Made by a program: the position numbers and the translations under genes | The notes under the pieces: generated by a model | Databases searched by the model: none | Told to the model about the DNA's origin: nothing | Seen by the model: only the letters and a program-made list of their open reading frames with translations | In this document: one piece after another, positions 1-57,457 of the stretch | How the letters are laid out: the number at the start of each line of letters is the position of its first letter | How positions within the stretch are numbered: position 1 is the first letter of the stretch | Virus record (IMG/VR): IMGVR_UViG_3300032224_000443 | Location: 1 to 57,457 of that record | DNA length: 57,457 nucleotides | Origin: a virus | Taxonomy: Duplodnaviria > Caudoviricetes | Reading direction: 5' to 3' (one strand)

Positions 1-339
1 CAGCAGTATCTTTACGAACATATTCTTAAAGGTGATCAGGGTGATGGTATTCCTAATATTCTTTCTGATGACGATACGTTTGTGACCGATAAACGTCAAA
101 AACCAATGACACAAAAAAAAATTGAATCATTTAAATCTGAAGGTATCTCACAAGAAATGCTTAAGCGTAATTTTGCACGCAATGAGATGCTTGTAGACTT
201 ATCAAAGGTACCTGATAACATTAGAAATGGCGTTATTAATAAATATAATGAAGAAAATGGTAAAGATAGAAGTAAATTGTTTAACTATTTTATTTCACAT
301 AATTTAAAACTTTTAATGGACAGTGTAGGTGATTTTTAA
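1..339 (+). CDS. rnh: T4-type RNase H / 5'-3' flap exonuclease, C-terminal part (5'-truncated)
   Basis: Frame 1 is open from base 1 and reads QQYLYEHILKGDQGDGIPNILSDDDTF...RNEMLVDLSKVP...LFNYF, the helix-3-turn-helix GD.GDGIPN motif and C-terminus of T4 RNase H. The ORF-track start at 82 is internal. Confidence 0.9.
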   Translation, partial: QQYLYEHILKGDQGDGIPNILSDDDTFVTDKRQKPMTQKKIESFKSEGISQEMLKRNFARNEMLVDLSKVPDNIRNGVINKYNEENGKDRSKLFNYFISHNLKLLMDSVGDF

Positions 340-340
340 C

Positions 341-766
341 ATGTCAAATTTCGTTTTTAAAATGCAATCTGTATCTAAATTTTTAGAACAGGTTAATGAA
401 CTAAAGAAAAAAGAAGATAGAATTGCAGCATTACAAGCAAATGGTCATAATGCAATTAAAATTATTTTAAAATATATGTTTGATCCAAATATCAAATTTC
501 TTCTTCCGGAAGGTACTCCCCCTTTTAGAGCCAGTCAGTTTGACGAGCCAAAAGCTTTAATGCAAGAAGTTAGTAGATTTTATCTGTTTATTGAAGGTGG
601 CAATCCACATTTAAAGCCAATTCGACGAGAACAAATTTTTATTCAGATTTTAGAAAGAGTGAATGAAGATGATGCTAAATTACTTTTGGCTATGAAAGAT
701 AAAAAGAGCCCATACAAGGGTATAACCGCAGAAATTGTAAAGGCTGCATATCCGGAGTTGTTCTAA
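341..766 (+). CDS. Conserved T4-like phage hypothetical protein (DUF6433-like)
   Basis: FDPNIKFLLPEG.PP ... RREQIFIQILE ... DAKLL..MKDK ... YKGIT motifs typical of the gene following rnh in T4-like phages. Start could be 341 or 362. Confidence 0.65.
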   Translation: MSNFVFKMQSVSKFLEQVNELKKKEDRIAALQANGHNAIKIILKYMFDPNIKFLLPEGTPPFRASQFDEPKALMQEVSRFYLFIEGGNPHLKPIRREQIFIQILERVNEDDAKLLLAMKDKKSPYKGITAEIVKAAYPELF

Positions 767-768
767 CA

Positions 769-957
769 ATGACTAAGACGTCTAAGTATCAAGATTTTGG
801 TATTAAAACTAAGAGCCGTAAAAAAACTTATATAGAAGAAGAAAATATATCTTTTAAAGAAGTAAAACGAGACAAATTTCAAAAACAATATCGTAATTAT
901 GACAATGCTCTTAGAGCTAAAAATTTAGATAGGTTGCTATCTTATGAGGATGATTGA
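769..957 (+). CDS. Hypothetical basic protein
   Basis: 62-aa ORF tightly packed in the operon; stop overlaps the next ATG (ATGA). Confidence 0.6.
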   Translation: MTKTSKYQDFGIKTKSRKKTYIEEENISFKEVKRDKFQKQYRNYDNALRAKNLDRLLSYEDD

Positions 958-1148
958 TGGATAATTTTTTATTTGCAACAGGATATACATCAATAATTTT
1001 CTTTATATCTTATCTATATTGGGCTAGAGGAAGACAAAACGGTATCAATGAAACCGTAGCTGTTTTTAAGCGCTTTGAACCAGAAGCAATGTTTAGAATT
1101 AAACACAAATTAGAGGAACAATTAAATGTCTCAGATGTTGAGCAGTAA
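954..1148 (+). CDS. Hypothetical protein with one predicted N-terminal transmembrane segment
   Basis: FLFATGYTSIIFFISYLYW hydrophobic stretch; GAGG upstream; coupled to the previous ORF. Confidence 0.6.
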   Translation: MMDNFLFATGYTSIIFFISYLYWARGRQNGINETVAVFKRFEPEAMFRIKHKLEEQLNVSDVEQ

Positions 1149-1317
1149 TAATACAGATACAGTTAATATTATTGATGAGTATTATAATCCAAGAAATATT
1201 AGTGAAAAAGCATATCTTCAAGATTTAGTTGAAGAAGAAATGCGTTCTAAAGGCCTTGATCCACTAAATACGAATGATGTCCAAAAGTATTGGGCCTCAA
1301 AAGGTGTTAAGTCTTAA
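1126..1317 (+). CDS. Hypothetical protein
   Basis: 63-aa ORF with GAGG upstream; stop overlaps the next start (TAATG). Confidence 0.6.
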   Translation: MSQMLSSNNTDTVNIIDEYYNPRNISEKAYLQDLVEEEMRSKGLDPLNTNDVQKYWASKGVKS

Positions 1318-1553
1318 TGGCAACTTATACGTTCTATAATACTAAGACAGAAGAATATTCAGACATTAGCATGGCAATGTCTGAATTAGACACCTTTAAA
1401 GAAAACAATAAACATCTCAATCAAATTCCTTCTATGACTGCTATAGCAGACCCAACCAGATTAGGCCTCAGAAAGCCCGATGCTGGTTTTCGTGATGTTC
1501 TTAAACGTGTGAAAAAAGCTAGTGGGAGGGGTAATAAAATTAACACTTGGTAA
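1317..1553 (+). CDS. Conserved T4-like small protein (FmdB-like N-terminus lacking Cys)
   Basis: MATYTFYNTKTEE...NKHLNQ...KPDAGFRDVLKRVK resembles the small gene commonly found upstream of phoH in T4-like phages. Confidence 0.6.
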   Translation: MATYTFYNTKTEEYSDISMAMSELDTFKENNKHLNQIPSMTAIADPTRLGLRKPDAGFRDVLKRVKKASGRGNKINTW

Positions 1554-1569
1554 CTTAAAAAGGAAACCC

Positions 1570-2361
1570 ATGGAAAAGACATCTCGTTCAGAAAAAAGAC
1601 AAAACAGACAACAAAAAAGAAACGAGCAACAACAAGTAAAAAATAATATATTACTTAAAAATATTGGTCCTAAAACAAAAAATCAGGAGACTGTATTTCG
1701 AGACTTTTCCAACGGTAAACATTTACTAGTACACGGGCTTCCTGGAACTGGTAAATCATTTATTTCATTATACCTTGCATTAGCAGAGATAGAACAGTAT
1801 AAAGAATATAAAAACGTCACAATTATCAGATCCACAGTACCATCTAGAGATATGGGATTTCTTCCTGGATCAATTAAAGAAAAATCAAAAATATACGAAG
1901 CACCATATCAAGCAATATGCGCAGAATTATATGGCAGAGGCGATGCTTACGAATTGCTTAAATCAAAGAACATTATAGATTTTCAAACATCTTCTTTTCT
2001 AAGAGGATTGACATTGGACCATACAATTATTATAGTGGATGAATGTCAGAATATGACATACTCAGAACTATGTACTATTATCACAAGAGCAGGTAATAAT
2101 GCCAAAATTATTTTCTGTGGTGATTATAGACAAACAGATTTAAAATACGATGACGAAAAAGTTGGTATATTTCATTTTATGAATATTTTAAATAAAATGA
2201 CAAAATATTTTTCTTGTATTGAATTTGATGAACAAGATATTGTTCGTTCTGGATTAGTTAAAGATTTTATTATTAAAAGATCACAATATGAAAACCCTAA
2301 ACAAAGAATTATGCCTGTGAATGCTGCAAACTTTACTCAAGAATCGAAAATCTTTCACTAA
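1570..2361 (+). CDS. phoH: PhoH-family ATPase
   Basis: PKTKNQ, Walker A GLPGTGKS, RS.VP.RDMGFLPG..KEK, FLRGLTL, Walker B IIVDECQN, GDYRQTD, DIVRSGLV. The ATG at 1570 follows AAGGA and is preferred over the ORF-track start at 1522. Confidence 0.95.
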   Translation: MEKTSRSEKRQNRQQKRNEQQQVKNNILLKNIGPKTKNQETVFRDFSNGKHLLVHGLPGTGKSFISLYLALAEIEQYKEYKNVTIIRSTVPSRDMGFLPGSIKEKSKIYEAPYQAICAELYGRGDAYELLKSKNIIDFQTSSFLRGLTLDHTIIIVDECQNMTYSELCTIITRAGNNAKIIFCGDYRQTDLKYDDEKVGIFHFMNILNKMTKYFSCIEFDEQDIVRSGLVKDFIIKRSQYENPKQRIMPVNAANFTQESKIFH

Positions 2362-3016
2362 ATTAAATTTAACTTTGGATGATACCTTAGAACAAGTTAA
2401 TACAGATTCCGGCAGGTATTATAAAACTCCTGCCGGAGCTCTTTATCCTTCTGTTACTACTGTAACAGGACTTATGGGTCTGGAAGGTATTAAAGCATGG
2501 AGAAAGAAAGTTGGAGATGAAGAAGCTAATCGAATTAGCAGCAAAGCAGCAAGCAGAGGTACTCGAATACATCAACTCTGCGAAGATTATCTTAACAATG
2601 CTGACATTGATATCTCTAAATACGATTATAACGATGCGTTGAATTTTGAAGTATTCAAACCGCTATTAGATAATAATTTAGATAACATACATCTTCAAGA
2701 AACAAGAATGTATTCTGATTATCTAAAGATGGCAGGCACTGTAGATTGTGTTGCTGAATGGAAAGGTAAACTTGCCATCGTTGATTTTAAAACTGCGCGT
2801 AAAGCTAAAAACAGAGAATATATTACAAATTATTTTTGTCAAGCATCAGCCTATGCTATTATGTACGAAGAGCTTTTTAAAATTCCAGTAAGTAGAATTG
2901 TTATTCTTATTTCTGTCGATAACGACGAACCCCAAGTATTTGAAGATAGACGAGATTATTATGTACCTGAATTGCTTAAAGTTCGTGAACAATATAGACA
3001 GCAATATGGAATATAA
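2321..3016 (+). CDS. PD-(D/E)XK superfamily exonuclease (Cas4/lambda-exo-like)
   Basis: GRYY..P...YPSVTTV, RGTRIH, E...AGTVD...IVDFKT, Q..AYA motifs. Confidence 0.85.
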   Translation: MLQTLLKNRKSFTKLNLTLDDTLEQVNTDSGRYYKTPAGALYPSVTTVTGLMGLEGIKAWRKKVGDEEANRISSKAASRGTRIHQLCEDYLNNADIDISKYDYNDALNFEVFKPLLDNNLDNIHLQETRMYSDYLKMAGTVDCVAEWKGKLAIVDFKTARKAKNREYITNYFCQASAYAIMYEELFKIPVSRIVILISVDNDEPQVFEDRRDYYVPELLKVREQYRQQYGI

Positions 3017-3018
3017 TT

Positions 3019-3744
3019 TTGCAATCTAATAATGAAATAATAGCTTATTATATGAATACTGAAGCTTCTCTTATATTAGATAGGGGAAGATTTGAACGAG
3101 AATGGATGGAAGAATCTAAAGCATACAGATGCCTTCCTTTAAGTATTGCTAATCAACACGGATGGGCATTTTATTTAAAAGATGATATACAAGTATCGTG
3201 GGATGGTACAAATAATTTTGATGGTGTAAGAATACATAAAAATTATGGTAATATTGCTAAAAGTATATTTGGTAAAGGTATAATAACATTTAGCATCGAT
3301 TGTATAATCAGAACTCCTCCTAACTATAACATCTATATTACTGGAGCTCCTAATTTTGTTAAACCTGGAGCGCATCCATTATCTGGTGTGTATGAGGCAG
3401 ATTGGGCACCATATACGTTTACAATGAATTGGCAGTTAACAGATGGTTATAGAGTAATTAATTTTAATAAAAACGATCCTATATGTTTCTTTTTTCCAGT
3501 ATTAAGAAATACTGTAGAGGATATGATAATCATTAAAAAACGCATTGATACTAATCCTGAATTATTAAAACAATATAATCAATTTTCAAATAGCAGATCT
3601 AAATTTATAGAAGATAAAATAAAGACGCCCACCTCAGATTGGCAAAAACATTATTTTAAAGGACAATATCCTGATGGATCAAAATGTCCGTTTAATCATC
3701 AAACCAAATTAAATATCAAAACAATAAATGAAAATAATAGTTGA
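3019..3744 (+). CDS. DUF6065-like protein
   Basis: REWM...AYRCLPLSIANQHGW ... G.PN ... L.GVYEADW.PYTFTMNW ... PICFFFP ... WQKHYFKG. Start uncertain (TTG 3019 or ATG 3052). Confidence 0.7.
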   Translation: MQSNNEIIAYYMNTEASLILDRGRFEREWMEESKAYRCLPLSIANQHGWAFYLKDDIQVSWDGTNNFDGVRIHKNYGNIAKSIFGKGIITFSIDCIIRTPPNYNIYITGAPNFVKPGAHPLSGVYEADWAPYTFTMNWQLTDGYRVINFNKNDPICFFFPVLRNTVEDMIIIKKRIDTNPELLKQYNQFSNSRSKFIEDKIKTPTSDWQKHYFKGQYPDGSKCPFNHQTKLNIKTINENNS

Positions 3745-3771
3745 CATTTATAATATAAAATGTTATAAATA
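3741..3771 (+). promoter_or_regulatory. Composite promoter for tmRNA: sigma70-type TTGACA-N17-TATAAA with extended TG, overlapping a T4 late box TATAAATA
   Basis: TTGACA 3741-3746, TG 3761-3762, TATAAA 3764-3769, TATAAATA 3764-3771. Confidence 0.75.
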
Positions 3772-3775
3772 TAAT

Positions 3776-4085
3776 ACTGATGTTGTTGACATCTAGTAGA
3801 ATAGACATTCTGGACGCGGGGGCAGTACCCGCCGCCTCCACCATGGATACATCGGATAGAACCGCTGAGTCGTTTCGAACTACTGGAGCTACTTTATGTA
3901 GGGTGTCGTAAGGACGGTGTATCTTTGATGGGGGCGAAATAGGATCGACAGGTGTAGTAAAGACAAGATCGAGACTGAAGTAAACTCGTAAATGTAAACG
4001 ACAACAATGCATATGGTGCTTACGCTCTAGCAGCTTGAGTCACATGAGCTTCGGAGAGTGTGCTTGGAAACAGAAACACTCTTCA
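3776..4085 (+). ncRNA. ssrA: Two-piece (circularly permuted) tmRNA, alphaproteobacterial type
   Basis: The acceptor piece comes first: T-stem GCGGG/CCCGC with loop GGCAGTA (3816-3832), CGCCTCC-ACCA (3833-3843). Intervening segment 3844-3929. The coding piece starts GGGGGCGAAATAGGATCGAC at 3930, giving a 7-bp acceptor stem with G3:U70. Tag frame 3994-4038 reads VNDNNAYGAYALAA*. Terminal 9-bp hairpin 4053-4084 has loop GCTTGGAAACAGAA. Outer boundaries are approximate. Confidence 0.93.
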
Positions 4086-4137
4086 CTATATTATGTAGAA
4101 TGGAATGTATAATTTATATAATTTGATAGGAGATAAC

Positions 4138-4500
4138 ATGGCTTTAATATTAAAAGGCCCTTCATCTACAGCACAAACAACTGATGAAGGTTCAGAAAAA
4201 ATTGAAACTTCTGTTCCACAACAACCAGAAGTAAAAGAAGCAAAAATAGGAATGGTCGGTAAGATTCTTGGTAGAAAAGAAGCTGTTAACCATCCTTCTC
4301 ATTATGGTGGTAAGGATAATCCTTACGAGGCAATCAAAGTTATAAGAGCATGGGAACTCAGTTTCTCATTAGGCAATACAATAAAGTATATTGCACGTGC
4401 TGGTAAGAAAGATCCTTCTAAGAGAATTGAAGATCTTCATAAAGCAATGTGGTATTTACAAGAAGAAATTAGTAACGAATACGAAAAAACTAACAAATGA
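4138..4500 (+). CDS. DUF3310 protein (T7 gp1.7-like putative nucleotide kinase)
   Basis: VNHPSHY...EAIKVI...FSLGNTIKYIARAGKK...EDLHKAMWYL; ATG 4138 is preceded by AGGAG. Confidence 0.85.
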   Translation: MALILKGPSSTAQTTDEGSEKIETSVPQQPEVKEAKIGMVGKILGRKEAVNHPSHYGGKDNPYEAIKVIRAWELSFSLGNTIKYIARAGKKDPSKRIEDLHKAMWYLQEEISNEYEKTNK

Positions 4501-4730
4501 ATTTAAAAAATATCAAAACTTCATCTGATTTTGCAAAAGAGATCTCTCAATTAGTAACAGATAAAGATATAAGTTTTTTTGATGCAGTAATACATTATTG
4601 CGAAATTAATAATCTAGAAGTAGAAACGGTTGCTTCTATGATTAAACAAAGCACAATATTGAAATCTAAAATACAATATGAAGCTGAAGAACTTAATCTT
4701 ATGAGAAAGACAGCGCGACTACCAATATGA
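4497..4730 (+). CDS. gp33: Late transcription coactivator gp33
   Basis: FAKEI...ISFFDAVIHYCE.N.LEVE.VA..I.....LKSKIQ.EAE.LN......LPI; sits in the canonical gp33-gp59-gp32 position. Confidence 0.9.
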   Translation: MNLKNIKTSSDFAKEISQLVTDKDISFFDAVIHYCEINNLEVETVASMIKQSTILKSKIQYEAEELNLMRKTARLPI

Positions 4731-5299
4731 AACCATTTGAAGCTTATCAACTTTATTCAGCTGTAAAGAATCACTTTACAACTGACTCTTATGATTATTT
4801 TAAATATAATGGTAAAGTAAACGCATCAGAACATACGTTTGAATCTCGTAAAGACAAATATATGTTTTACAAATTATCTAAGCATGAAGATCCTCTAACT
4901 TTTTTAGTTGCTAATTTTTCTGAAGGTAAAAAAGTATGGGTTGGAGATTTATTTGGAGCGGATAAAGAAATTCTTTACAATGATTATTTGCGTAGAAAAC
5001 AATCACTAACTTATATCTTTCAGTCTGATATTGATAATCTTTTGGAAGACTTTGATGCTAATTTCAAAGTAGAAGAAGGTGACTATCCTCATCTACTTAA
5101 ACTTCTTACTCGTAAAAAAATAACCAAAGAAACTTTCATTATAATTCAAGATTGTGTTCGTTTTTTTGGTTCTTGGAATAAGAAGATTACAGATCCAGTT
5201 CTATGGCCTTCTATAGCTATGAACTGCAAGAAATTTAGGCCTTTCATGGAATATGAAAAGACTAAATACTGCGACATGTTAAGAAAGAAATTTACTTGA
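4727..5299 (+). CDS. gp59: Helicase loader gp59
   Basis: FEAYQLY.A.K.HF...YDYFKYNGK...F..RKDKY.F.KL ... FLVANF ... ETF; synteny. Confidence 0.92.
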   Translation: MKPFEAYQLYSAVKNHFTTDSYDYFKYNGKVNASEHTFESRKDKYMFYKLSKHEDPLTFLVANFSEGKKVWVGDLFGADKEILYNDYLRRKQSLTYIFQSDIDNLLEDFDANFKVEEGDYPHLLKLLTRKKITKETFIIIQDCVRFFGSWNKKITDPVLWPSIAMNCKKFRPFMEYEKTKYCDMLRKKFT

Positions 5300-5324
5300 C
5301 ATGTACTAAAACATACTATACACT
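5296..5324 (+). promoter_or_regulatory. Sigma70-type promoter for gp32
   Basis: TTGACA 5296-5301, 17-nt spacer, TACACT 5319-5324. Confidence 0.7.
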
Positions 5325-5372
5325 TAATAATACGATATACATCGTCATACAATCATACAACGGAGAATATAA

Positions 5373-6284
5373 ATGACTATTAATTTTGAAGCACTCAAGC
5401 AGAATCGTAAGTCTTCTTTCGATAAGCTAACTAGCGAACTTTCTAAACTCAGCCAGAATCCCAATCAGGAAGGTGGCAACAAAGACGACGACCGTTATTG
5501 GAAGCCAGACGTAGATAAGGCCGGTAATGGTTATGCAGTTATTCGTTTTCTTCCAGCCCCTACAGGAGAAGATGTTCCTTTCGCGCGTATCTGGGACCAT
5601 GGGTTTCAGGGTGCTGGCGGCTGGTACATTGAAAAGAGCCTAACAACTCTTGGCCAAGCAGATCCAGTTTCTGAATACAACTCCAAGTTGTGGAACTCTG
5701 GTATTGAAGCCAACAAGGCTATTGTACGCGCACAGAAGCGTCGTTTATCTTATTACTCAAATATTTTTGTTGTTAAAGATCCTACTCGTCCAGAAAACGA
5801 AGGCAAGGTATTCTTGTTCAAGTATGGTAAGAAGATCTTTGATAAACTTAATGATGCTATGCATCCACCTGCACAATTTGAAGAGAAGCCAATTAACCCA
5901 TTTGATCTCTGGGATGGTGCAAACTTTAAGTTGAAGATTCGTCAGGTAGATGGTTATCGTAATTATGATAAGTCAGAGTTTGATAAACCAGGTCCATTGT
6001 TTGCAGATGATGCAGATTTAGCAAAGAATATTACTAATATTCATTCTTTACAGGAACTTATTGATCCTAAGCATTTTAAGTCATATAATGAACTTAAGGC
6101 AAAGTTGGAAAAGGCTCTTGGATCTTCTACAACTACAGCATCTTCGCCAGTACAACATGAGGAAGAAGAAGCATTTCAGATTCCTCAGAAGTCAGCTCCA
6201 ATGAAGGAAGCTCCAGTAGCAGCTGCACCATGGGATGAGGATGATGACGATCTTAGCTTCTTTAAGAAGTTAGCTTCCGAATAA
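5373..6284 (+). CDS. gp32: Single-stranded DNA-binding protein gp32
   Basis: DDRYWKP..DKAGNGYAVIRFLPA, HGFQG..GWYIE, NEGKVFLFKYGKKIFDK, NPFD.W.GANFKLKIR.V.GY.NYDKSEF, acidic tail DDDLSFFKKLA; GGAG SD. Confidence 0.97.
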   Translation: MTINFEALKQNRKSSFDKLTSELSKLSQNPNQEGGNKDDDRYWKPDVDKAGNGYAVIRFLPAPTGEDVPFARIWDHGFQGAGGWYIEKSLTTLGQADPVSEYNSKLWNSGIEANKAIVRAQKRRLSYYSNIFVVKDPTRPENEGKVFLFKYGKKIFDKLNDAMHPPAQFEEKPINPFDLWDGANFKLKIRQVDGYRNYDKSEFDKPGPLFADDADLAKNITNIHSLQELIDPKHFKSYNELKAKLEKALGSSTTTASSPVQHEEEEAFQIPQKSAPMKEAPVAAAPWDEDDDDLSFFKKLASE

Positions 6285-6286
6285 CG

Positions 6287-8572
6287 TTAAGGTATTACAC
6301 CTACGTTAGGCATCAATGCACGTTCCATATGAGAAACAACAGGAGCAGTGCTAGGATTACCTCTACTAACTCTATCAGGTCCTCCTCGGAAATTCTGAGG
6401 GGGACTTTGTTGTGATTGATTTATAATAACTGGTGGTGCTCTATCAGCTCTATCAACAGCAGAGTCATTTGATTTTTGTACAAAAGCAGGAGCTGTAGCA
6501 TTTTCAGCAGGAACGATTTTAGATAAATCTATTGCTGAAGATGTTGTAGTATCTGTATATCCAGTAAAATTGCCCATTCCATCATAAGATGGTTCTTGAT
6601 TTGCGACCAATGGCATTGCAGGACCAGCGGCTGCCATAGAATTAAACGATGAAGTTGCTTTAGTTTTAGGTGCTGCGCGATTATCATCCGCTGATGTTGC
6701 ACTTGATTGGTTATTACTTTTAAATGGATTTGGTATTTGTGCAAATTCAGGTAATATTTTATTTACCGAATCAATTTTGTCACCAACCCAAGCTCCAATA
6801 GAATTAGATAAATCGCCAAATAAATTTTTAATTTTATCAATAGCTTCGCTTAATTTTTTACCAATATAACCACCAATGTCAAAACTTAAAACATCGTTAA
6901 TCTGTTTAATAAAATCGGGTCCAAAATAATTAATAATTTTTGTTTTAAAATCATCAAATGCAGTTGTTATAACGTCAGATAAAGTCCAACTATTCCACCA
7001 TTTAATAACGGGATCTAATAACTTTCCAACCTTTGTTTTAAAATCATCAAATGCAGTTGTTATAACGTCAGATAAAGTCCAACTGTTCCACCATGTTTTT
7101 AAACTATCTAACATCTTAGGAACATTATCTTTAAGCCAAATAAACGGATATTTAATAGCAGCTATTAATTGATCCACCATTTGATTGGCTATATCTTCAA
7201 AAGAAAATGAATCTAAAAATGCTGCCGCATTATTAAATCCTAATTTCTTTAATACCCAAGATGTTATATCTTTTATTAGGTCTCCAAATCCACCAATAAA
7301 TTTACCAAAAAATCCTTTCATAGCGCCAGAAATAGCACCTTCTAATCCGCCGTTTTTATAACCTTCAATAGCGCCTTCTATAGTATCCCAGACGCCTTCA
7401 ATAATCATTAATATCTCACCGAGTATTGGTATTCCTTTAAATGCTAATTTAAATCCTTTAGCAAAAACACCAAATGATTTAGAAACTAATCCTACAGTTT
7501 CACCAAAAAATCCAGTAGCTTTGAATAAATCGCCAATTACTTGTACTACTACTTTAAATGGTTTTATTATTTCTCCAATGAAAGAAGTTATCTTAGAAAA
7601 TGTATTAGCAAGATATTTACCAACGTTAACTATGGGTTTTAAAAATTCACTAACTGTTTCACTAATAGTTTCAAATACTTTACCTATTCTACCAGCTAGA
7701 CCTTCTCCGGAAAATAAAGACTTAATTCCGCTTAAGGCCTTCCCCATCAATTCACCTACAAATTTACCAAATTCAATCCATTTGCTAACATAGCCAGTTA
7801 GTATGCCAGCAATAGCACCTAAAGAAAATCCAATCGAATAAACCCATTTCAACCATTTTGTGTTTAAACCAGAATCAGGAGCTCCTTCTTTTTCACCTGC
7901 TCCTACATTAGGACCACCAACTTTTCTATTAGCTTCTCTTGCGGCTTCAATTTGATCTCTTCTTTGTCCAGTAATAGCAGCTAAAATATCCGTTAGTATT
8001 TCACCATTATCTTTTGTAGATTGTAAAATACCTTCCAATGTATCCGATCCACCACCTTCAGATTTACTATTTTTTTTAGATTTAGCGCCACCGCCACCGC
8101 CAATTAATCCCATTACTCCGCCTATTCCGGCAGCATCTAATGTAGCAGCAGCAACACCACGTAAATTCGGAATAGCTCCTACAGAAGCATTTTTAATACT
8201 TTTAGTTACAGCTCCAGCAATATTTCCTAAAGTACTATCTTTAGAACCATCAGAAATTTTCTTCATCACTTTACTTAATGAAGATTTCTTTTCTTTTTTA
8301 ACATTAGATTCTTCTACATCTTCTTTAGCTGAAGATTCTTGTTTTTTAGCTGTAGTTGCTTGTTCTTCTTTTGCGGCTTTTTTCTCTGCATCTCTTTGTG
8401 ATTTAAGTTCTTTTCTTCTCTCAGCAGCTGCAGCTTTTTTTTCAGCAGCTAATTTGGCTTCTTCAGCCAAAGCTTCTTCATACGCTTTTTTGAGCGCTGG
8501 ATTATTAGCAACTTGTTCAGGTGTGAAATCACTGGTTGAAGTCTGCCTAGGCTGTTTGGGTGTTTTAGCCAT
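6287..8572 (-). CDS. Putative tape-measure / baseplate hub protein (gp29-like)
   Basis: 761 aa; charged helical N-terminus, long amphipathic Trp/Phe-periodic helical region and low-complexity C-terminus; directly downstream of gp51/gp26. Confidence 0.6.
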   Translation of the reverse strand: MAKTPKQPRQTSTSDFTPEQVANNPALKKAYEEALAEEAKLAAEKKAAAAERRKELKSQRDAEKKAAKEEQATTAKKQESSAKEDVEESNVKKEKKSSLSKVMKKISDGSKDSTLGNIAGAVTKSIKNASVGAIPNLRGVAAATLDAAGIGGVMGLIGGGGGAKSKKNSKSEGGGSDTLEGILQSTKDNGEILTDILAAITGQRRDQIEAAREANRKVGGPNVGAGEKEGAPDSGLNTKWLKWVYSIGFSLGAIAGILTGYVSKWIEFGKFVGELMGKALSGIKSLFSGEGLAGRIGKVFETISETVSEFLKPIVNVGKYLANTFSKITSFIGEIIKPFKVVVQVIGDLFKATGFFGETVGLVSKSFGVFAKGFKLAFKGIPILGEILMIIEGVWDTIEGAIEGYKNGGLEGAISGAMKGFFGKFIGGFGDLIKDITSWVLKKLGFNNAAAFLDSFSFEDIANQMVDQLIAAIKYPFIWLKDNVPKMLDSLKTWWNSWTLSDVITTAFDDFKTKVGKLLDPVIKWWNSWTLSDVITTAFDDFKTKIINYFGPDFIKQINDVLSFDIGGYIGKKLSEAIDKIKNLFGDLSNSIGAWVGDKIDSVNKILPEFAQIPNPFKSNNQSSATSADDNRAAPKTKATSSFNSMAAAGPAMPLVANQEPSYDGMGNFTGYTDTTTSSAIDLSKIVPAENATAPAFVQKSNDSAVDRADRAPPVIINQSQQSPPQNFRGGPDRVSRGNPSTAPVVSHMERALMPNVGVIP
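6939..7094. repeat. 63-bp direct repeat inside the tape-measure-like gene
   Basis: 6939-7001 and 7032-7094 differ at one base; they encode WWNSWTLSDVITTAFDDFKTK twice with a 93-bp period. Confidence 0.9.
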
Positions 8573-8738
8573 TCTTTCTTTGCTCTTCTACTTCTTTTAG
8601 ATGCTTCATTAATAGTTCAACAAAAAGATCTCTTTCATAAGGATAGAAATTATTCCAATCGTCCATACTATATTTATGGTGTTGCATCATGGAGAACATA
8701 GTATTATAATAGACCGCAATATTAGAATATCCGGTCAT
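8565..8738 (-). CDS. gp51: Baseplate hub assembly protein gp51 (absent from the ORF track)
   Basis: Manual translation gives MTGYSNIAVYYNTMFSMMQHHKYSMDDWNNFYPYERDLFVELLMKHLKEVEEQRKNG* (57 aa) with the YY..F..MQHHKYS.....P.ER motif; the start overlaps the gp26 stop. Confidence 0.85.
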   Translation of the reverse strand: MTGYSNIAVYYNTMFSMMQHHKYSMDDWNNFYPYERDLFVELLMKHLKEVEEQRKNG

Positions 8739-9433
8739 TACATAAAAAAACTATTGAGACCTTTCAAAACAACTTCACTTGTTTTACCATTTTTGTTTTT
8801 TAATTTAACAGTATGCTCTAATGTTGGCATGGTATCAAAAAATTCTTTAATTTTATTCATGCTATCCATGGGCAAACTGTTAATGAATTCTTGTAATTCT
8901 GTTTCAGAAAAATCTGTGTATACAGTTTCATTATCATAAATTTTATCTACACATTTAAATAACATATCTAATATGCCATTTTCTTGATTATCAGATTCTT
9001 CAATAACTCTAATTTCATCAAGAGTAGGATAACGCATAGACAGTCCTACATCTTCATTAATAGTAAATTTATTTTTATGATCTGGATTTCTTTTAATTTC
9101 GATATCATCAAGATTTACTTTAAATTTGATAACTTCTTCTGTATCGGGATCTTTGTATTCTAGATCTACAACTTCTCCAATAGATTTAGAACGCAGTTTA
9201 ACAAACAAATATTCAATATCAAATGTGGCTAATTTATCTACATCTATTGCTTCGATAATACAATTTTGAATGATTTGTTTTACTGCGGCAATAACGTCTT
9301 CTGTTTTTTCAGAAGATTTTGCCATAAGAAGAATTTTTTCTTCTTGTACAGTAAATGGTTTAATGTTAATACTTTGTTGAGTAGAAGGAATTGTAACAGA
9401 GTATGTTGGGTGTTTAATTTTTGGTAATGCCAT
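8738..9433 (-). CDS. gp26: Baseplate hub subunit gp26
   Basis: MALPK...P.Y...IPS......PF.V.EEKILLMA, FDIEYLF.KLRSKSIGE, MRYPT, FF.TMP.L, L.GL.SFF. Confidence 0.92.
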   Translation of the reverse strand: MALPKIKHPTYSVTIPSTQQSINIKPFTVQEEKILLMAKSSEKTEDVIAAVKQIIQNCIIEAIDVDKLATFDIEYLFVKLRSKSIGEVVDLEYKDPDTEEVIKFKVNLDDIEIKRNPDHKNKFTINEDVGLSMRYPTLDEIRVIEESDNQENGILDMLFKCVDKIYDNETVYTDFSETELQEFINSLPMDSMNKIKEFFDTMPTLEHTVKLKNKNGKTSEVVLKGLNSFFM

Positions 9434-9470
9434 AATAAAATATCCTTATGTTAAAAATTATATCGCGTTT

Positions 9471-10208
9471 TCAAAACTGATTACGATTGATTGGAGTTGT
9501 TGTTTGAATTCTTTCTTGCATACTATTCAATTCTCTATCAATAAAATTGCTTGTTGATTTTAAAGCATTTGCTCTTGTTATTGAATTAGTATTGACAACA
9601 CCTTGATCTAATGTTGTTGCTGTCCATGCAGTATATGTAAACATTACTGGTATTTTTAAAAGTTGATCTTGCATGTTCCAATCCACTTGAACATCGCCTA
9701 TTGCGATTGGATATGCTTCCAATAGTTTATATACAACTATTTTGTTTTCTTTTTCAGTTTCATCTAAAACAGTTATCTGTACAGTACCATAATATTCATT
9801 AGGATATTGAAAAGTATTCATAGGAAGATTTTTAACGGATCCATTCGGATTGGTAGCATCGTTAAAAGCAAATATTGATTGCATCCAAGAATGAAAATAT
9901 TTAATTACTGAGCCATCGTTATCACTATAAAATGTTAATGGTATGTCTTGAAATATTGTTCCTGTAGGTCTTTTTTCAATATTACCATATCCGGACATTT
10001 TAATTTCATCTGACTGATATGCTATACCAGGAAGAGCTGCACTTTCACAAAGAAACGTTAATTTGCTTCCTCCATTAGTTGTATCTGGAGGACCTCTGTC
10101 TGTAGGATTTGCGCTTGGTCTGAAAATTTCGACCATGAATTTAGAAGCTTTAGTTAAACCCCCTACGGAATTTATAGCAGAAAGCATCTCATTAATTTTA
10201 AACGCCAT
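9471..10208 (-). CDS. gp54: Baseplate tail-tube initiator (gp54 / gp19-fold)
   Basis: LCESAALPG, F..WM..I, YP.EY, Y.L.EAYP..IG.V..DW, V.FTY..W motifs of the T4 tail-tube family; position next to gp2. Confidence 0.7.
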   Translation of the reverse strand: MAFKINEMLSAINSVGGLTKASKFMVEIFRPSANPTDRGPPDTTNGGSKLTFLCESAALPGIAYQSDEIKMSGYGNIEKRPTGTIFQDIPLTFYSDNDGSVIKYFHSWMQSIFAFNDATNPNGSVKNLPMNTFQYPNEYYGTVQITVLDETEKENKIVVYKLLEAYPIAIGDVQVDWNMQDQLLKIPVMFTYTAWTATTLDQGVVNTNSITRANALKSTSNFIDRELNSMQERIQTTTPINRNQF

Positions 10209-10794
10209 TTATAATATCTTTCGATTCTTTGTAAACGTAATTCTTTGATTTTTTAGCAAATCTTTCTAATGGTAAAAACATTGCAATGTCCCATTCATTA
10301 GCAGGTATTTGTAAAAATCTACTTCTAACATGACTATGTAAATATCTTTTTACACAAGGTTTAAAATATTTATATCTAGAAGCAGAATTTAATAATGCGT
10401 AAGACGCTCTTATCTTAGTTGTTTCGTTATATTTGCTATTGTTTAATAATTCATAAAGATTATCCAATAATCTTGCTCTATATACATGAGGCAAATAATG
10501 CAAATTCATAGCAAGAAAGCTATCTCCTTGATCTTCAAAAGGAAATATAAGAGGAAATCGATCGTAGTACGGTAATTCTTCTTTATATTTTGGATCATAT
10601 TGAAACAAATACATAAACCCGGGACGAACGGAATTTTTAGTATGATCTGGATTTTTATTTACTAATGATTCTACTCTTACAGATCTAACTTCACGAGCTT
10701 TATCTCTAAACCAATCACGAACATCTGGAGATCCTGGTTTAAGTTTACCTAAATTGGCTTCACCTTGTTCAAGTATTTTTGTAAATATTGCCAT
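10198..10794 (-). CDS. gp2: DNA end protector gp2
   Basis: G.MYLF.YDPK.K..LPYYDRFPLI, NLHYLP...RA.LL, KPC.KRYL..HVRS, W..A.FLP...F. Confidence 0.92.
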   Translation of the reverse strand: MAIFTKILEQGEANLGKLKPGSPDVRDWFRDKAREVRSVRVESLVNKNPDHTKNSVRPGFMYLFQYDPKYKEELPYYDRFPLIFPFEDQGDSFLAMNLHYLPHVYRARLLDNLYELLNNSKYNETTKIRASYALLNSASRYKYFKPCVKRYLHSHVRSRFLQIPANEWDIAMFLPLERFAKKSKNYVYKESKDIINGV

Positions 10795-11238
10795 TTACCT
10801 TTTGTCCAATCCTAGATCTTTTTCTGTTAGTATTTTAAATTGCCAATTTCTATCACTGCAAAATTGTTCTGCAGCTTTCCATTTAGCACTATTAACACCA
10901 TAAGTTTTAACTTCGTTAATATATCTACGAGTTATTTTTTCTTGTTTTACTGGTTCTTTACATTGAACATATGGTTTAATTTCTATTATCATAGTATTTA
11001 TCGAACTATCTTTAGTGTGTGTTTTAACCCAAAAATCAGGAAAATACCTATGGATTTTGTTATCCATAGGACTAACATAAGGTATTATTATTTCTTCAGA
11101 TGACCATTGAATTACACCAGGATGAGAATCCAAATGTCTCATAAACCTTAATTCCCATAAACTTCTGTAAATAATGTTTGTAGGATTTCCTTTGTATTTT
11201 TCAGGAAATTTTGGTTTGAATTTGCCTTTATATGCCAT
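10795..11238 (-). CDS. gp4: Head completion nuclease gp4 (TnsA-like)
   Basis: MAYKGKF.PK.PEKY.G.P.NIIYRSLWE, W.SEE..IPY.SP.D...HRYFPDF, IEIKP, N.AKW.AA, F.ILTE. Confidence 0.95.
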   Translation of the reverse strand: MAYKGKFKPKFPEKYKGNPTNIIYRSLWELRFMRHLDSHPGVIQWSSEEIIIPYVSPMDNKIHRYFPDFWVKTHTKDSSINTMIIEIKPYVQCKEPVKQEKITRRYINEVKTYGVNSAKWKAAEQFCSDRNWQFKILTEKDLGLDKR

Positions 11239-11251
11239 GTTAGATTACCAT

Positions 11252-11273
11252 TATAAATATAAAAGTATTTATA
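11252..11273. promoter_or_regulatory. Pair of crossing T4 late promoters (TATAAATA on each strand)
   Basis: TATAAATA on + at 11252-11259 points to gp48; TATTTATA at 11266-11273 (TATAAATA on -) points to gp4. Confidence 0.8.
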
Positions 11274-11288
11274 GGAGTCAAAATACAA

Positions 11289-12113
11289 ATGGTAGATACC
11301 TTTACTTTTCCTTTAGAAGTGCCCGAATTCTACACTAGAATGTCGTTAAGAAAATATGAAAGACCTTCACCAAGTTCTGCGCCGTCTCCATCTATGAAAA
11401 CATATATTAGACTTCCTATTCCTACTACTTTAACAGACACGTTCAATATGACTGTTAGCGGCAATAATATGGATCTTTTAGGAGATTTGTCAAATGCTCC
11501 TGCTCAATTAATGATAGCGGGTTCGTCTATGATAGAAGATTTTTCCAAAGCAAAAGAAAGTTCCGGTGCTTCATTACTAAAAATGGTTGGTGAAGTTGCA
11601 GCTTATACACCTGGCATATCCGATTCTAATCTCGGAAAGTATTCTCAATCACAACTTGGCGTTGTTCGTAATCCTCATTTAACAACTATTTTTGAAGGTG
11701 TTGCATTAAAAACTTATGCGTTTACTTGGAAACTATCTCCTAAATCTGCTAAAGAAGCACAAATGATAAACAGAATGATAGATTATATTAAAGCATATAT
11801 GCATCCAGAAATTATTGGTGAAGGTTTTGCTTTGGATTACCCATATCTTGCTACTGTAGATTTTGTTGTTGGTTCAGATAGCAATCCTAATCTTCCTAAT
11901 GTAAGAGATTCTTTTATTACGGGATTATCCATTAATAGCATGGGTGGTGGTACTACGGCATTTTATAGAGATGGTAATCCTGTTATTACTGAAATATCTA
12001 TGTCGTTTCAAGAAATTGATATTCAAACAAGAGCTAATTTTGCTGCTGGTGCAAGTAGTGAATCGAGGAATCTTAATCCTCCTCGAGGATATAATTCTCC
12101 TAATAATCAATAA
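11289..12113 (+). CDS. gp48: Baseplate tail-tube cap gp48
   Basis: IRLPIP..L.D, G...NPH....FEGV.LK..AF.WKL.PKS..EA..I..I, L.YP, F..G.P......F.E; AGGAG SD. Confidence 0.85.
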   Translation: MVDTFTFPLEVPEFYTRMSLRKYERPSPSSAPSPSMKTYIRLPIPTTLTDTFNMTVSGNNMDLLGDLSNAPAQLMIAGSSMIEDFSKAKESSGASLLKMVGEVAAYTPGISDSNLGKYSQSQLGVVRNPHLTTIFEGVALKTYAFTWKLSPKSAKEAQMINRMIDYIKAYMHPEIIGEGFALDYPYLATVDFVVGSDSNPNLPNVRDSFITGLSINSMGGGTTAFYRDGNPVITEISMSFQEIDIQTRANFAAGASSESRNLNPPRGYNSPNNQ

Positions 12114-12129
12114 TAATCAGAGAGTTTAA

Positions 12130-12693
12130 ATGTCATTAGTTAATTACTATCCTTATGTAACATATAATAATTCAAAAGCAGTTAATCTTTTAGTAGAAGC
12201 TGAATTAATAAAAACATATTTGAAAGATTATAATAAATTTTATACTCATGTCGTAAGAGATGGAGAACGTCCAGATACTCTTGCTTATGACATATATGGA
12301 GATTCTACTCTTGATTGGATAATACTTCTTGTCAATGGTATTGTAGATCCATATAAAGATTGGATTATGGATGAGAAACAATTTATTGCATACTTACAAA
12401 AAAAATATAATACAGCAGTTGAAAAATTAACAACTACAGCGATCACAAGTTCTATTGTTTATTACTATTATAAAGGACTTTCTTCAGATAGTGCAGAAAC
12501 AATAGCATCTTATAATTATACAATGACACCTGTAACATATGCTAAATTAGGTAATCCTGCAGGATGGGTTCCTAAAAGTATTTGGGATTATGAAAATGAA
12601 ATTAATGAATCTAAAAGAGAAATTTATATATTAAGAAATGAATTTATATCTGATTTTAAACAACAAGTAAAAGATATATTTAATAATGGCTAA
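12130..12693 (+). CDS. gp53: Baseplate wedge protein gp53 (LysM-like)
   Basis: VRDGERPDTLAY..YGDS.L.WIILL.N.I.DPY.DW ... YE..INE.KR.I.IL. Confidence 0.9.
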   Translation: MSLVNYYPYVTYNNSKAVNLLVEAELIKTYLKDYNKFYTHVVRDGERPDTLAYDIYGDSTLDWIILLVNGIVDPYKDWIMDEKQFIAYLQKKYNTAVEKLTTTAITSSIVYYYYKGLSSDSAETIASYNYTMTPVTYAKLGNPAGWVPKSIWDYENEINESKREIYILRNEFISDFKQQVKDIFNNG

Positions 12694-14104
12694 TTTAAAT
12701 CCGTTAGGTATTAAAATATCTAATATAGAAATACAAAAATTTAATGGTTCTGATAGAATGAGCATCATGCCTCAATTTATGGAACTGTCTATATATCAGT
12801 CTATGTTTGAATCTACTATTAAAGCAGAAATGTTAATTAACGATCAAATTGGCATGTTTGTTAATTATCCATTTACAGGTGAAGAATTAATAATTGTTAC
12901 TTACGATCAAATTACAAATTTAGCGTCCGGTATTGGTCCTGCAAGAACAGGTAAAGAATTAAAATTTATTATTAAAGGCGTACGAGATATAGTTCTTGGC
13001 GATAGAGCTAGATCACTCATGTACATTATTGATCTAGCTAGTCCACAATTTCTTCAAAATATGAGAAAATACGTATCACATGCTTATCATGATTTAATTG
13101 AAGATATGGCTGAAAAAATATATGATGAATATATTGCTGATGATACTACAAAAAAATATAACATATTAAGAAAACCATTCGTAAAAGAAACGTCTGTTAA
13201 AATACGTTCTATAGTTGTACCTAATATTAGACCTTTTCATTCTATTAGTTGGTTAGCAAAACATGCAGTAGCTAAAGAAAATGATAGACATTTTTTATAT
13301 CTATTCTATGAAGATTTACAACAATACAATTTTACTACTATACAAAAAATAATAGAAAATGCTATCAAAGTTAAAGAACAATTGATGCAAAAGAAATACA
13401 AATATATTTCTGACATTGAAAGTTTAAGAAAATCTTCTGCAGGTAGTGGCGATCCAAATCAAAATTTAAGAGTTATTACAAACATCGTTAATAACAAAAG
13501 ATTTTCATCTTTAGAAAAGATCTCTGGAGGTTATTATCAAAACGAATTGTTTGAAATTAATATGTTGCAAAAAGCATATGCAAGTACTGCTACTGAATTA
13601 GATAATTCAGGTAAATATGATTCTAATGTACCAACATTAGGACCATATACTTTAAATACTCCAGCATATATTAGATATGTAAAAAATGAAAAAATAGAAA
13701 AAGAATATTCAAACAGAGTACGATATATTGTTAATAATTTTCCTGATGCTGATGGTCAAGGTATGGATCAACCTACTTATAGAAGAAAATTTGGCGGTGT
13801 GACTAAATATATGTACGCATTGAATCAAATTGATTTAACTATTACAGTACCAGCTAATATGGATTTGAAAGTAGGTCAGGTAATATATTGTGATATTCCT
13901 GAACAACATGGTTTTAATATAGTTCAAACAGACAAATATATTTCAGGATTGTTTATTATATCTGAAATTAAACAAGTGCTTGCTCAAGGTAGTTTAGCTG
14001 CTACAACACTAAGAATTTATAGAGATGGTTATACTACTGGATTATTTGAAACATCTCTTTATAATCCATCTAGCACAAATGATCCTACAGGTGGTAGACG
14101 ATGA
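12686..14104 (+). CDS. Putative baseplate hub protein (gp27-like / late control D-like)
   Basis: ELSIYQSMF...D......P.TGEE ... P..RP...I.WL ... YLFYE ... ITVP....L.VG..I ... SG.FII..I; lies between gp53 and gp5. Confidence 0.6.
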   Translation: MANLNPLGIKISNIEIQKFNGSDRMSIMPQFMELSIYQSMFESTIKAEMLINDQIGMFVNYPFTGEELIIVTYDQITNLASGIGPARTGKELKFIIKGVRDIVLGDRARSLMYIIDLASPQFLQNMRKYVSHAYHDLIEDMAEKIYDEYIADDTTKKYNILRKPFVKETSVKIRSIVVPNIRPFHSISWLAKHAVAKENDRHFLYLFYEDLQQYNFTTIQKIIENAIKVKEQLMQKKYKYISDIESLRKSSAGSGDPNQNLRVITNIVNNKRFSSLEKISGGYYQNELFEINMLQKAYASTATELDNSGKYDSNVPTLGPYTLNTPAYIRYVKNEKIEKEYSNRVRYIVNNFPDADGQGMDQPTYRRKFGGVTKYMYALNQIDLTITVPANMDLKVGQVIYCDIPEQHGFNIVQTDKYISGLFIISEIKQVLAQGSLAATTLRIYRDGYTTGLFETSLYNPSSTNDPTGGRR

Positions 14105-15036
14105 ATGATGATTTTTATGGCGATAAATTTAGATGGTTTACTGGCGTTGTAAAAGACGTTGGTAGTGATAGTCGTGTAAGAGTTAGAATATTTGGTATTC
14201 ACCACACAGAAGATACTACTAAAGTTTCTGATGGAGATCTTCCATGGGCAATGGTTATGTTTCCTACAACAGGTGGACAAACATCAGGCGGCAATGCTAA
14301 TCACGGATTAGTAAATGGTACATGGGTAGTAGGATTTTTTGCTGATAACGAAGATTCACAACAACCAATTATCATAGGTGTTATCAATGGCGGACGTGGA
14401 TCTGTAAATAGTTCTTCTGGAGGACAAACTCCTTCAAATAATAATTCAAATACTACTACACCCGTAACACCTGATACTGGTGGTACTCCTACAGATCCTA
14501 CATTAGCTCCTTCTACAACACAATTAACTGGTTCTGGTAATCCTCAAAAAATGTATAATTTCTTTTGGGAAAAAATTAAAGAATCAGGAGCAGTTGGAGA
14601 AGGCGCGTCTTTAAAATGTATTTGTGCTGCTATAGTAGGTAATGCTCAAGGAGAAGCAGGAGCCAGTATAGATCCTAATGCTTCCAATGGTAATACTATT
14701 GGTATAGCACAATGGTTAGGAGATAGAAAAAAGAAATTAGGTAATTTCTGTGGTATGACTTCAGTACCTTCTAAAGGAAATGCTCCTCCATTAGAAAAAC
14801 AATTAGATTTTCTTTGGTGGGAACTTACTCAAGGTGATGAAAAACCTCATTTTAAAAAATTATTGACATCTCAAAATATAGAAGAAGCTACAGCTAATGC
14901 TATAATGTATGAGAGAGATGAATCTACATTAAAATATAAAACATATCCTGATAGAACTCATCCTGTATATCAAAACAAATTAAAATTTGCTATGAAAGCA
15001 CTTTCAACACTTTCGTATACTGGAGGTGTTTCATGA
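14101..15036 (+). CDS. gp5 N-terminal OB-fold fused to a phage tail lysozyme (Phage_lysozyme2-like) domain
   Basis: FRWFTGVV.D...RVRVRIFG.H...DLPWA...GTWVVGFF.D....QQP.I.G (Gp5_OB), a Thr/Pro linker, then AAIVGN...E...DP....GIAQW...R...QL.F...EL...YER. Confidence 0.8.
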   Translation: MNDDFYGDKFRWFTGVVKDVGSDSRVRVRIFGIHHTEDTTKVSDGDLPWAMVMFPTTGGQTSGGNANHGLVNGTWVVGFFADNEDSQQPIIIGVINGGRGSVNSSSGGQTPSNNNSNTTTPVTPDTGGTPTDPTLAPSTTQLTGSGNPQKMYNFFWEKIKESGAVGEGASLKCICAAIVGNAQGEAGASIDPNASNGNTIGIAQWLGDRKKKLGNFCGMTSVPSKGNAPPLEKQLDFLWWELTQGDEKPHFKKLLTSQNIEEATANAIMYERDESTLKYKTYPDRTHPVYQNKLKFAMKALSTLSYTGGVS

Positions 15037-15413
15037 AAAATGTATCTCCAGAAGCATTATCATATTGTAAAAATTTTACATTTTCTTTTTCTAAAACATT
15101 AAGAAATGAACCTGTTAATTTGAATGATTACTCATCTTATACATTTATTATAGATGTAGATGGTAGAGTATATCAAGGAGCTCCTGCTAACGAAAATCAA
15201 GCAACTGTTATTCTTATTGGCGGTACGACTGAATTTATACATACAAAAGCTAATTTTATACATTCAGATTATTATATTACACAACAACAAAAAGTTACTT
15301 TATATAAAGCAATGAAGTTACTTTCTACATTTACTCACTCTGCGCAAATACAGAGCGATAACGATCAGCTACAACGTTCTATTTCAGCTTTATATTTAAA
15401 TTTTTGCGGATAA
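15033..15413 (+). CDS. Degenerate amidase_2 / T7-lysozyme-like protein
   Basis: YTFIIDVDGRVYQG ... VILIGG ... TQQQ resembles the T7 lysozyme segments YHFII.RDG....GR / CLVGG / T.AQ, but the Zn-ligand His residues are not evident. Confidence 0.5.
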   Translation: MKNVSPEALSYCKNFTFSFSKTLRNEPVNLNDYSSYTFIIDVDGRVYQGAPANENQATVILIGGTTEFIHTKANFIHSDYYITQQQKVTLYKAMKLLSTFTHSAQIQSDNDQLQRSISALYLNFCG

Positions 15414-15416
15414 CAG

Positions 15417-17294
15417 ATGTCTTACGGTCCAGATTCATTTTCAACAGATCCTTTATCAGATAAAAAAATTACCAATAGAGAAGGTGATGGCATTAGCAGA
15501 TCGACTGCTCCTCAAAATATCGTTGCGAGTAATCCTGTACCTTATTATGAAGTATCCGTAAAAGATAAACCAAGTGCAGGTAGTGATCAAGTAATTACAC
15601 ATACCGGACCTGGAGCTGGTGTTTCTTCAGGTGTTGGCGATCCTAGTGACATGCAAGGATTTGTTTCTGCTACAGGAAACAAAATATTAATTGATAACAA
15701 TTTTGGATCTGATACTATTACATTACAACATCATTCTGGTGCTACTATTTTAATAGATGCTGACGGATCTATTCATATGATATCGTCTGGTAAAAAAGGC
15801 GTTGGTATGATAGCACCTAAAGGAGATGCTACTGTATATTCAAGAAACCATTTAATTCTAAAAGGCGATGGAAGAATAACTGTAGAAACAGATGGCGATT
15901 TAGATTTTAACGTTGGCGGTAATCTTGGATTTCACGTAGGTGGTGATATGATTACTTCTGTTCGTGGTTCTGCAGAAGAATCAATTGAAGGAAGTAAAGT
16001 ATTTGAAGTAGCTAAAGATATGAGCACAATGATTGCTGGCGATAATAGAATAACATCTGCTGGTAAAACACAAATACAAGCATCGCAAAGCATTAGTATA
16101 GATGCTGGTAAAGATATTACTGTAAGAACTGATACTAATTTTGAATTAGATGCACAAGGAACTATTACTAATATTTGTAAAGCAGCAATGAAACTAAGTA
16201 CACAAAATGCGTATTCGTTACTTGCTACAGGATCTGTTAGTATAGGAACTAAAGATGCGTTTACAACAATATCTACTGGTAATATGAGCTTAGAAACTAA
16301 AGCAGCGCTTACAACTAAATCAACAGGAACAACAAAAATATCAGCAACTGGAGCAGCTTCTATGCACTCTGGATCAACTGTAGATGTACTTGGTAGTGGT
16401 AAGATTCAAATTAAAGGTTCTGCAACTGATGTACAAGTTGGTGGTAGCGCTAATCCTGACTCTGCAGGAACTCCAGTTGATGCTCTCGATGCACCTTTAG
16501 CTCAATATCCTCCAGCAGATACAATTATCGATAATATCACTACAATGCGAATTGCTCCTGACTTTCCTAAAAATGCAAAGAAAATGTCTAAAGAACAATT
16601 TTCTCTTTATAAAAACGAAGGCGGAACTCCTAATCCTAAAGCTGAAGGAGCAGCATCTCCTAACTCTGGAGCAGGTATTGTTCCTGAAATAACAAGTATG
16701 GGTATGAGCTCAGATCCAGTAGCTGAAGGTTCTTATGATAAACCTGATGGTGCAGTAACTGGTACTGGTACTGGAGAAAAAAATCCAATGCCTATGCCTT
16801 CATCAATTTATAATACAAGCGAGAAAATATCCAGACACGTAACAGTTGGTATGGTATTAGGATTAAGAGATTGTCCTCCAGATCAACACAAATCAGTTCT
16901 AACAGAAGCAATGAATGTCGCTTGGAATATATTAGATCCGTTATTTGAGAAATTTGGATCTAGAGTACAAATAACAAGCTGGTATAGAACAGCTAAATCT
17001 ACATCTAAACACACAACGGGTGGTGCTGTAGACGTTAGATGTTCTAATAAAAATGATGTTACATTTACAGCAGAAATAGCAGCATATACAAGAGACAATC
17101 TTCCTTTTAGTAAGATATACTTAGAAAAGAACGAATCTCCAGGTATACATTGTCATGTTGAATCTGCACAACCAGGACAACCGGGTGGCGGCACTGTATT
17201 AACATGTGCAGATTCTGCTTGTAATAATTCACAACCAGGTATTCAGTTATCTTATGCTGTAGCTGCATTACAAGGAAGAAATTCATATGCCTAA
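15417..17294 (+). CDS. gp5 C-terminal beta-helix spike with C-terminal M15 (Zn) peptidase
   Basis: S.TG..I.IDN..G...I...H.SG....ID.DG, then V.GD/V.GN beta-helix repeats; C-terminal ISRH...NILDPL...QITSWYR...SKH..G.AVD...HCHV (about 16810-17165). Confidence 0.8.
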   Translation: MSYGPDSFSTDPLSDKKITNREGDGISRSTAPQNIVASNPVPYYEVSVKDKPSAGSDQVITHTGPGAGVSSGVGDPSDMQGFVSATGNKILIDNNFGSDTITLQHHSGATILIDADGSIHMISSGKKGVGMIAPKGDATVYSRNHLILKGDGRITVETDGDLDFNVGGNLGFHVGGDMITSVRGSAEESIEGSKVFEVAKDMSTMIAGDNRITSAGKTQIQASQSISIDAGKDITVRTDTNFELDAQGTITNICKAAMKLSTQNAYSLLATGSVSIGTKDAFTTISTGNMSLETKAALTTKSTGTTKISATGAASMHSGSTVDVLGSGKIQIKGSATDVQVGGSANPDSAGTPVDALDAPLAQYPPADTIIDNITTMRIAPDFPKNAKKMSKEQFSLYKNEGGTPNPKAEGAASPNSGAGIVPEITSMGMSSDPVAEGSYDKPDGAVTGTGTGEKNPMPMPSSIYNTSEKISRHVTVGMVLGLRDCPPDQHKSVLTEAMNVAWNILDPLFEKFGSRVQITSWYRTAKSTSKHTTGGAVDVRCSNKNDVTFTAEIAAYTRDNLPFSKIYLEKNESPGIHCHVESAQPGQPGGGTVLTCADSACNNSQPGIQLSYAVAALQGRNSYA

Positions 17295-18759
17295 TGTTGT
17301 TTTAAATAGTGATGCAGTCTCATTTATTCAAATGGGCAATTTTCAACAACCTGGTTTCTATGGTAGCCAGGAAATGAAACCTTCTAACGATTCTTTTAAT
17401 ACAGCTATTCAAATTGGTGCACAATTATTAGGAGTTGCCGCTGCTTTAAAAACAAATCAGGCACCGGTTAATTATGTTCGTGCACCCAGAAATTATATTC
17501 TTACTGATTATGAAAAACAAGCAATATATAATAAATCTGTTGAATTATCTTCTTATGGTACAGTACCTCAGGATGTTTTAGAAAATTTCTTTTACATTTT
17601 AGCAGCAAATGAAAATCAAAGCGATTTGGAATATATTGCCGATGTTGTGGGCATTCCTAATTTAGGACAACCAAGATATATCAGAAATATAAGAGACATT
17701 CTATTGATAGACGACATCTATAAAGTGGGATATCTTTCTAATGGTGTGGCTTCTGTTACACACAGATATGCATCTCAATATAGAGGTGTTCAACAATATG
17801 GAGATTATACACAAAGTAGTTCTGGCGATGTTTTATCTGCTGCTGCTTTAGGAGTATCTTTAGGAGTTATTGGTCCATCTATTATTGAAACAGCCTCATT
17901 ATTTAATAATAATAGCGGAGTTCTTAAAAATGCACCTGCGTTGTCATTATCAGCTATCAATCAGTCAATTAATCTTTATAGTGGATTATCCAGCGGTGCT
18001 TCTCTTCCTCCTACTACTATTAGCGCCATTTTAAATCCTACTGCTACAATACAATCACAAGCAACTATGATTAGTGCGGGAGCAATTAGTAGTTTATTGG
18101 GAGCAACTCCTCTGGGTGGTGTTTTAAGTGCTTTAGGACCTTTGGGCGGTATTGCTATGGGAGCTTTATTACAACAGGTAGGTGGTAATTCAGTAGGCAG
18201 TTTCATGTCAGAAGTATTAACAGGAAAAAGAATAGCCACTTCAAGAATAGCTAACAATCCAATGCTTACTCCACCTTCAATGGCTGGCAAATCATTCTTT
18301 GGAGAAGCTCCAGTATCGCTTCCTGCTGTAGATCAGGTATTTTGTAGAAAAATAGGAGCGTTCGGAACAACTAACGGTGGAACTGGTGTGGTTAGTTTTG
18401 GTATGCAAAATTTTGCTTCTATGGGCGGTTCTCAACCTATAGCTTCCGTAGTAGCTAATTTAATAACAGGATCGTCTATTATACCACCTACAACATCGTT
18501 TTATGGACAACAAGTCGCTACTATGACAACAAATCTGTGTAGTAATATGAATGTTCCTACAACATCAATGATTGAAATGAGAAGATCAGATAATGCTATT
18601 CCACTTATGCTTGGTATGAGCGCCGTAATGGTTGGAGAAAACTTCTCACCATTTGGTTCTAAACCAATGACACAGGGTTGGGCATTGGCTGCTTCTACTG
18701 CAAACGACATTCAAAAATACAATCCGCAGTATTTAAACACTTGCAGGACATCATTATAA
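17287..18759 (+). CDS. Hypothetical baseplate-associated protein with Gly/Ala/Leu-rich hydrophobic segments
   Basis: 490-aa ORF overlapping the preceding stop; no family recognised. Confidence 0.6.
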   Translation: MPNVVLNSDAVSFIQMGNFQQPGFYGSQEMKPSNDSFNTAIQIGAQLLGVAAALKTNQAPVNYVRAPRNYILTDYEKQAIYNKSVELSSYGTVPQDVLENFFYILAANENQSDLEYIADVVGIPNLGQPRYIRNIRDILLIDDIYKVGYLSNGVASVTHRYASQYRGVQQYGDYTQSSSGDVLSAAALGVSLGVIGPSIIETASLFNNNSGVLKNAPALSLSAINQSINLYSGLSSGASLPPTTISAILNPTATIQSQATMISAGAISSLLGATPLGGVLSALGPLGGIAMGALLQQVGGNSVGSFMSEVLTGKRIATSRIANNPMLTPPSMAGKSFFGEAPVSLPAVDQVFCRKIGAFGTTNGGTGVVSFGMQNFASMGGSQPIASVVANLITGSSIIPPTTSFYGQQVATMTTNLCSNMNVPTTSMIEMRRSDNAIPLMLGMSAVMVGENFSPFGSKPMTQGWALAASTANDIQKYNPQYLNTCRTSL

Positions 18760-18762
18760 ATA
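18755..18762 (+). promoter_or_regulatory. T4 late promoter just upstream of gp25
   Basis: Perfect TATAAATA ending 4 nt before the ATG at 18767. Confidence 0.6.
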
Positions 18763-18766
18763 TAGA

Positions 18767-19156
18767 ATGACAACCACAATACTATATTCAGATATTCCTA
18801 CAAATTTTGACATCCATCCTGTTAAAGAGGATCTGGTATTAATTACCAATGAAACTGCCGTAAAAAGATCTATTCGTAATTTGATTATGACTGATCCATA
18901 CGAAAGGTTTTTTAGTCCAAGAGTAGGATCCGGAATAAAACAAACATTATTTGAAAATATGAGTCAAGATACTGAATATGTGTTAAAACAACAGATTGCA
19001 GAAACAATAAACAATTTCGAACCAAGAGCTAAATTAATTAGTGTTGCCGTAAAAACAATTACTGATATGAATTCTTATAGTGTAAATATTGTTTTTTCAC
19101 TTTTTAATAATATAACTCCTATAACTCTTGATTTAGTTTTAAGAAGAGTACGATAA
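18767..19156 (+). CDS. gp25: Baseplate wedge subunit gp25
   Basis: YSDI...F..HP...DL....NE.AVKRSIRNL..T...ER.F.P..GS.....LFE ... I...INNFEPRA ... L.RVR. Confidence 0.95.
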   Translation: MTTTILYSDIPTNFDIHPVKEDLVLITNETAVKRSIRNLIMTDPYERFFSPRVGSGIKQTLFENMSQDTEYVLKQQIAETINNFEPRAKLISVAVKTITDMNSYSVNIVFSLFNNITPITLDLVLRRVR

Positions 19157-20986
19157 ATGGCTAATACTGGATTTTTAGATGTTTCAGAATTAAGTTTTGA
19201 TGGTATCAAAACTAATTTAAAAGCTTTTATGAAAGCTAAAACTGCTTTTAAAGATTATGATTTTGAAGGTTCAAATCTTAATTCGTTATTAGATGTATTG
19301 TCTTATAATACTTATATGAATTCATATTATCTTAATATGATAGGAAGTGAGATGTTTCTTGACTCTTCACAGATGAGAAACTCTGTAGTATCTCACGCTA
19401 AAGAATTAAATTACACTCCAAGATCAAGAACTTCGTCAAGAGCATTAGTTACTCTTGCTATTAACACGGGTGCAGATCTTCCTCTCAATGTTGTAATACC
19501 AGAAAATTATGTATTCAGAACTACTGTAGATGGTGTTAATTTAGATTTTACTACAAATGAAATTATTTCAATTAATCGTTCTAATTCTGGTTATATAAGC
19601 GATCCTGTTTATATTTACGAAGGTAGAATTGTATATGAATATTTTGTTGTTGATGGTTCTGTAAGATATACTCTCAGTTCATCAAATATCGATGCTAACA
19701 GCATTAAAGTTGTTGTAATTAAATCTGCTACTGATTCTGCTAATTCAGTATATAAAAGAGCTGATACTCTTTATGGTTTAACTGATACTTCAGAAATTTA
19801 TTTTGTTCAAGGTTATAATAACGATCAATATGAGATTGTTTTTGGTGATGGTATTTCTGGTAAAGCTGTAACTAACGGAAACATTATACAAGTAAAATAC
19901 AGATCAACTAATGGCGAATTAGGAAATAAAGCAGTTTATTTCTCACCTACAGCTAAAATTGGCGATGCTAAAACATATACTATTACAGCTACAACTAATA
20001 TATCAGCAGTAGATGGTTCTGAAAGAGAAACTATCGAATCAATCAAACTTAATGCACCAAGACATTTTGCTTCTCAAAACAGAGCAGTAACTAAAGATGA
20101 TTATACTAATTTAATTATTGAAAAATATCCACAAATTAAAACTGTTAACGTTTACGGTGGTGAGAATGCAGATCCTCCACAATATGGTAAAGTAATTGTT
20201 AGCATGATTCCTTACGGTAATTTTCCAACAGTTTCTGCGGAACTTAAATCTGATATTATTACGTTTTTAAAATCTAAAAACATCACAACAGAACCTATAA
20301 TTAAAGATCCTGAATATATGTATATTGAAGTAGTTTCTAATGTGAGTTATAATCCATCATTAACAACTAAAAGCATACAACAACTTAAATCTGATATTTT
20401 AAATCAAATATCTTTATATGAGTCTACATATCTAACTGATTTTGGTAATGATCTTAGAAAAACTAAATTGTTAACTATGATCGATGCGGCTGATACTTCT
20501 ATTGTAAGTAATGAAACTACATTAAGAGCAGTATATAAAATTACTCCTGTAAAAGGCATTCAACAAAGAATTAATTTTACATTCTCTAATCCTTTAGCAA
20601 GACCATTACGTGCTCCGTATATTATCAATGAAATAGAATGTATTAAAAGTAGTTATTTTTCATATTACAAGAATGGTGTATATTATAATACTTCTACTAA
20701 TAAACCAGTGACTCTTAGTGATGACGGTAATGGATATATTAGATTGTATTATACTGAATATGATAAATTAACTAATACTATTGTTCAACAAATATTAGAG
20801 CCAAATATCGGAACGGTTAATTATGAAACTGGCGAGTTAGCATTTGATATCAATCCTTATGATTACGATACAAATATTAACATATATGCTAAAATATTAA
20901 ATTCAGATATTGTTGTGCAAGAAAGTAAATATCTTAAATTAGACCCCGATGCTATTTCCGTAACAGTTACTACATTTAGACAATAA
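19157..20986 (+). CDS. gp6: Baseplate wedge subunit gp6
   Basis: L.FD.IK.NLK...F.DYDFEGS....LLD.L.YNTY.N.YY.NM...EMFLDS...RNSVVSHAK.L.Y.PRS; YEIVFGDG..G; QNRAVT..DY; GGE...PPQYGKV; G.V.Y.TG. Confidence 0.95.
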   Translation: MANTGFLDVSELSFDGIKTNLKAFMKAKTAFKDYDFEGSNLNSLLDVLSYNTYMNSYYLNMIGSEMFLDSSQMRNSVVSHAKELNYTPRSRTSSRALVTLAINTGADLPLNVVIPENYVFRTTVDGVNLDFTTNEIISINRSNSGYISDPVYIYEGRIVYEYFVVDGSVRYTLSSSNIDANSIKVVVIKSATDSANSVYKRADTLYGLTDTSEIYFVQGYNNDQYEIVFGDGISGKAVTNGNIIQVKYRSTNGELGNKAVYFSPTAKIGDAKTYTITATTNISAVDGSERETIESIKLNAPRHFASQNRAVTKDDYTNLIIEKYPQIKTVNVYGGENADPPQYGKVIVSMIPYGNFPTVSAELKSDIITFLKSKNITTEPIIKDPEYMYIEVVSNVSYNPSLTTKSIQQLKSDILNQISLYESTYLTDFGNDLRKTKLLTMIDAADTSIVSNETTLRAVYKITPVKGIQQRINFTFSNPLARPLRAPYIINEIECIKSSYFSYYKNGVYYNTSTNKPVTLSDDGNGYIRLYYTEYDKLTNTIVQQILEPNIGTVNYETGELAFDINPYDYDTNINIYAKILNSDIVVQESKYLKLDPDAISVTVTTFRQ

Positions 20987-23421
20987 TGATTACTGATTTA
21001 AAAAATATAGCTCCATTAGTTGAACAGCAATTTCCTGAATTCTATAAGGAAGAAGGAAGTAACTTCATTCAATTTGTTAAAGCATATTATGAATGGATGG
21101 ACAAACAAGGTCCAATAGCAAAAACACGAAATCTTTTAGAAATTTCTGATGTAGATACTGCTAATGGTTATATTGATTATTTCTTTTCAAAGTATATGGA
21201 AGGTATTCCTAAAAATATTCTTTCAAATAAAGCATTATTAGAAAAACATATTATCAGTGTATACAGATCTAAAGGCTCTATAGAAGGATTAAAACTTCTT
21301 TTTAGATTACTTTATAACATTGAAATTGATGTATACATTCCTCAAGACGACGTTATGATGTTGTCCGATGGTAAATGGTCAAGAAAGAAATATCTCGAAG
21401 TTGAACCAAGAGATCTTAACTATACTTACGATAATAAACTTATCACTGGATCTACAACTGGTGCTACTGCTTATGTATTATCAGTAGCAAAAATAAATCC
21501 ACAATATGATCCATCTCATATTTTATATATATCTGATATTACTCCAGGACCTGGTGGCGATTCTTTCAAACCAGGTGAGTATGTTTTATATGATGGTTTA
21601 GATATAAGACAAGCAACTATTATTAGAGGTTCTGTTGTTGGAGCTATTGTAGAATCTTCTGATGAAAATCATGCTACTGGAGATGTTCTTTTTACTCAAA
21701 ATACATCTGGATCAGGATTAAAATTTGAAGTAAAAGATATATTAGATCCAGAAAAAGCTCTTGGTTATATTCAATTTAAAATTATAGATGGTGGTTATGG
21801 TTATGCTTTAGATAGCGTTGTAACTGTAACTAAAAAATTTGCTTCTGAAGGATCTGGTGCATCTTTTAGAGTAGGTCAAATATCTAATACTTCATTATTT
21901 ACATACAATACGAATCTAATCGATCCAGAAGCAAATACTATTATTGCTCCAGCAAATACCAATTTTAATGGTAATTCAGCTGTTTTTGGCAATGGCGGAT
22001 CTATAACATCAATTAATTTAACATATTCTGGTAGTGGTTATGTTGCTAATGCACAAGGTAATATTACTGATAGTGGTTATCAATGGACTGGTTATGTAAG
22101 AGGAATAACTGCTAGTAATGGTGCTGTTCAATCATTAATTTTAACTCCTATTCCTGCAACATTAAGTTCAAATCCTATTCTTAGTTTTACAACTCCATCA
22201 AATACAATTTTTAATGGTAATACAGCTGTGACTGGTGGTCCTAGTACAGGATTATCTACAGATGCAAATAGTACAATAAATGTAGCAATTATTGCAGCAA
22301 ACGGATTTAATGCAGCAGCATTTACTGCAAATGATCGAATTAAATATACTGTAGTTTCTGGTAATACTGCTATTGGCGGATTATCTAACAATACGATTTA
22401 TTATGTTCAATTTGCTAATACAACAAAAATAGCTTTATCTGCTACACCTGGTGGCAGTAGAATTACTCTTACGCCATCAACTAGAGCAGGTATAGAAAGT
22501 TCTGGAAATTATCTTTCTGGATTACAAGCAACAGGTACTATAACTGTCAATATGACAGTAAACAATACAATAACCGTTGCTAATGCTAATACATTTACCA
22601 TTGGTAAAGGTGTAAAATATACTGCTTTGAATGGTAATACTGCTATTGGGGGACTTTCTAATAATACTTTATATTATATACAATTTTCTAATAATACGGT
22701 TATTGCTCTTTCAACAACTGTAGGTGGGCAAAGAATTACACTCGTGCCTTCTAGTACAGGTGGAACTCAAGCAACAGGACATTATCTTCAAGCAAATGCT
22801 CAATTTAGTGCAAATCTTAATACCGGAACTATTGATTCTGTTTTAGGAAATTGTCTTTCTGATACTACTATGGAAATCGGAAAAATTAAATCATTACGTG
22901 GTATAACATCAGGCGATCACAAATATAATGGTTCTGTATTACCAAATGTATTTGAAAAAAGAATATGGGGATATAATATAGTAGATAATAAAGGTGGATT
23001 GTGGGGTAATAATGCAGTAATAACTGGAGAACTTGCTGCTGGTAATGGCGTTATTTACGATGTTTCATTATTATCTTCAGGATATAATTTTAATACTCCT
23101 GATGAAGAATTAGAATTTATAAACGAATCGAATAATGAATGTACAGCTGTATTGACAATGATAGTTGACGGTGTTGCTACAGAAGAGGGCGAATGGTTAG
23201 ACAATAGCGGTTTTTTAAATTCAGATAAATACATAACAGATAGTGATTTTTATCAAGAATTTTCATATGAAATAAAAGTAGAAAAATCTTTAGATAAATA
23301 TATCGATGTTATTACAAAATTAACTCATCCGGTCGGAAATAAAATGTTTGGCGAACCATTAATAATAGATAAAAATAGTTTTAACCAGAGTATTTTAGTA
23401 GAAACAATAACGGTAACATAA
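20986..23421 (+). CDS. gp7: Baseplate wedge initiator gp7-like protein with inserted repeated domains
   Basis: V..QFPEF......FI.FVKAYYEW, Y.SKG..E..KLLFR.LY, SDGKW; C-terminal DSDFYQEFSYEI...Y......HP.G..MFG. Confidence 0.8.
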   Translation: MITDLKNIAPLVEQQFPEFYKEEGSNFIQFVKAYYEWMDKQGPIAKTRNLLEISDVDTANGYIDYFFSKYMEGIPKNILSNKALLEKHIISVYRSKGSIEGLKLLFRLLYNIEIDVYIPQDDVMMLSDGKWSRKKYLEVEPRDLNYTYDNKLITGSTTGATAYVLSVAKINPQYDPSHILYISDITPGPGGDSFKPGEYVLYDGLDIRQATIIRGSVVGAIVESSDENHATGDVLFTQNTSGSGLKFEVKDILDPEKALGYIQFKIIDGGYGYALDSVVTVTKKFASEGSGASFRVGQISNTSLFTYNTNLIDPEANTIIAPANTNFNGNSAVFGNGGSITSINLTYSGSGYVANAQGNITDSGYQWTGYVRGITASNGAVQSLILTPIPATLSSNPILSFTTPSNTIFNGNTAVTGGPSTGLSTDANSTINVAIIAANGFNAAAFTANDRIKYTVVSGNTAIGGLSNNTIYYVQFANTTKIALSATPGGSRITLTPSTRAGIESSGNYLSGLQATGTITVNMTVNNTITVANANTFTIGKGVKYTALNGNTAIGGLSNNTLYYIQFSNNTVIALSTTVGGQRITLVPSSTGGTQATGHYLQANAQFSANLNTGTIDSVLGNCLSDTTMEIGKIKSLRGITSGDHKYNGSVLPNVFEKRIWGYNIVDNKGGLWGNNAVITGELAAGNGVIYDVSLLSSGYNFNTPDEELEFINESNNECTAVLTMIVDGVATEEGEWLDNSGFLNSDKYITDSDFYQEFSYEIKVEKSLDKYIDVITKLTHPVGNKMFGEPLIIDKNSFNQSILVETITVT

Positions 23422-24923
23422 TGGCAGGCATATTTAACAAAAATATTAAAAATAAATTTATCGAAGAGATGAAAACTGATTTTGGAAGCACAAATTCCAA
23501 TTATTATATTACTTTTGGTAAATTTACAGAATGGCCAGATGATTTAAATCCGCCGTCTACTAATACTTCTATACAAGAATCATTTTATAATGTTTATTCA
23601 AATATTTTATTTGGTAAAAAAGTATCTGCTTCTGATATAGGATATATTGCTAAAACAATCACATGGACAACAGGAACAGTATACAACTATTATTCACATT
23701 TAGATCCTAATCTTTATACTAAAAAATTCTATGTAATTAATAGTAAAAATAGAGTATATAAATGTCTATTTAATAATTACGGTGCTGCTTCTACTACAGA
23801 ACCAGACACTGTTCAAACCAGTGGTGATTTTACAACTACAGCTGATGGATATATTTGGAAATATCTATTTACTATAGATTCCGCATCTAGAACGAAATTT
23901 AGTACAACTAATTATTTTCCTATTGTTCCTAATTCTACAGTTGCTAGAACTGCCATAAAAGGCGGTTTGCATGTTATGGTAGTTGACAATGCGGGAACTG
24001 GTTATATTGGTGCTAACGGAAGTATTGATCAAGTTATTAATACTAAATTTTTTAAAATAGCTAATTCTGGTGCTACCAACATTAATGGTGCTTATGGACA
24101 ATCATCTTTTTATGTGTATTCAGGTAGCGGTTCTCCTGCATTATCAGTAGTATCTGAATATGTTGTTAATACAACAGGAAAATTTGTTAAAACAGCACAA
24201 CCAATTACAGGTTTAGATAGTACATCACTTTATACTATTACACCTCAAGTTCAAATTGTTGGTGATGGTACTGGTGCTACAGCTATATCAAATATTAATT
24301 CAAATACTGGTGCATTAACATCAGTTACTGTAACAAATAAAGGCAGAAATTATTCTTACGCTAATGTTACAATAAAAGCAAATTCTAACTTTGGATCATT
24401 GGCTACTGTATATCCTATAATTTCTCCTCCTGGTGGACACGGATCTGATTCTATTTCCGAATTAGGTAGTGAAATATTAGGATTATCTATAGAAACAACT
24501 ACTGGAGATGGTTTTCCTTCTTGGGGAAAATATAGACAAATCGGTTTGATATATAATCCCACTGCATCTGCTAATGCTACAGCATATCAAAATACATCTT
24601 TTAATCAAATGTATAATTTCCAAGTTTTTAGTGGTGCTAGTATTTTAAGTACTGGAGAAAAAATTGTAGGATTAAATAGTAAAGCTACTGCACAAGTAGC
24701 ATACATGAATACATCAAGAATGTATGTTTTAAATGTTGTTGGTTCATTCCAACCTTATGAAACAGTATTGTCAAATGATACTGGCAAAACTGTTACGATC
24801 ACAGTTATAAATAGTCCTGACCTAGTACCTTATTCCGGCGAAGTGTTTTATTATAAAAACATTCAACCAATTAGTAGAACTGGTATTAAAGCAGAACAAG
24901 TTAAATTATATTTTAATTTTTAA
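23421..24923 (+). CDS. gp8: Baseplate wedge subunit gp8-like
   Basis: YY.TFGK...W, KKV...D......W..GT.Y, FYV.N....VYKCL.NN, DGYIWKYLFTI, P.GGHG.D...ELG, YRQIGLI.NP, SGE..Y......R.....EQ.K. Confidence 0.88.
   Translation: MAGIFNKNIKNKFIEEMKTDFGSTNSNYYITFGKFTEWPDDLNPPSTNTSIQESFYNVYSNILFGKKVSASDIGYIAKTITWTTGTVYNYYSHLDPNLYTKKFYVINSKNRVYKCLFNNYGAASTTEPDTVQTSGDFTTTADGYIWKYLFTIDSASRTKFSTTNYFPIVPNSTVARTAIKGGLHVMVVDNAGTGYIGANGSIDQVINTKFFKIANSGATNINGAYGQSSFYVYSGSGSPALSVVSEYVVNTTGKFVKTAQPITGLDSTSLYTITPQVQIVGDGTGATAISNINSNTGALTSVTVTNKGRNYSYANVTIKANSNFGSLATVYPIISPPGGHGSDSISELGSEILGLSIETTTGDGFPSWGKYRQIGLIYNPTASANATAYQNTSFNQMYNFQVFSGASILSTGEKIVGLNSKATAQVAYMNTSRMYVLNVVGSFQPYETVLSNDTGKTVTITVINSPDLVPYSGEVFYYKNIQPISRTGIKAEQVKLYFNF
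24806..24813 (+). promoter_or_regulatory. Possible T4 late promoter inside gp8, upstream of the VrlC-like gene
   Basis: TATAAATA about 120 nt upstream of ATG 24933; could be chance in AT-rich DNA. Confidence 0.45.
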
Positions 24924-24932
24924 GGGAATACG

Positions 24933-27900
24933 ATGGCTGAGTTACAAACTAATTTCGATGTTGCTCCATTTTATGATGATTATGATGAAGACAAACAATA
25001 TTATAGAATGTTGTTTCGTCCAGCAACAGCTGTACAAGCAAGAGAATTAACTCAGCTTCAAACAATGATGCAGAAACAAATTTCACGATTTGGTTCTAGC
25101 ATTTATAAAGATGGTAGTGTTGTTGAAGGTTGTAATTTTACTTCATATCCTGCTATTCCTCAAGTTAAATTTACTGATGGTAATACTTCAACTATTGATT
25201 TTTCTTTAATTGTAAAAGGCAATAGTGACGTAGCAAATTCACAATCACATCTTACTAATTCTTATCTTCTTGTTTCAAATACTACAGGATTAAGAGCAGC
25301 CGTTTTTGATGCATTTGTTGGCGCTGAAGCAGTAGTAAATCAAGGTGCTGCAGATACTAATCGTGCATACGTGTTATATTTAAATTCTGGTAATAATGCA
25401 GGACAACAAATTTCTACATTTAAAACTGTAAGTGAAAGAGTGGACGTATATAATCCAAATCAAGATAAAATGGGCCCATTGGTTTCTACAAACAGAGTTG
25501 GTGTTCTTTATACTCTTTCTTCTAATAGTACAGTGAATGCTCTTGGTGTTGGTTATGGAATACACATAGGACAAGGAATAGTATATCAAAAAGGATTCTT
25601 TTTAAAGACGCTTGCTGATAATTTTATTATTAAAGAACATTCTTCAAATATTGCTGGTATCAGAGTTGGATTTAATACTGCTGAATCTATTGTAAAACCA
25701 GCCGCAGATAATACATTATATGACAATTCTATTGGAAGTCCAAATCAAAATGCTCCTGGAGCATACAGACTTAAATTGGTTCCATCTCTTGTATCATATG
25801 ATTCTGCTAACACACAAGTTACTATTCCTACAGATTTCTTACCTATTGTAGATTTTGATAATGGTATTGGCGTTCCTGTCAATTCTGTAGTTGATCCACA
25901 ATATAGTCTTATCGGTGATATGATTGCTCAAAGAACAAAAGAAGAATCTGGTGATTATATTGTTCGTCCGTTTCAAGTTAATGTTGAAGCTTCATCAAAT
26001 TCTCAAACATTTTATTATACAGTTTCTCCAGGAACAGCATATGTTGATGGATATAGAATTAATTATGATGTTGCACAAAGAATAGAAGTTAACAGAGCAA
26101 CATATACACAATCTGTTAATAATCAAATTTCTACAATGAATTTTGGTAATTATATAAAAGTTAAAGAATTAGTAGGTATTATTGATGTAGGTTCGGTTCC
26201 AGACATTGGAATATATAATACGCCACAGTCAGCAATTTCAAATAATGCTTCTATTTCTGCTCCATTAGGAACTTGGGTAGGGAATGCTAACGTAAAAGCA
26301 GTAATATTTAATTCGGGTCAAAAAGGAACTCCGACTGCAGATTATCTACTTTATCTTAGCAACATTAGAATGCAACCTGGTTATAATTTTGAAACATCTG
26401 CTAAAAGTTTTTATGTAAACGGAACTTATGGTAAAGTATGGGCAGATATAAGTTTAGCTAATGTTAATTCTAATGCAGCAATGAGTGAAGTATTAACTAA
26501 AAAATTAATTTTTGATACTGGTTTAACTGGTGTAAAAAGACTTACAAGTAATACTGGTGTTAATAATACTTCTTATATTTACAGAACAACATCTTCTTCT
26601 ACAACATTAACTAGAGGTACTGGTGGTACTCTTGGTATAGCTACAGCTAGTTTTAATTTACCTTCAGACACATATAATTATGGTGTAACATCTACCGGTG
26701 ATACAATTCAAGAAAAAATCCATGTTATGTTTGTTGGAGATTATCTATCGAATTTATATTCTTCAGGAACAACTTTATTACCAAATACAAATTGGTCAAA
26801 TGCTACTCACAGTGTACTAAGTACACCAGTACCTACAGCTGGACAAGTTACTTTTATTTCAAATTATAATGCTACTGATTATACTCAAAATCCAAAAGTG
26901 GGTGAAAATATTCAAATAGCAAATGGTACTACAGTTTCATACCATACAATAACTGCAGTCACTTCTGCTAATTCAATACAAGTTACTCCACCAATAACTT
27001 TAATTCCGGTTCCTAGCAGTGGTTTTGCAGTACGTAAATATCACAAAGCCGGTTCTTATGTTAATTTTAATGGAACAGGAAATGTTATATCTTTCAGTGG
27101 AACGCCAGTTACTACTGCGTCTATATCTTTAAGTATGGATCTGTATCCATATACCATAGCATCCGGATCAACAACAACTCAAACTTTTGCGTTGCAATCT
27201 CAAATTCCTTCTATTAGAACTACAGCAGTTCCAATATTAAAAGATGTTAAAAAAGAAACAGTAATTGGTATTAACTGTGCTTCTCATTATGCAACTACAA
27301 CAGGACCATGGTCATTAGGAATGCCTGATGTGTATAAAATCACGGGTGTTTATGTGGGAGCATCATTTGCTAACACAAATCCAAATAGAATAGATTGGTT
27401 TGAATATGATAATGGTCAAACTGATCAATTTTATGGTTTAGCACAATTAAAAATTCTTCCACAATATAAATCACAAATTACATCTGCTAGCAGAATGTTA
27501 GTTCAATTTAGTCATTTTACTCCTAATTTAACTGCTTCTCAAGCAACATTCTTCTCCAAAGATTCATATTCTATTGATGATGCTAATACTGCTAATACAA
27601 CAGCTATTCAAACAGCACAAATCCCTATATTTAAATCAACAGACGGTACTAATTATGATTTAAGAAATTATATAGATATGAGACCTGTTCTTTCAAATAC
27701 AGCAAACGTATATGTTGCTGCAGCAGGGTTAGCCGGAATGACTATTAATCCAGCTAATAATCAATCTATATATTATAGTACTGCTTCTACTAAATTAGCA
27801 ATCGAGCCAGATTCTAGTTTTACATTTAATGTTGAATATTATCTTCCAAGAGCAGATGCTTTATTAATAACTAAAGAAAAAAGAGTTGTTGTAAAATCTG

Positions 27901-28010
27901 GAGCTCCAGCTTTTAATCCTAAACCACCTATACTAAATAATTCGGGAATGAAAATTGCTGATATTGTAGTTCCTCCTTATCCATCTTTAACATTCCAAGA
28001 AGCAGAATAA
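24933..28010 (+). CDS. VrlC/DUF4815-type large virion protein, N-terminal part
   Basis: PFYDDYDEDK.YYR.LFRP..AVQARELTQLQT..Q.QI.RFG, L.DN..G..N..APGA.RLK, RT.EESGDY.V.PF, PG.AYV.GY, DNGQ.D..Y, LR..ID.RP, YYLPR.D. Confidence 0.85.
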   Translation: MAELQTNFDVAPFYDDYDEDKQYYRMLFRPATAVQARELTQLQTMMQKQISRFGSSIYKDGSVVEGCNFTSYPAIPQVKFTDGNTSTIDFSLIVKGNSDVANSQSHLTNSYLLVSNTTGLRAAVFDAFVGAEAVVNQGAADTNRAYVLYLNSGNNAGQQISTFKTVSERVDVYNPNQDKMGPLVSTNRVGVLYTLSSNSTVNALGVGYGIHIGQGIVYQKGFFLKTLADNFIIKEHSSNIAGIRVGFNTAESIVKPAADNTLYDNSIGSPNQNAPGAYRLKLVPSLVSYDSANTQVTIPTDFLPIVDFDNGIGVPVNSVVDPQYSLIGDMIAQRTKEESGDYIVRPFQVNVEASSNSQTFYYTVSPGTAYVDGYRINYDVAQRIEVNRATYTQSVNNQISTMNFGNYIKVKELVGIIDVGSVPDIGIYNTPQSAISNNASISAPLGTWVGNANVKAVIFNSGQKGTPTADYLLYLSNIRMQPGYNFETSAKSFYVNGTYGKVWADISLANVNSNAAMSEVLTKKLIFDTGLTGVKRLTSNTGVNNTSYIYRTTSSSTTLTRGTGGTLGIATASFNLPSDTYNYGVTSTGDTIQEKIHVMFVGDYLSNLYSSGTTLLPNTNWSNATHSVLSTPVPTAGQVTFISNYNATDYTQNPKVGENIQIANGTTVSYHTITAVTSANSIQVTPPITLIPVPSSGFAVRKYHKAGSYVNFNGTGNVISFSGTPVTTASISLSMDLYPYTIASGSTTTQTFALQSQIPSIRTTAVPILKDVKKETVIGINCASHYATTTGPWSLGMPDVYKITGVYVGASFANTNPNRIDWFEYDNGQTDQFYGLAQLKILPQYKSQITSASRMLVQFSHFTPNLTASQATFFSKDSYSIDDANTANTTAIQTAQIPIFKSTDGTNYDLRNYIDMRPVLSNTANVYVAAAGLAGMTINPANNQSIYYSTASTKLAIEPDSSFTFNVEYYLPRADALLITKEKRVVVKSGAPAFNPKPPILNNSGMKIADIVVPPYPSLTFQEAE

Positions 28011-28011
28011 T

Positions 28012-29781
28012 ATGGTTTATAATAGAAAAGATTTAGCTGTACAAGTAGGCCTTACGCAAAATAAAGGCTATACTATGAAAGAAATTTCAAATTTGGAAGC
28101 AAGAATTAAAAATATTGAATATTATACTGTTTTAAATATGCTCGCTTTAGATACTAAAACAACAACGGTAAAAAACGATGCTGGATTTGAACGTTTTAAA
28201 AATGGCATTTTTGCTGATCCTTTTAATGACGATAGTATAGCAAGAACTAATGATGTTGAATTTAATATGGCTATTAGTGCTAAAAAATCTATAGCAAGAC
28301 CAAATTATAATGAAGCGTTCGTTCAATTTAATATAGATTCTAATACTACTACTGGAGTTAAAATAAAAGGCGGTTATGCTTTATTAAATTATACTAATGA
28401 AAATATTGGCGGTAATCCTAATGCTTCAATTTATAGAAATTGTGCAGAAACATTTTTTAGTTTTAAAGGTGTTGTAAGTTTATATCCTAATTTTGATAAT
28501 TCTAATCAAAATAAAAATGCAGTCCCACAAACTATTGTTGTTGATATTGCAAGTGCATTTCAAGATCAAGCAAAAACAGGCGCATTTAAAAATATCGACG
28601 CTGTTGAAACTGGAGCCAAAACATTAGTAAGTAAAATTGGTGCAACTAATTATTGGCAACAAACACAAACACAAACCGTAACTGATATTGCAGTTACATC
28701 AACACCAGCAACGCAAGATCTTGGTGATTTTGTTAAAGATGTTTCTTTACTTCCATATATGGTTTCTAGACCTATTGCTTTTGTTGGAAATGGATTAAAA
28801 CCAAATACAATAATATATCCATTTTTTGATAAAAAACTAGTTAGTCAATATTGTGCTCCAGCTACTATGGACACCACTTTTGTTTTAAATGGTCCTAATG
28901 ATCCTAGTAAAATAGCAAAACAATCTGGTAATTTAGGAGATGTATTAAAAACTAATTCTTTAGGAAATGTAGTAGGTATATTTTTCTTACCAGCAAATAC
29001 ATTTAGAGCTGGAGAAAGAGTATTTACTCTTATTGATACTCAAAATATAGATGCTGTAGATGCTATATTAACAAGTGCGGAAGGAAGATATACTTCATCA
29101 AGTCTTTCAACAACAAAACAAAATTTAAAATTTGAAGTAGATGAGCCGACATTTACTCCAACAACTGTTACAAATAAACTTCCTCCTTTAGCATGGACAA
29201 CTACAGATCCACCACCACCTCCGCCTCCATCAGATGCTACTGGAGGAACTGGTGGTTGTTGTTTTGATCCTAATGCTTTAGTATCAATGTCTGATGGTAG
29301 TTATAAGAAAATTTGTGAAATTCAAATTAATGATATTGTTATTGATGGATCTAATGGAATTAACGTCGTTACTGGAATTGAAACTCCTAAATTATTAGAT
29401 CGTTATATGGTTTCATTTAACAATAATTGGGCGTTTATATCAGAAGAACATCCTATTATGACATCAGAAGGTTGGGGTGCTTTTGAACCTGAAAGTAGAC
29501 ATGTTGATGAGATATTCGTTGGCAAATTAGTCAAAATTGATATTGGATCTAAAATTCTCAAATCAGATGGAACATATGAAACAATAGAAACAATTAACTA
29601 CAAAACTATGCCAGAAGATTATATCATATATAATTTACTACTAGATGGCGATCATATGTATCATGTTGAAGGTTATGTTGTACATAATAAAGGCAACGAT
29701 ACTGGTGGCGGAACTACTACAGGATCTATGCATCCAGATAGCTATGGAAATTATAATACACAAAGTCATGGCGGTGTATAA
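28012..29781 (+). CDS. VrlC/DUF4815-type protein, middle part, ending in a Hint (intein-like) domain
   Basis: GYTMKEI..LE.RI.NIEYYT.L..L, RFKNGIFAD.F, PYM.SR.I.F...GLKPNT..Y.FFD, F..GER.F; poly-Pro linker then Hint. Confidence 0.8.
   Translation: MVYNRKDLAVQVGLTQNKGYTMKEISNLEARIKNIEYYTVLNMLALDTKTTTVKNDAGFERFKNGIFADPFNDDSIARTNDVEFNMAISAKKSIARPNYNEAFVQFNIDSNTTTGVKIKGGYALLNYTNENIGGNPNASIYRNCAETFFSFKGVVSLYPNFDNSNQNKNAVPQTIVVDIASAFQDQAKTGAFKNIDAVETGAKTLVSKIGATNYWQQTQTQTVTDIAVTSTPATQDLGDFVKDVSLLPYMVSRPIAFVGNGLKPNTIIYPFFDKKLVSQYCAPATMDTTFVLNGPNDPSKIAKQSGNLGDVLKTNSLGNVVGIFFLPANTFRAGERVFTLIDTQNIDAVDAILTSAEGRYTSSSLSTTKQNLKFEVDEPTFTPTTVTNKLPPLAWTTTDPPPPPPPSDATGGTGGCCFDPNALVSMSDGSYKKICEIQINDIVIDGSNGINVVTGIETPKLLDRYMVSFNNNWAFISEEHPIMTSEGWGAFEPESRHVDEIFVGKLVKIDIGSKILKSDGTYETIETINYKTMPEDYIIYNLLLDGDHMYHVEGYVVHNKGNDTGGGTTTGSMHPDSYGNYNTQSHGGV
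29260..29688 (+). other. Hint / intein-like autoprocessing domain (143 aa, no endonuclease)
   Basis: Starts CFDPNALVSMSDGSYKKI.EI..ND.V, block-B-like ISEEHPI, ends YNL..DGDH.YHVEGYVVHN followed by Lys. Confidence 0.85.
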
Positions 29782-29818
29782 TTTTACTATACAATAATAC
29801 AGAAAGAAAATTCACAAA

Positions 29819-31522
29819 ATGATGATAGATGGTAATCCAATAGCACAAAGTTTTACAGTATCGGGCACTGCTTCTGCAGGATTGCCGGGAATATTCTTAA
29901 CTCAACTTGGTGTGTTTTTTAAAAAGAAAAGTTCATCTGCTAGTATCTACTGTGCTGTTGTAGAAATGAATAATGGCGTTCCTGATCCAGGTAAAAGAAT
30001 TGGTTCAGCTGCATTGTCACCACAATATGTTACTATTAGTGAAGATGCTTCTTCAGAAACTATTTTTGAATTTGATAAACCATTAATGTTAACTGCCGAT
30101 AAAGAATATGCATTTTATTTGTATCCAGCAAGTAACAGTACTGATTATGAAATGTGGGTTTCAGAAATAGGTGGTAAAGATACATTAACTGGAAATTCAA
30201 TTACCCAACAACCATATCCTGGCGCTCTTTTTGTATCTTCAAATGGAAGTACATGGAATCCTATTTTAACTCAAGACATTAAATTTAATCTTTATAGAGC
30301 AAAATTTACATCATCTGGCGGAACATTAGCTTTAAGAAATAAACCAGACGAATATTTTTCTTTAGATTTATCTGTAGCATCTGGTGGTATTCAGAAAAAA
30401 ACAACCGGTACACAAATTCAAGTTGGCGATATTGTATATGCTGCTAATGCTACCAGTTTAACTTCTATTTTAACTACTAATAATACATTATATCCTTTAG
30501 GTTATGTTAAATCAGTAGACGAAGTTTCCGGTATTTTATTTTTAGAAAATTCTAACGGTAAATTTACAAATAACAGTTCAACTCCAAATTACAGCAATAT
30601 TAGAATTTATAGAACTCCAGATCCTGCTAATACATCATATATTACTGAAACTTATAGAATTGCTAATGCTATTATATCGACAATAGACGATTTAAAATAT
30701 AATGCTTTTGTTCCTAAATTTTCTATATCAGAACCTACTGGAACATATGTTACAACAGAATATACTGGAACTAGCAATACCACTTATACTGTACCAAATG
30801 CTAAAGATACAGTAGCTGCAATTCCTTTAAATGAAACTCTTTATGAAAATAGAGACTATGAAAGAGTTGTAAGAAGTTATTCTAATGAAGTTGCTGCTGG
30901 TACATATGGTACTACAGGAACTGCTACTTACAATATTAAAATGACAACATATAGTCCATATGTTTCTCCAATTATTAATTTAAAAGCAAGATCTTTTAAT
31001 TATATTCAAAATGTTATTAATAACGATGATTATAATGAATGGACAAGATATGGTAACGCAAAAACCAAATATATATCTAAAACAGTTGTTTTAAATACTC
31101 CTGCAGAAGATTTAATTGTATATATTACTGCTTATAAACCAGCCGGAACTAATATTAAAGCATATGCTAAATTCTTTAATGCTGATACAGATCCAGGAAC
31201 ATTCGATACAAAAGTATGGACTGAATTATCATATTTAAATAACGGAAACAATCTTTATTGTTCACCTAATAATATAAATGATTTAAAAGAATTTTCTTTT
31301 AGTCCTCCAAAATCAGCAGCTCGTCCTTCTGGTAATACAACATTATCAGCATATTCAGATACCACAAGTACTCCATATGCAAATTTATTAACATATTATG
31401 ATGAAAATAATGTTATACATAAAAAATTTAATATGTTTTCTATAAAACTTGTTATGTTGGCAACTGATGGTGCAAAATATCCAATAATGGCTGATGTTCG
31501 TGCTATAGCATTATTATTATGA
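29819..31522 (+). CDS. VrlC/DUF4815-type protein, C-terminal part
   Basis: NPIAQSF.V...GIFLT....FF.KK, T.F.F..P..L....EYA, QPY.G.LF.S.NGSTW.....QD.KF.LYRA.F, KYISK.V.L...AEDL.V, F..F.IK.VM, P...D.RAIAL. Confidence 0.82.
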   Translation: MMIDGNPIAQSFTVSGTASAGLPGIFLTQLGVFFKKKSSSASIYCAVVEMNNGVPDPGKRIGSAALSPQYVTISEDASSETIFEFDKPLMLTADKEYAFYLYPASNSTDYEMWVSEIGGKDTLTGNSITQQPYPGALFVSSNGSTWNPILTQDIKFNLYRAKFTSSGGTLALRNKPDEYFSLDLSVASGGIQKKTTGTQIQVGDIVYAANATSLTSILTTNNTLYPLGYVKSVDEVSGILFLENSNGKFTNNSSTPNYSNIRIYRTPDPANTSYITETYRIANAIISTIDDLKYNAFVPKFSISEPTGTYVTTEYTGTSNTTYTVPNAKDTVAAIPLNETLYENRDYERVVRSYSNEVAAGTYGTTGTATYNIKMTTYSPYVSPIINLKARSFNYIQNVINNDDYNEWTRYGNAKTKYISKTVVLNTPAEDLIVYITAYKPAGTNIKAYAKFFNADTDPGTFDTKVWTELSYLNNGNNLYCSPNNINDLKEFSFSPPKSAARPSGNTTLSAYSDTTSTPYANLLTYYDENNVIHKKFNMFSIKLVMLATDGAKYPIMADVRAIALLL

Positions 31523-31531
31523 GTATAATTT

Positions 31532-31768
31532 ATGAAAAATGATATATTAAAAGATGAATATGTGATACAAAAAGATAATCCTGGTGCTTTAGTAAATAAA
31601 GATGTATACGGTTTACAAGAATATGAAGAAAAAAGAAAAGCATTTTATGAAACTAAAGAAAAATTAAATGAAGTAGAATTAATAAAAAACGATGTTGATT
31701 CTATAAAAAATGATTTGAGTGAATTAAAAAATTTATTATTGAAAGTTTTAGAAAATGGTGGAAAATAA
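31532..31768 (+). CDS. Small coiled-coil virion-module protein
   Basis: KD..GALVN.D...L.EY..KR... followed by heptad repeat EVELIKNDVDSIKNDLSELKNLLLKVL. Confidence 0.7.
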   Translation: MKNDILKDEYVIQKDNPGALVNKDVYGLQEYEEKRKAFYETKEKLNEVELIKNDVDSIKNDLSELKNLLLKVLENGGK

Positions 31769-32633
31769 AATAGAGGCGATTAGTCAAAATTTATTTGGTG
31801 TACCAATTTGGAAAATGCAGTTCAAACACCATGAAGTATTAAAACCTCAATGGTTAGAATATATGTCTAATAAAGAAAATTTTAGAAATCATACTATGAA
31901 TTCTAGATTATATTTTACAAGCGCAGAATTACATAAAGAACCTGTTTTTGAACCATTAAAAGATTTTTTTCAACAAAGTTTAGAATATGTAATGGATGAT
32001 TTAGGTTATTTGCCTAATATCGGAATGACGGGTATGTGGGGAACAGTCCATCCAGAAGGTGGATATCATCATAAACATACTCATCATAATTCATTTTTAG
32101 CTGGTGTATATTATCTCGATGGTAATGAAAAATCATCCGGAACTACATTTTTCGCTCACGATCATTATCAACATATAATTGCTCCTGCTATTAATAAAAA
32201 TAAAAAATTTAAAATGAGTTTAGAATATACACATTCTTTTGAAGAAGGCTCTTTAATTATATTTCCTGCATGGTTACATCATTCAACATCATCTAATAAT
32301 TTCAAACACACTAAAAAATATAGAAAAATAATATCGTTTAATTCTATGCCTATAGGAATGACTAATACAGATCCTTTTGATAGATACAATTATCAAGATG
32401 TATCAGATAAATCTCTTACTAAGAACAACTCAGAATTATACAATTATGACGAAAATAAACATGTTATGAATTTAGATAATTTTGAATATTTTAAACAAAA
32501 TAATGAATCAGAAGTTATTATTGAAAAACAAACGCCGATAAATGAAATAAATACATTGAAAGCAGAAGTTGGTTCGTTAAAAACTGAACTAACGGAATTA
32601 AAAGATCTATTAGTAAAAGCATTAGGAAAATAA
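31755..32633 (+). CDS. 2OG-Fe(II) oxygenase (TIGR02466-like) with C-terminal coiled coil
   Basis: LFGVPIW, MW......GGYH..H.H.NS.LAGVYY, EG.LIIFP.WL.H, R.IISFN. Confidence 0.85.
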   Translation: MVENKIEAISQNLFGVPIWKMQFKHHEVLKPQWLEYMSNKENFRNHTMNSRLYFTSAELHKEPVFEPLKDFFQQSLEYVMDDLGYLPNIGMTGMWGTVHPEGGYHHKHTHHNSFLAGVYYLDGNEKSSGTTFFAHDHYQHIIAPAINKNKKFKMSLEYTHSFEEGSLIIFPAWLHHSTSSNNFKHTKKYRKIISFNSMPIGMTNTDPFDRYNYQDVSDKSLTKNNSELYNYDENKHVMNLDNFEYFKQNNESEVIIEKQTPINEINTLKAEVGSLKTELTELKDLLVKALGK

Positions 32634-34442
32634 ATGACCGCTTCAATCGCCAACGTAGCACAAGCAACAGATTCTTTTGGACAATGGTTAGCTAAAACTA
32701 ATCAATTGATTACTGTGATATCAAATACAGCAGTTACGACCAATTCGAACACTGCCGTTGGCAATGCAGCTATCACCGGAACATTTAGTTCTTCAGGATT
32801 AGCAGTTTCAAATGTTGGAACAATTATAGTAGGTACTGGAAATTCTAATACTATTATTGGAAACAATTTTTTACTTATTCAATCTTCTTCAACAGTAAAT
32901 GCCGTAATTACAAGCACCGGATTAATTGTTAGTTCTACAGCATATTATACTGATACAGTAATGACAATGGGTAATACTGTTGTTAGAGGAGCCAATGTTA
33001 CAGCCGATAATTTTGTATTAAAGAATGGATTGAGATTAGGTAACACATATCTTTCTACGATGCAAGCAAACACAAATAACATTTATGCCGCTAATACTCT
33101 TTGGGTAGGCGATGTAGAAGCGAATGTTTATATTGATAGAAATGGTTTGCAGATACTTAGAAATCCTACTGCTACATCTGGTTTTGCTAATGCAAAGATG
33201 ACTAATGATACACTATGGATTAAAAATATTAGCGCTAATACATTAACAGTAGGATCTATAACATATACTGCTGCTAATACAATGACATTTCCTGGAAATA
33301 CATGGTTTCAAGGACAAAACAATTACTTCACTTATGGATTGACATCTAACGCAAATATAAAAGTTATTAATGGTGATTTATCAATGCTCAGTGGTAATAT
33401 TGGCATTGGTATTGCTTCTCCTGCTAGAAGACTTGATATTGAACATTCCGGAACTGATTTTCAAATGAGAATTGGTGATGCTGGAGGATATTATTATGAT
33501 ATTGGACGTCAAGTAGCTGATGGATATTTACATTTTTATGGTAACCAATCGGGTGCAACTGGATATGTATTTGAAGGTGTAGATGGAACATTTGCTCGTA
33601 TTAATACTTTGGGTAGAATGGGCATAGGATCAACTGCTGGTCAATTGGGTACAACTACTGCAACTCTTCAGGTTAAAGCCAGAACTACCAATAGTGATGG
33701 TAGAATTGAAATTGCAAAATATATTGGAGATGCAGGATCTCCTACAGAAAGTAATGATTGGCCAACACCTGCATTAACTATTCGCGGTTATGGAGATTAT
33801 ACAAAAGAATCTATGTTATCTTTTGGTTATTCAAATGATGATTTATATAAAACAGATAACTCAGTTTGGAATTTCCGTCTTGACGGAGTAGCATCAGCTA
33901 AAACATCTACCAGTTCTACAAATCTTGAACTTATAGGTCCTGGTACATTACGTCTTGGAGCTGGCGGTTCTTCGCGTATTGATATTAATTCTTCAGGAAC
34001 CTATCTTTCCGGTTCGGCTACAATAACAGGAAGTTCTACAATACAAAGTTATTTGATGGTTGGTCCATCTATTACAGGAACACCAGCAACAGGTGAAATT
34101 TGGGCTAAAGGTAATGTTATTGCTTATCAATCATCAGATGAAAGACTCAAAGAAAATATTACCAACATTCCCGATGCTTTATCAAAAGTTATGTCACTTA
34201 ATGGTGTAACATTCGATTGGAAAAACGAAGTTATTGAGTCTCAAGGCGATGTTGATAACATGTTCATTCGTAAGAATGATGTTGGTGTTATTGCACAAGA
34301 CATTGAAAAAATATTGCCACAAATTGTTACTGAACGTGATGACGGATATAAAGCAGTCAAGTACGATAGAATTGTTGCACTTCTAATTGAAGCAATTAAA
34401 GAACTCAAAGCAGAAGTAGATAGTTTAAAAAATGGCAATTAA
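32634..34442 (+). CDS. Tail fibre/spike with Peptidase_S74 intramolecular chaperone
   Basis: N-terminal DSF.QW..KTN anchor, GNIGIG..SP..LDI repeat, C-terminal SSDERLKENI..I..AL..V..L.GV.F.W ... GVIAQD.E..LP..V ... V.Y......LIEAIKEL. Confidence 0.9.
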   Translation: MTASIANVAQATDSFGQWLAKTNQLITVISNTAVTTNSNTAVGNAAITGTFSSSGLAVSNVGTIIVGTGNSNTIIGNNFLLIQSSSTVNAVITSTGLIVSSTAYYTDTVMTMGNTVVRGANVTADNFVLKNGLRLGNTYLSTMQANTNNIYAANTLWVGDVEANVYIDRNGLQILRNPTATSGFANAKMTNDTLWIKNISANTLTVGSITYTAANTMTFPGNTWFQGQNNYFTYGLTSNANIKVINGDLSMLSGNIGIGIASPARRLDIEHSGTDFQMRIGDAGGYYYDIGRQVADGYLHFYGNQSGATGYVFEGVDGTFARINTLGRMGIGSTAGQLGTTTATLQVKARTTNSDGRIEIAKYIGDAGSPTESNDWPTPALTIRGYGDYTKESMLSFGYSNDDLYKTDNSVWNFRLDGVASAKTSTSSTNLELIGPGTLRLGAGGSSRIDINSSGTYLSGSATITGSSTIQSYLMVGPSITGTPATGEIWAKGNVIAYQSSDERLKENITNIPDALSKVMSLNGVTFDWKNEVIESQGDVDNMFIRKNDVGVIAQDIEKILPQIVTERDDGYKAVKYDRIVALLIEAIKELKAEVDSLKNGN

Positions 34443-34758
34443 AACAAATTTAACAGTAGATCAAGGTGCTAACTTTGCCTACAATGTATATCTTGTAGAC
34501 GTTGATGGTAATGCTTTCAATCTCACAGGATACAGTGCTAACGCACAAATAAGAAAAACATATACATCAACATCTTATAATACTATGAATGTCACAATAA
34601 CTCCCAATACGGGTCTTGTTACACTAACAATGAACTCAGTGATTACTGCAAATCTTTCTTCTACAAGATATGTTTATGATCTAGAACTATATTCTGCAAA
34701 CGTTACATCAAGAATACTAGAAGGTTTTGTCACAGTTAATCTTGGAGTTACACGTTAA
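34432..34758 (+). CDS. Small virion structural protein (Ig-like, common in T4-like phages)
   Basis: NL.VDQGA.F ... NLTGY.A.AQIRK.Y.S ... G.VTL ... RYVYD.E ... R.LEG...V...VTR. Confidence 0.75.
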   Translation: MAIKTNLTVDQGANFAYNVYLVDVDGNAFNLTGYSANAQIRKTYTSTSYNTMNVTITPNTGLVTLTMNSVITANLSSTRYVYDLELYSANVTSRILEGFVTVNLGVTR

Positions 34759-34961
34759 TGCGTGATAGCAAAATAACTGTAACAAAATTTAATAATATAT
34801 TAATAACAGCCGGCAGATACGCACCTTTGCAGACAACTGTTATTGTTAAATTAAACAATCAGACTATAGAGCCTATATCTCTTCTTAAACAGGAAGCAAC
34901 TGATATGTTGGGAACTTTACCCACTGTTCCTAGAGATTCTCCAACTGTTCCGTTTTACTGA
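34758..34961 (+). CDS. Hypothetical protein
   Basis: 67-aa ORF coupled by TAATG; its 3' end overlaps the convergent glycosyltransferase stop. Confidence 0.5.
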   Translation: MRDSKITVTKFNNILITAGRYAPLQTTVIVKLNNQTIEPISLLKQEATDMLGTLPTVPRDSPTVPFY

Positions 34962-37669
34962 ACTTTAAATACATAAGATCCAGTATGATCGCAGAGTATA
35001 GAAGTATCTGCGTATAATTCAAATCCTTTTTCTTTGGCTCTTAAAGCAAAATATAAATCTTCGGAGAATGTGTTATTGTGATCTATTGCTGATTTGTAAG
35101 CAAATTGTGGATAACCAATATCCGTCATAACTTGTTTTTTAACAAGTACACAACCAAAACCACAAGCACCAACTCTTACGAGTCCTTGTCCTCTTATCTT
35201 TTCCCAATCAATATGAGAATAGCCACCACGATCATTCTCTTCAAATATTTCTAATGTTTGTCTATCAGCATTACGTTGTCTATAAATTCCAGATACAACG
35301 TCTTTATCGTGTGAAAGTAATTTGTATAAAGTGTCTGGTGCAAATGATATATCTGAGTCGACAGCAAAAAGATAATCATATCCTTTAACAACCCAATCAG
35401 CAATTAAATTGCGAACTTGATCAACTTGATATCCATAAAAGTATTGAAAATCTGCTTCATATTCGTCTGGAATAATAAGATCGTATATTGATTTAAATGT
35501 AGTTGCTTCAATGTTTTTGGCTGTCGGTATTGCTATCAGAATCTTTTTTTTTGACATTGTATTTTTTACTACCACTTCTTGTGTTGGAACTACTTCTACT
35601 TTATTATTACCAGTAATCTTATTTGCATTTTTGTTTTGTAGTTCTCCATGAACTTTATAATCGTTCAATGGATTTTTATCATTATAAAGCATAACAATGT
35701 CCTGAACAACTTTAATCTTGTTAGGATCTGCTTGTTCAATTATGTTATAGAATGTTGCATTATCACCACCTGCCTTAAACCATTCACCATTTTCATCTTT
35801 AAATACTGAATCGTCTATATTATTCAGCAATTTTCTACGGAATGTTCTTAAGTGAGGATAAGGCATTCCCCAATTAAATTTATGATTACGATAATTTTTT
35901 GCTTCTCTTACTGCCTTAGGATAAGGTTGAGCAATAAGTGGAATATTGTCTACTTCAGACCAACAGCTACCATATGAATAATCAGTTGTTCCATCTGCAT
36001 AGAGGTTATTATAGAAGTTAAAGATATTGTTATCGTTTACTAATGCATCATCACCATCAAGAAGCATCACAATAGTATTTTGGACAAATACATTGTTTCT
36101 AATCGTGTATATTTGATTATACACAGCACCTTTATTTTTTTCATTGGTAATGACAGTGATCTTGGATCTGATATTCTCCGGCAATGTCTTTAATTTATGA
36201 TTGATTGCAAACTTAGAACCGTCAGTGCTTGCATCGTTTATGATATACATCGTCCAGTTGCTATAATTTTGAGTTGCAACAGAATCGATACATCTAAGAA
36301 TATATTGTTCAGCATTATAGAATGGTGTAATTACAGCAATGTGTTGTTCTGTATTTTGTGTAATGGTATTCCATTCTTCATTATTACTAAACCTACGACC
36401 AAATACTTTATGTACTCTGTCATTGATATAAGATACTTTACGATATTCATTTGCAGGAAGATAATAATTTAATTCTTTAAAGAAATGTTGTTTCCATTGC
36501 AGAGCAACAGTATCCCAAGTAGATATATCTTTAATTATATTACAGTAATACTGTTTTTGTTGATGTAAATATGGATTAAAATAAGCATTGAGAATTAATC
36601 CAGCAAAACGTTCACACTGTTCGTCAATGTTAATATCTCTGAATAAACTATTAGGTTCAATAGCGTAGTCAATAAAATACGATGCGTTACCTATGGCAGT
36701 TTCTTCTAATGCACCAAAACGTGTTGCTACGAGCGGTGTATTATATGTGAGAGATTCTAATGTAGAAATGCCAAACGTTTCTGGAAATGCTCCAGGATAA
36801 AGAAACATAGATGCTTTAGAAAGTATTTCGGCAATTTCTTTTTGTGAAATAATACCAGTAAATTCAATATCAAGAACTTTATATCTCTCATCTTGAATTA
36901 ACTTTTGATGAGTTTCACCTTGTGCATCAAGAGGACCGTCAGAACGAAAACGATAATATCCACCAATTACTTTTAACTTTGCTTGCGGAACAGCAAGTTT
37001 AATTTTAGGCCAAATACGATCAATTAATGGAAGCATTCCTTTAGTAACAGAAGCGTTGTATACAAAAAGATTAGGATCTTTTTGTGAAATATCTACTTCA
37101 TCAAAATAACGAACAACACCATTTCTTGTTTGGAATATTTTATTTTTAAGAACTTCAAAATTACGTCTTTTACCATGATCACAATTACTAACATAAGATG
37201 TATGAAAGTCAGATAATGTAAAAATTTTATCGATATGACCGTTAACAGCAAGATCTTCTAAATTTATATCACCATTGCAGAACGTGTCGTGCATCCAAAG
37301 AACTTTATGTTTTGCTTTGTTGCGAATATTTTGAAACATAAAACAAGGATATGCAGTTGCTCTGTTATATGCTTCATAATAGTTGTTGGGAACAAAAGGA
37401 ACAACAGTTCTTGATGAAATAACTATATCAAATACATCATTATTAGTGATGCTATGCACTGGTCTGTAAGTTACACCGTCATAAATACCCGGACGACTAT
37501 CTTCATCTTCACAAGCATTAAAAACAGTAACGGGGAATCCTAATTTGGCTAATTCTTTAGAAATAAGAATAACAGCAGATTCGGATCCACCGAGTCCTCG
37601 TTTTGACAAAGTATCGCCGTCATACACTAGACCAATTAGATCTAAAATAGCAATTGATGGGTAATTCAT
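34955..37669 (-). CDS. Three-domain glycosyltransferase (GT4-like GT-B plus two GT2-like GT-A domains)
   Basis: Domain 1: GGSE...WMHD...LSDFH...ETFGISTLES...GALEET. Domain 2: ITPFYNAE.YI..CIDSV..Q.Y.....INDASTD...LDGDD. Domain 3: ILIAIPT...RN...YLFAVDSD...G.GCVLVK...EDLYF...CDH. ATG 37669 is preceded by GAGG and preferred over GTG 37681. Confidence 0.9.
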   Translation of the reverse strand: MNYPSIAILDLIGLVYDGDTLSKRGLGGSESAVILISKELAKLGFPVTVFNACEDEDSRPGIYDGVTYRPVHSITNNDVFDIVISSRTVVPFVPNNYYEAYNRATAYPCFMFQNIRNKAKHKVLWMHDTFCNGDINLEDLAVNGHIDKIFTLSDFHTSYVSNCDHGKRRNFEVLKNKIFQTRNGVVRYFDEVDISQKDPNLFVYNASVTKGMLPLIDRIWPKIKLAVPQAKLKVIGGYYRFRSDGPLDAQGETHQKLIQDERYKVLDIEFTGIISQKEIAEILSKASMFLYPGAFPETFGISTLESLTYNTPLVATRFGALEETAIGNASYFIDYAIEPNSLFRDINIDEQCERFAGLILNAYFNPYLHQQKQYYCNIIKDISTWDTVALQWKQHFFKELNYYLPANEYRKVSYINDRVHKVFGRRFSNNEEWNTITQNTEQHIAVITPFYNAEQYILRCIDSVATQNYSNWTMYIINDASTDGSKFAINHKLKTLPENIRSKITVITNEKNKGAVYNQIYTIRNNVFVQNTIVMLLDGDDALVNDNNIFNFYNNLYADGTTDYSYGSCWSEVDNIPLIAQPYPKAVREAKNYRNHKFNWGMPYPHLRTFRRKLLNNIDDSVFKDENGEWFKAGGDNATFYNIIEQADPNKIKVVQDIVMLYNDKNPLNDYKVHGELQNKNANKITGNNKVEVVPTQEVVVKNTMSKKKILIAIPTAKNIEATTFKSIYDLIIPDEYEADFQYFYGYQVDQVRNLIADWVVKGYDYLFAVDSDISFAPDTLYKLLSHDKDVVSGIYRQRNADRQTLEIFEENDRGGYSHIDWEKIRGQGLVRVGACGFGCVLVKKQVMTDIGYPQFAYKSAIDHNNTFSEDLYFALRAKEKGFELYADTSILCDHTGSYVFKVQ

Positions 37670-37686
37670 AACAAACCTCACGTAGA

Positions 37687-37717
37687 CATAAATATGTAGG
37701 AATTAATATTATTTATA
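37687..37717. promoter_or_regulatory. Crossing late promoters for the glycosyltransferase (-) and the collagen-like fibre (+)
   Basis: TATTTATA at 37710-37717 (perfect TATAAATA on -) and CATAAATA at 37687-37694 on + (one mismatch). Confidence 0.7.
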
Positions 37718-37727
37718 TAGGCATTAA

Positions 37728-40700
37728 ATGGCGCTGATATTTTATAGTCAAAAGAATACTGGAAATGGTTCTAATACAGAATTTACATTAACTCAATCAG
37801 TAACACAAGCTAATAATTTATTAGTTTCTGTTAATGGATTGTTACAAGTACCTGTTGCAGATTATTATATTAGCGGTAGTAAAATTTACTTTGCATCTGC
37901 TCCTTTAAATACAGCAGATATTGAAATTCGTTATATTGTTTCTGACGGTTATGATGGCTCTGTAGGATTTCAAGGATCGGCTGGTTATCTAGGATCTGTT
38001 GGTTATTATGGTTCTGCAGGAACTGTAGGATATCAAGGATCTTCTGGTTATTTTGGTTCTGTTGGTTATTCTGGTTCTAAAGGTGCTGACGGTGAACCTG
38101 GTGGTAGTACTGGTTATACAGGCTCTGTTGGTTCATTAGGTTATACTGGTTCTGCTGGTTTTTCAGGATCATCTGGCGGCATAGGTAAACCTTCTAGAAT
38201 ATCAATTTATACAGGAAATGGCAGTAATACACAATTCACATTAGCAGAAACAGTTGCTAATACTAATCATATTTTTGTTATCAATAACGGACTTATGGAA
38301 ACACCTGATATTGATTATATTGTATCAGGTACAACTATAACATTTACGACAGCTCCTGTCAATACTTCTGTTATAGAAGTTAGATATTTTGATGCTATAC
38401 AAGGTTCTCCAGGTTATTTTGGATCATTGGGTTATACCGGATCTGCAGGTTATTTTGGATCATTAGGATACAAAGGTTCTGAAGGTTACAGGGGTTCAGA
38501 AGGTTATCAGGGATCTGTGGGTTATCAAGGATCAAAAGGCGATCCTGGTGGCGCTACAGGGTATTCGGGTTCATTGGGTTATACCGGATCTAGAGGTGCT
38601 GGGTATACTGGTTCTGTTGGTGAAGTTGGCCGTCCGTATAAATTTTCAAGATACACTGCTGATGGTAATCAAACAACATTTTCTTTATTGGATCAGACTG
38701 CTAATTCTGCTCATATTTTTGTTACTGTTAATGGCATCTTAGATACACCAGATGTTGATTATTATGCAGCCGGAACAACATTAACTTTTAATTATGTACC
38801 AAAATTAAATTCAGAAATTGAAATAAGATACTTTGGTATTACTCAGGGTGATGTTGGTTATAGAGGATCTGAAGGTTACAGAGGATCTCAAGGAGCCACT
38901 GGTTTTACTGGTTCTATTGGTGATACTGGCTACAAAGGATCTCAAGGCGCAACTGGTTATACTGGATCTCTTGGAGCAACTGGATATAGAGGATCTACCG
39001 GTATTACAGGTTATGTTGGATCTCAAGGAGCCACTGGTTTTACGGGTTCAATAGGTTATACTGGTTCACAAGGTTATACCGGATCTAGAGGCGACACGGG
39101 TTATATTGGTTCAAAGGGCGATACAGGATATACTGGTTCGCAGGGTTATGTTGGTTCACAGGGTTATACTGGTTCTGTAGGATATGTGGGATCAAAAGGA
39201 GATCTAGGATACGCAGGATCGCAAGGACCCCAGGGTAATTTTGGTGGTGCAGCATTTGATTACAAATTCAATACTTCTACTGATGCTACAGATCCTGGTG
39301 CAGGTTATATAAGATTCAGTAATACTAATTTTTCTACTGCTACACATTTATATATCAGTGAAAATGATAAGTATTACACATCAGCATATGCGTTCTTACA
39401 AACTATTGATGACTCCACTTCAGCAATTAAAGGTCAATTTAAATTAACTGAATTAGCTAACGCAGATAATTTTGCGATATTTAATATAGTTGGTTATCAT
39501 ACATATACTCCTAATTTCTTTGATGTTCCTGTATCTTTTATTTCAGGTACAACTTTTTTTATTAATAATTCAAATATTGTTGCTACATTTGCTAGAACTG
39601 GTGATATCGGTGACAAAGGTTATACTGGTTCGCAAGGTTATACAGGATCATTTGGTGATACTGGTTATATTGGATCCAAAGGTGATTTAGGATACACTGG
39701 TTCTAAAGGTGATATTGGATACACTGGTTCATATGGATACACCGGATCTTTTGGATATACAGGATCTTTTGGTTATACCGGATCACAAGGTGATACTGGT
39801 TATGTGGGATCTCAGGGTGATCAAGGAATTAGGGGTGATACAGGTCCAACAGGATATGCTGGTTCTAAAGGTGATTTGGGTTATACTGGTTCTAAAGGTG
39901 ACATTGGTTATACAGGATCTTTTGGTTATACTGGATCACAAGGTGATACTGGTTATGTGGGATCTACCGGATACACTGGATCTTTTGGTTATACTGGTTC
40001 TAAAGGTGATCTCGGATACACTGGATCTACCGGATACACTGGATCTTTTGGTTATACGGGTTCTAAAGGTGACATTGGGTTTACTGGATCTTATGGTGAT
40101 CTTGGTTATACGGGTTCTATTGGATATACAGGATCTAAAGGCGATACTGGCTACGTGGGATCTTTTGGTTATACTGGATCTTTTGGATATACAGGATCTT
40201 TTGGTTATACCGGATCACAAGGTGATACTGGTTATGTGGGATCTAGAGGCGATGCGGGTTATACAGGATCGTTAGGCAATACCGGTTATGCAGGTTCACA
40301 GGGCGTACAGGGTGAACAGGGCAATATTGGTCCATTGGGATATGTGGGCTCTAAAGGTAATACAGGTTATACAGGATCATTTGGTGATACTGGTTATATT
40401 GGATCCAAAGGTGATTTAGGATACACTGGTTCTTTAGGTAACTCTGGTTATACCGGATCTTACGGAGATTTAGGATTTTCCGGATCACAAGGTCCAATTG
40501 GTTATACTGGATCTTATGGAGATCTTGGATATTCTGGATCTCAAGGTGTTATTGGTTATACTGGATCTTTAGGCAATATTGGTTATACTGGTTCATTAGG
40601 TAATATTGGTTATACTGGTTCTATCGGATACGCCGGATCTCAAGGTGTTATTGGTTATACGGGTTCTTATGGTGATTTAGGATATACAGGATCTATTGGT

Positions 40701-43355
40701 TATACTGGTTCTACAGGAGCAGGTTATACTGGATCTAGAGGTGCAGAAGGTACACCAGGTTCATTTGGTGGTACTACTTATCTATATTTCATAAGCGCTA
40801 ATACAACAAATGCTAATCCAGGTACAGGTACTTTAAGATTTAGCAATACAAGTCTAAGTAATTCATCATTTTTATACATCAATAAAAATGCACTAGATTT
40901 AACATATGTATTCAATACATTATTAATTATCGATAGTTCAACGTCCGGCATTAAAGGACACTTTAAGATATCAGCATCTGGCAATAATTTCAATTATGCC
41001 ACATTTATGATAATCGATTCAATAGTAGATAATGGTTCTTATGCTGCTGTTCCTATATCTTTCCTTTCAGGTGATGCTGGAACTGCCACGGCCATTGCTG
41101 ATAATACTCTTACTGCATTAACATTAGCAAGACAAGGTGATCAGGGTGCTGCTGGTTATGCTGGTTCTGTTGGTTCTCAAGGTCCTACTGGTAGCGGTTA
41201 TGATGGTTCTATAGGTTATACCGGATCTAGAGGTGTCACTGGATATGTCGGATCTAGAGGTGATCTTGGTTATTCTGGTTCATTGGGTTATACTGGTTCT
41301 ATAGGTTATACCGGATCACAAGGTGATACTGGTTATGCAGGATCTTTGGGTTATACAGGATCTGATGGTTACACAGGATCTACTGGTGCTGGTTATGTAG
41401 GTTCTCAAGGTAATTTGGGTTATACTGGATCTACAGGTGCAGGCTATACTGGATCGCAAGGCGACACTGGTTATGTGGGCTCTCAAGGTGATTTGGGTTA
41501 TACTGGATCTACCGGCGCAGGTTATGATGGTTCAACTGGTTATGATGGATCAAGAGGCGCTTTAGGATATACTGGTTCTAGAGGTGTTGGTTATACTGGT
41601 TCTTCTGCCACAGGTTATGCTGGATCTCAAGGCGACATTGGATATACTGGATCACAAGGTGCTGGTTACGATGGATCTTTAGGTTATACCGGATCTCAAG
41701 GAGATCTCGGATATACAGGATCTTCTGGTTATGTTGGATCACGAGGTATACAAGGTATACAAGGCGGATTTGGTGGTGCTGCGTTTGAATATTATTATAG
41801 CAATAATACTATAAATGAAGATCCTACGGCAGGTTATGTTAGAATAAGTAATACGAATTTTACTGCTGCTTCCGCTAATACAATGTATATTGCATTCTCA
41901 GATGCATTATCTGCAAACGTATATAATTTCTTACAAACAATAGATGACTCTACTTCAGCAATTAAGGGTCATTTTACTATTACTGAAAAAGCTAACACAA
42001 ATAATTTCGCATTGTTTACGATTGTTGGCAATCATAGTCATTCAGGTAATTATTTTGAAGTGCCTGTTTCTTGGATTAGTGGATCTAATTCTTTCGTTGA
42101 CAATACAGATAGTATAGTAACTTTTGCTAGAACTGGTGATGTTGGTGATAGAGGTTATACCGGATCTCGAGGTTCTGATGGTGCAGCAGGTGGCGCATCA
42201 CAAATAATGATAATATCAGCTATTGATACTGTGGTTGCAGGAGCAGCTATTGGTATATCAATAGATAATGCTAATACAACTTATCCTGGCGGTGTGTTTA
42301 CATTATCACAAACACCGGTATTTTCTTTCACTGTGGAAAACAGATATTGGTCATACAACAGCAGCACATCAAAACTTGCTTATTCAACATATTATGGTGG
42401 CCGTCCAGTTTCAGGATATACTGGTTCAGCTGGTGCAGATGCACCAATTACCAGCAATGTATACATGCAAATAAGATTATCATCTGGTGCTGTGTTTAAT
42501 ACACAAGAAGGAGATTATATTAGCATTAATGGTACTAATATTCCAACACTACCTAGTTTAACAGGTAATACAGCATCATTTACAATTAATAGTTCAAATA
42601 TTACATCATCAGCATTTACGGCTAGTAGTTTATCAATTATATTTGGATTATCATATACTAGATTAGGTACGACAACAAGAATGTCAGGTTCTAATTCTAC
42701 TACATTAAATAATACTCAACCACAACTATTCAATGTAGGAAGTATTTCAGGTTCTTATACATCACCAATTCCATATTGGAGTTTAGCAGGAACATGGTCG
42801 TGGAATTTGAGTTCTATTACTGGATCTATTGTTTCTTCTACTGCAACATATTCTTATGATGGTGGAGCTCCTACATCGTTTACTACAAGTACTAGTACAT
42901 CAGGAACTGGTCCTAGTGTTGCTGATAGAACTAAAAATATTACATTGTCATATACAGCAACAGGTACTGGTGTAAATCCTTCTACTCAAACAGATATGGG
43001 TGTAACAAGAACTGCTACAATTACTGGAGCATCAAAATATTATCCTGCATTTTATGTTATTAACTCAAGTGGAAGTGCTCCATCGTTTGATCCTACAACA
43101 TACAGTAGAATTTCTAGTTCTACATTCTATGCAGGTCAACAAGTTACAACTTCTGGTACAGCTTCTAATTACTTGTGGGTTGCAACTCCTCAATCAGTAT
43201 CATGGGGAGCTAAAAAGTGGCAATTTACTGTCAGTGGATTTACTGCAGATGCAACTCCTGCTGTAACAACAACTCAGACAATATCTGGTGTTGCATATGA
43301 TGTATTTGGTTTCACTAATTATACCTCACCAACTGTTCTAACATCGGTAGCATAA
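37728..43355 (+). CDS. Giant collagen-like fibre protein (1875 aa)
   Basis: Three N-terminal GNG....F.L...V..NG....P..DY...IEIRY domains, long Gly-X-Y runs of G(Y/F)TGSx, three ~120-aa FGG...TIDDSTS.IKG.F...ARTGD domains, and a Ser/Thr-rich C-terminal domain. Confidence 0.85.
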   Translation: MALIFYSQKNTGNGSNTEFTLTQSVTQANNLLVSVNGLLQVPVADYYISGSKIYFASAPLNTADIEIRYIVSDGYDGSVGFQGSAGYLGSVGYYGSAGTVGYQGSSGYFGSVGYSGSKGADGEPGGSTGYTGSVGSLGYTGSAGFSGSSGGIGKPSRISIYTGNGSNTQFTLAETVANTNHIFVINNGLMETPDIDYIVSGTTITFTTAPVNTSVIEVRYFDAIQGSPGYFGSLGYTGSAGYFGSLGYKGSEGYRGSEGYQGSVGYQGSKGDPGGATGYSGSLGYTGSRGAGYTGSVGEVGRPYKFSRYTADGNQTTFSLLDQTANSAHIFVTVNGILDTPDVDYYAAGTTLTFNYVPKLNSEIEIRYFGITQGDVGYRGSEGYRGSQGATGFTGSIGDTGYKGSQGATGYTGSLGATGYRGSTGITGYVGSQGATGFTGSIGYTGSQGYTGSRGDTGYIGSKGDTGYTGSQGYVGSQGYTGSVGYVGSKGDLGYAGSQGPQGNFGGAAFDYKFNTSTDATDPGAGYIRFSNTNFSTATHLYISENDKYYTSAYAFLQTIDDSTSAIKGQFKLTELANADNFAIFNIVGYHTYTPNFFDVPVSFISGTTFFINNSNIVATFARTGDIGDKGYTGSQGYTGSFGDTGYIGSKGDLGYTGSKGDIGYTGSYGYTGSFGYTGSFGYTGSQGDTGYVGSQGDQGIRGDTGPTGYAGSKGDLGYTGSKGDIGYTGSFGYTGSQGDTGYVGSTGYTGSFGYTGSKGDLGYTGSTGYTGSFGYTGSKGDIGFTGSYGDLGYTGSIGYTGSKGDTGYVGSFGYTGSFGYTGSFGYTGSQGDTGYVGSRGDAGYTGSLGNTGYAGSQGVQGEQGNIGPLGYVGSKGNTGYTGSFGDTGYIGSKGDLGYTGSLGNSGYTGSYGDLGFSGSQGPIGYTGSYGDLGYSGSQGVIGYTGSLGNIGYTGSLGNIGYTGSIGYAGSQGVIGYTGSYGDLGYTGSIGYTGSTGAGYTGSRGAEGTPGSFGGTTYLYFISANTTNANPGTGTLRFSNTSLSNSSFLYINKNALDLTYVFNTLLIIDSSTSGIKGHFKISASGNNFNYATFMIIDSIVDNGSYAAVPISFLSGDAGTATAIADNTLTALTLARQGDQGAAGYAGSVGSQGPTGSGYDGSIGYTGSRGVTGYVGSRGDLGYSGSLGYTGSIGYTGSQGDTGYAGSLGYTGSDGYTGSTGAGYVGSQGNLGYTGSTGAGYTGSQGDTGYVGSQGDLGYTGSTGAGYDGSTGYDGSRGALGYTGSRGVGYTGSSATGYAGSQGDIGYTGSQGAGYDGSLGYTGSQGDLGYTGSSGYVGSRGIQGIQGGFGGAAFEYYYSNNTINEDPTAGYVRISNTNFTAASANTMYIAFSDALSANVYNFLQTIDDSTSAIKGHFTITEKANTNNFALFTIVGNHSHSGNYFEVPVSWISGSNSFVDNTDSIVTFARTGDVGDRGYTGSRGSDGAAGGASQIMIISAIDTVVAGAAIGISIDNANTTYPGGVFTLSQTPVFSFTVENRYWSYNSSTSKLAYSTYYGGRPVSGYTGSAGADAPITSNVYMQIRLSSGAVFNTQEGDYISINGTNIPTLPSLTGNTASFTINSSNITSSAFTASSLSIIFGLSYTRLGTTTRMSGSNSTTLNNTQPQLFNVGSISGSYTSPIPYWSLAGTWSWNLSSITGSIVSSTATYSYDGGAPTSFTTSTSTSGTGPSVADRTKNITLSYTATGTGVNPSTQTDMGVTRTATITGASKYYPAFYVINSSGSAPSFDPTTYSRISSSTFYAGQQVTTSGTASNYLWVATPQSVSWGAKKWQFTVSGFTADATPAVTTTQTISGVAYDVFGFTNYTSPTVLTSVA
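39635..40433. repeat. Exact internal DNA repeats in the collagen-like region
   Basis: 39635-39704 = 40364-40433 (70 nt) and 39744-39812 = 40176-40244 (69 nt). Confidence 0.85.
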
Positions 43356-43359
43356 AAAC

Positions 43360-43620
43360 ATGTCAGCAATTGTACAGTTTCCAACGCCTACAACATTTAG
43401 AAACCTTGCAACTCCTACCGATAACACTGATGGAGCAACCAAAGCGTACGTCGATGGTGCTATTAGTGGTGGTTCTGCAACAGCAAATACGATCTTTGTA
43501 GGAAGTACTGCTCCAGCAAATGCAATTGCTGGTTACTATTGGTTGGATTCAGATTATGGAATATTGAGTATTAATTGTGGAGATGTTAGTAATACCGTTT
43601 GGATATCGGTGTCATATTAA
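43360..43620 (+). CDS. Small fibre/adaptor protein
   Basis: NLATPT...DGATKAYVD fibre motif and C-terminal GSTAP.....G.YWLD...W module. Confidence 0.7.
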   Translation: MSAIVQFPTPTTFRNLATPTDNTDGATKAYVDGAISGGSATANTIFVGSTAPANAIAGYYWLDSDYGILSINCGDVSNTVWISVSY

Positions 43621-43633
43621 TGAAAACCAAGTA

Positions 43634-43641
43634 TATAAATA
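43634..43641 (+). promoter_or_regulatory. T4 late promoter
   Basis: Intergenic TATAAATA 25 nt before ATG 43667. Confidence 0.75.
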
Positions 43642-43666
43642 TTAAAAAAATGGTGTATATTAAGAA

Positions 43667-44044
43667 ATGGCGTTGAATTTTCCACACACTCCTTCAATTG
43701 GTGATACTACATTTACAGGGGGTAGAACCTGGATGTGGGACGGTGCTCGTTGGAATCGTCAATCTATTACAGCAAATAATTTAATAATAACTGGCGCAGT
43801 AACAGCAAATAGTTCTAATGGTGTTGCTGGTCAATTATTAACTTCTAATGGTACTTCTGTTTTTTGGGCCAACACAAGATTAGATCGTCTTGAAGAAGTT
43901 GTTGCTAAAAATTTAGACAACAACACACCCGCTAATGGGTCTGTGTTGACTTATGTGGCAGATTTAAACAAATATTATGTTGTACCTTTAACTCTGGCAG
44001 ATACTGCATTATCCAATACTTCAATGGATGGTGGCAGTTTTTAA
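43667..44044 (+). CDS. Small fibre/adaptor protein
   Basis: N-terminal MALNFP..P..GD......TW.WDG..W, internal AN...G.AGQLL.SNG....W, C-terminal DGGSF. Confidence 0.75.
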   Translation: MALNFPHTPSIGDTTFTGGRTWMWDGARWNRQSITANNLIITGAVTANSSNGVAGQLLTSNGTSVFWANTRLDRLEEVVAKNLDNNTPANGSVLTYVADLNKYYVVPLTLADTALSNTSMDGGSF

Positions 44045-44048
44045 TTCT

Positions 44049-44056
44049 TATAAATA
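44049..44056 (+). promoter_or_regulatory. T4 late promoter
   Basis: Intergenic TATAAATA upstream of AAGGAG-ATG 44104. Confidence 0.75.
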
Positions 44057-44103
44057 CAAATAATAATAACAATAAAAGAATAAATCTTTAAAGGAGAGAA
44101 AAT

Positions 44104-45810
44104 ATGGTTGCGACATCACCCAATTTAATTCAAATCAAACGCGCACAGAATACAGCAGCACCAGGTTCACTAGCAAACGGTGAATTAGCTTGGTCAGCTT
44201 CTTCTAATGCGTTATTCATTGGTAACTATGGTATTGTAACACAAATTGCTAGTGGACAAACTCCAGGTGTTCTTACTGCAAATCAAGCACTTGTTGCTAA
44301 CTCAACTGGTTTTATCAATTCAGTTAAAGCTGGTAACGTTACTATTACTGGAATGCTTACTGCAAACGGAAGTTCTGGTTCTGCTGGACAGATGTTGTTT
44401 TCTGATGGTACTGGTAAAGCATACTGGAACTCACTTGATACATCAATTCCTGCAACATATGTTCAGAACACAGATTCTAGAACACTTTCTGGTAACTTAA
44501 CATTCTCTGGTTCTAAAACTATATTTACTGGTGCTAACGTTAACGTTACAACTGGCGTTATTTCTGGTAATGGTATGTATATTACTGGTGTAGATGCTAA
44601 TTTATTAAATGGTTCTAGTGCTGCTACAATTCTTTCTACAGCAAGTGGATATGCAGATACTGCTTTTGCTAATGCTTCAATTAAAGCTGATAATGCTTTT
44701 GCTAATGCTATTAGCCAATCTAAAACATATGTAGATGCACAGACATTTGATCTTTCAACAAGAACATCCGGCAATTATGTTGCTACTATTACAGCAGGTA
44801 ATGGTATTGATACTCTTTCTGCATCAAGTCATGGTAGCACACCTACTATTACAGTTAAAGCAGGTACTGGTGTTACTGTTAGTGGTTCTGGTGTTAGCAT
44901 TGGTCAATCAGTTGGCACTACTGATAACGTAACATTTAATGACGTTACTATTAATGGTAATACAGCATTAGGTTCAGATTCAACTGATAGAGTACACTTT
45001 AATGGTAAAGTAGATACTACCATACTTCCATCTGCTATCAATTCATATGATTTAGGTTCTGCTAGTTTAGCATGGAATACAGTATACGCAAAAGAAGTTT
45101 CCATTGGTAACGTACATCTAACTGGTACAAATGCAATTATAACTGTAGCTGGTGGATTGACTGTTAATACTAATCTTATTGCTAACGTTGCTACAATTTA
45201 TCATGATTTATATCTTGGTGGTGATCTACATATTACTGGTAACGCAGTTTACTCAAACGTTGAATCATACTCAGTTACTGATCCATTAATCCAATTAGGT
45301 TCTAATAATACACTTACTGACCTTATTGATATTGGTTTCTTTGGTAACTATGGTACAGACGGCAATGCTGCTCATCATAAGCACACAGGTTTCTTCCGTG
45401 ATTCTTCTGATGGTGTCTACAAGATTTTTTACAATCTTGATACTAACCCAGAACTTACTAACTATATTGATACTGGCGATGCATCATATAGACAAGGTAC
45501 ATTGCAAGCATGGTTGAATTCAGGAGCATTTGTTTCTAATGCAACCGGTGTATCAATTATTGGTACAAATACTTATAAAGTAGAAATTACTGCTAATACA
45601 ATCGCATCAAATACATTAACATTGAATGTAGCATTAGCTACTGGTTCTGGTGGTACTGGATACAATACATATAGTGCTGGTGATTTACTAACAGGTACTG
45701 GCGGTGGTTCACTTACTACATTAGGTATTGGAACACAAGGTCAAGTACTTCAAGTAGCAGCTGGCGGAACTTCACTAATTTATGGTGGATTAGACGGCGG
45801 TACATTCTAA
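44104..45810 (+). CDS. Tail fibre protein
   Basis: N-terminal IQIKR...P..L..GELA, YDLGS....W, V.DPLI.L......D..DIGF.G.Y....TG.FRD.SDG motifs, C-terminal LDGGTF; strong SD. Confidence 0.82.
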   Translation: MVATSPNLIQIKRAQNTAAPGSLANGELAWSASSNALFIGNYGIVTQIASGQTPGVLTANQALVANSTGFINSVKAGNVTITGMLTANGSSGSAGQMLFSDGTGKAYWNSLDTSIPATYVQNTDSRTLSGNLTFSGSKTIFTGANVNVTTGVISGNGMYITGVDANLLNGSSAATILSTASGYADTAFANASIKADNAFANAISQSKTYVDAQTFDLSTRTSGNYVATITAGNGIDTLSASSHGSTPTITVKAGTGVTVSGSGVSIGQSVGTTDNVTFNDVTINGNTALGSDSTDRVHFNGKVDTTILPSAINSYDLGSASLAWNTVYAKEVSIGNVHLTGTNAIITVAGGLTVNTNLIANVATIYHDLYLGGDLHITGNAVYSNVESYSVTDPLIQLGSNNTLTDLIDIGFFGNYGTDGNAAHHKHTGFFRDSSDGVYKIFYNLDTNPELTNYIDTGDASYRQGTLQAWLNSGAFVSNATGVSIIGTNTYKVEITANTIASNTLTLNVALATGSGGTGYNTYSAGDLLTGTGGGSLTTLGIGTQGQVLQVAAGGTSLIYGGLDGGTF

Positions 45811-45821
45811 AAAAATAATAG

Positions 45822-45850
45822 TTGATTCTATATAAGTATTTTGTTATTAT
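45822..45850 (+). promoter_or_regulatory. Possible sigma70-type promoter with a nested late-like box
   Basis: TTGATT 45822-45827, 17 nt, TG-n-TATTAT 45842-45850; TATAAGTA 45831-45838. Confidence 0.45.
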
Positions 45851-45874
45851 GGTGTTTTGAAAGGAATATATATA

Positions 45875-46150
45875 ATGAGTGGAGAAATTTTTAATATCTA
45901 TGTAGAAAAACTTATAAACTCAGTAACTGAGCTGACTAAAGCAAGTATATTACAGTCAGCTCAGTTAACATTTTATGAACGTTCAAACGAAGGGCTAAAT
46001 AAAAGAATACAAGAATTAGAAAAACAATTAGAAGAAACTTTAAATAAAGAACAATCTATTGTTGAATCTAATACCGTTAATGAAAATACTGATAATTCAA
46101 ATACTTTTCTTCAACGGGTAAAGAATAAAAAAGACGATTCGCAATTTTGA
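45875..46150 (+). CDS. Small coiled-coil hypothetical protein
   Basis: ATG 45875 after AAGGA; heptad-rich charged sequence unlike the neighbouring fibre genes. Confidence 0.7.
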   Translation: MSGEIFNIYVEKLINSVTELTKASILQSAQLTFYERSNEGLNKRIQELEKQLEETLNKEQSIVESNTVNENTDNSNTFLQRVKNKKDDSQF

Positions 46151-46182
46151 TACGGTATATACCGGATTTGTAAGAGGGCCAT

Positions 46183-46596
46183 ATGGCACAGGCTAATAAT
46201 TTAATTCAAATTAAACGTACCTCTGTATCTGGACGTGCAGCCACTACGACCACCCTCCCAAATCCAGGTGAATTAGCACTCAACATGGCCGATGGAATTT
46301 TATATTCCGGTAATGGTTCATTCATATTTGAGATTGGTGCTAATAATACAAACGTTAATGTTTCCGGAAATCTCACAACAAGAGCAATTATAACTGGCGG
46401 TTCCATAGGATCAAATGGTCAACATTTGTTATCTAATGGTTCTGCTTCTATGTGGCATACAACATTTACTAATAGCGATACGCCTCCTGCAAATCCTATA
46501 TATGGTGACATCTGGTATTATGTAACAGATAATAAACCCTATATGTGGGTTACAGATGGTGGCGGTAGTTTTTGGTATGATTTTCTTCCAGCATAA
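46183..46596 (+). CDS. Small fibre/adaptor protein
   Basis: N-terminal LIQIKR......P.PGELALN..DG.LY, G..GQ.L.SNG....W, C-terminal SDTPP.NP..GDIWY...Y.W..DG...W. Confidence 0.78.
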   Translation: MAQANNLIQIKRTSVSGRAATTTTLPNPGELALNMADGILYSGNGSFIFEIGANNTNVNVSGNLTTRAIITGGSIGSNGQHLLSNGSASMWHTTFTNSDTPPANPIYGDIWYYVTDNKPYMWVTDGGGSFWYDFLPA

Positions 46597-46609
46597 TAGG
46601 TAATAAAGA

Positions 46610-49600
46610 ATGGCATTTCCTAGTAGTCCATATGATGGTCAACAATATACCCAAGCGGGGTATGTTTATCAGTATTATGCTTCTTTAAATCTTTGGAAGA
46701 AAATTTCTGCTGTTTCACAGACTACTACTTCTATTACTACTGGTACTGCTAATATTACTTCTGCTAATATTACTACATCTATCACAAGCAACACAGCAAC
46801 TGTCAATAATGCAATTATAAGTTCTGCTAATATCACCAACATTAATGTTACTGGTACTGCAAACTTTGATGCTGACATTTCTGTTGGTAATGTTTACCTT
46901 ACTGGTATAAGTGCTAATGGTAGTTTTGGAACAGCTGGTCAAATACTTACAGCAAATGGCCATGGAGTATTTTGGAATTCTGCTGCCAGTTTAACTGGTT
47001 ACACAGGATCTATTGGTTACTCTGGATCTATTGGAAACACTGGTTATTCAGGATCAAAAGGTGATATTGGATTTACAGGTTCTAGAGGAAATAATGGTAC
47101 TAATGGTGCAGATGGATATACTGGGTCATTTGGTAATACAGGTTACACCGGATCTTTTGGATCTACTGGTTATACTGGTTCATTAGGTCAAGGATTTACA
47201 TATCAGGGAACATGGACTGGAACAACACACGGATATTATTATCCCTATGATGTTGTTACGTATAATGGTTCAACTTATGTTTGCACAAATCCTGTATACG
47301 GCAATACAATTCCACCAAACGATGCTTCCTGGACATTGATTGCTCAAATGGGATCTACCGGATTTGCCGGTTCCTTTGGTAATACTGGTTATACTGGATC
47401 ATTGGGTGTAACAGGATTTACTGGATCTTTTGGTGATATTGGTTATACTGGTTCAATTGGATTTACTGGCTCATTTGGTAATACTGGATTTACAGGATCA
47501 TTTGGTAATACTGGTTACACAGGTTCTGTAGGATTTACTGGCTCATTTGGTAATACTGGATTTACAGGATCTGCAGGCACTAATGGTACAAACGGAACCA
47601 ATGGTGCTGATGGATATTTAGGATCTACAGGTTTTACCGGATCATTTGGTAATACTGGTTATACTGGATCATTTGGATCTACCGGTTTCACTGGATCATT
47701 TGGTAATGCTGGTTATACCGGTTCAGTTGGATTTACAGGGTCTGTAGGTTTCACTGGATCTTATGGTAATACTGGTTACGTTGGCTCTAAAGGCGATCAA
47801 GGTGCAACAGGTTTAAGCTCAAGTTATTTTACTTATCAAATTAGAACATCATCATATATTACATATGTTGGCGATGGAAATATTGCATATAGTAACACTA
47901 CACAAATAAATTCAAATACTCTTTTTATAAGTCATTTAACAAAAGACAATGTAGATGTTGATATTTTTCTTGGATTGCTTGCAAATACTCAAACAATAGT
48001 TATTCAAGATGCTAACGATAGTACAAATTACCAAGAGTGGTCTATAATTGGCACACCTTATAATCAATACCCAAATAATGGTAATAGTACTTGGGATATT
48101 CCTGTTTCATTAATTAAGTCCGCAGGAACAGGAACTACTAATTTTGCTAGTGCACATACAGTAATTCTTGCTCTAACATCAGGTATTACTGGTTATGTTG
48201 GATCTAAAGGGGATACAGGTTATTCAGGTTCTGTAGGATATACAGGATCTATTGGTAATGTAGGATATACAGGTTCCTTAGGTGACTCAGGTTATGTTGG
48301 TTCAAAAGGTGATCAGGGAATAACTGGTTTCACTGGATCAAAAGGTGACACTGGATCAACAGGGTTTACTGGATCTTTTGGTAATACAGGTTATACTGGA
48401 TCTTTTGGAACAACTGGATTTACCGGATCATTTGGTAACACGGGGTTCACAGGATCTTTTGGTAATACAGGTTATACTGGATCTTTTGGAACAACTGGAT
48501 TTACCGGATCATTTGGTAATACAGGTTACACCGGATCATTTGGTAATACAGGTTACACCGGATCATTTGGTAACACAGGGTTCACTGGATCATTTGGTAA
48601 CACCGGATACACAGGTTCATTTGGATCAACTGGATATACAGGATCTTTTGGACGTGATGGTATACAAGGTGCAAATGGATTTACAGGATCTGTTGGATCA
48701 ACAGGATTTACTGGTTCATTTGGAAACATTGGTTATACTGGTTCAGTAGGTCCTGTTGCAGGTTCTGATACTCAAATTGTTTACAATGCAAGTGGTGTTG
48801 CCAATGCATCGCCATACTTTACTTTTGATTATGTTAACCATGATTTAACCGTTGGTAATAATATTGCTTTAGGAAACAATATTACGTTCAGTGGTTCAAA
48901 TTCTTCTATAACACAAAACAATTTTGTAATTTATTCTAATTGGAAAAATAACACTCAAAATTTAGGTCCTTTGCTTGTATTAGGTAAAAATATAAAGGAC
49001 ATGTATAATGGTGGAGGTGGCAGTACTATATACGATCTTGAAGATAGTTTTGCCCCTGACCAAAATATTTTAATTGCAAACGGAACAGCAATTCAACTTG
49101 GTAGATATGGCAATGCATTAATTGCAAACACAACAGGTATCAATTTTACAGGAAACAAAGGTACCATTAATGGTGTAAAAATACTTTATGCTAATGGTGT
49201 TCTTGGAACAGATAGTCAAGTTCTTTCTACAAATTCAACTGGTGGAATTTATTGGTCTACTACAGTTGGATATGCAGGATCTGTTGGATTTACAGGTTCA
49301 ATTGGTGGAACTGGATATGCTGGATCATTTGGATCTACCGGTTATACTGGATCTTTTGGTAATACGGGTTATACTGGATCAAAGGGTGATCAAGGTAGCT
49401 ATGGTCCTACTGGTTTCACTGGTTCTTTTGGTAACACAGGGTTCACAGGATCCATAGGTAGTGTTGGTTTTACTGGTTCATTTGGTAACACTGGATATAC
49501 AGGTTCAATTGGATCAACAGGATATACTGGTTCATTTGGTAATACTGGATACACTGGATCTATAGGTGGAACAGGATTTACCGGATCTGCAGGAACGAAT

Positions 49601-52600
49601 GGAACCAATGGTACAAATGGTACAAATGGTACTAATGGCACAAATGGTAACGATGGATATCTTGGATCTACAGGCTTTACTGGATCGATAGGATCTACAG
49701 GCTTTACTGGATCGATAGGATCTACTGGTTATGTTGGATCTCAAGGTCCTGCTGGTACATTTGGTGGTGCTGCATTTGATTATTTGTATAGTACTAGCCT
49801 CACACATTTATCAACTGCAAATGGCTATGTGAATTTCAACAATACAAACTTCACATATGCAACTACTTTGTTTATTGATTATCTAGATAACCTAGGTTCA
49901 AATAGCTATAGTTTCTTGCAGACGATAGATGATTCAACATCTTCTATCAAGGGCCACTTCTCAATTAAAGATACGGCTAACGTACTTAACTATGCAATGT
50001 TTGCTATTACAGGTTCATTGGCTCCTGATACTGATCACTTTGATGTTCCAGTTTCATGGTTGAGTGGTGTAACATCATTTACTAATGGTACCAATACAAT
50101 TATCACTTTTGCAAGAACTGGTGATATTGGTCAGACAGGTTACACTGGTTCTGTTGGTATTGGTTATACTGGTTCTGCAGCTGCGAGCACATTCTCTAAT
50201 GGCCAATCTATATCGGTAGCAAATGTAACAATAACACAATCATTAATTGCAAATAACACCGGTGGAAATTCTGGCCAACTGTTATTTTCAAATGGAACAG
50301 GAATATATTGGGCCAATACTCCAACTACTGTTACATATGCTAACGTCAACGTAACAACTATTACAGCAAACAGTCTTGCATCTGATTATATTAATATTGG
50401 TGTTGGTTATCTTACTATAGGTAATAGTACTGTCAATACTACTATATCAAATAACTATTTTAGAGTATCAAATACCACATCCAACGTTGTATATTCACTT
50501 ACAGATTTTAGAGTTCCGGTTGGTAATACAGCACAGCGTCCTGCTAATGCTACTACTGGCTATATTAGATTCAATACTGATACAACAGATTTAGAATATG
50601 CTTCTAATAGCACTCAATGGTATTCTATCACTACTCAAGAGACTCTTACATCAAATAATATTAATATTACTAATACTATTAATATAGGTAATACTGCTAC
50701 CAATACAGTAATTACAAATGCTTCTGTAAGAACAACAACAGCAAATGTCAGTGTAATTAATGCCACTGGCAATGTAATTATATCTGGTAACAATTCAGTA
50801 TTTAAAGTTCCTGTGGGAACAACTGCTCAACGTCCTTCTCCAGCAGCAACTGGTTACATTAGATTTAATACAGACACAACTGATCTTGAATATGCAGCAA
50901 ATTCTACTCAATGGTATTCAATTACTACACAAGAAACATTAACATCTAATAATATTAATATTACAAATCAAATTAATATTGGTAATACTGCTACTAATAC
51001 AACAATTTCTTCCACAAACGTATCAACAACTTATGTTAATACAAGATATATTGTTGCTAATAATGTTATTGGTTCTAATGGTAGCATATTAACATCTAAT
51101 TCAACAGGTGGTATATATTGGTCTAATACAATTACAGCTAACAATTCTAAAGGTGCAGCTGGAAGTGTTCTTACTTCTAACGGCAACGGAATGTATTGGT
51201 CTAATGCAGTCAATACATTAACTGCTACTTCGTTGGTGGCCAATAGCATGGTCGCTGATTCTATAGACATTGGTATTGGTTGGTTGACTGTTGGTAACAG
51301 TACAGTTAATACTCAAATAACCAATACATCAATTGGTACATCTATTGCTACTATGCAAACTGTTTATTTTACTTCCGATTTAAGTACACCATTTTCAACA
51401 TGGTCTACAACATTAGATTCATCAACACCTAAATCTGTTACTATTCCAACTGTTGCTCTTAATAGTGCAACTGGAACCGGATATACTGTAGAATTTTTTG
51501 TTAAATTTACATCATTGTCAACATCTTCTACATTAGATGCATATGGTTCTACTGGTGTTAATTCATTAGGATGGAGTGCAAATACTTCAACTATATCACT
51601 TTACAATAATGGTTATAGTGGTGCAGGTAGTGTAACAGGATTAAATCTTCAAAATGATACTTGGTATCATATGGCCTATATTGGTTATAATGGTGGAACT
51701 TATTTTGCTATTAATGGAATTGTTAAAAATCTTAATACTATTGGTGGTTATAATGGATATGATGCAACAGGTACTTGGACTGGCGGATGGTCTAAATTAA
51801 CCGGTGATGCAACATATTCTAATTTTAGAATTGTAACTGGAAGAAATATTTACAGCGTAGTTGGTTTTACTGCACCACAACAAGCACTTGCTTTTATTAG
51901 TGGTACACAATTACTTGCTTTAAAAACACAACTATTTTGGTATTATAATGCTGCTAGTGGAGGTTCAAGTTATGCAGGACTTCTAACAAGATCTGGTTCG
52001 CCTTTAATGTCTGCAGATAATATTTCTTTATCAACTGGAGTATTAACGGTTGCTGGTAGTATTCAAAACGGTATTTTAGATACGCCATCCATTTATACAA
52101 AATATTTGTATGCTGGAGAATCTTTAGGAACAGATGCTCAAGTATTATCTTCAAATTCAACCGGTGGAATATATTGGTCTTCTGTTATTGGTTATGCAGG
52201 ATCAAAAGGAACTACTGGTTACACAGGATCAATTGGTTCATTAGGGTATACAGGTTCATTTGGTAATACTGGATTTACGGGGTCTGTTGGATATGCAGGT
52301 TCTGTTGGGTCATTGGGTTATACTGGTTCTGTAGGATATACAGGATCTTTTGGTAGCATAGGATATACTGGTTCACAAGGTACTGCTGGCTACACAGGCT
52401 CGTTTGGTTATACCGGATCACAAGGTGATACTGGTTATGTTGGATCTATTGGTTCAGTAGGTTATACAGGTTCTATTGGTGCAGGTTATACAGGATCATC
52501 AGGTTCAGGTTATGTTGGATCAGTAGGTTATACAGGATCATCTGGTTCTGTCGGTTATACGGGTTCATCAGGAGGTGGTGGTTCATCAGTAACTGTATCC

Positions 52601-52777
52601 GCAACAGTACCAGTTTCACCATCTGCAGGAAATCTCTGGTGGAACACTGAAACAGGTTCATTATATATATACTATGATGATGGTGATTCACAGCAATGGG
52701 TATCTGCATCACCTTCACCTGCAGCATCAGCAGTTAAAACATCATTTGGATATTCAATTATATTTGGAGGATACTAA
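46610..52777 (+). CDS. Giant collagen-like fibre protein (2055 aa) with CBM-like and LamG-like domains
   Basis: G(Y/F)TGS(F/I/V)G(N/S)T runs; Y.G.W.....Y...DVVTYNGSTYVC...W module (~47200-47350); TIDDSTS.IKG.F domain; duplicated VPVG.TAQRP...GYIRFNTD; YTVEFFVK...WYH.A...NG...NFRI (ConA/LamG-like); C-terminal P..P..GNLWW...LYIYY.DG...QWV. Confidence 0.85.
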   Translation: MAFPSSPYDGQQYTQAGYVYQYYASLNLWKKISAVSQTTTSITTGTANITSANITTSITSNTATVNNAIISSANITNINVTGTANFDADISVGNVYLTGISANGSFGTAGQILTANGHGVFWNSAASLTGYTGSIGYSGSIGNTGYSGSKGDIGFTGSRGNNGTNGADGYTGSFGNTGYTGSFGSTGYTGSLGQGFTYQGTWTGTTHGYYYPYDVVTYNGSTYVCTNPVYGNTIPPNDASWTLIAQMGSTGFAGSFGNTGYTGSLGVTGFTGSFGDIGYTGSIGFTGSFGNTGFTGSFGNTGYTGSVGFTGSFGNTGFTGSAGTNGTNGTNGADGYLGSTGFTGSFGNTGYTGSFGSTGFTGSFGNAGYTGSVGFTGSVGFTGSYGNTGYVGSKGDQGATGLSSSYFTYQIRTSSYITYVGDGNIAYSNTTQINSNTLFISHLTKDNVDVDIFLGLLANTQTIVIQDANDSTNYQEWSIIGTPYNQYPNNGNSTWDIPVSLIKSAGTGTTNFASAHTVILALTSGITGYVGSKGDTGYSGSVGYTGSIGNVGYTGSLGDSGYVGSKGDQGITGFTGSKGDTGSTGFTGSFGNTGYTGSFGTTGFTGSFGNTGFTGSFGNTGYTGSFGTTGFTGSFGNTGYTGSFGNTGYTGSFGNTGFTGSFGNTGYTGSFGSTGYTGSFGRDGIQGANGFTGSVGSTGFTGSFGNIGYTGSVGPVAGSDTQIVYNASGVANASPYFTFDYVNHDLTVGNNIALGNNITFSGSNSSITQNNFVIYSNWKNNTQNLGPLLVLGKNIKDMYNGGGGSTIYDLEDSFAPDQNILIANGTAIQLGRYGNALIANTTGINFTGNKGTINGVKILYANGVLGTDSQVLSTNSTGGIYWSTTVGYAGSVGFTGSIGGTGYAGSFGSTGYTGSFGNTGYTGSKGDQGSYGPTGFTGSFGNTGFTGSIGSVGFTGSFGNTGYTGSIGSTGYTGSFGNTGYTGSIGGTGFTGSAGTNGTNGTNGTNGTNGTNGNDGYLGSTGFTGSIGSTGFTGSIGSTGYVGSQGPAGTFGGAAFDYLYSTSLTHLSTANGYVNFNNTNFTYATTLFIDYLDNLGSNSYSFLQTIDDSTSSIKGHFSIKDTANVLNYAMFAITGSLAPDTDHFDVPVSWLSGVTSFTNGTNTIITFARTGDIGQTGYTGSVGIGYTGSAAASTFSNGQSISVANVTITQSLIANNTGGNSGQLLFSNGTGIYWANTPTTVTYANVNVTTITANSLASDYINIGVGYLTIGNSTVNTTISNNYFRVSNTTSNVVYSLTDFRVPVGNTAQRPANATTGYIRFNTDTTDLEYASNSTQWYSITTQETLTSNNINITNTINIGNTATNTVITNASVRTTTANVSVINATGNVIISGNNSVFKVPVGTTAQRPSPAATGYIRFNTDTTDLEYAANSTQWYSITTQETLTSNNINITNQINIGNTATNTTISSTNVSTTYVNTRYIVANNVIGSNGSILTSNSTGGIYWSNTITANNSKGAAGSVLTSNGNGMYWSNAVNTLTATSLVANSMVADSIDIGIGWLTVGNSTVNTQITNTSIGTSIATMQTVYFTSDLSTPFSTWSTTLDSSTPKSVTIPTVALNSATGTGYTVEFFVKFTSLSTSSTLDAYGSTGVNSLGWSANTSTISLYNNGYSGAGSVTGLNLQNDTWYHMAYIGYNGGTYFAINGIVKNLNTIGGYNGYDATGTWTGGWSKLTGDATYSNFRIVTGRNIYSVVGFTAPQQALAFISGTQLLALKTQLFWYYNAASGGSSYAGLLTRSGSPLMSADNISLSTGVLTVAGSIQNGILDTPSIYTKYLYAGESLGTDAQVLSSNSTGGIYWSSVIGYAGSKGTTGYTGSIGSLGYTGSFGNTGFTGSVGYAGSVGSLGYTGSVGYTGSFGSIGYTGSQGTAGYTGSFGYTGSQGDTGYVGSIGSVGYTGSIGAGYTGSSGSGYVGSVGYTGSSGSVGYTGSSGGGGSSVTVSATVPVSPSAGNLWWNTETGSLYIYYDDGDSQQWVSASPSPAASAVKTSFGYSIIFGGY
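48371..48519. repeat. 68-bp exact direct repeat in the collagen-like region
   Basis: 48371-48438 = 48452-48519 (81-bp offset). Confidence 0.85.
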
Positions 52778-52779
52778 TA

Positions 52780-53142
52780 ATGGCAGCTCCTAATCTGCTT
52801 TCTTTAACTACAGGTACAGGTAAGACATTACTTGCAAACGTTGTTTATTCTGCAGGATCTAATACTACACTATTAGCTGGAACTACAAACCAAGTTTATA
52901 AAATAAACACAGTGGTAGTTTCTAATATTGATGGTACTACAGGTTATGATGTAACAATGTATTATTATAATGGTTCTGTTGCATATCCAGTTGCATATCA
53001 AATTACAGTTCCTGCAAAATCAACTCTTGTATTGTTTGATAAGTCAGCACAGATTTATCTTGAAGAAACACATTCTCTTCAAGCTGGTACTTCTGCAAAC
53101 AATAAATTAACTGCATTAGTCAGCTATGAGATCTTATCGTAA
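52780..53142 (+). CDS. Small beta-sandwich fibre-associated protein
   Basis: MAAPN......TGKT ... KIN...V.NIDG ... I.VPA.STLV..DK...IYLEE ... SYE. Confidence 0.7.
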   Translation: MAAPNLLSLTTGTGKTLLANVVYSAGSNTTLLAGTTNQVYKINTVVVSNIDGTTGYDVTMYYYNGSVAYPVAYQITVPAKSTLVLFDKSAQIYLEETHSLQAGTSANNKLTALVSYEILS

Positions 53143-54299
53143 TGTCTAGAGAAAACGGTGGAGTTGTAGGCAAATATAATCCTTCTAGTTTAAATACTAC
53201 ATCAGGGGTATATAATATTAAAACTCAGTTTGCTTACAATGCATCGTCATTGTGGCCACGAAGTGGTAGCTTGTTTGTAGGTGTAGCTCATGCATCATCT
53301 CCTTTTTTTTCTATATATTCTTTTTCTTCTTTAGGATTTGGAGCTAAACTTTCAGATCCTGCAACTTTACTTACTAGCTTAAGTAGTTCAATAGGTTTTG
53401 CTCCCAATGGTAAAATTTTAGCAGCTGCGCATTCTTCTACACCCTTCATTAGTGCTTATTCATTTAGCGGTAGCGGAATTGGTACAAAATATAGTAATCC
53501 AGTCTCGCTTCCTGCAGGTACTGGTAATAAAGTAATTTTCAATCCATCAGGCAATACAGTAGTAATGGGTCACGCAATTACACCGTTTATATCAGCTTAT
53601 CCAATTGATATTGTTAATGGTTTTGGTACTAGATACTCTGATCCAACATCATTGCCAGCAGGTACAGTAAACGGAGTGACCTTTAACAATAATGGTACTG
53701 ATTTGTTTGCAGCGCATGCTACATCTCCTTATATTACAGCCTATCAATGGAACAATGGTTTTAGTTCAAAATATAGTAATCCTGGTACACCAGTATCCAC
53801 AAGTGGTCCTACTGGTCAATCTATTGTAGTTACAGCAGCAGGTACAACAGTTATTTTAGGAACTTCTTCTTCTCAAAATGCTGAAGTTGTTTATTACAAT
53901 GCATGGGATTTTGTTTCTGGTGTGGGTTTTGGAAGTAAGCAGAGTGGCATGCCAACACAACCTGGTGGGACACCGGGTGAAGATATAACTGAAGTTTCTC
54001 TAAAACCAGATGAAACTGCTATAGCAGCATCAACTAATGGCAAATCCCCATATGTTTTTACATATGCATATAACAATGGATTTGGCACTAGATACTCAGA
54101 TCCTACAACACTTCCAGCTGGAGCTGGTCAAAGTGTTGCATTTGATCCCAATGGTCAATATTTAGCTGTAGCACATTCATCTTCACCTTATATAACTGTA
54201 TATCCATGGAGTACTAATACAGGATATGGGACAAAAATATCCAATCCAACTACTTTACCTACTGGTAACGGAAATGGAATTGCTTGGGGAAGAGTTTAA
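53142..54299 (+). CDS. Beta-propeller protein (about 7 blades), candidate receptor-binding
   Basis: Repeats of ~45 aa: F.P.G..L..AH..SP.I.AY.....GFG..YS.P..LP.G. Confidence 0.8.
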   Translation: MSRENGGVVGKYNPSSLNTTSGVYNIKTQFAYNASSLWPRSGSLFVGVAHASSPFFSIYSFSSLGFGAKLSDPATLLTSLSSSIGFAPNGKILAAAHSSTPFISAYSFSGSGIGTKYSNPVSLPAGTGNKVIFNPSGNTVVMGHAITPFISAYPIDIVNGFGTRYSDPTSLPAGTVNGVTFNNNGTDLFAAHATSPYITAYQWNNGFSSKYSNPGTPVSTSGPTGQSIVVTAAGTTVILGTSSSQNAEVVYYNAWDFVSGVGFGSKQSGMPTQPGGTPGEDITEVSLKPDETAIAASTNGKSPYVFTYAYNNGFGTRYSDPTTLPAGAGQSVAFDPNGQYLAVAHSSSPYITVYPWSTNTGYGTKISNPTTLPTGNGNGIAWGRV

Positions 54300-54323
54300 T
54301 TTTTTAATACAGGAGAACTACAA

Positions 54324-54692
54324 ATGACTATACAATTTTATTCAATTACAGATAACGATAAGAAACTAAATCTTGCAAGAGCATTAGTAGGACGTGAGAA
54401 TGAAATTCATTCTTATGATGTTAATATTGGTAATTATGAAGCAATTTTAATATCACTTCCTTCTGATGATTGGCCGGATCTTATTGCATCATATAAAAAC
54501 ACACCTATTGATTCTGTACCTTCTGATCTTCAACAAAATGTCACAGACTATCAATTTAGAGATAGAGTAAGAGCACTTGTTGCGACAGAAAGACTAGAAA
54601 GAAGCAAATCTGTAAAAGTATATGAAGCGATTGTTGCTCAATTACCTGAGAATGAAATTTCTACATTAGTTGCACAAGTATTAGCGTCTTAA
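54324..54692 (+). CDS. Hypothetical helical protein (possible fibre assembly chaperone)
   Basis: AGGAG SD; charged helical 122-aa protein directly after the propeller gene. Function is a guess from position. Confidence 0.6.
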   Translation: MTIQFYSITDNDKKLNLARALVGRENEIHSYDVNIGNYEAILISLPSDDWPDLIASYKNTPIDSVPSDLQQNVTDYQFRDRVRALVATERLERSKSVKVYEAIVAQLPENEISTLVAQVLAS

Positions 54693-54725
54693 TAAATACT
54701 AGAGTATTCATAACAGAAAAATAAC

Positions 54726-56225
54726 ATGGCAATTAATTTTCCTAGTAATCCAACAAATAATCAGATATACTCCTATGGTAGCCAGAATTGGTTCTGGGCT
54801 AATAATTATGGGGTGTGGCAAGTTAATACTGCTGTAACTGGTTATGTTGGATCATTAGGTTATACTGGATCTACTGGTTATACAGGATCTGTTGGTTTTG
54901 TAGGTTCTAAAGGTGATATAGGATATACCGGATCACAAGGTTATACTGGTTCTGCAGGATACATCGTTAATTCTGCTGCAACTATTGATACTGAAATTAC
55001 TGCTGATGCTCCTCTTGCTTGGTGGAAGTTCAACGAAACTTCTGGTACTACAATTACCAACTATGGTTCGTTAGGATCGGGGATTAATCTAACATTGAGT
55101 GGTACCTGGACTCTAGGTTCTGCCAAGATTGTACCATCATCTAATGATTTGTTTGCATTTTGTGCTACTACATCTTCATATGCTAGTGTTGCTAATACTA
55201 TTTTTGGAGTACCACATACTGGTGATCATACGTTAGAAGCTATATTGGTATTAACCAGCGATGGTACAAATGCTAATAGAGTATTCAGTATTACGGATGT
55301 TGGTGAAACTTCCGCTACCAACATGCAAGCTGCATTATTTGCAACTACAGCTGGTGAACTTTTTGATTTTTGGGAATATAGTTCAGGTACTAACGTTGAC
55401 GTTACTTCAAACGTACAAGTTAAAAGAGGTGAACCTATCCATGTTGTTTTTGTTAAAAATAGTACAGCAAAAACAGTAACATATTATGTAAATGGTATAA
55501 AGACAAATGTCATTAGTTATACTAACGAACCTACTGGTGGTAGTACAACTTATATTAGAATTGGTAATAACGGTACTGATACTACATCACGTTTTGCTAT
55601 TGCTCATATGGCAGCATATAATACACAATTATCAGATGCTAGAATTCTACAACATGCCAAAGCTGCTGGTCTTTATTCTTACGGTTATGTTTATTCTTCT
55701 CAAATTGCAGGTTATGTGGGATCGCAAGGTAACTTAGGTTATACAGGATCTATAGGGTATACAGGCTCTATTGGTTTTACTGGATCCTTTGGATCAACTG
55801 GATATACAGGATCATTTGGAACAACTGGATTTACTGGATCAGTTGGATTTACTGGATCAGTTGGGTTTTTAGGGTCTGTTGGGTTTGTAGGTTCAAGAGG
55901 AAACACCGGTTTCACTGGATCTGCTGGTTTTACTGGATCTGTTGGTTTTACTGGATCAGTTGGATTTGTGGGTTCTGCAGGTGTTGGATATGCAGGTTCA
56001 AGCGGTTCTTCTGCTACAATCAATACAGCTGCTTCTTATGCATTTACTAACGTTACTGCATCAGGAAATGCCACAACAGGTGCTATTACAACAACCGGTG
56101 GTATTGGTGTTGCAAATAACGTTTATGTTGGAGGTCGTGTGGGATGGTCTAATACCACAAACATAAGTGTGGTGTATACATATTATAATACAACTACCAA
56201 TTCTCTCGATACGGTATTTGGTTAA
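54726..56225 (+). CDS. Collagen-like fibre protein with LamG/ConA-like lectin domain
   Basis: MAINFPS.P N-terminus; G(Y/F)TGS runs flanking PLAWWKFNETSG...TLEA...HVVFV...YVNG...A.YN..LS...I..H. AATAAATA late-like box at 54691-54698. Confidence 0.82.
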   Translation: MAINFPSNPTNNQIYSYGSQNWFWANNYGVWQVNTAVTGYVGSLGYTGSTGYTGSVGFVGSKGDIGYTGSQGYTGSAGYIVNSAATIDTEITADAPLAWWKFNETSGTTITNYGSLGSGINLTLSGTWTLGSAKIVPSSNDLFAFCATTSSYASVANTIFGVPHTGDHTLEAILVLTSDGTNANRVFSITDVGETSATNMQAALFATTAGELFDFWEYSSGTNVDVTSNVQVKRGEPIHVVFVKNSTAKTVTYYVNGIKTNVISYTNEPTGGSTTYIRIGNNGTDTTSRFAIAHMAAYNTQLSDARILQHAKAAGLYSYGYVYSSQIAGYVGSQGNLGYTGSIGYTGSIGFTGSFGSTGYTGSFGTTGFTGSVGFTGSVGFLGSVGFVGSRGNTGFTGSAGFTGSVGFTGSVGFVGSAGVGYAGSSGSSATINTAASYAFTNVTASGNATTGAITTTGGIGVANNVYVGGRVGWSNTTNISVVYTYYNTTTNSLDTVFG

Positions 56226-57457
56226 TGGCAACAAAAGTTGTTTTTCTTACTAGCGGTTCAACTTGGACTGTTCCGTTAGATTTTAATTTTTCAAACAATA
56301 CTATAGAAGCTATCGGTGGCGGTGGTGGTAGTGGCTCTGCTTGGCCATCTGGTGGTGCAGGTGGTGGCGGTGGCGCATATACTAAATTAAGTAATTTTTA
56401 TCTAACTCCAGGACAAGTAGTTAATATCAATATTGGTACGGGTGCTGCAACTCCTACCTCTAATGGTGGTGATACTTGGTTAAACACAGCCGCAGCTTCT
56501 GCACCAACATCTTCTGCAACTGGATTATTAGCAAAAGGTGGTTCCTATAGTTCTACCACAACAGGTGGTTTAGGTGGCCAAGCATCTGCATGTATTCCTT
56601 CAGCTTCTGCATTTAGTGGTGGTGATGGAGGCACTGGCGGTGTTAATGGAGGCGGTGGTGGCGGTGGTGGAGCAGCAGGTCCAAATGGAGCTGGTGGTAC
56701 TGGTGGTCCATCAAATAATGGTACTGGTGGTGGTGGCGGTGGCGCCAATGGTGGTACAAATGGTACTGCTAGTGTAGGTGGTACGGGAGGTGGATCACCA
56801 ACTGGTGCTGCTGGTAGCGGCGTTCAATCGCCTGGAGGTACAGGAGCTGGAGGCGGCGGTGGTGGCGGTGGTGCAGGAGGAAGCAACTATCGAGGCGGAG
56901 AAGGTGGCGTAGGTGTTTACTGGACTGCAACCAGCACCACATCTCAAACAACCACTATTAGTATTGCCAATCCAGGTGTATTTACCGTTACAACTGCTCC
57001 ACAATCTGGAACACAAGTTGTATTTTCTACTACTGGTGCACTTCCCACAGGTATTACAGCAGGTACAACTTATTATGTTGTTGCTATTTTTTCTGGCGGC
57101 GTTACTTCTACTACCACGTTTAGTATAGCCGCTACTCTTAACGGAACAGCTATTACGACAACTGGCACACAATCTGGTACTCATACTGCAACATTTACTG
57201 CGGTTGCAGGTCCGGGTGGTGGTTCTGGTGCTGGTACTAGTACCAGTGGTCCTCCTACAACAACTGGTTCTGGTGGTCTTTATGGTGGTGGACAAGGAAA
57301 TCAAAATGGTGATACAAGTGGTAGTGCTAGACAAGGTATTATTGTTGTAACATATACGACACCTATATATGCAAAAAGATTGACTTCTTCTGGTAATTTA
57401 TATATTAATGGTTCATTTGATGAAGTAACTGGTTTAACGGGTGTAGCTACTAGAACA
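56225..57457 (+). CDS. Glycine-rich fibre protein (3'-truncated; absent from the ORF track)
   Basis: ATG 56225 (TAATG overlap) opens MATKVVFLTSGSTWTVP...IEAIGGGGG...GGGGGAY...V.I.IG...QGIIVVTY...KRLTSSGNLYINGSFDEV and stays open to the window end. Confidence 0.8.
   Translation, partial: MATKVVFLTSGSTWTVPLDFNFSNNTIEAIGGGGGSGSAWPSGGAGGGGGAYTKLSNFYLTPGQVVNINIGTGAATPTSNGGDTWLNTAAASAPTSSATGLLAKGGSYSSTTTGGLGGQASACIPSASAFSGGDGGTGGVNGGGGGGGGAAGPNGAGGTGGPSNNGTGGGGGGANGGTNGTASVGGTGGGSPTGAAGSGVQSPGGTGAGGGGGGGGAGGSNYRGGEGGVGVYWTATSTTSQTTTISIANPGVFTVTTAPQSGTQVVFSTTGALPTGITAGTTYYVVAIFSGGVTSTTTFSIAATLNGTAITTTGTQSGTHTATFTAVAGPGGGSGAGTSTSGPPTTTGSGGLYGGGQGNQNGDTSGSARQGIIVVTYTTPIYAKRLTSSGNLYINGSFDEVTGLTGVATRT

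Follow-up and report, generated by a model that had tools for sequence, protein, structure and literature searches.

The fibre locus analysed here likely encodes a segmented fibre chain, whose successive parts would be connected by two kinds of terminal module that we call joints A and B. It lies in a stretch of 57,457 nucleotides (hereafter the window) that covers part of the genome of an uncultured T4-like myovirus; all the genes and termini described in the initial annotation were found there. Specifically, we consider it reasonably probable that fibre segments are chained end to end through both joints. The products of the locus would be fibre segments, presumably trimers, joined non-covalently, with the C-terminal end of each protein meeting the N-terminal head of a protein encoded one or two genes downstream. 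In joint B, an end of the form D-G-G-[ST]-[FY] (C-B) would meet an N-terminal head (N-B; IQ[IF]KR..GELA.., about 60 residues). Joint A would bring a protein's extreme C-terminal module (C-A; P..P..GD.W...Y.W...W, about 33 residues) together with a homologous N-terminal module (N-A). With genes and products designated by their first nucleotide, joint A would serve 43360 to 43667 and 46183 to 46610, and joint B would occur twice in series, from 43667 to 44104 and from 44104 to 46183; the most likely chain, we infer, runs 43360, 43667, 44104, 46183, 46610.

Gene organisation of the locus

Genes were called with our own open reading frame heuristic (Table 1); spacers of 13-59 nt mark the small ones as separate genes. 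The product of 37728 has T7-tail-fibre-like N-terminal domains, collagen-like repeats and a C-terminal domain of non-collagen type, and the C-A module is absent from it. In the homologous large fibre of four relatives (L009, L011, L012 and L034), the C-A module is the direct end of the protein, and a T7-tail-like fibre that itself bears the first C-A would be the anchor of the chain. The split layout of the window, a large fibre plus a small 43360-like gene, recurs in contig L104, where the 43360 homologue has 135 aa and occupies the equivalent position. In 43360 the module makes up the last 35 residues (about nt 43510-43614), and BLASTP matches this protein to the C-terminal 40 residues of the large fibre in each of those four relatives.

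Table 1. Features of the fibre locus, in positions of the window.
Feature	Position	Strand	Evidence or remark
Large fibre protein, 1875 aa, probable proximal segment	37728..43355	+	Pfam Collagen 1.8e-100, Phage_T7_tail 6.5e-14
C-A donor, 86 aa	43360..43620	+	C-A HMM 6.1e-13, residues 51-85 of 86
TATAAATA, spacer 5' of 43667	43634..43641	+	Second copy 44049-44056, 5' of 44104
Adaptor, 125 aa	43667..44044	+	N-A HMM 2.3e-17, N-A module residues 1-33
Middle segment, 568 aa	44104..45810	+	N-B head ..NLIQIKR..GELA, C-terminal ..LDGGTF (C-B)
Small helical / coiled-coil protein	45875..46150	+	Sits between C-B gene and next N-B gene
Converter, 137 aa	46183..46596	+	N-B head residues 1-60; C-A HMM 7.7e-20
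Long collagen-like fibre, 2055 aa	46610..52777	+	N-A HMM 4.9e-12, C-A HMM 2.5e-15, Collagen 1.4e-83
Three accessory genes of the 46610 cassette: 120, 385, 122 aa	52780..54692	+	
Separate collagen-like fibre with N-A head, 499 aa	54726..56225	+	N-A HMM 9.3e-16, Collagen 8.4e-20

Besides its N-A module, the adaptor 43667 carries one G..GQ.L.SNG..W unit and then the C-B end ..MDGGSF; the D-G-G-x-F end is invariant in an alignment (A3) of seven such adaptors, and relatives of 43667 have a terminal C-A gene upstream and an N-B gene downstream. Homologues of the middle segment 44104 (436-906 aa) with both ends alike were found in most of 80 related loci, and gene 093 of the isolate P-HM1 has an equal layout. 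In the window, 44104 is preceded by the Shine-Dalgarno-like AAAGGAGAG. We take the copies of TATAAATA to be possible T4-type late promoters, to which only their suggestive placement in both spacers points; the motif is not enriched in the window (9 matches against 15.2 expected from shuffling). The coiled-coil reading frame between 44104 and 46183 probably opens with the 45875 ATG; its product has weak family matches only, and chaperone and joint accessory are candidate roles. In the converter 46183, the N-B head leads into a single GQ.L.SNG..W unit, after which comes the terminal C-A (residues 101-135, end WYDFLPA). That such small converters are real, as had been proposed, is borne out by 19 full-length 46183 relatives (134-144 aa, many samples), by the seven adaptors and by the 43360-like gene of L104.

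The long fibre 46610 has an N-A head (residues 1-33), its N-terminus being common to six relatives, and a C-A module at 2001-2033. The initial annotation had C-A ending 43360, 46183 and 46610, which is accurate for the first two; the module does not end 46610, because a 22-residue tail (..IIFGGY) comes after it. The pairing proposed between 46610 and 54726 across three genes, one of which (385 aa) has a product with weak beta-propeller-like matches, is likewise not supported, since it reflects repeated cassettes of a fibre plus accessory genes. Wherever a gene carries C-A plus a tail (7 of 7 distinct cases), its downstream neighbour encodes about 110-120 aa, and the next N-A lies three to four genes on in all 5 cases without a contig-end cut (background 155/556), so that the spacing from 46610 to 54726 is explained by cassette periodicity. 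On the same basis 54726, which has no adjacent terminal C-A partner, opens the next cassette; it and many other N-A-headed fibres would constitute separate cassettes.

Joint B and the T4 gp36-gp37 joint

To judge from sequence homology, joint B is of the type that connects gp36 to gp37 in phage T4. C-B is the literal C-terminus of 43667 and 44104, and N-B opens 44104 and 46183. Across 80 contigs fetched around N-B (969 genes called; here and in the counts below, rows dereplicated for identical terminal sequence only), an N-B gene comes after 84 of 89 distinct C-B genes, 40 directly and 44 one gene later (5 not), against an N-B background of 148/969, although these and the other adjacency counts are not independent events, because the contigs are related and share ancestry. 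A C-B gene precedes 84 of the 107 distinct N-B genes, with 19 lacking one and 4 lying at a contig edge. The intervening gene of the 44 pairs encodes a small coiled coil (60-88 aa in 29 of them), and the pairing of C-B with N-B, including the skipped coiled coil, thus extends well beyond the window.

The N-B HMM, searched against a small reference set, matches gp37 of T4 (residues 1-51, 7.5e-13), Ac42 (3.5e-16) and KFS-EC (6.4e-14), and the corresponding gp36 proteins end in ..DFGYY, ..DYGTY and ..DFGTF, with the general form D-x-G-x-[FY]. The adjacency of the two ends is conserved in these three phages and in P-HM1, where gene 092 (..GGSF) is followed by 093 (N-B head, DGGTF end), 094 (a coiled coil at the position matching 45875) and an N-B gene. 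In tblastn, the N-terminus of 46183 matches gene 37 of T4-like phages (best 3e-5); the search returned 201 phage records, and among the 40 listed, 2 are from Prochlorococcus phage P-HM1 (gene annotated gp7) and most of the other 38 match the starts of genes annotated gene 37, tail fibre or long-tail-fibre distal subunit. The same N-terminus matches PHROGs families of long-tail-fibre distal subunits. According to PMC3004832, the gp36 trimer binds gp37 within its N-terminal region. Overall homology of the adaptor family to gp36 was not found (hhalign probability 0.2%), and the likeness of C-B to gp36 therefore consists of five residues and their position.

The N-B head, with 64-85% identity across some 90 residues, recurs on bodies that range from 109 to 2855 aa, so that the segment swapping anticipated by the initial annotation is visible in these genes. 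Such conserved heads on very different bodies would allow distal segments to be exchanged by recombination.

Joint A and alternative readings of the terminal modules

Joint A is apparently an undescribed type of joint, and none of the solved structures searched covers any of the four end modules. Its two halves had been described as a distinct plug and socket; they are instead variants of one module of roughly 33 residues that is also found internally and in tandem. N-A opens 43667, 46610 and 54726, and the HMM built from N-A sequences matches N-termini only (residues 1-36). Terminal C-A occurs 28 times in 166 loci, giving 15 distinct pairs of terminal C-A and next gene. With the next gene scored by HMM at E <= 1e-8, N-A follows directly in 10 of the 15, against a background of 134/1706 distinct genes; a divergent look-alike that the HMM leaves unscored follows in 2, N-A is the second gene downstream in 2, and 1 has none. 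The proteins involved have dissimilar bodies and range from an 86-135-aa donor through converters (137, 142 and 309 aa) and a 538-aa protein to large fibres of 1195-1412 aa. The subtypes of the two modules also co-vary, ..WISVSY-type ends occurring with MALNFP..GGKTW.WDGSRW heads (7 pairs) and ..WYDFLP-type ends with other heads (5 pairs). The motifs of the initial annotation are thus real and four of its five pairings in gene order hold across many phage contigs, the fifth being that of 46610 with 54726; by HMM, the adjacency of C-B to N-B and of terminal C-A to N-A is commoner than chance would give, and the reverse relation, from N-A to an upstream terminal C-A, does not hold.

A model of three copies of 46183 with three of 46610(1-110) gave ipSAE values of 0.80, 0.80 and 0.79, against 0.14 for the best of three controls, in agreement with the cognate trimer contact proposed; the score is the model's own confidence, obtained for this one cognate pair of ends. 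The calibration mark was reached by 58/80 solved complexes and 2/110 mismatched pairs, although the 3+3 set-up is unlike that calibration. The model drew on alignments of our own making, which were shallow (19 and 7 rows); its runs had at least 93% of their contacts in common, and partner pLDDT was at least 85. The modelled interface comprises residues 101, 113, 116-117, 120, 125-133 and 135-137 of 46183 and residues 2-3, 5, 15-20 and 26-34 of 46610, so that the predicted contacts are confined to exactly the C-A of the one and the N-A of the other.

Read from the N-A side, the association is far looser: among 89 distinct N-A genes on 79 contigs only 5 have a terminal C-A upstream, a locus may hold up to six N-A genes, and in two loci (L010 and L032) the large fibre is without C-A, yet an N-A adaptor comes next. 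N-A is thus a generic N-terminus of many fibres, not generally tied to an upstream C-A as had been supposed, and must have other docking sites or need none. The 84 N-A genes lacking such a partner suit the idea that N-A and N-B are generic anchors fixing separate fibres to the baseplate or tail, their adjacency being inherited gene order; in the isolates P-SSM2, S-CAM4 and S-TIP28, the gene upstream of N-A lacks a terminal C-A, the gp7 that carries the N-B head in P-HM1 is annotated as a baseplate protein, and the loci are related, so that adjacency is partly inherited. We nevertheless judge this idea unlikely, given that the N-B-type head of T4 gp37 joins gp36 and not the baseplate, that 43667, 46183 and 43360 consist of little beyond end modules and have no evident role as independent fibres, that N-A comes after terminal C-A even where the bodies are unrelated, and that the predicted interface sits on both modules.

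C-A is often internal, with up to five copies per protein, and is therefore not in itself a terminal plug; one terminal C-A protein (L144) lies amid replication genes without N-A nearby. The module also occurs in tandem within single chains, in copies matched by both HMMs, P0092 having six about 39 residues apart, and P0126, P0146 and P0205 having two N-terminal copies each. Joint A can accordingly be read as in-trans stacking of modules that are neighbours in one chain elsewhere. Internal and repeated copies would also suit a reading in which C-A is a folding or registration (trimerisation) module of collagen-like and beta-structured fibres and N-A an N-terminal cap, the ends persisting mainly as recombination patches without binding each other. 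We regard this as quite unlikely, even though C-A often stands right after collagen-like repeats (the large-fibre ends of L009 and L012; 46610) and in most of the 80 loci N-B genes are homologous to 46183 only as far as about residue 91-106, beyond which the bodies differ, the pattern expected from recombination at conserved boundaries. It leaves unexplained the start of N-A after terminal C-A in 10-14 of the 15 cases, the co-variation of subtypes and the collagen-free converters, and the complex model favours contact; it is, moreover, compatible with docking, because docking heads double as recombination patches. That the small reading frames are artefacts, either fragments of an assembly-broken fibre gene or parts joined in vivo by frameshifting or readthrough, is very improbable: 43360 does begin in the +1 frame, 4 nt beyond the 37728 stop, and its C-A is a covalent large-fibre end in several relatives, but the independent contig L104 shows the split with a C-terminal domain alike and a small reading frame with its own ATG, full-length converters and adaptors recur, the spacers bear start signals, and no locus gene has an N-A or N-B HMM match that begins beyond residue 15.

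Comparison with known fibre systems

The end-to-end chain favoured here most resembles the T4 long tail fibre (gp34-gp35-gp36-gp37), in which successive genes likewise encode successive segments, the N-terminus of gp37 is homologous to the N-B head, and the D-x-G-x-[FY] end of gp36 is resembled by the protein preceding N-B. Unlike T4, the locus would use the gp36-gp37-type joint two times in a row, through a middle protein bearing both kinds of end, and places a small coiled-coil gene inside the second C-B/N-B pair; its adaptor shows no detectable gp36 homology, no gp35-like kneecap gene was recognised at the locus, and its proximal fibre combines collagen repeats with a T7-tail-fibre-like head.

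[quoted passage not shown] The sequences at the locus differ, a T4gp10-like or other Pfam domain was not found in the small proteins of the window, and in place of a side branch the joint appears to be end-on between two homologous modules. A candidate branched counterpart may be S-TIP28, in which a T7-like tail fibre with an internal C-A (139-171) is followed by an N-A-headed pectin-lyase-like gene. As to the module itself, DUF2793 (PF10983), whose proteins are often annotated as tail fibres according to PMC5026251, comes near N-A through P0096, a distant N-A-profile match whose near-match (26.7 bits against a cut-off of 27) covers the P..P..G.. segment; the window proteins gave no match at E <= 1 to DUF2793, DUF7360 or DUF2510-type W-rich modules. 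Finally, according to PMC9700779, PMC10253068 and PMC11414711, phiKp24, RaK2 and CBA120-like TSP complexes have serial fibre genes whose products assemble mutually, and the multi-protein fibres of these jumbo phages and Ackermannviridae share with the locus many fibre genes in a row. Those fibres are branched and involve unrelated proteins and hosts, whereas a linear chain is the simplest reading of the locus described here.

The virus and its run of fibre genes

The window, an entire IMG/VR viral contig, 57,457 bases long, is an estimated 35% or so complete, has a G+C content of 28-40% and carries T4-type tail and baseplate genes upstream of its fibre genes (wedge subunits of phrog_219 and phrog_438 and a hub/lysozyme-like protein). 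Its gp6-like wedge protein shares only 36-40% identity with the best matches in phage isolates, whose hosts are Stenotrophomonas, Caulobacter, Sinorhizobium and Pelagibacter, and this low identity, together with the T4-type genes, points to a divergent, uncultured T4-like myovirus. Between 37.7 kb and the window's end, every long ORF lies on the plus strand and is fibre-like in look. Collagen Gly-X-Y repeats (PF01391) scored above the cut-off in 37728, a large T7-tail-like collagen fibre (1.8e-100; genes are named by their start coordinate), in 46610 (1.4e-83) and in 54726 (8.4e-20); the same test found none in the small converters. Among the neighbouring genes (see table), the ORF trio upstream of the fibre genes looks like a giant structural protein split across three genes, and the Peptidase_S74 protein is one more fibre or spike, independent and not part of the chain.

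The initial annotation had read genes 43360-56225 as fibre genes chained head to tail by matching terminal motifs: a C-A end with an N-A head (both with a P..P..G..W pattern; here joint A), and a C-B end, DGG(S/T)F, with an N-B head, ..IQIKR..GELA (joint B). ORF translation bears out nearly all of the motifs it had assigned. Specifically, 43667 and 44104 end in ..MDGGSF and ..LDGGTF, 44104 and 46183 open with ..NLIQIKR..GELA, 43667, 46610 and 54726 open with MA(x)(N)FP..P.., and 43360 and 46183 end in C-A; the C-A assigned to the end of 46610 occupies residues 2001-2033 of its 2055, ahead of a tail of 22 residues. The four motifs matched no Pfam family at E <= 1 on the small proteins, and in PHROGs the N-B region corresponds to the N-terminus of 'long tail fiber distal subunit' families. 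A third unit, G..GQ.L.SNG....W, also recurs and may mark a module boundary, because the match to relatives of 46183 usually ends just after it.

Positions of the features in the window and in related loci
Sequence	Position	Strand	Feature
Window	24933-31522	+	Three successive ORFs of 1025, 589 and 567 aa, matching parts 4-944, 948-1250 and 1422-1635 of phrog_358 (2056-position PHROG family, function unknown)
Window	32634-34442	+	602-aa fibre-like protein with C-terminal Peptidase_S74 (endosialidase intramolecular chaperone) domain
Window	34955-37681	-	908-aa protein with group-1 and family-2 glycosyltransferase domains; sole minus-strand gene between baseplate and fibre genes
Window	43667-52777	+	G..GQ.L.SNG....W unit, once each in 43667, 44104 and 46183, at least five times in 46610
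Window	45875-46150	+	Small helical protein; 44 distinct relatives in L005-L084
Window	52780-54692		Cassette site
Window	56225-57457		Cassette site
L009	10001-17315		Cassette site
L012	14340-18270		Cassette site
L014	15645-19138		Cassette site
L172 (Synechococcus phage S-CAM4)	2484-4969		48-aa ORF, almost only one terminal module, then a 775-aa gene with a similar module-like N-terminal stretch
L174 (Synechococcus T7-like virus S-TIP28)	2721-6452		C-A just after the tail-fibre N-terminal region

Probable joint B and the small genes around it

An HMM of the N-B head, built from 55 metagenomic locus sequences and the window's two, matches gp37 of T4 (residues 1-51, 7.5e-13), Acinetobacter phage Ac42 (3.5e-16) and Escherichia phage KFS-EC (6.4e-14); Prochlorococcus phage P-HM1 was the fourth reference, and Klebsiella phage CPRSB was left out because its record is too fragmented. 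Consistently, tblastn with 46183 (137 aa), the converter, matched 201 phage records, with the best hit (E 3e-5) at the start of gene 37 in T4-like phages. Among the 40 matches listed, two are P-HM1, in a gene annotated gp7, and most of the other 38 are to the beginning of a gene whose annotation is gene 37, tail fibre or long-tail-fibre distal subunit. The product of the gene before 37, gp36, ends in ..DFGYY in T4 (outside the stricter C-B expression used for the counts), ..DYGTY in Ac42 and ..DFGTF in KFS-EC. P-HM1 has the layout of the window, with 092 (73 aa, ..GGSF), 093 (559 aa, N-B at the start and IDGGTF at the end), 094 (a 68-aa coiled coil) and next the protein annotated gp7, which has an N-B head and exceeds 2000 aa. 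A review of the T4 tail (PMC3004832) has the gp36 trimer attach first to the N-terminal part of gp37, and a 2026 preprint gives the T4 distal rod as (gp36)3-(gp37)3. Taken together, these signatures indicate that type B is, in all probability, the T4 gp36-gp37 joint.

Gene order around the joint is conserved. With relatives of 46183 aligned as the query, 80 stretches of viral contig around N-B heads were collected; the scan rests on a close-family alignment (A2), the upstream gene was kept out of the query, ORFs were called by our own heuristic and C-B was defined as an end matching [DN][GFY]G[STAQDN][FY]. An N-B gene follows 84 of the 89 distinct C-B genes (40 directly, 44 after one gene, neither in 5), against a background of 148 N-B genes among 969 called, and C-B lies upstream of 84 of the 107 distinct N-B genes (none in 19, contig edge in 4); the contigs are related, so these counts, like those for joint A, measure conservation and not independent events. 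The genes intervening between C-B and N-B are mostly small: 29 of the 44 distinct ones encode 60-88 aa (the longest, 212 aa). A helical start resembling a coiled coil is common to many of their products; the tail of this small protein turns from basic to acidic, and F or Y is the last residue in 23 of 44, compared with 27% of all genes in those loci. The coiled-coil protein may act as a chaperone, as T4 gp57A does, or as an accessory of the joint.

The head is conserved, the body is not. The match to 46183 stops near residue 91-106 in most of the 80 loci (the closer ones share 64-85% identity), and behind the N-B head stand proteins of 109 to 2855 aa whose ends are unrelated (collagen with ..VFGG, coiled coils, ..GTWA and others), in line with the segment swapping that the initial annotation had proposed. 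In one locus, L010, the head is fused straight to a 1543-aa collagen-like fibre, with no internal A-A joint, which suggests that in the window a C-A/N-A joint breaks up a fibre of this kind. The tiny converters are likewise real: full-length relatives of 46183, each of 134-144 aa, number 19. When the phage collection was searched as DNA and as protein with 43360-46610 and 44104, nothing matched, and single-protein scans of viral contigs with 44104 and 43667 gave no relatives.

The C-A module of the window's separate 86-aa protein forms the last 40 residues of the large fibre in four loci (L009, L011, L012 and L034); the window's own large fibre ends in another domain instead. The same split occurs in L104, where that C-terminal domain precedes a protein of 135 aa that shares its N-terminus with the window's 86-aa protein and finishes in a terminal C-A (a C-A at the very end of the protein); the split is therefore inherited, not an assembly error. 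Intergenic spacers measure 13-59 nt, and the one before 44104 has a Shine-Dalgarno-like AAAGGAGAG. TATAAATA is present in the spacers before 43667 and 44104, with no enrichment in the window (9 matches, 15.2 expected).

Proposed joint A: one module at both ends

Within fibre loci, the N-A and C-A HMMs show no cross-matches. N-A always starts within the first 15 residues of a gene, and C-A is often internal (at 206-240 in one protein of 522 aa and at 1393-1424 in one of 1654 aa, for instance), with up to five copies per protein. A profile of 28 N-A heads run against 1.84 billion representative proteins (E <= 1e-3) returned 17,487 matches, which is not a family size, being inflated by Kelch-repeat proteins (3 of 9 checked). 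In those cellular proteins (P0095, P0100 and P0104) the cross-match is to the second half of the profile, G..tW.WdG..W; specificity for the module needs the P..P..G part. Among the best 150 matches, 26 carry the module at residues 1 to 33-39. Other matches hold the whole motif as internal tandem repeats, such as the six copies about 39 residues apart in P0092; P0126, P0146 and P0205 have two copies at the N-terminus. Two candidate internal carriers (P0103 and P0123) were discarded, as they look like garbled gene calls. The tandem copies are matched by both HMMs, and for this reason we conclude that N-A and C-A are variants of one module of about 33 residues, stackable in tandem in a single chain. 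The type A plug and socket of the initial annotation, which had them as two motif types, are thus separable by HMM in fibre loci, yet belong to a single module. Against Pfam DUF2793 and DUF7360, the window's proteins had no match at E <= 1, and P0096, a distant N-A relative, scored 26.7 against a cut-off of 27.

Terminal C-A was surveyed in 166 loci, including the window, with 2200 genes called heuristically; 28 such genes make up 15 distinct pairs with their next gene. N-A follows directly in 10 of the 15 (E <= 1e-8), compared with a background of 134 N-A genes among 1706 distinct genes. In two more pairs (L164 and L167) the next gene opens with a divergent N-A look-alike that the HMM does not score, in two (L102 and L122, close relatives) the N-A gene comes second, after one intervening gene, and in the last (L144) the terminal C-A protein sits among replication genes with no N-A nearby. 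The intervening gene of L102 and L122 encodes 346-352 aa; fibre glycosylation, by its product and/or by the window's 908-aa glycosyltransferase-domain protein, is a possibility.

Carriers of terminal C-A include the large T7-tail-like fibre (L009, L011, L012, L034, L086 and L167), small donors (43360 in the window, and L104), N-B converters of 137, 142 and 309 aa and one 538-aa protein. Subtypes of A co-occur: ..WISVSY-type ends are found with MALNFP..GGKTW.WDGSRW heads, and ..WYDFLP-type ends with MAFPSSPYDGQQYTQ-type or two other head types. L164 shows the whole joint grammar on a different gene set, running from a C-B-like end to an N-B..C-A protein (309 aa), an N-A-like..C-B protein (391 aa) and N-B. 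Counter-examples are L010 and L032, in which the large fibre ends without C-A, yet an N-A adaptor is next. A search for fused 'Rosetta-stone' forms, long proteins with a WYDFLP-type C-A, found none, a weak result because the search depends on shared words.

The reverse relation does not hold. In a second scan, centred on the adaptor family (that of 43667) and yielding 79 further contig stretches with 89 distinct N-A genes, the gene before N-A had a terminal C-A in only 5 of 89 cases and none of the motifs in 60. N-A, found in up to six genes per locus and mostly without an upstream terminal C-A, is thus a general head shared by many fibres. Adjacency enrichment, offered in the initial annotation as a check on the chain, is accordingly present for C-B followed by N-B and for terminal C-A followed by N-A, and does not hold in general when read backwards from N-A.

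The proposed pairing of 46610 with 54726 fares worse; cassette periodicity fits better, with 54726 as the start of the next fibre-plus-accessory cassette. Genes that end, like 46610, in C-A plus a tail (..FGG or similar) are followed by a gene of about 110-120 aa in 7 of 7 distinct cases, and in each of the 5 cases that no contig end truncates, the next N-A gene is three or four genes downstream; N-A lies within four genes of other genes of at least 200 aa in 155 of 556. This periodicity, together with repeated units in L009, L012 and L014, indicates that fibre genes recur in tandem, each forming a cassette with its accessory genes. At the cassette sites, the order is a fibre gene ending in ..FGG, ..FG or ..FLLAGM, a protein of about 110-120 aa (MA.PNI.. 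or MATTYKVLGQ.. types) and a glycine-rich protein of about 250-800 aa; some loci have a 116-138-aa protein starting MAHFA.. just before the next N-A gene.

Three copies of 46183 (19-row alignment) were modelled with three copies of residues 1-110 of 46610 (7-row alignment). Interface scores (ipSAE) were 0.80, 0.80 and 0.79, compared with 0.14 for the best of three controls, none of which was a non-cognate end pair. The mark is one that 58 of 80 solved complexes, and 2 of 110 mismatched pairs, had attained in calibration, under conditions that differ from our own alignments and 3+3 set-up. Runs agree in at least 93% of contacts, with partner pLDDT at least 85. The confident contacts of 46183 (101, 113, 116-117, 120, 125-133 and 135-137) fall in its C-A module and C-terminus and those of 46610 (2-3, 5, 15-20 and 26-34) in its N-A module, the tightest joining 130-133 of 46183 to 26-31 of 46610, as expected of strand pairing. 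A profile search of the converter and adaptor families against solved structures gave noise only (E >= 0.04); with no sequence-similar solved structure, reproduction of an already solved complex is an unlikely source of the high score. The model supports predicted binding of 46183 to 46610 through C-A and N-A, and it may reproduce the in-cis stacking of tandem modules. As a mechanism, we propose that joint A would be this stacking of tandem modules in trans.

A possible docking code and its relation to known fibres

Host range is decided by fibre architecture, and in the T4 paradigm fibre segments from consecutive genes are chained; for the abundant uncultured T4-like phages of natural waters, to our knowledge, almost nothing is known of which fibre genes form one fibre. 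A joint grammar readable from sequence would allow fibre composition to be predicted from the genome alone, and would explain both the tiny conserved ORFs between fibre genes and the exchange of distal receptor-binding segments with the joints fixed. Joint B ties the system directly to T4, an experimentally testable phage, and joint A rests on a module that is unannotated and, in the window's proteins, unmatched in Pfam.

Experiments on the A module are feasible since it stands at the start of fibre-like genes in cultured cyanophages: N-A heads open P-SSM2 gene 296, S-CAM4 gene 194 and S-TIP28 gene 50 (annotated pectin lyase). The genes upstream of these three have no terminal C-A; internal copies are found in P-SSM2 fibre 295 (591-624) and in the S-TIP28 T7-like tail fibre (139-171). 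Internal C-A before N-A genes may leave room for side-on docking, and the S-TIP28 pair is, from its sequence, a possible two-RBP branched system in a cyanopodovirus. A bolder reading, which we put forward tentatively and consider rather unlikely, is that N-A and C-A constitute a portable homotypic docking code in aquatic phages, both myoviruses and T7-like podoviruses, in which any N-A-headed fibre or spike seats on C-A, end-on at a terminal C-A to give chains and sideways at an internal one to give branches, as in S-TIP28. Under such a code, a virion could combine receptor-binding segments drawn from many cassettes in varying sets, and the tiny converters would translate between the A code and the T4 gp36/gp37 code.

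Elements of such an architecture have precedents. In Klebsiella podophages, a conserved N-terminal element docks on a domain of the upstream RBP (PMC13352976), and hyperbranched fibres are reported in jumbo phages (PMC9700779, PMC10253068). Searches of open-access full text turned up no account of the gp36/gp37 signature far beyond the T-even group or of its serial use, of an end-on joint between two homologous 33-residue modules, or of small converter proteins. Unlike KP32-type branched RBPs, 43360, 43667, 44104 and 46183 (E <= 1) and 37728 and 46610 (E <= 0.01) have no T4gp10-like domain by Pfam. N-A is comparable in position to the KP32-type docking peptide but has no sequence relation to it, and its binding is a prediction of the complex model.

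The likeness to T4 gp36-gp37 is closer on the downstream side. The upstream protein has no overall gp36 homology: 43667 was rejected as a gp36 homologue (hhalign of adaptor alignment A3 against Ac42 gp36, probability 0.2%), as was T4 gp36 as an N-A carrier (HMM E 0.085 over 7 residues), so that the C-terminal likeness consists of the last five residues, D-[GFY]-G-x-[FY], and their position. By contrast, the downstream proteins of the window carry the gp37-type N-terminal domain, and the genes stand in proximal-to-distal order as in T4, from 43667 to 44104 and, across the coiled-coil gene, from 44104 to 46183.
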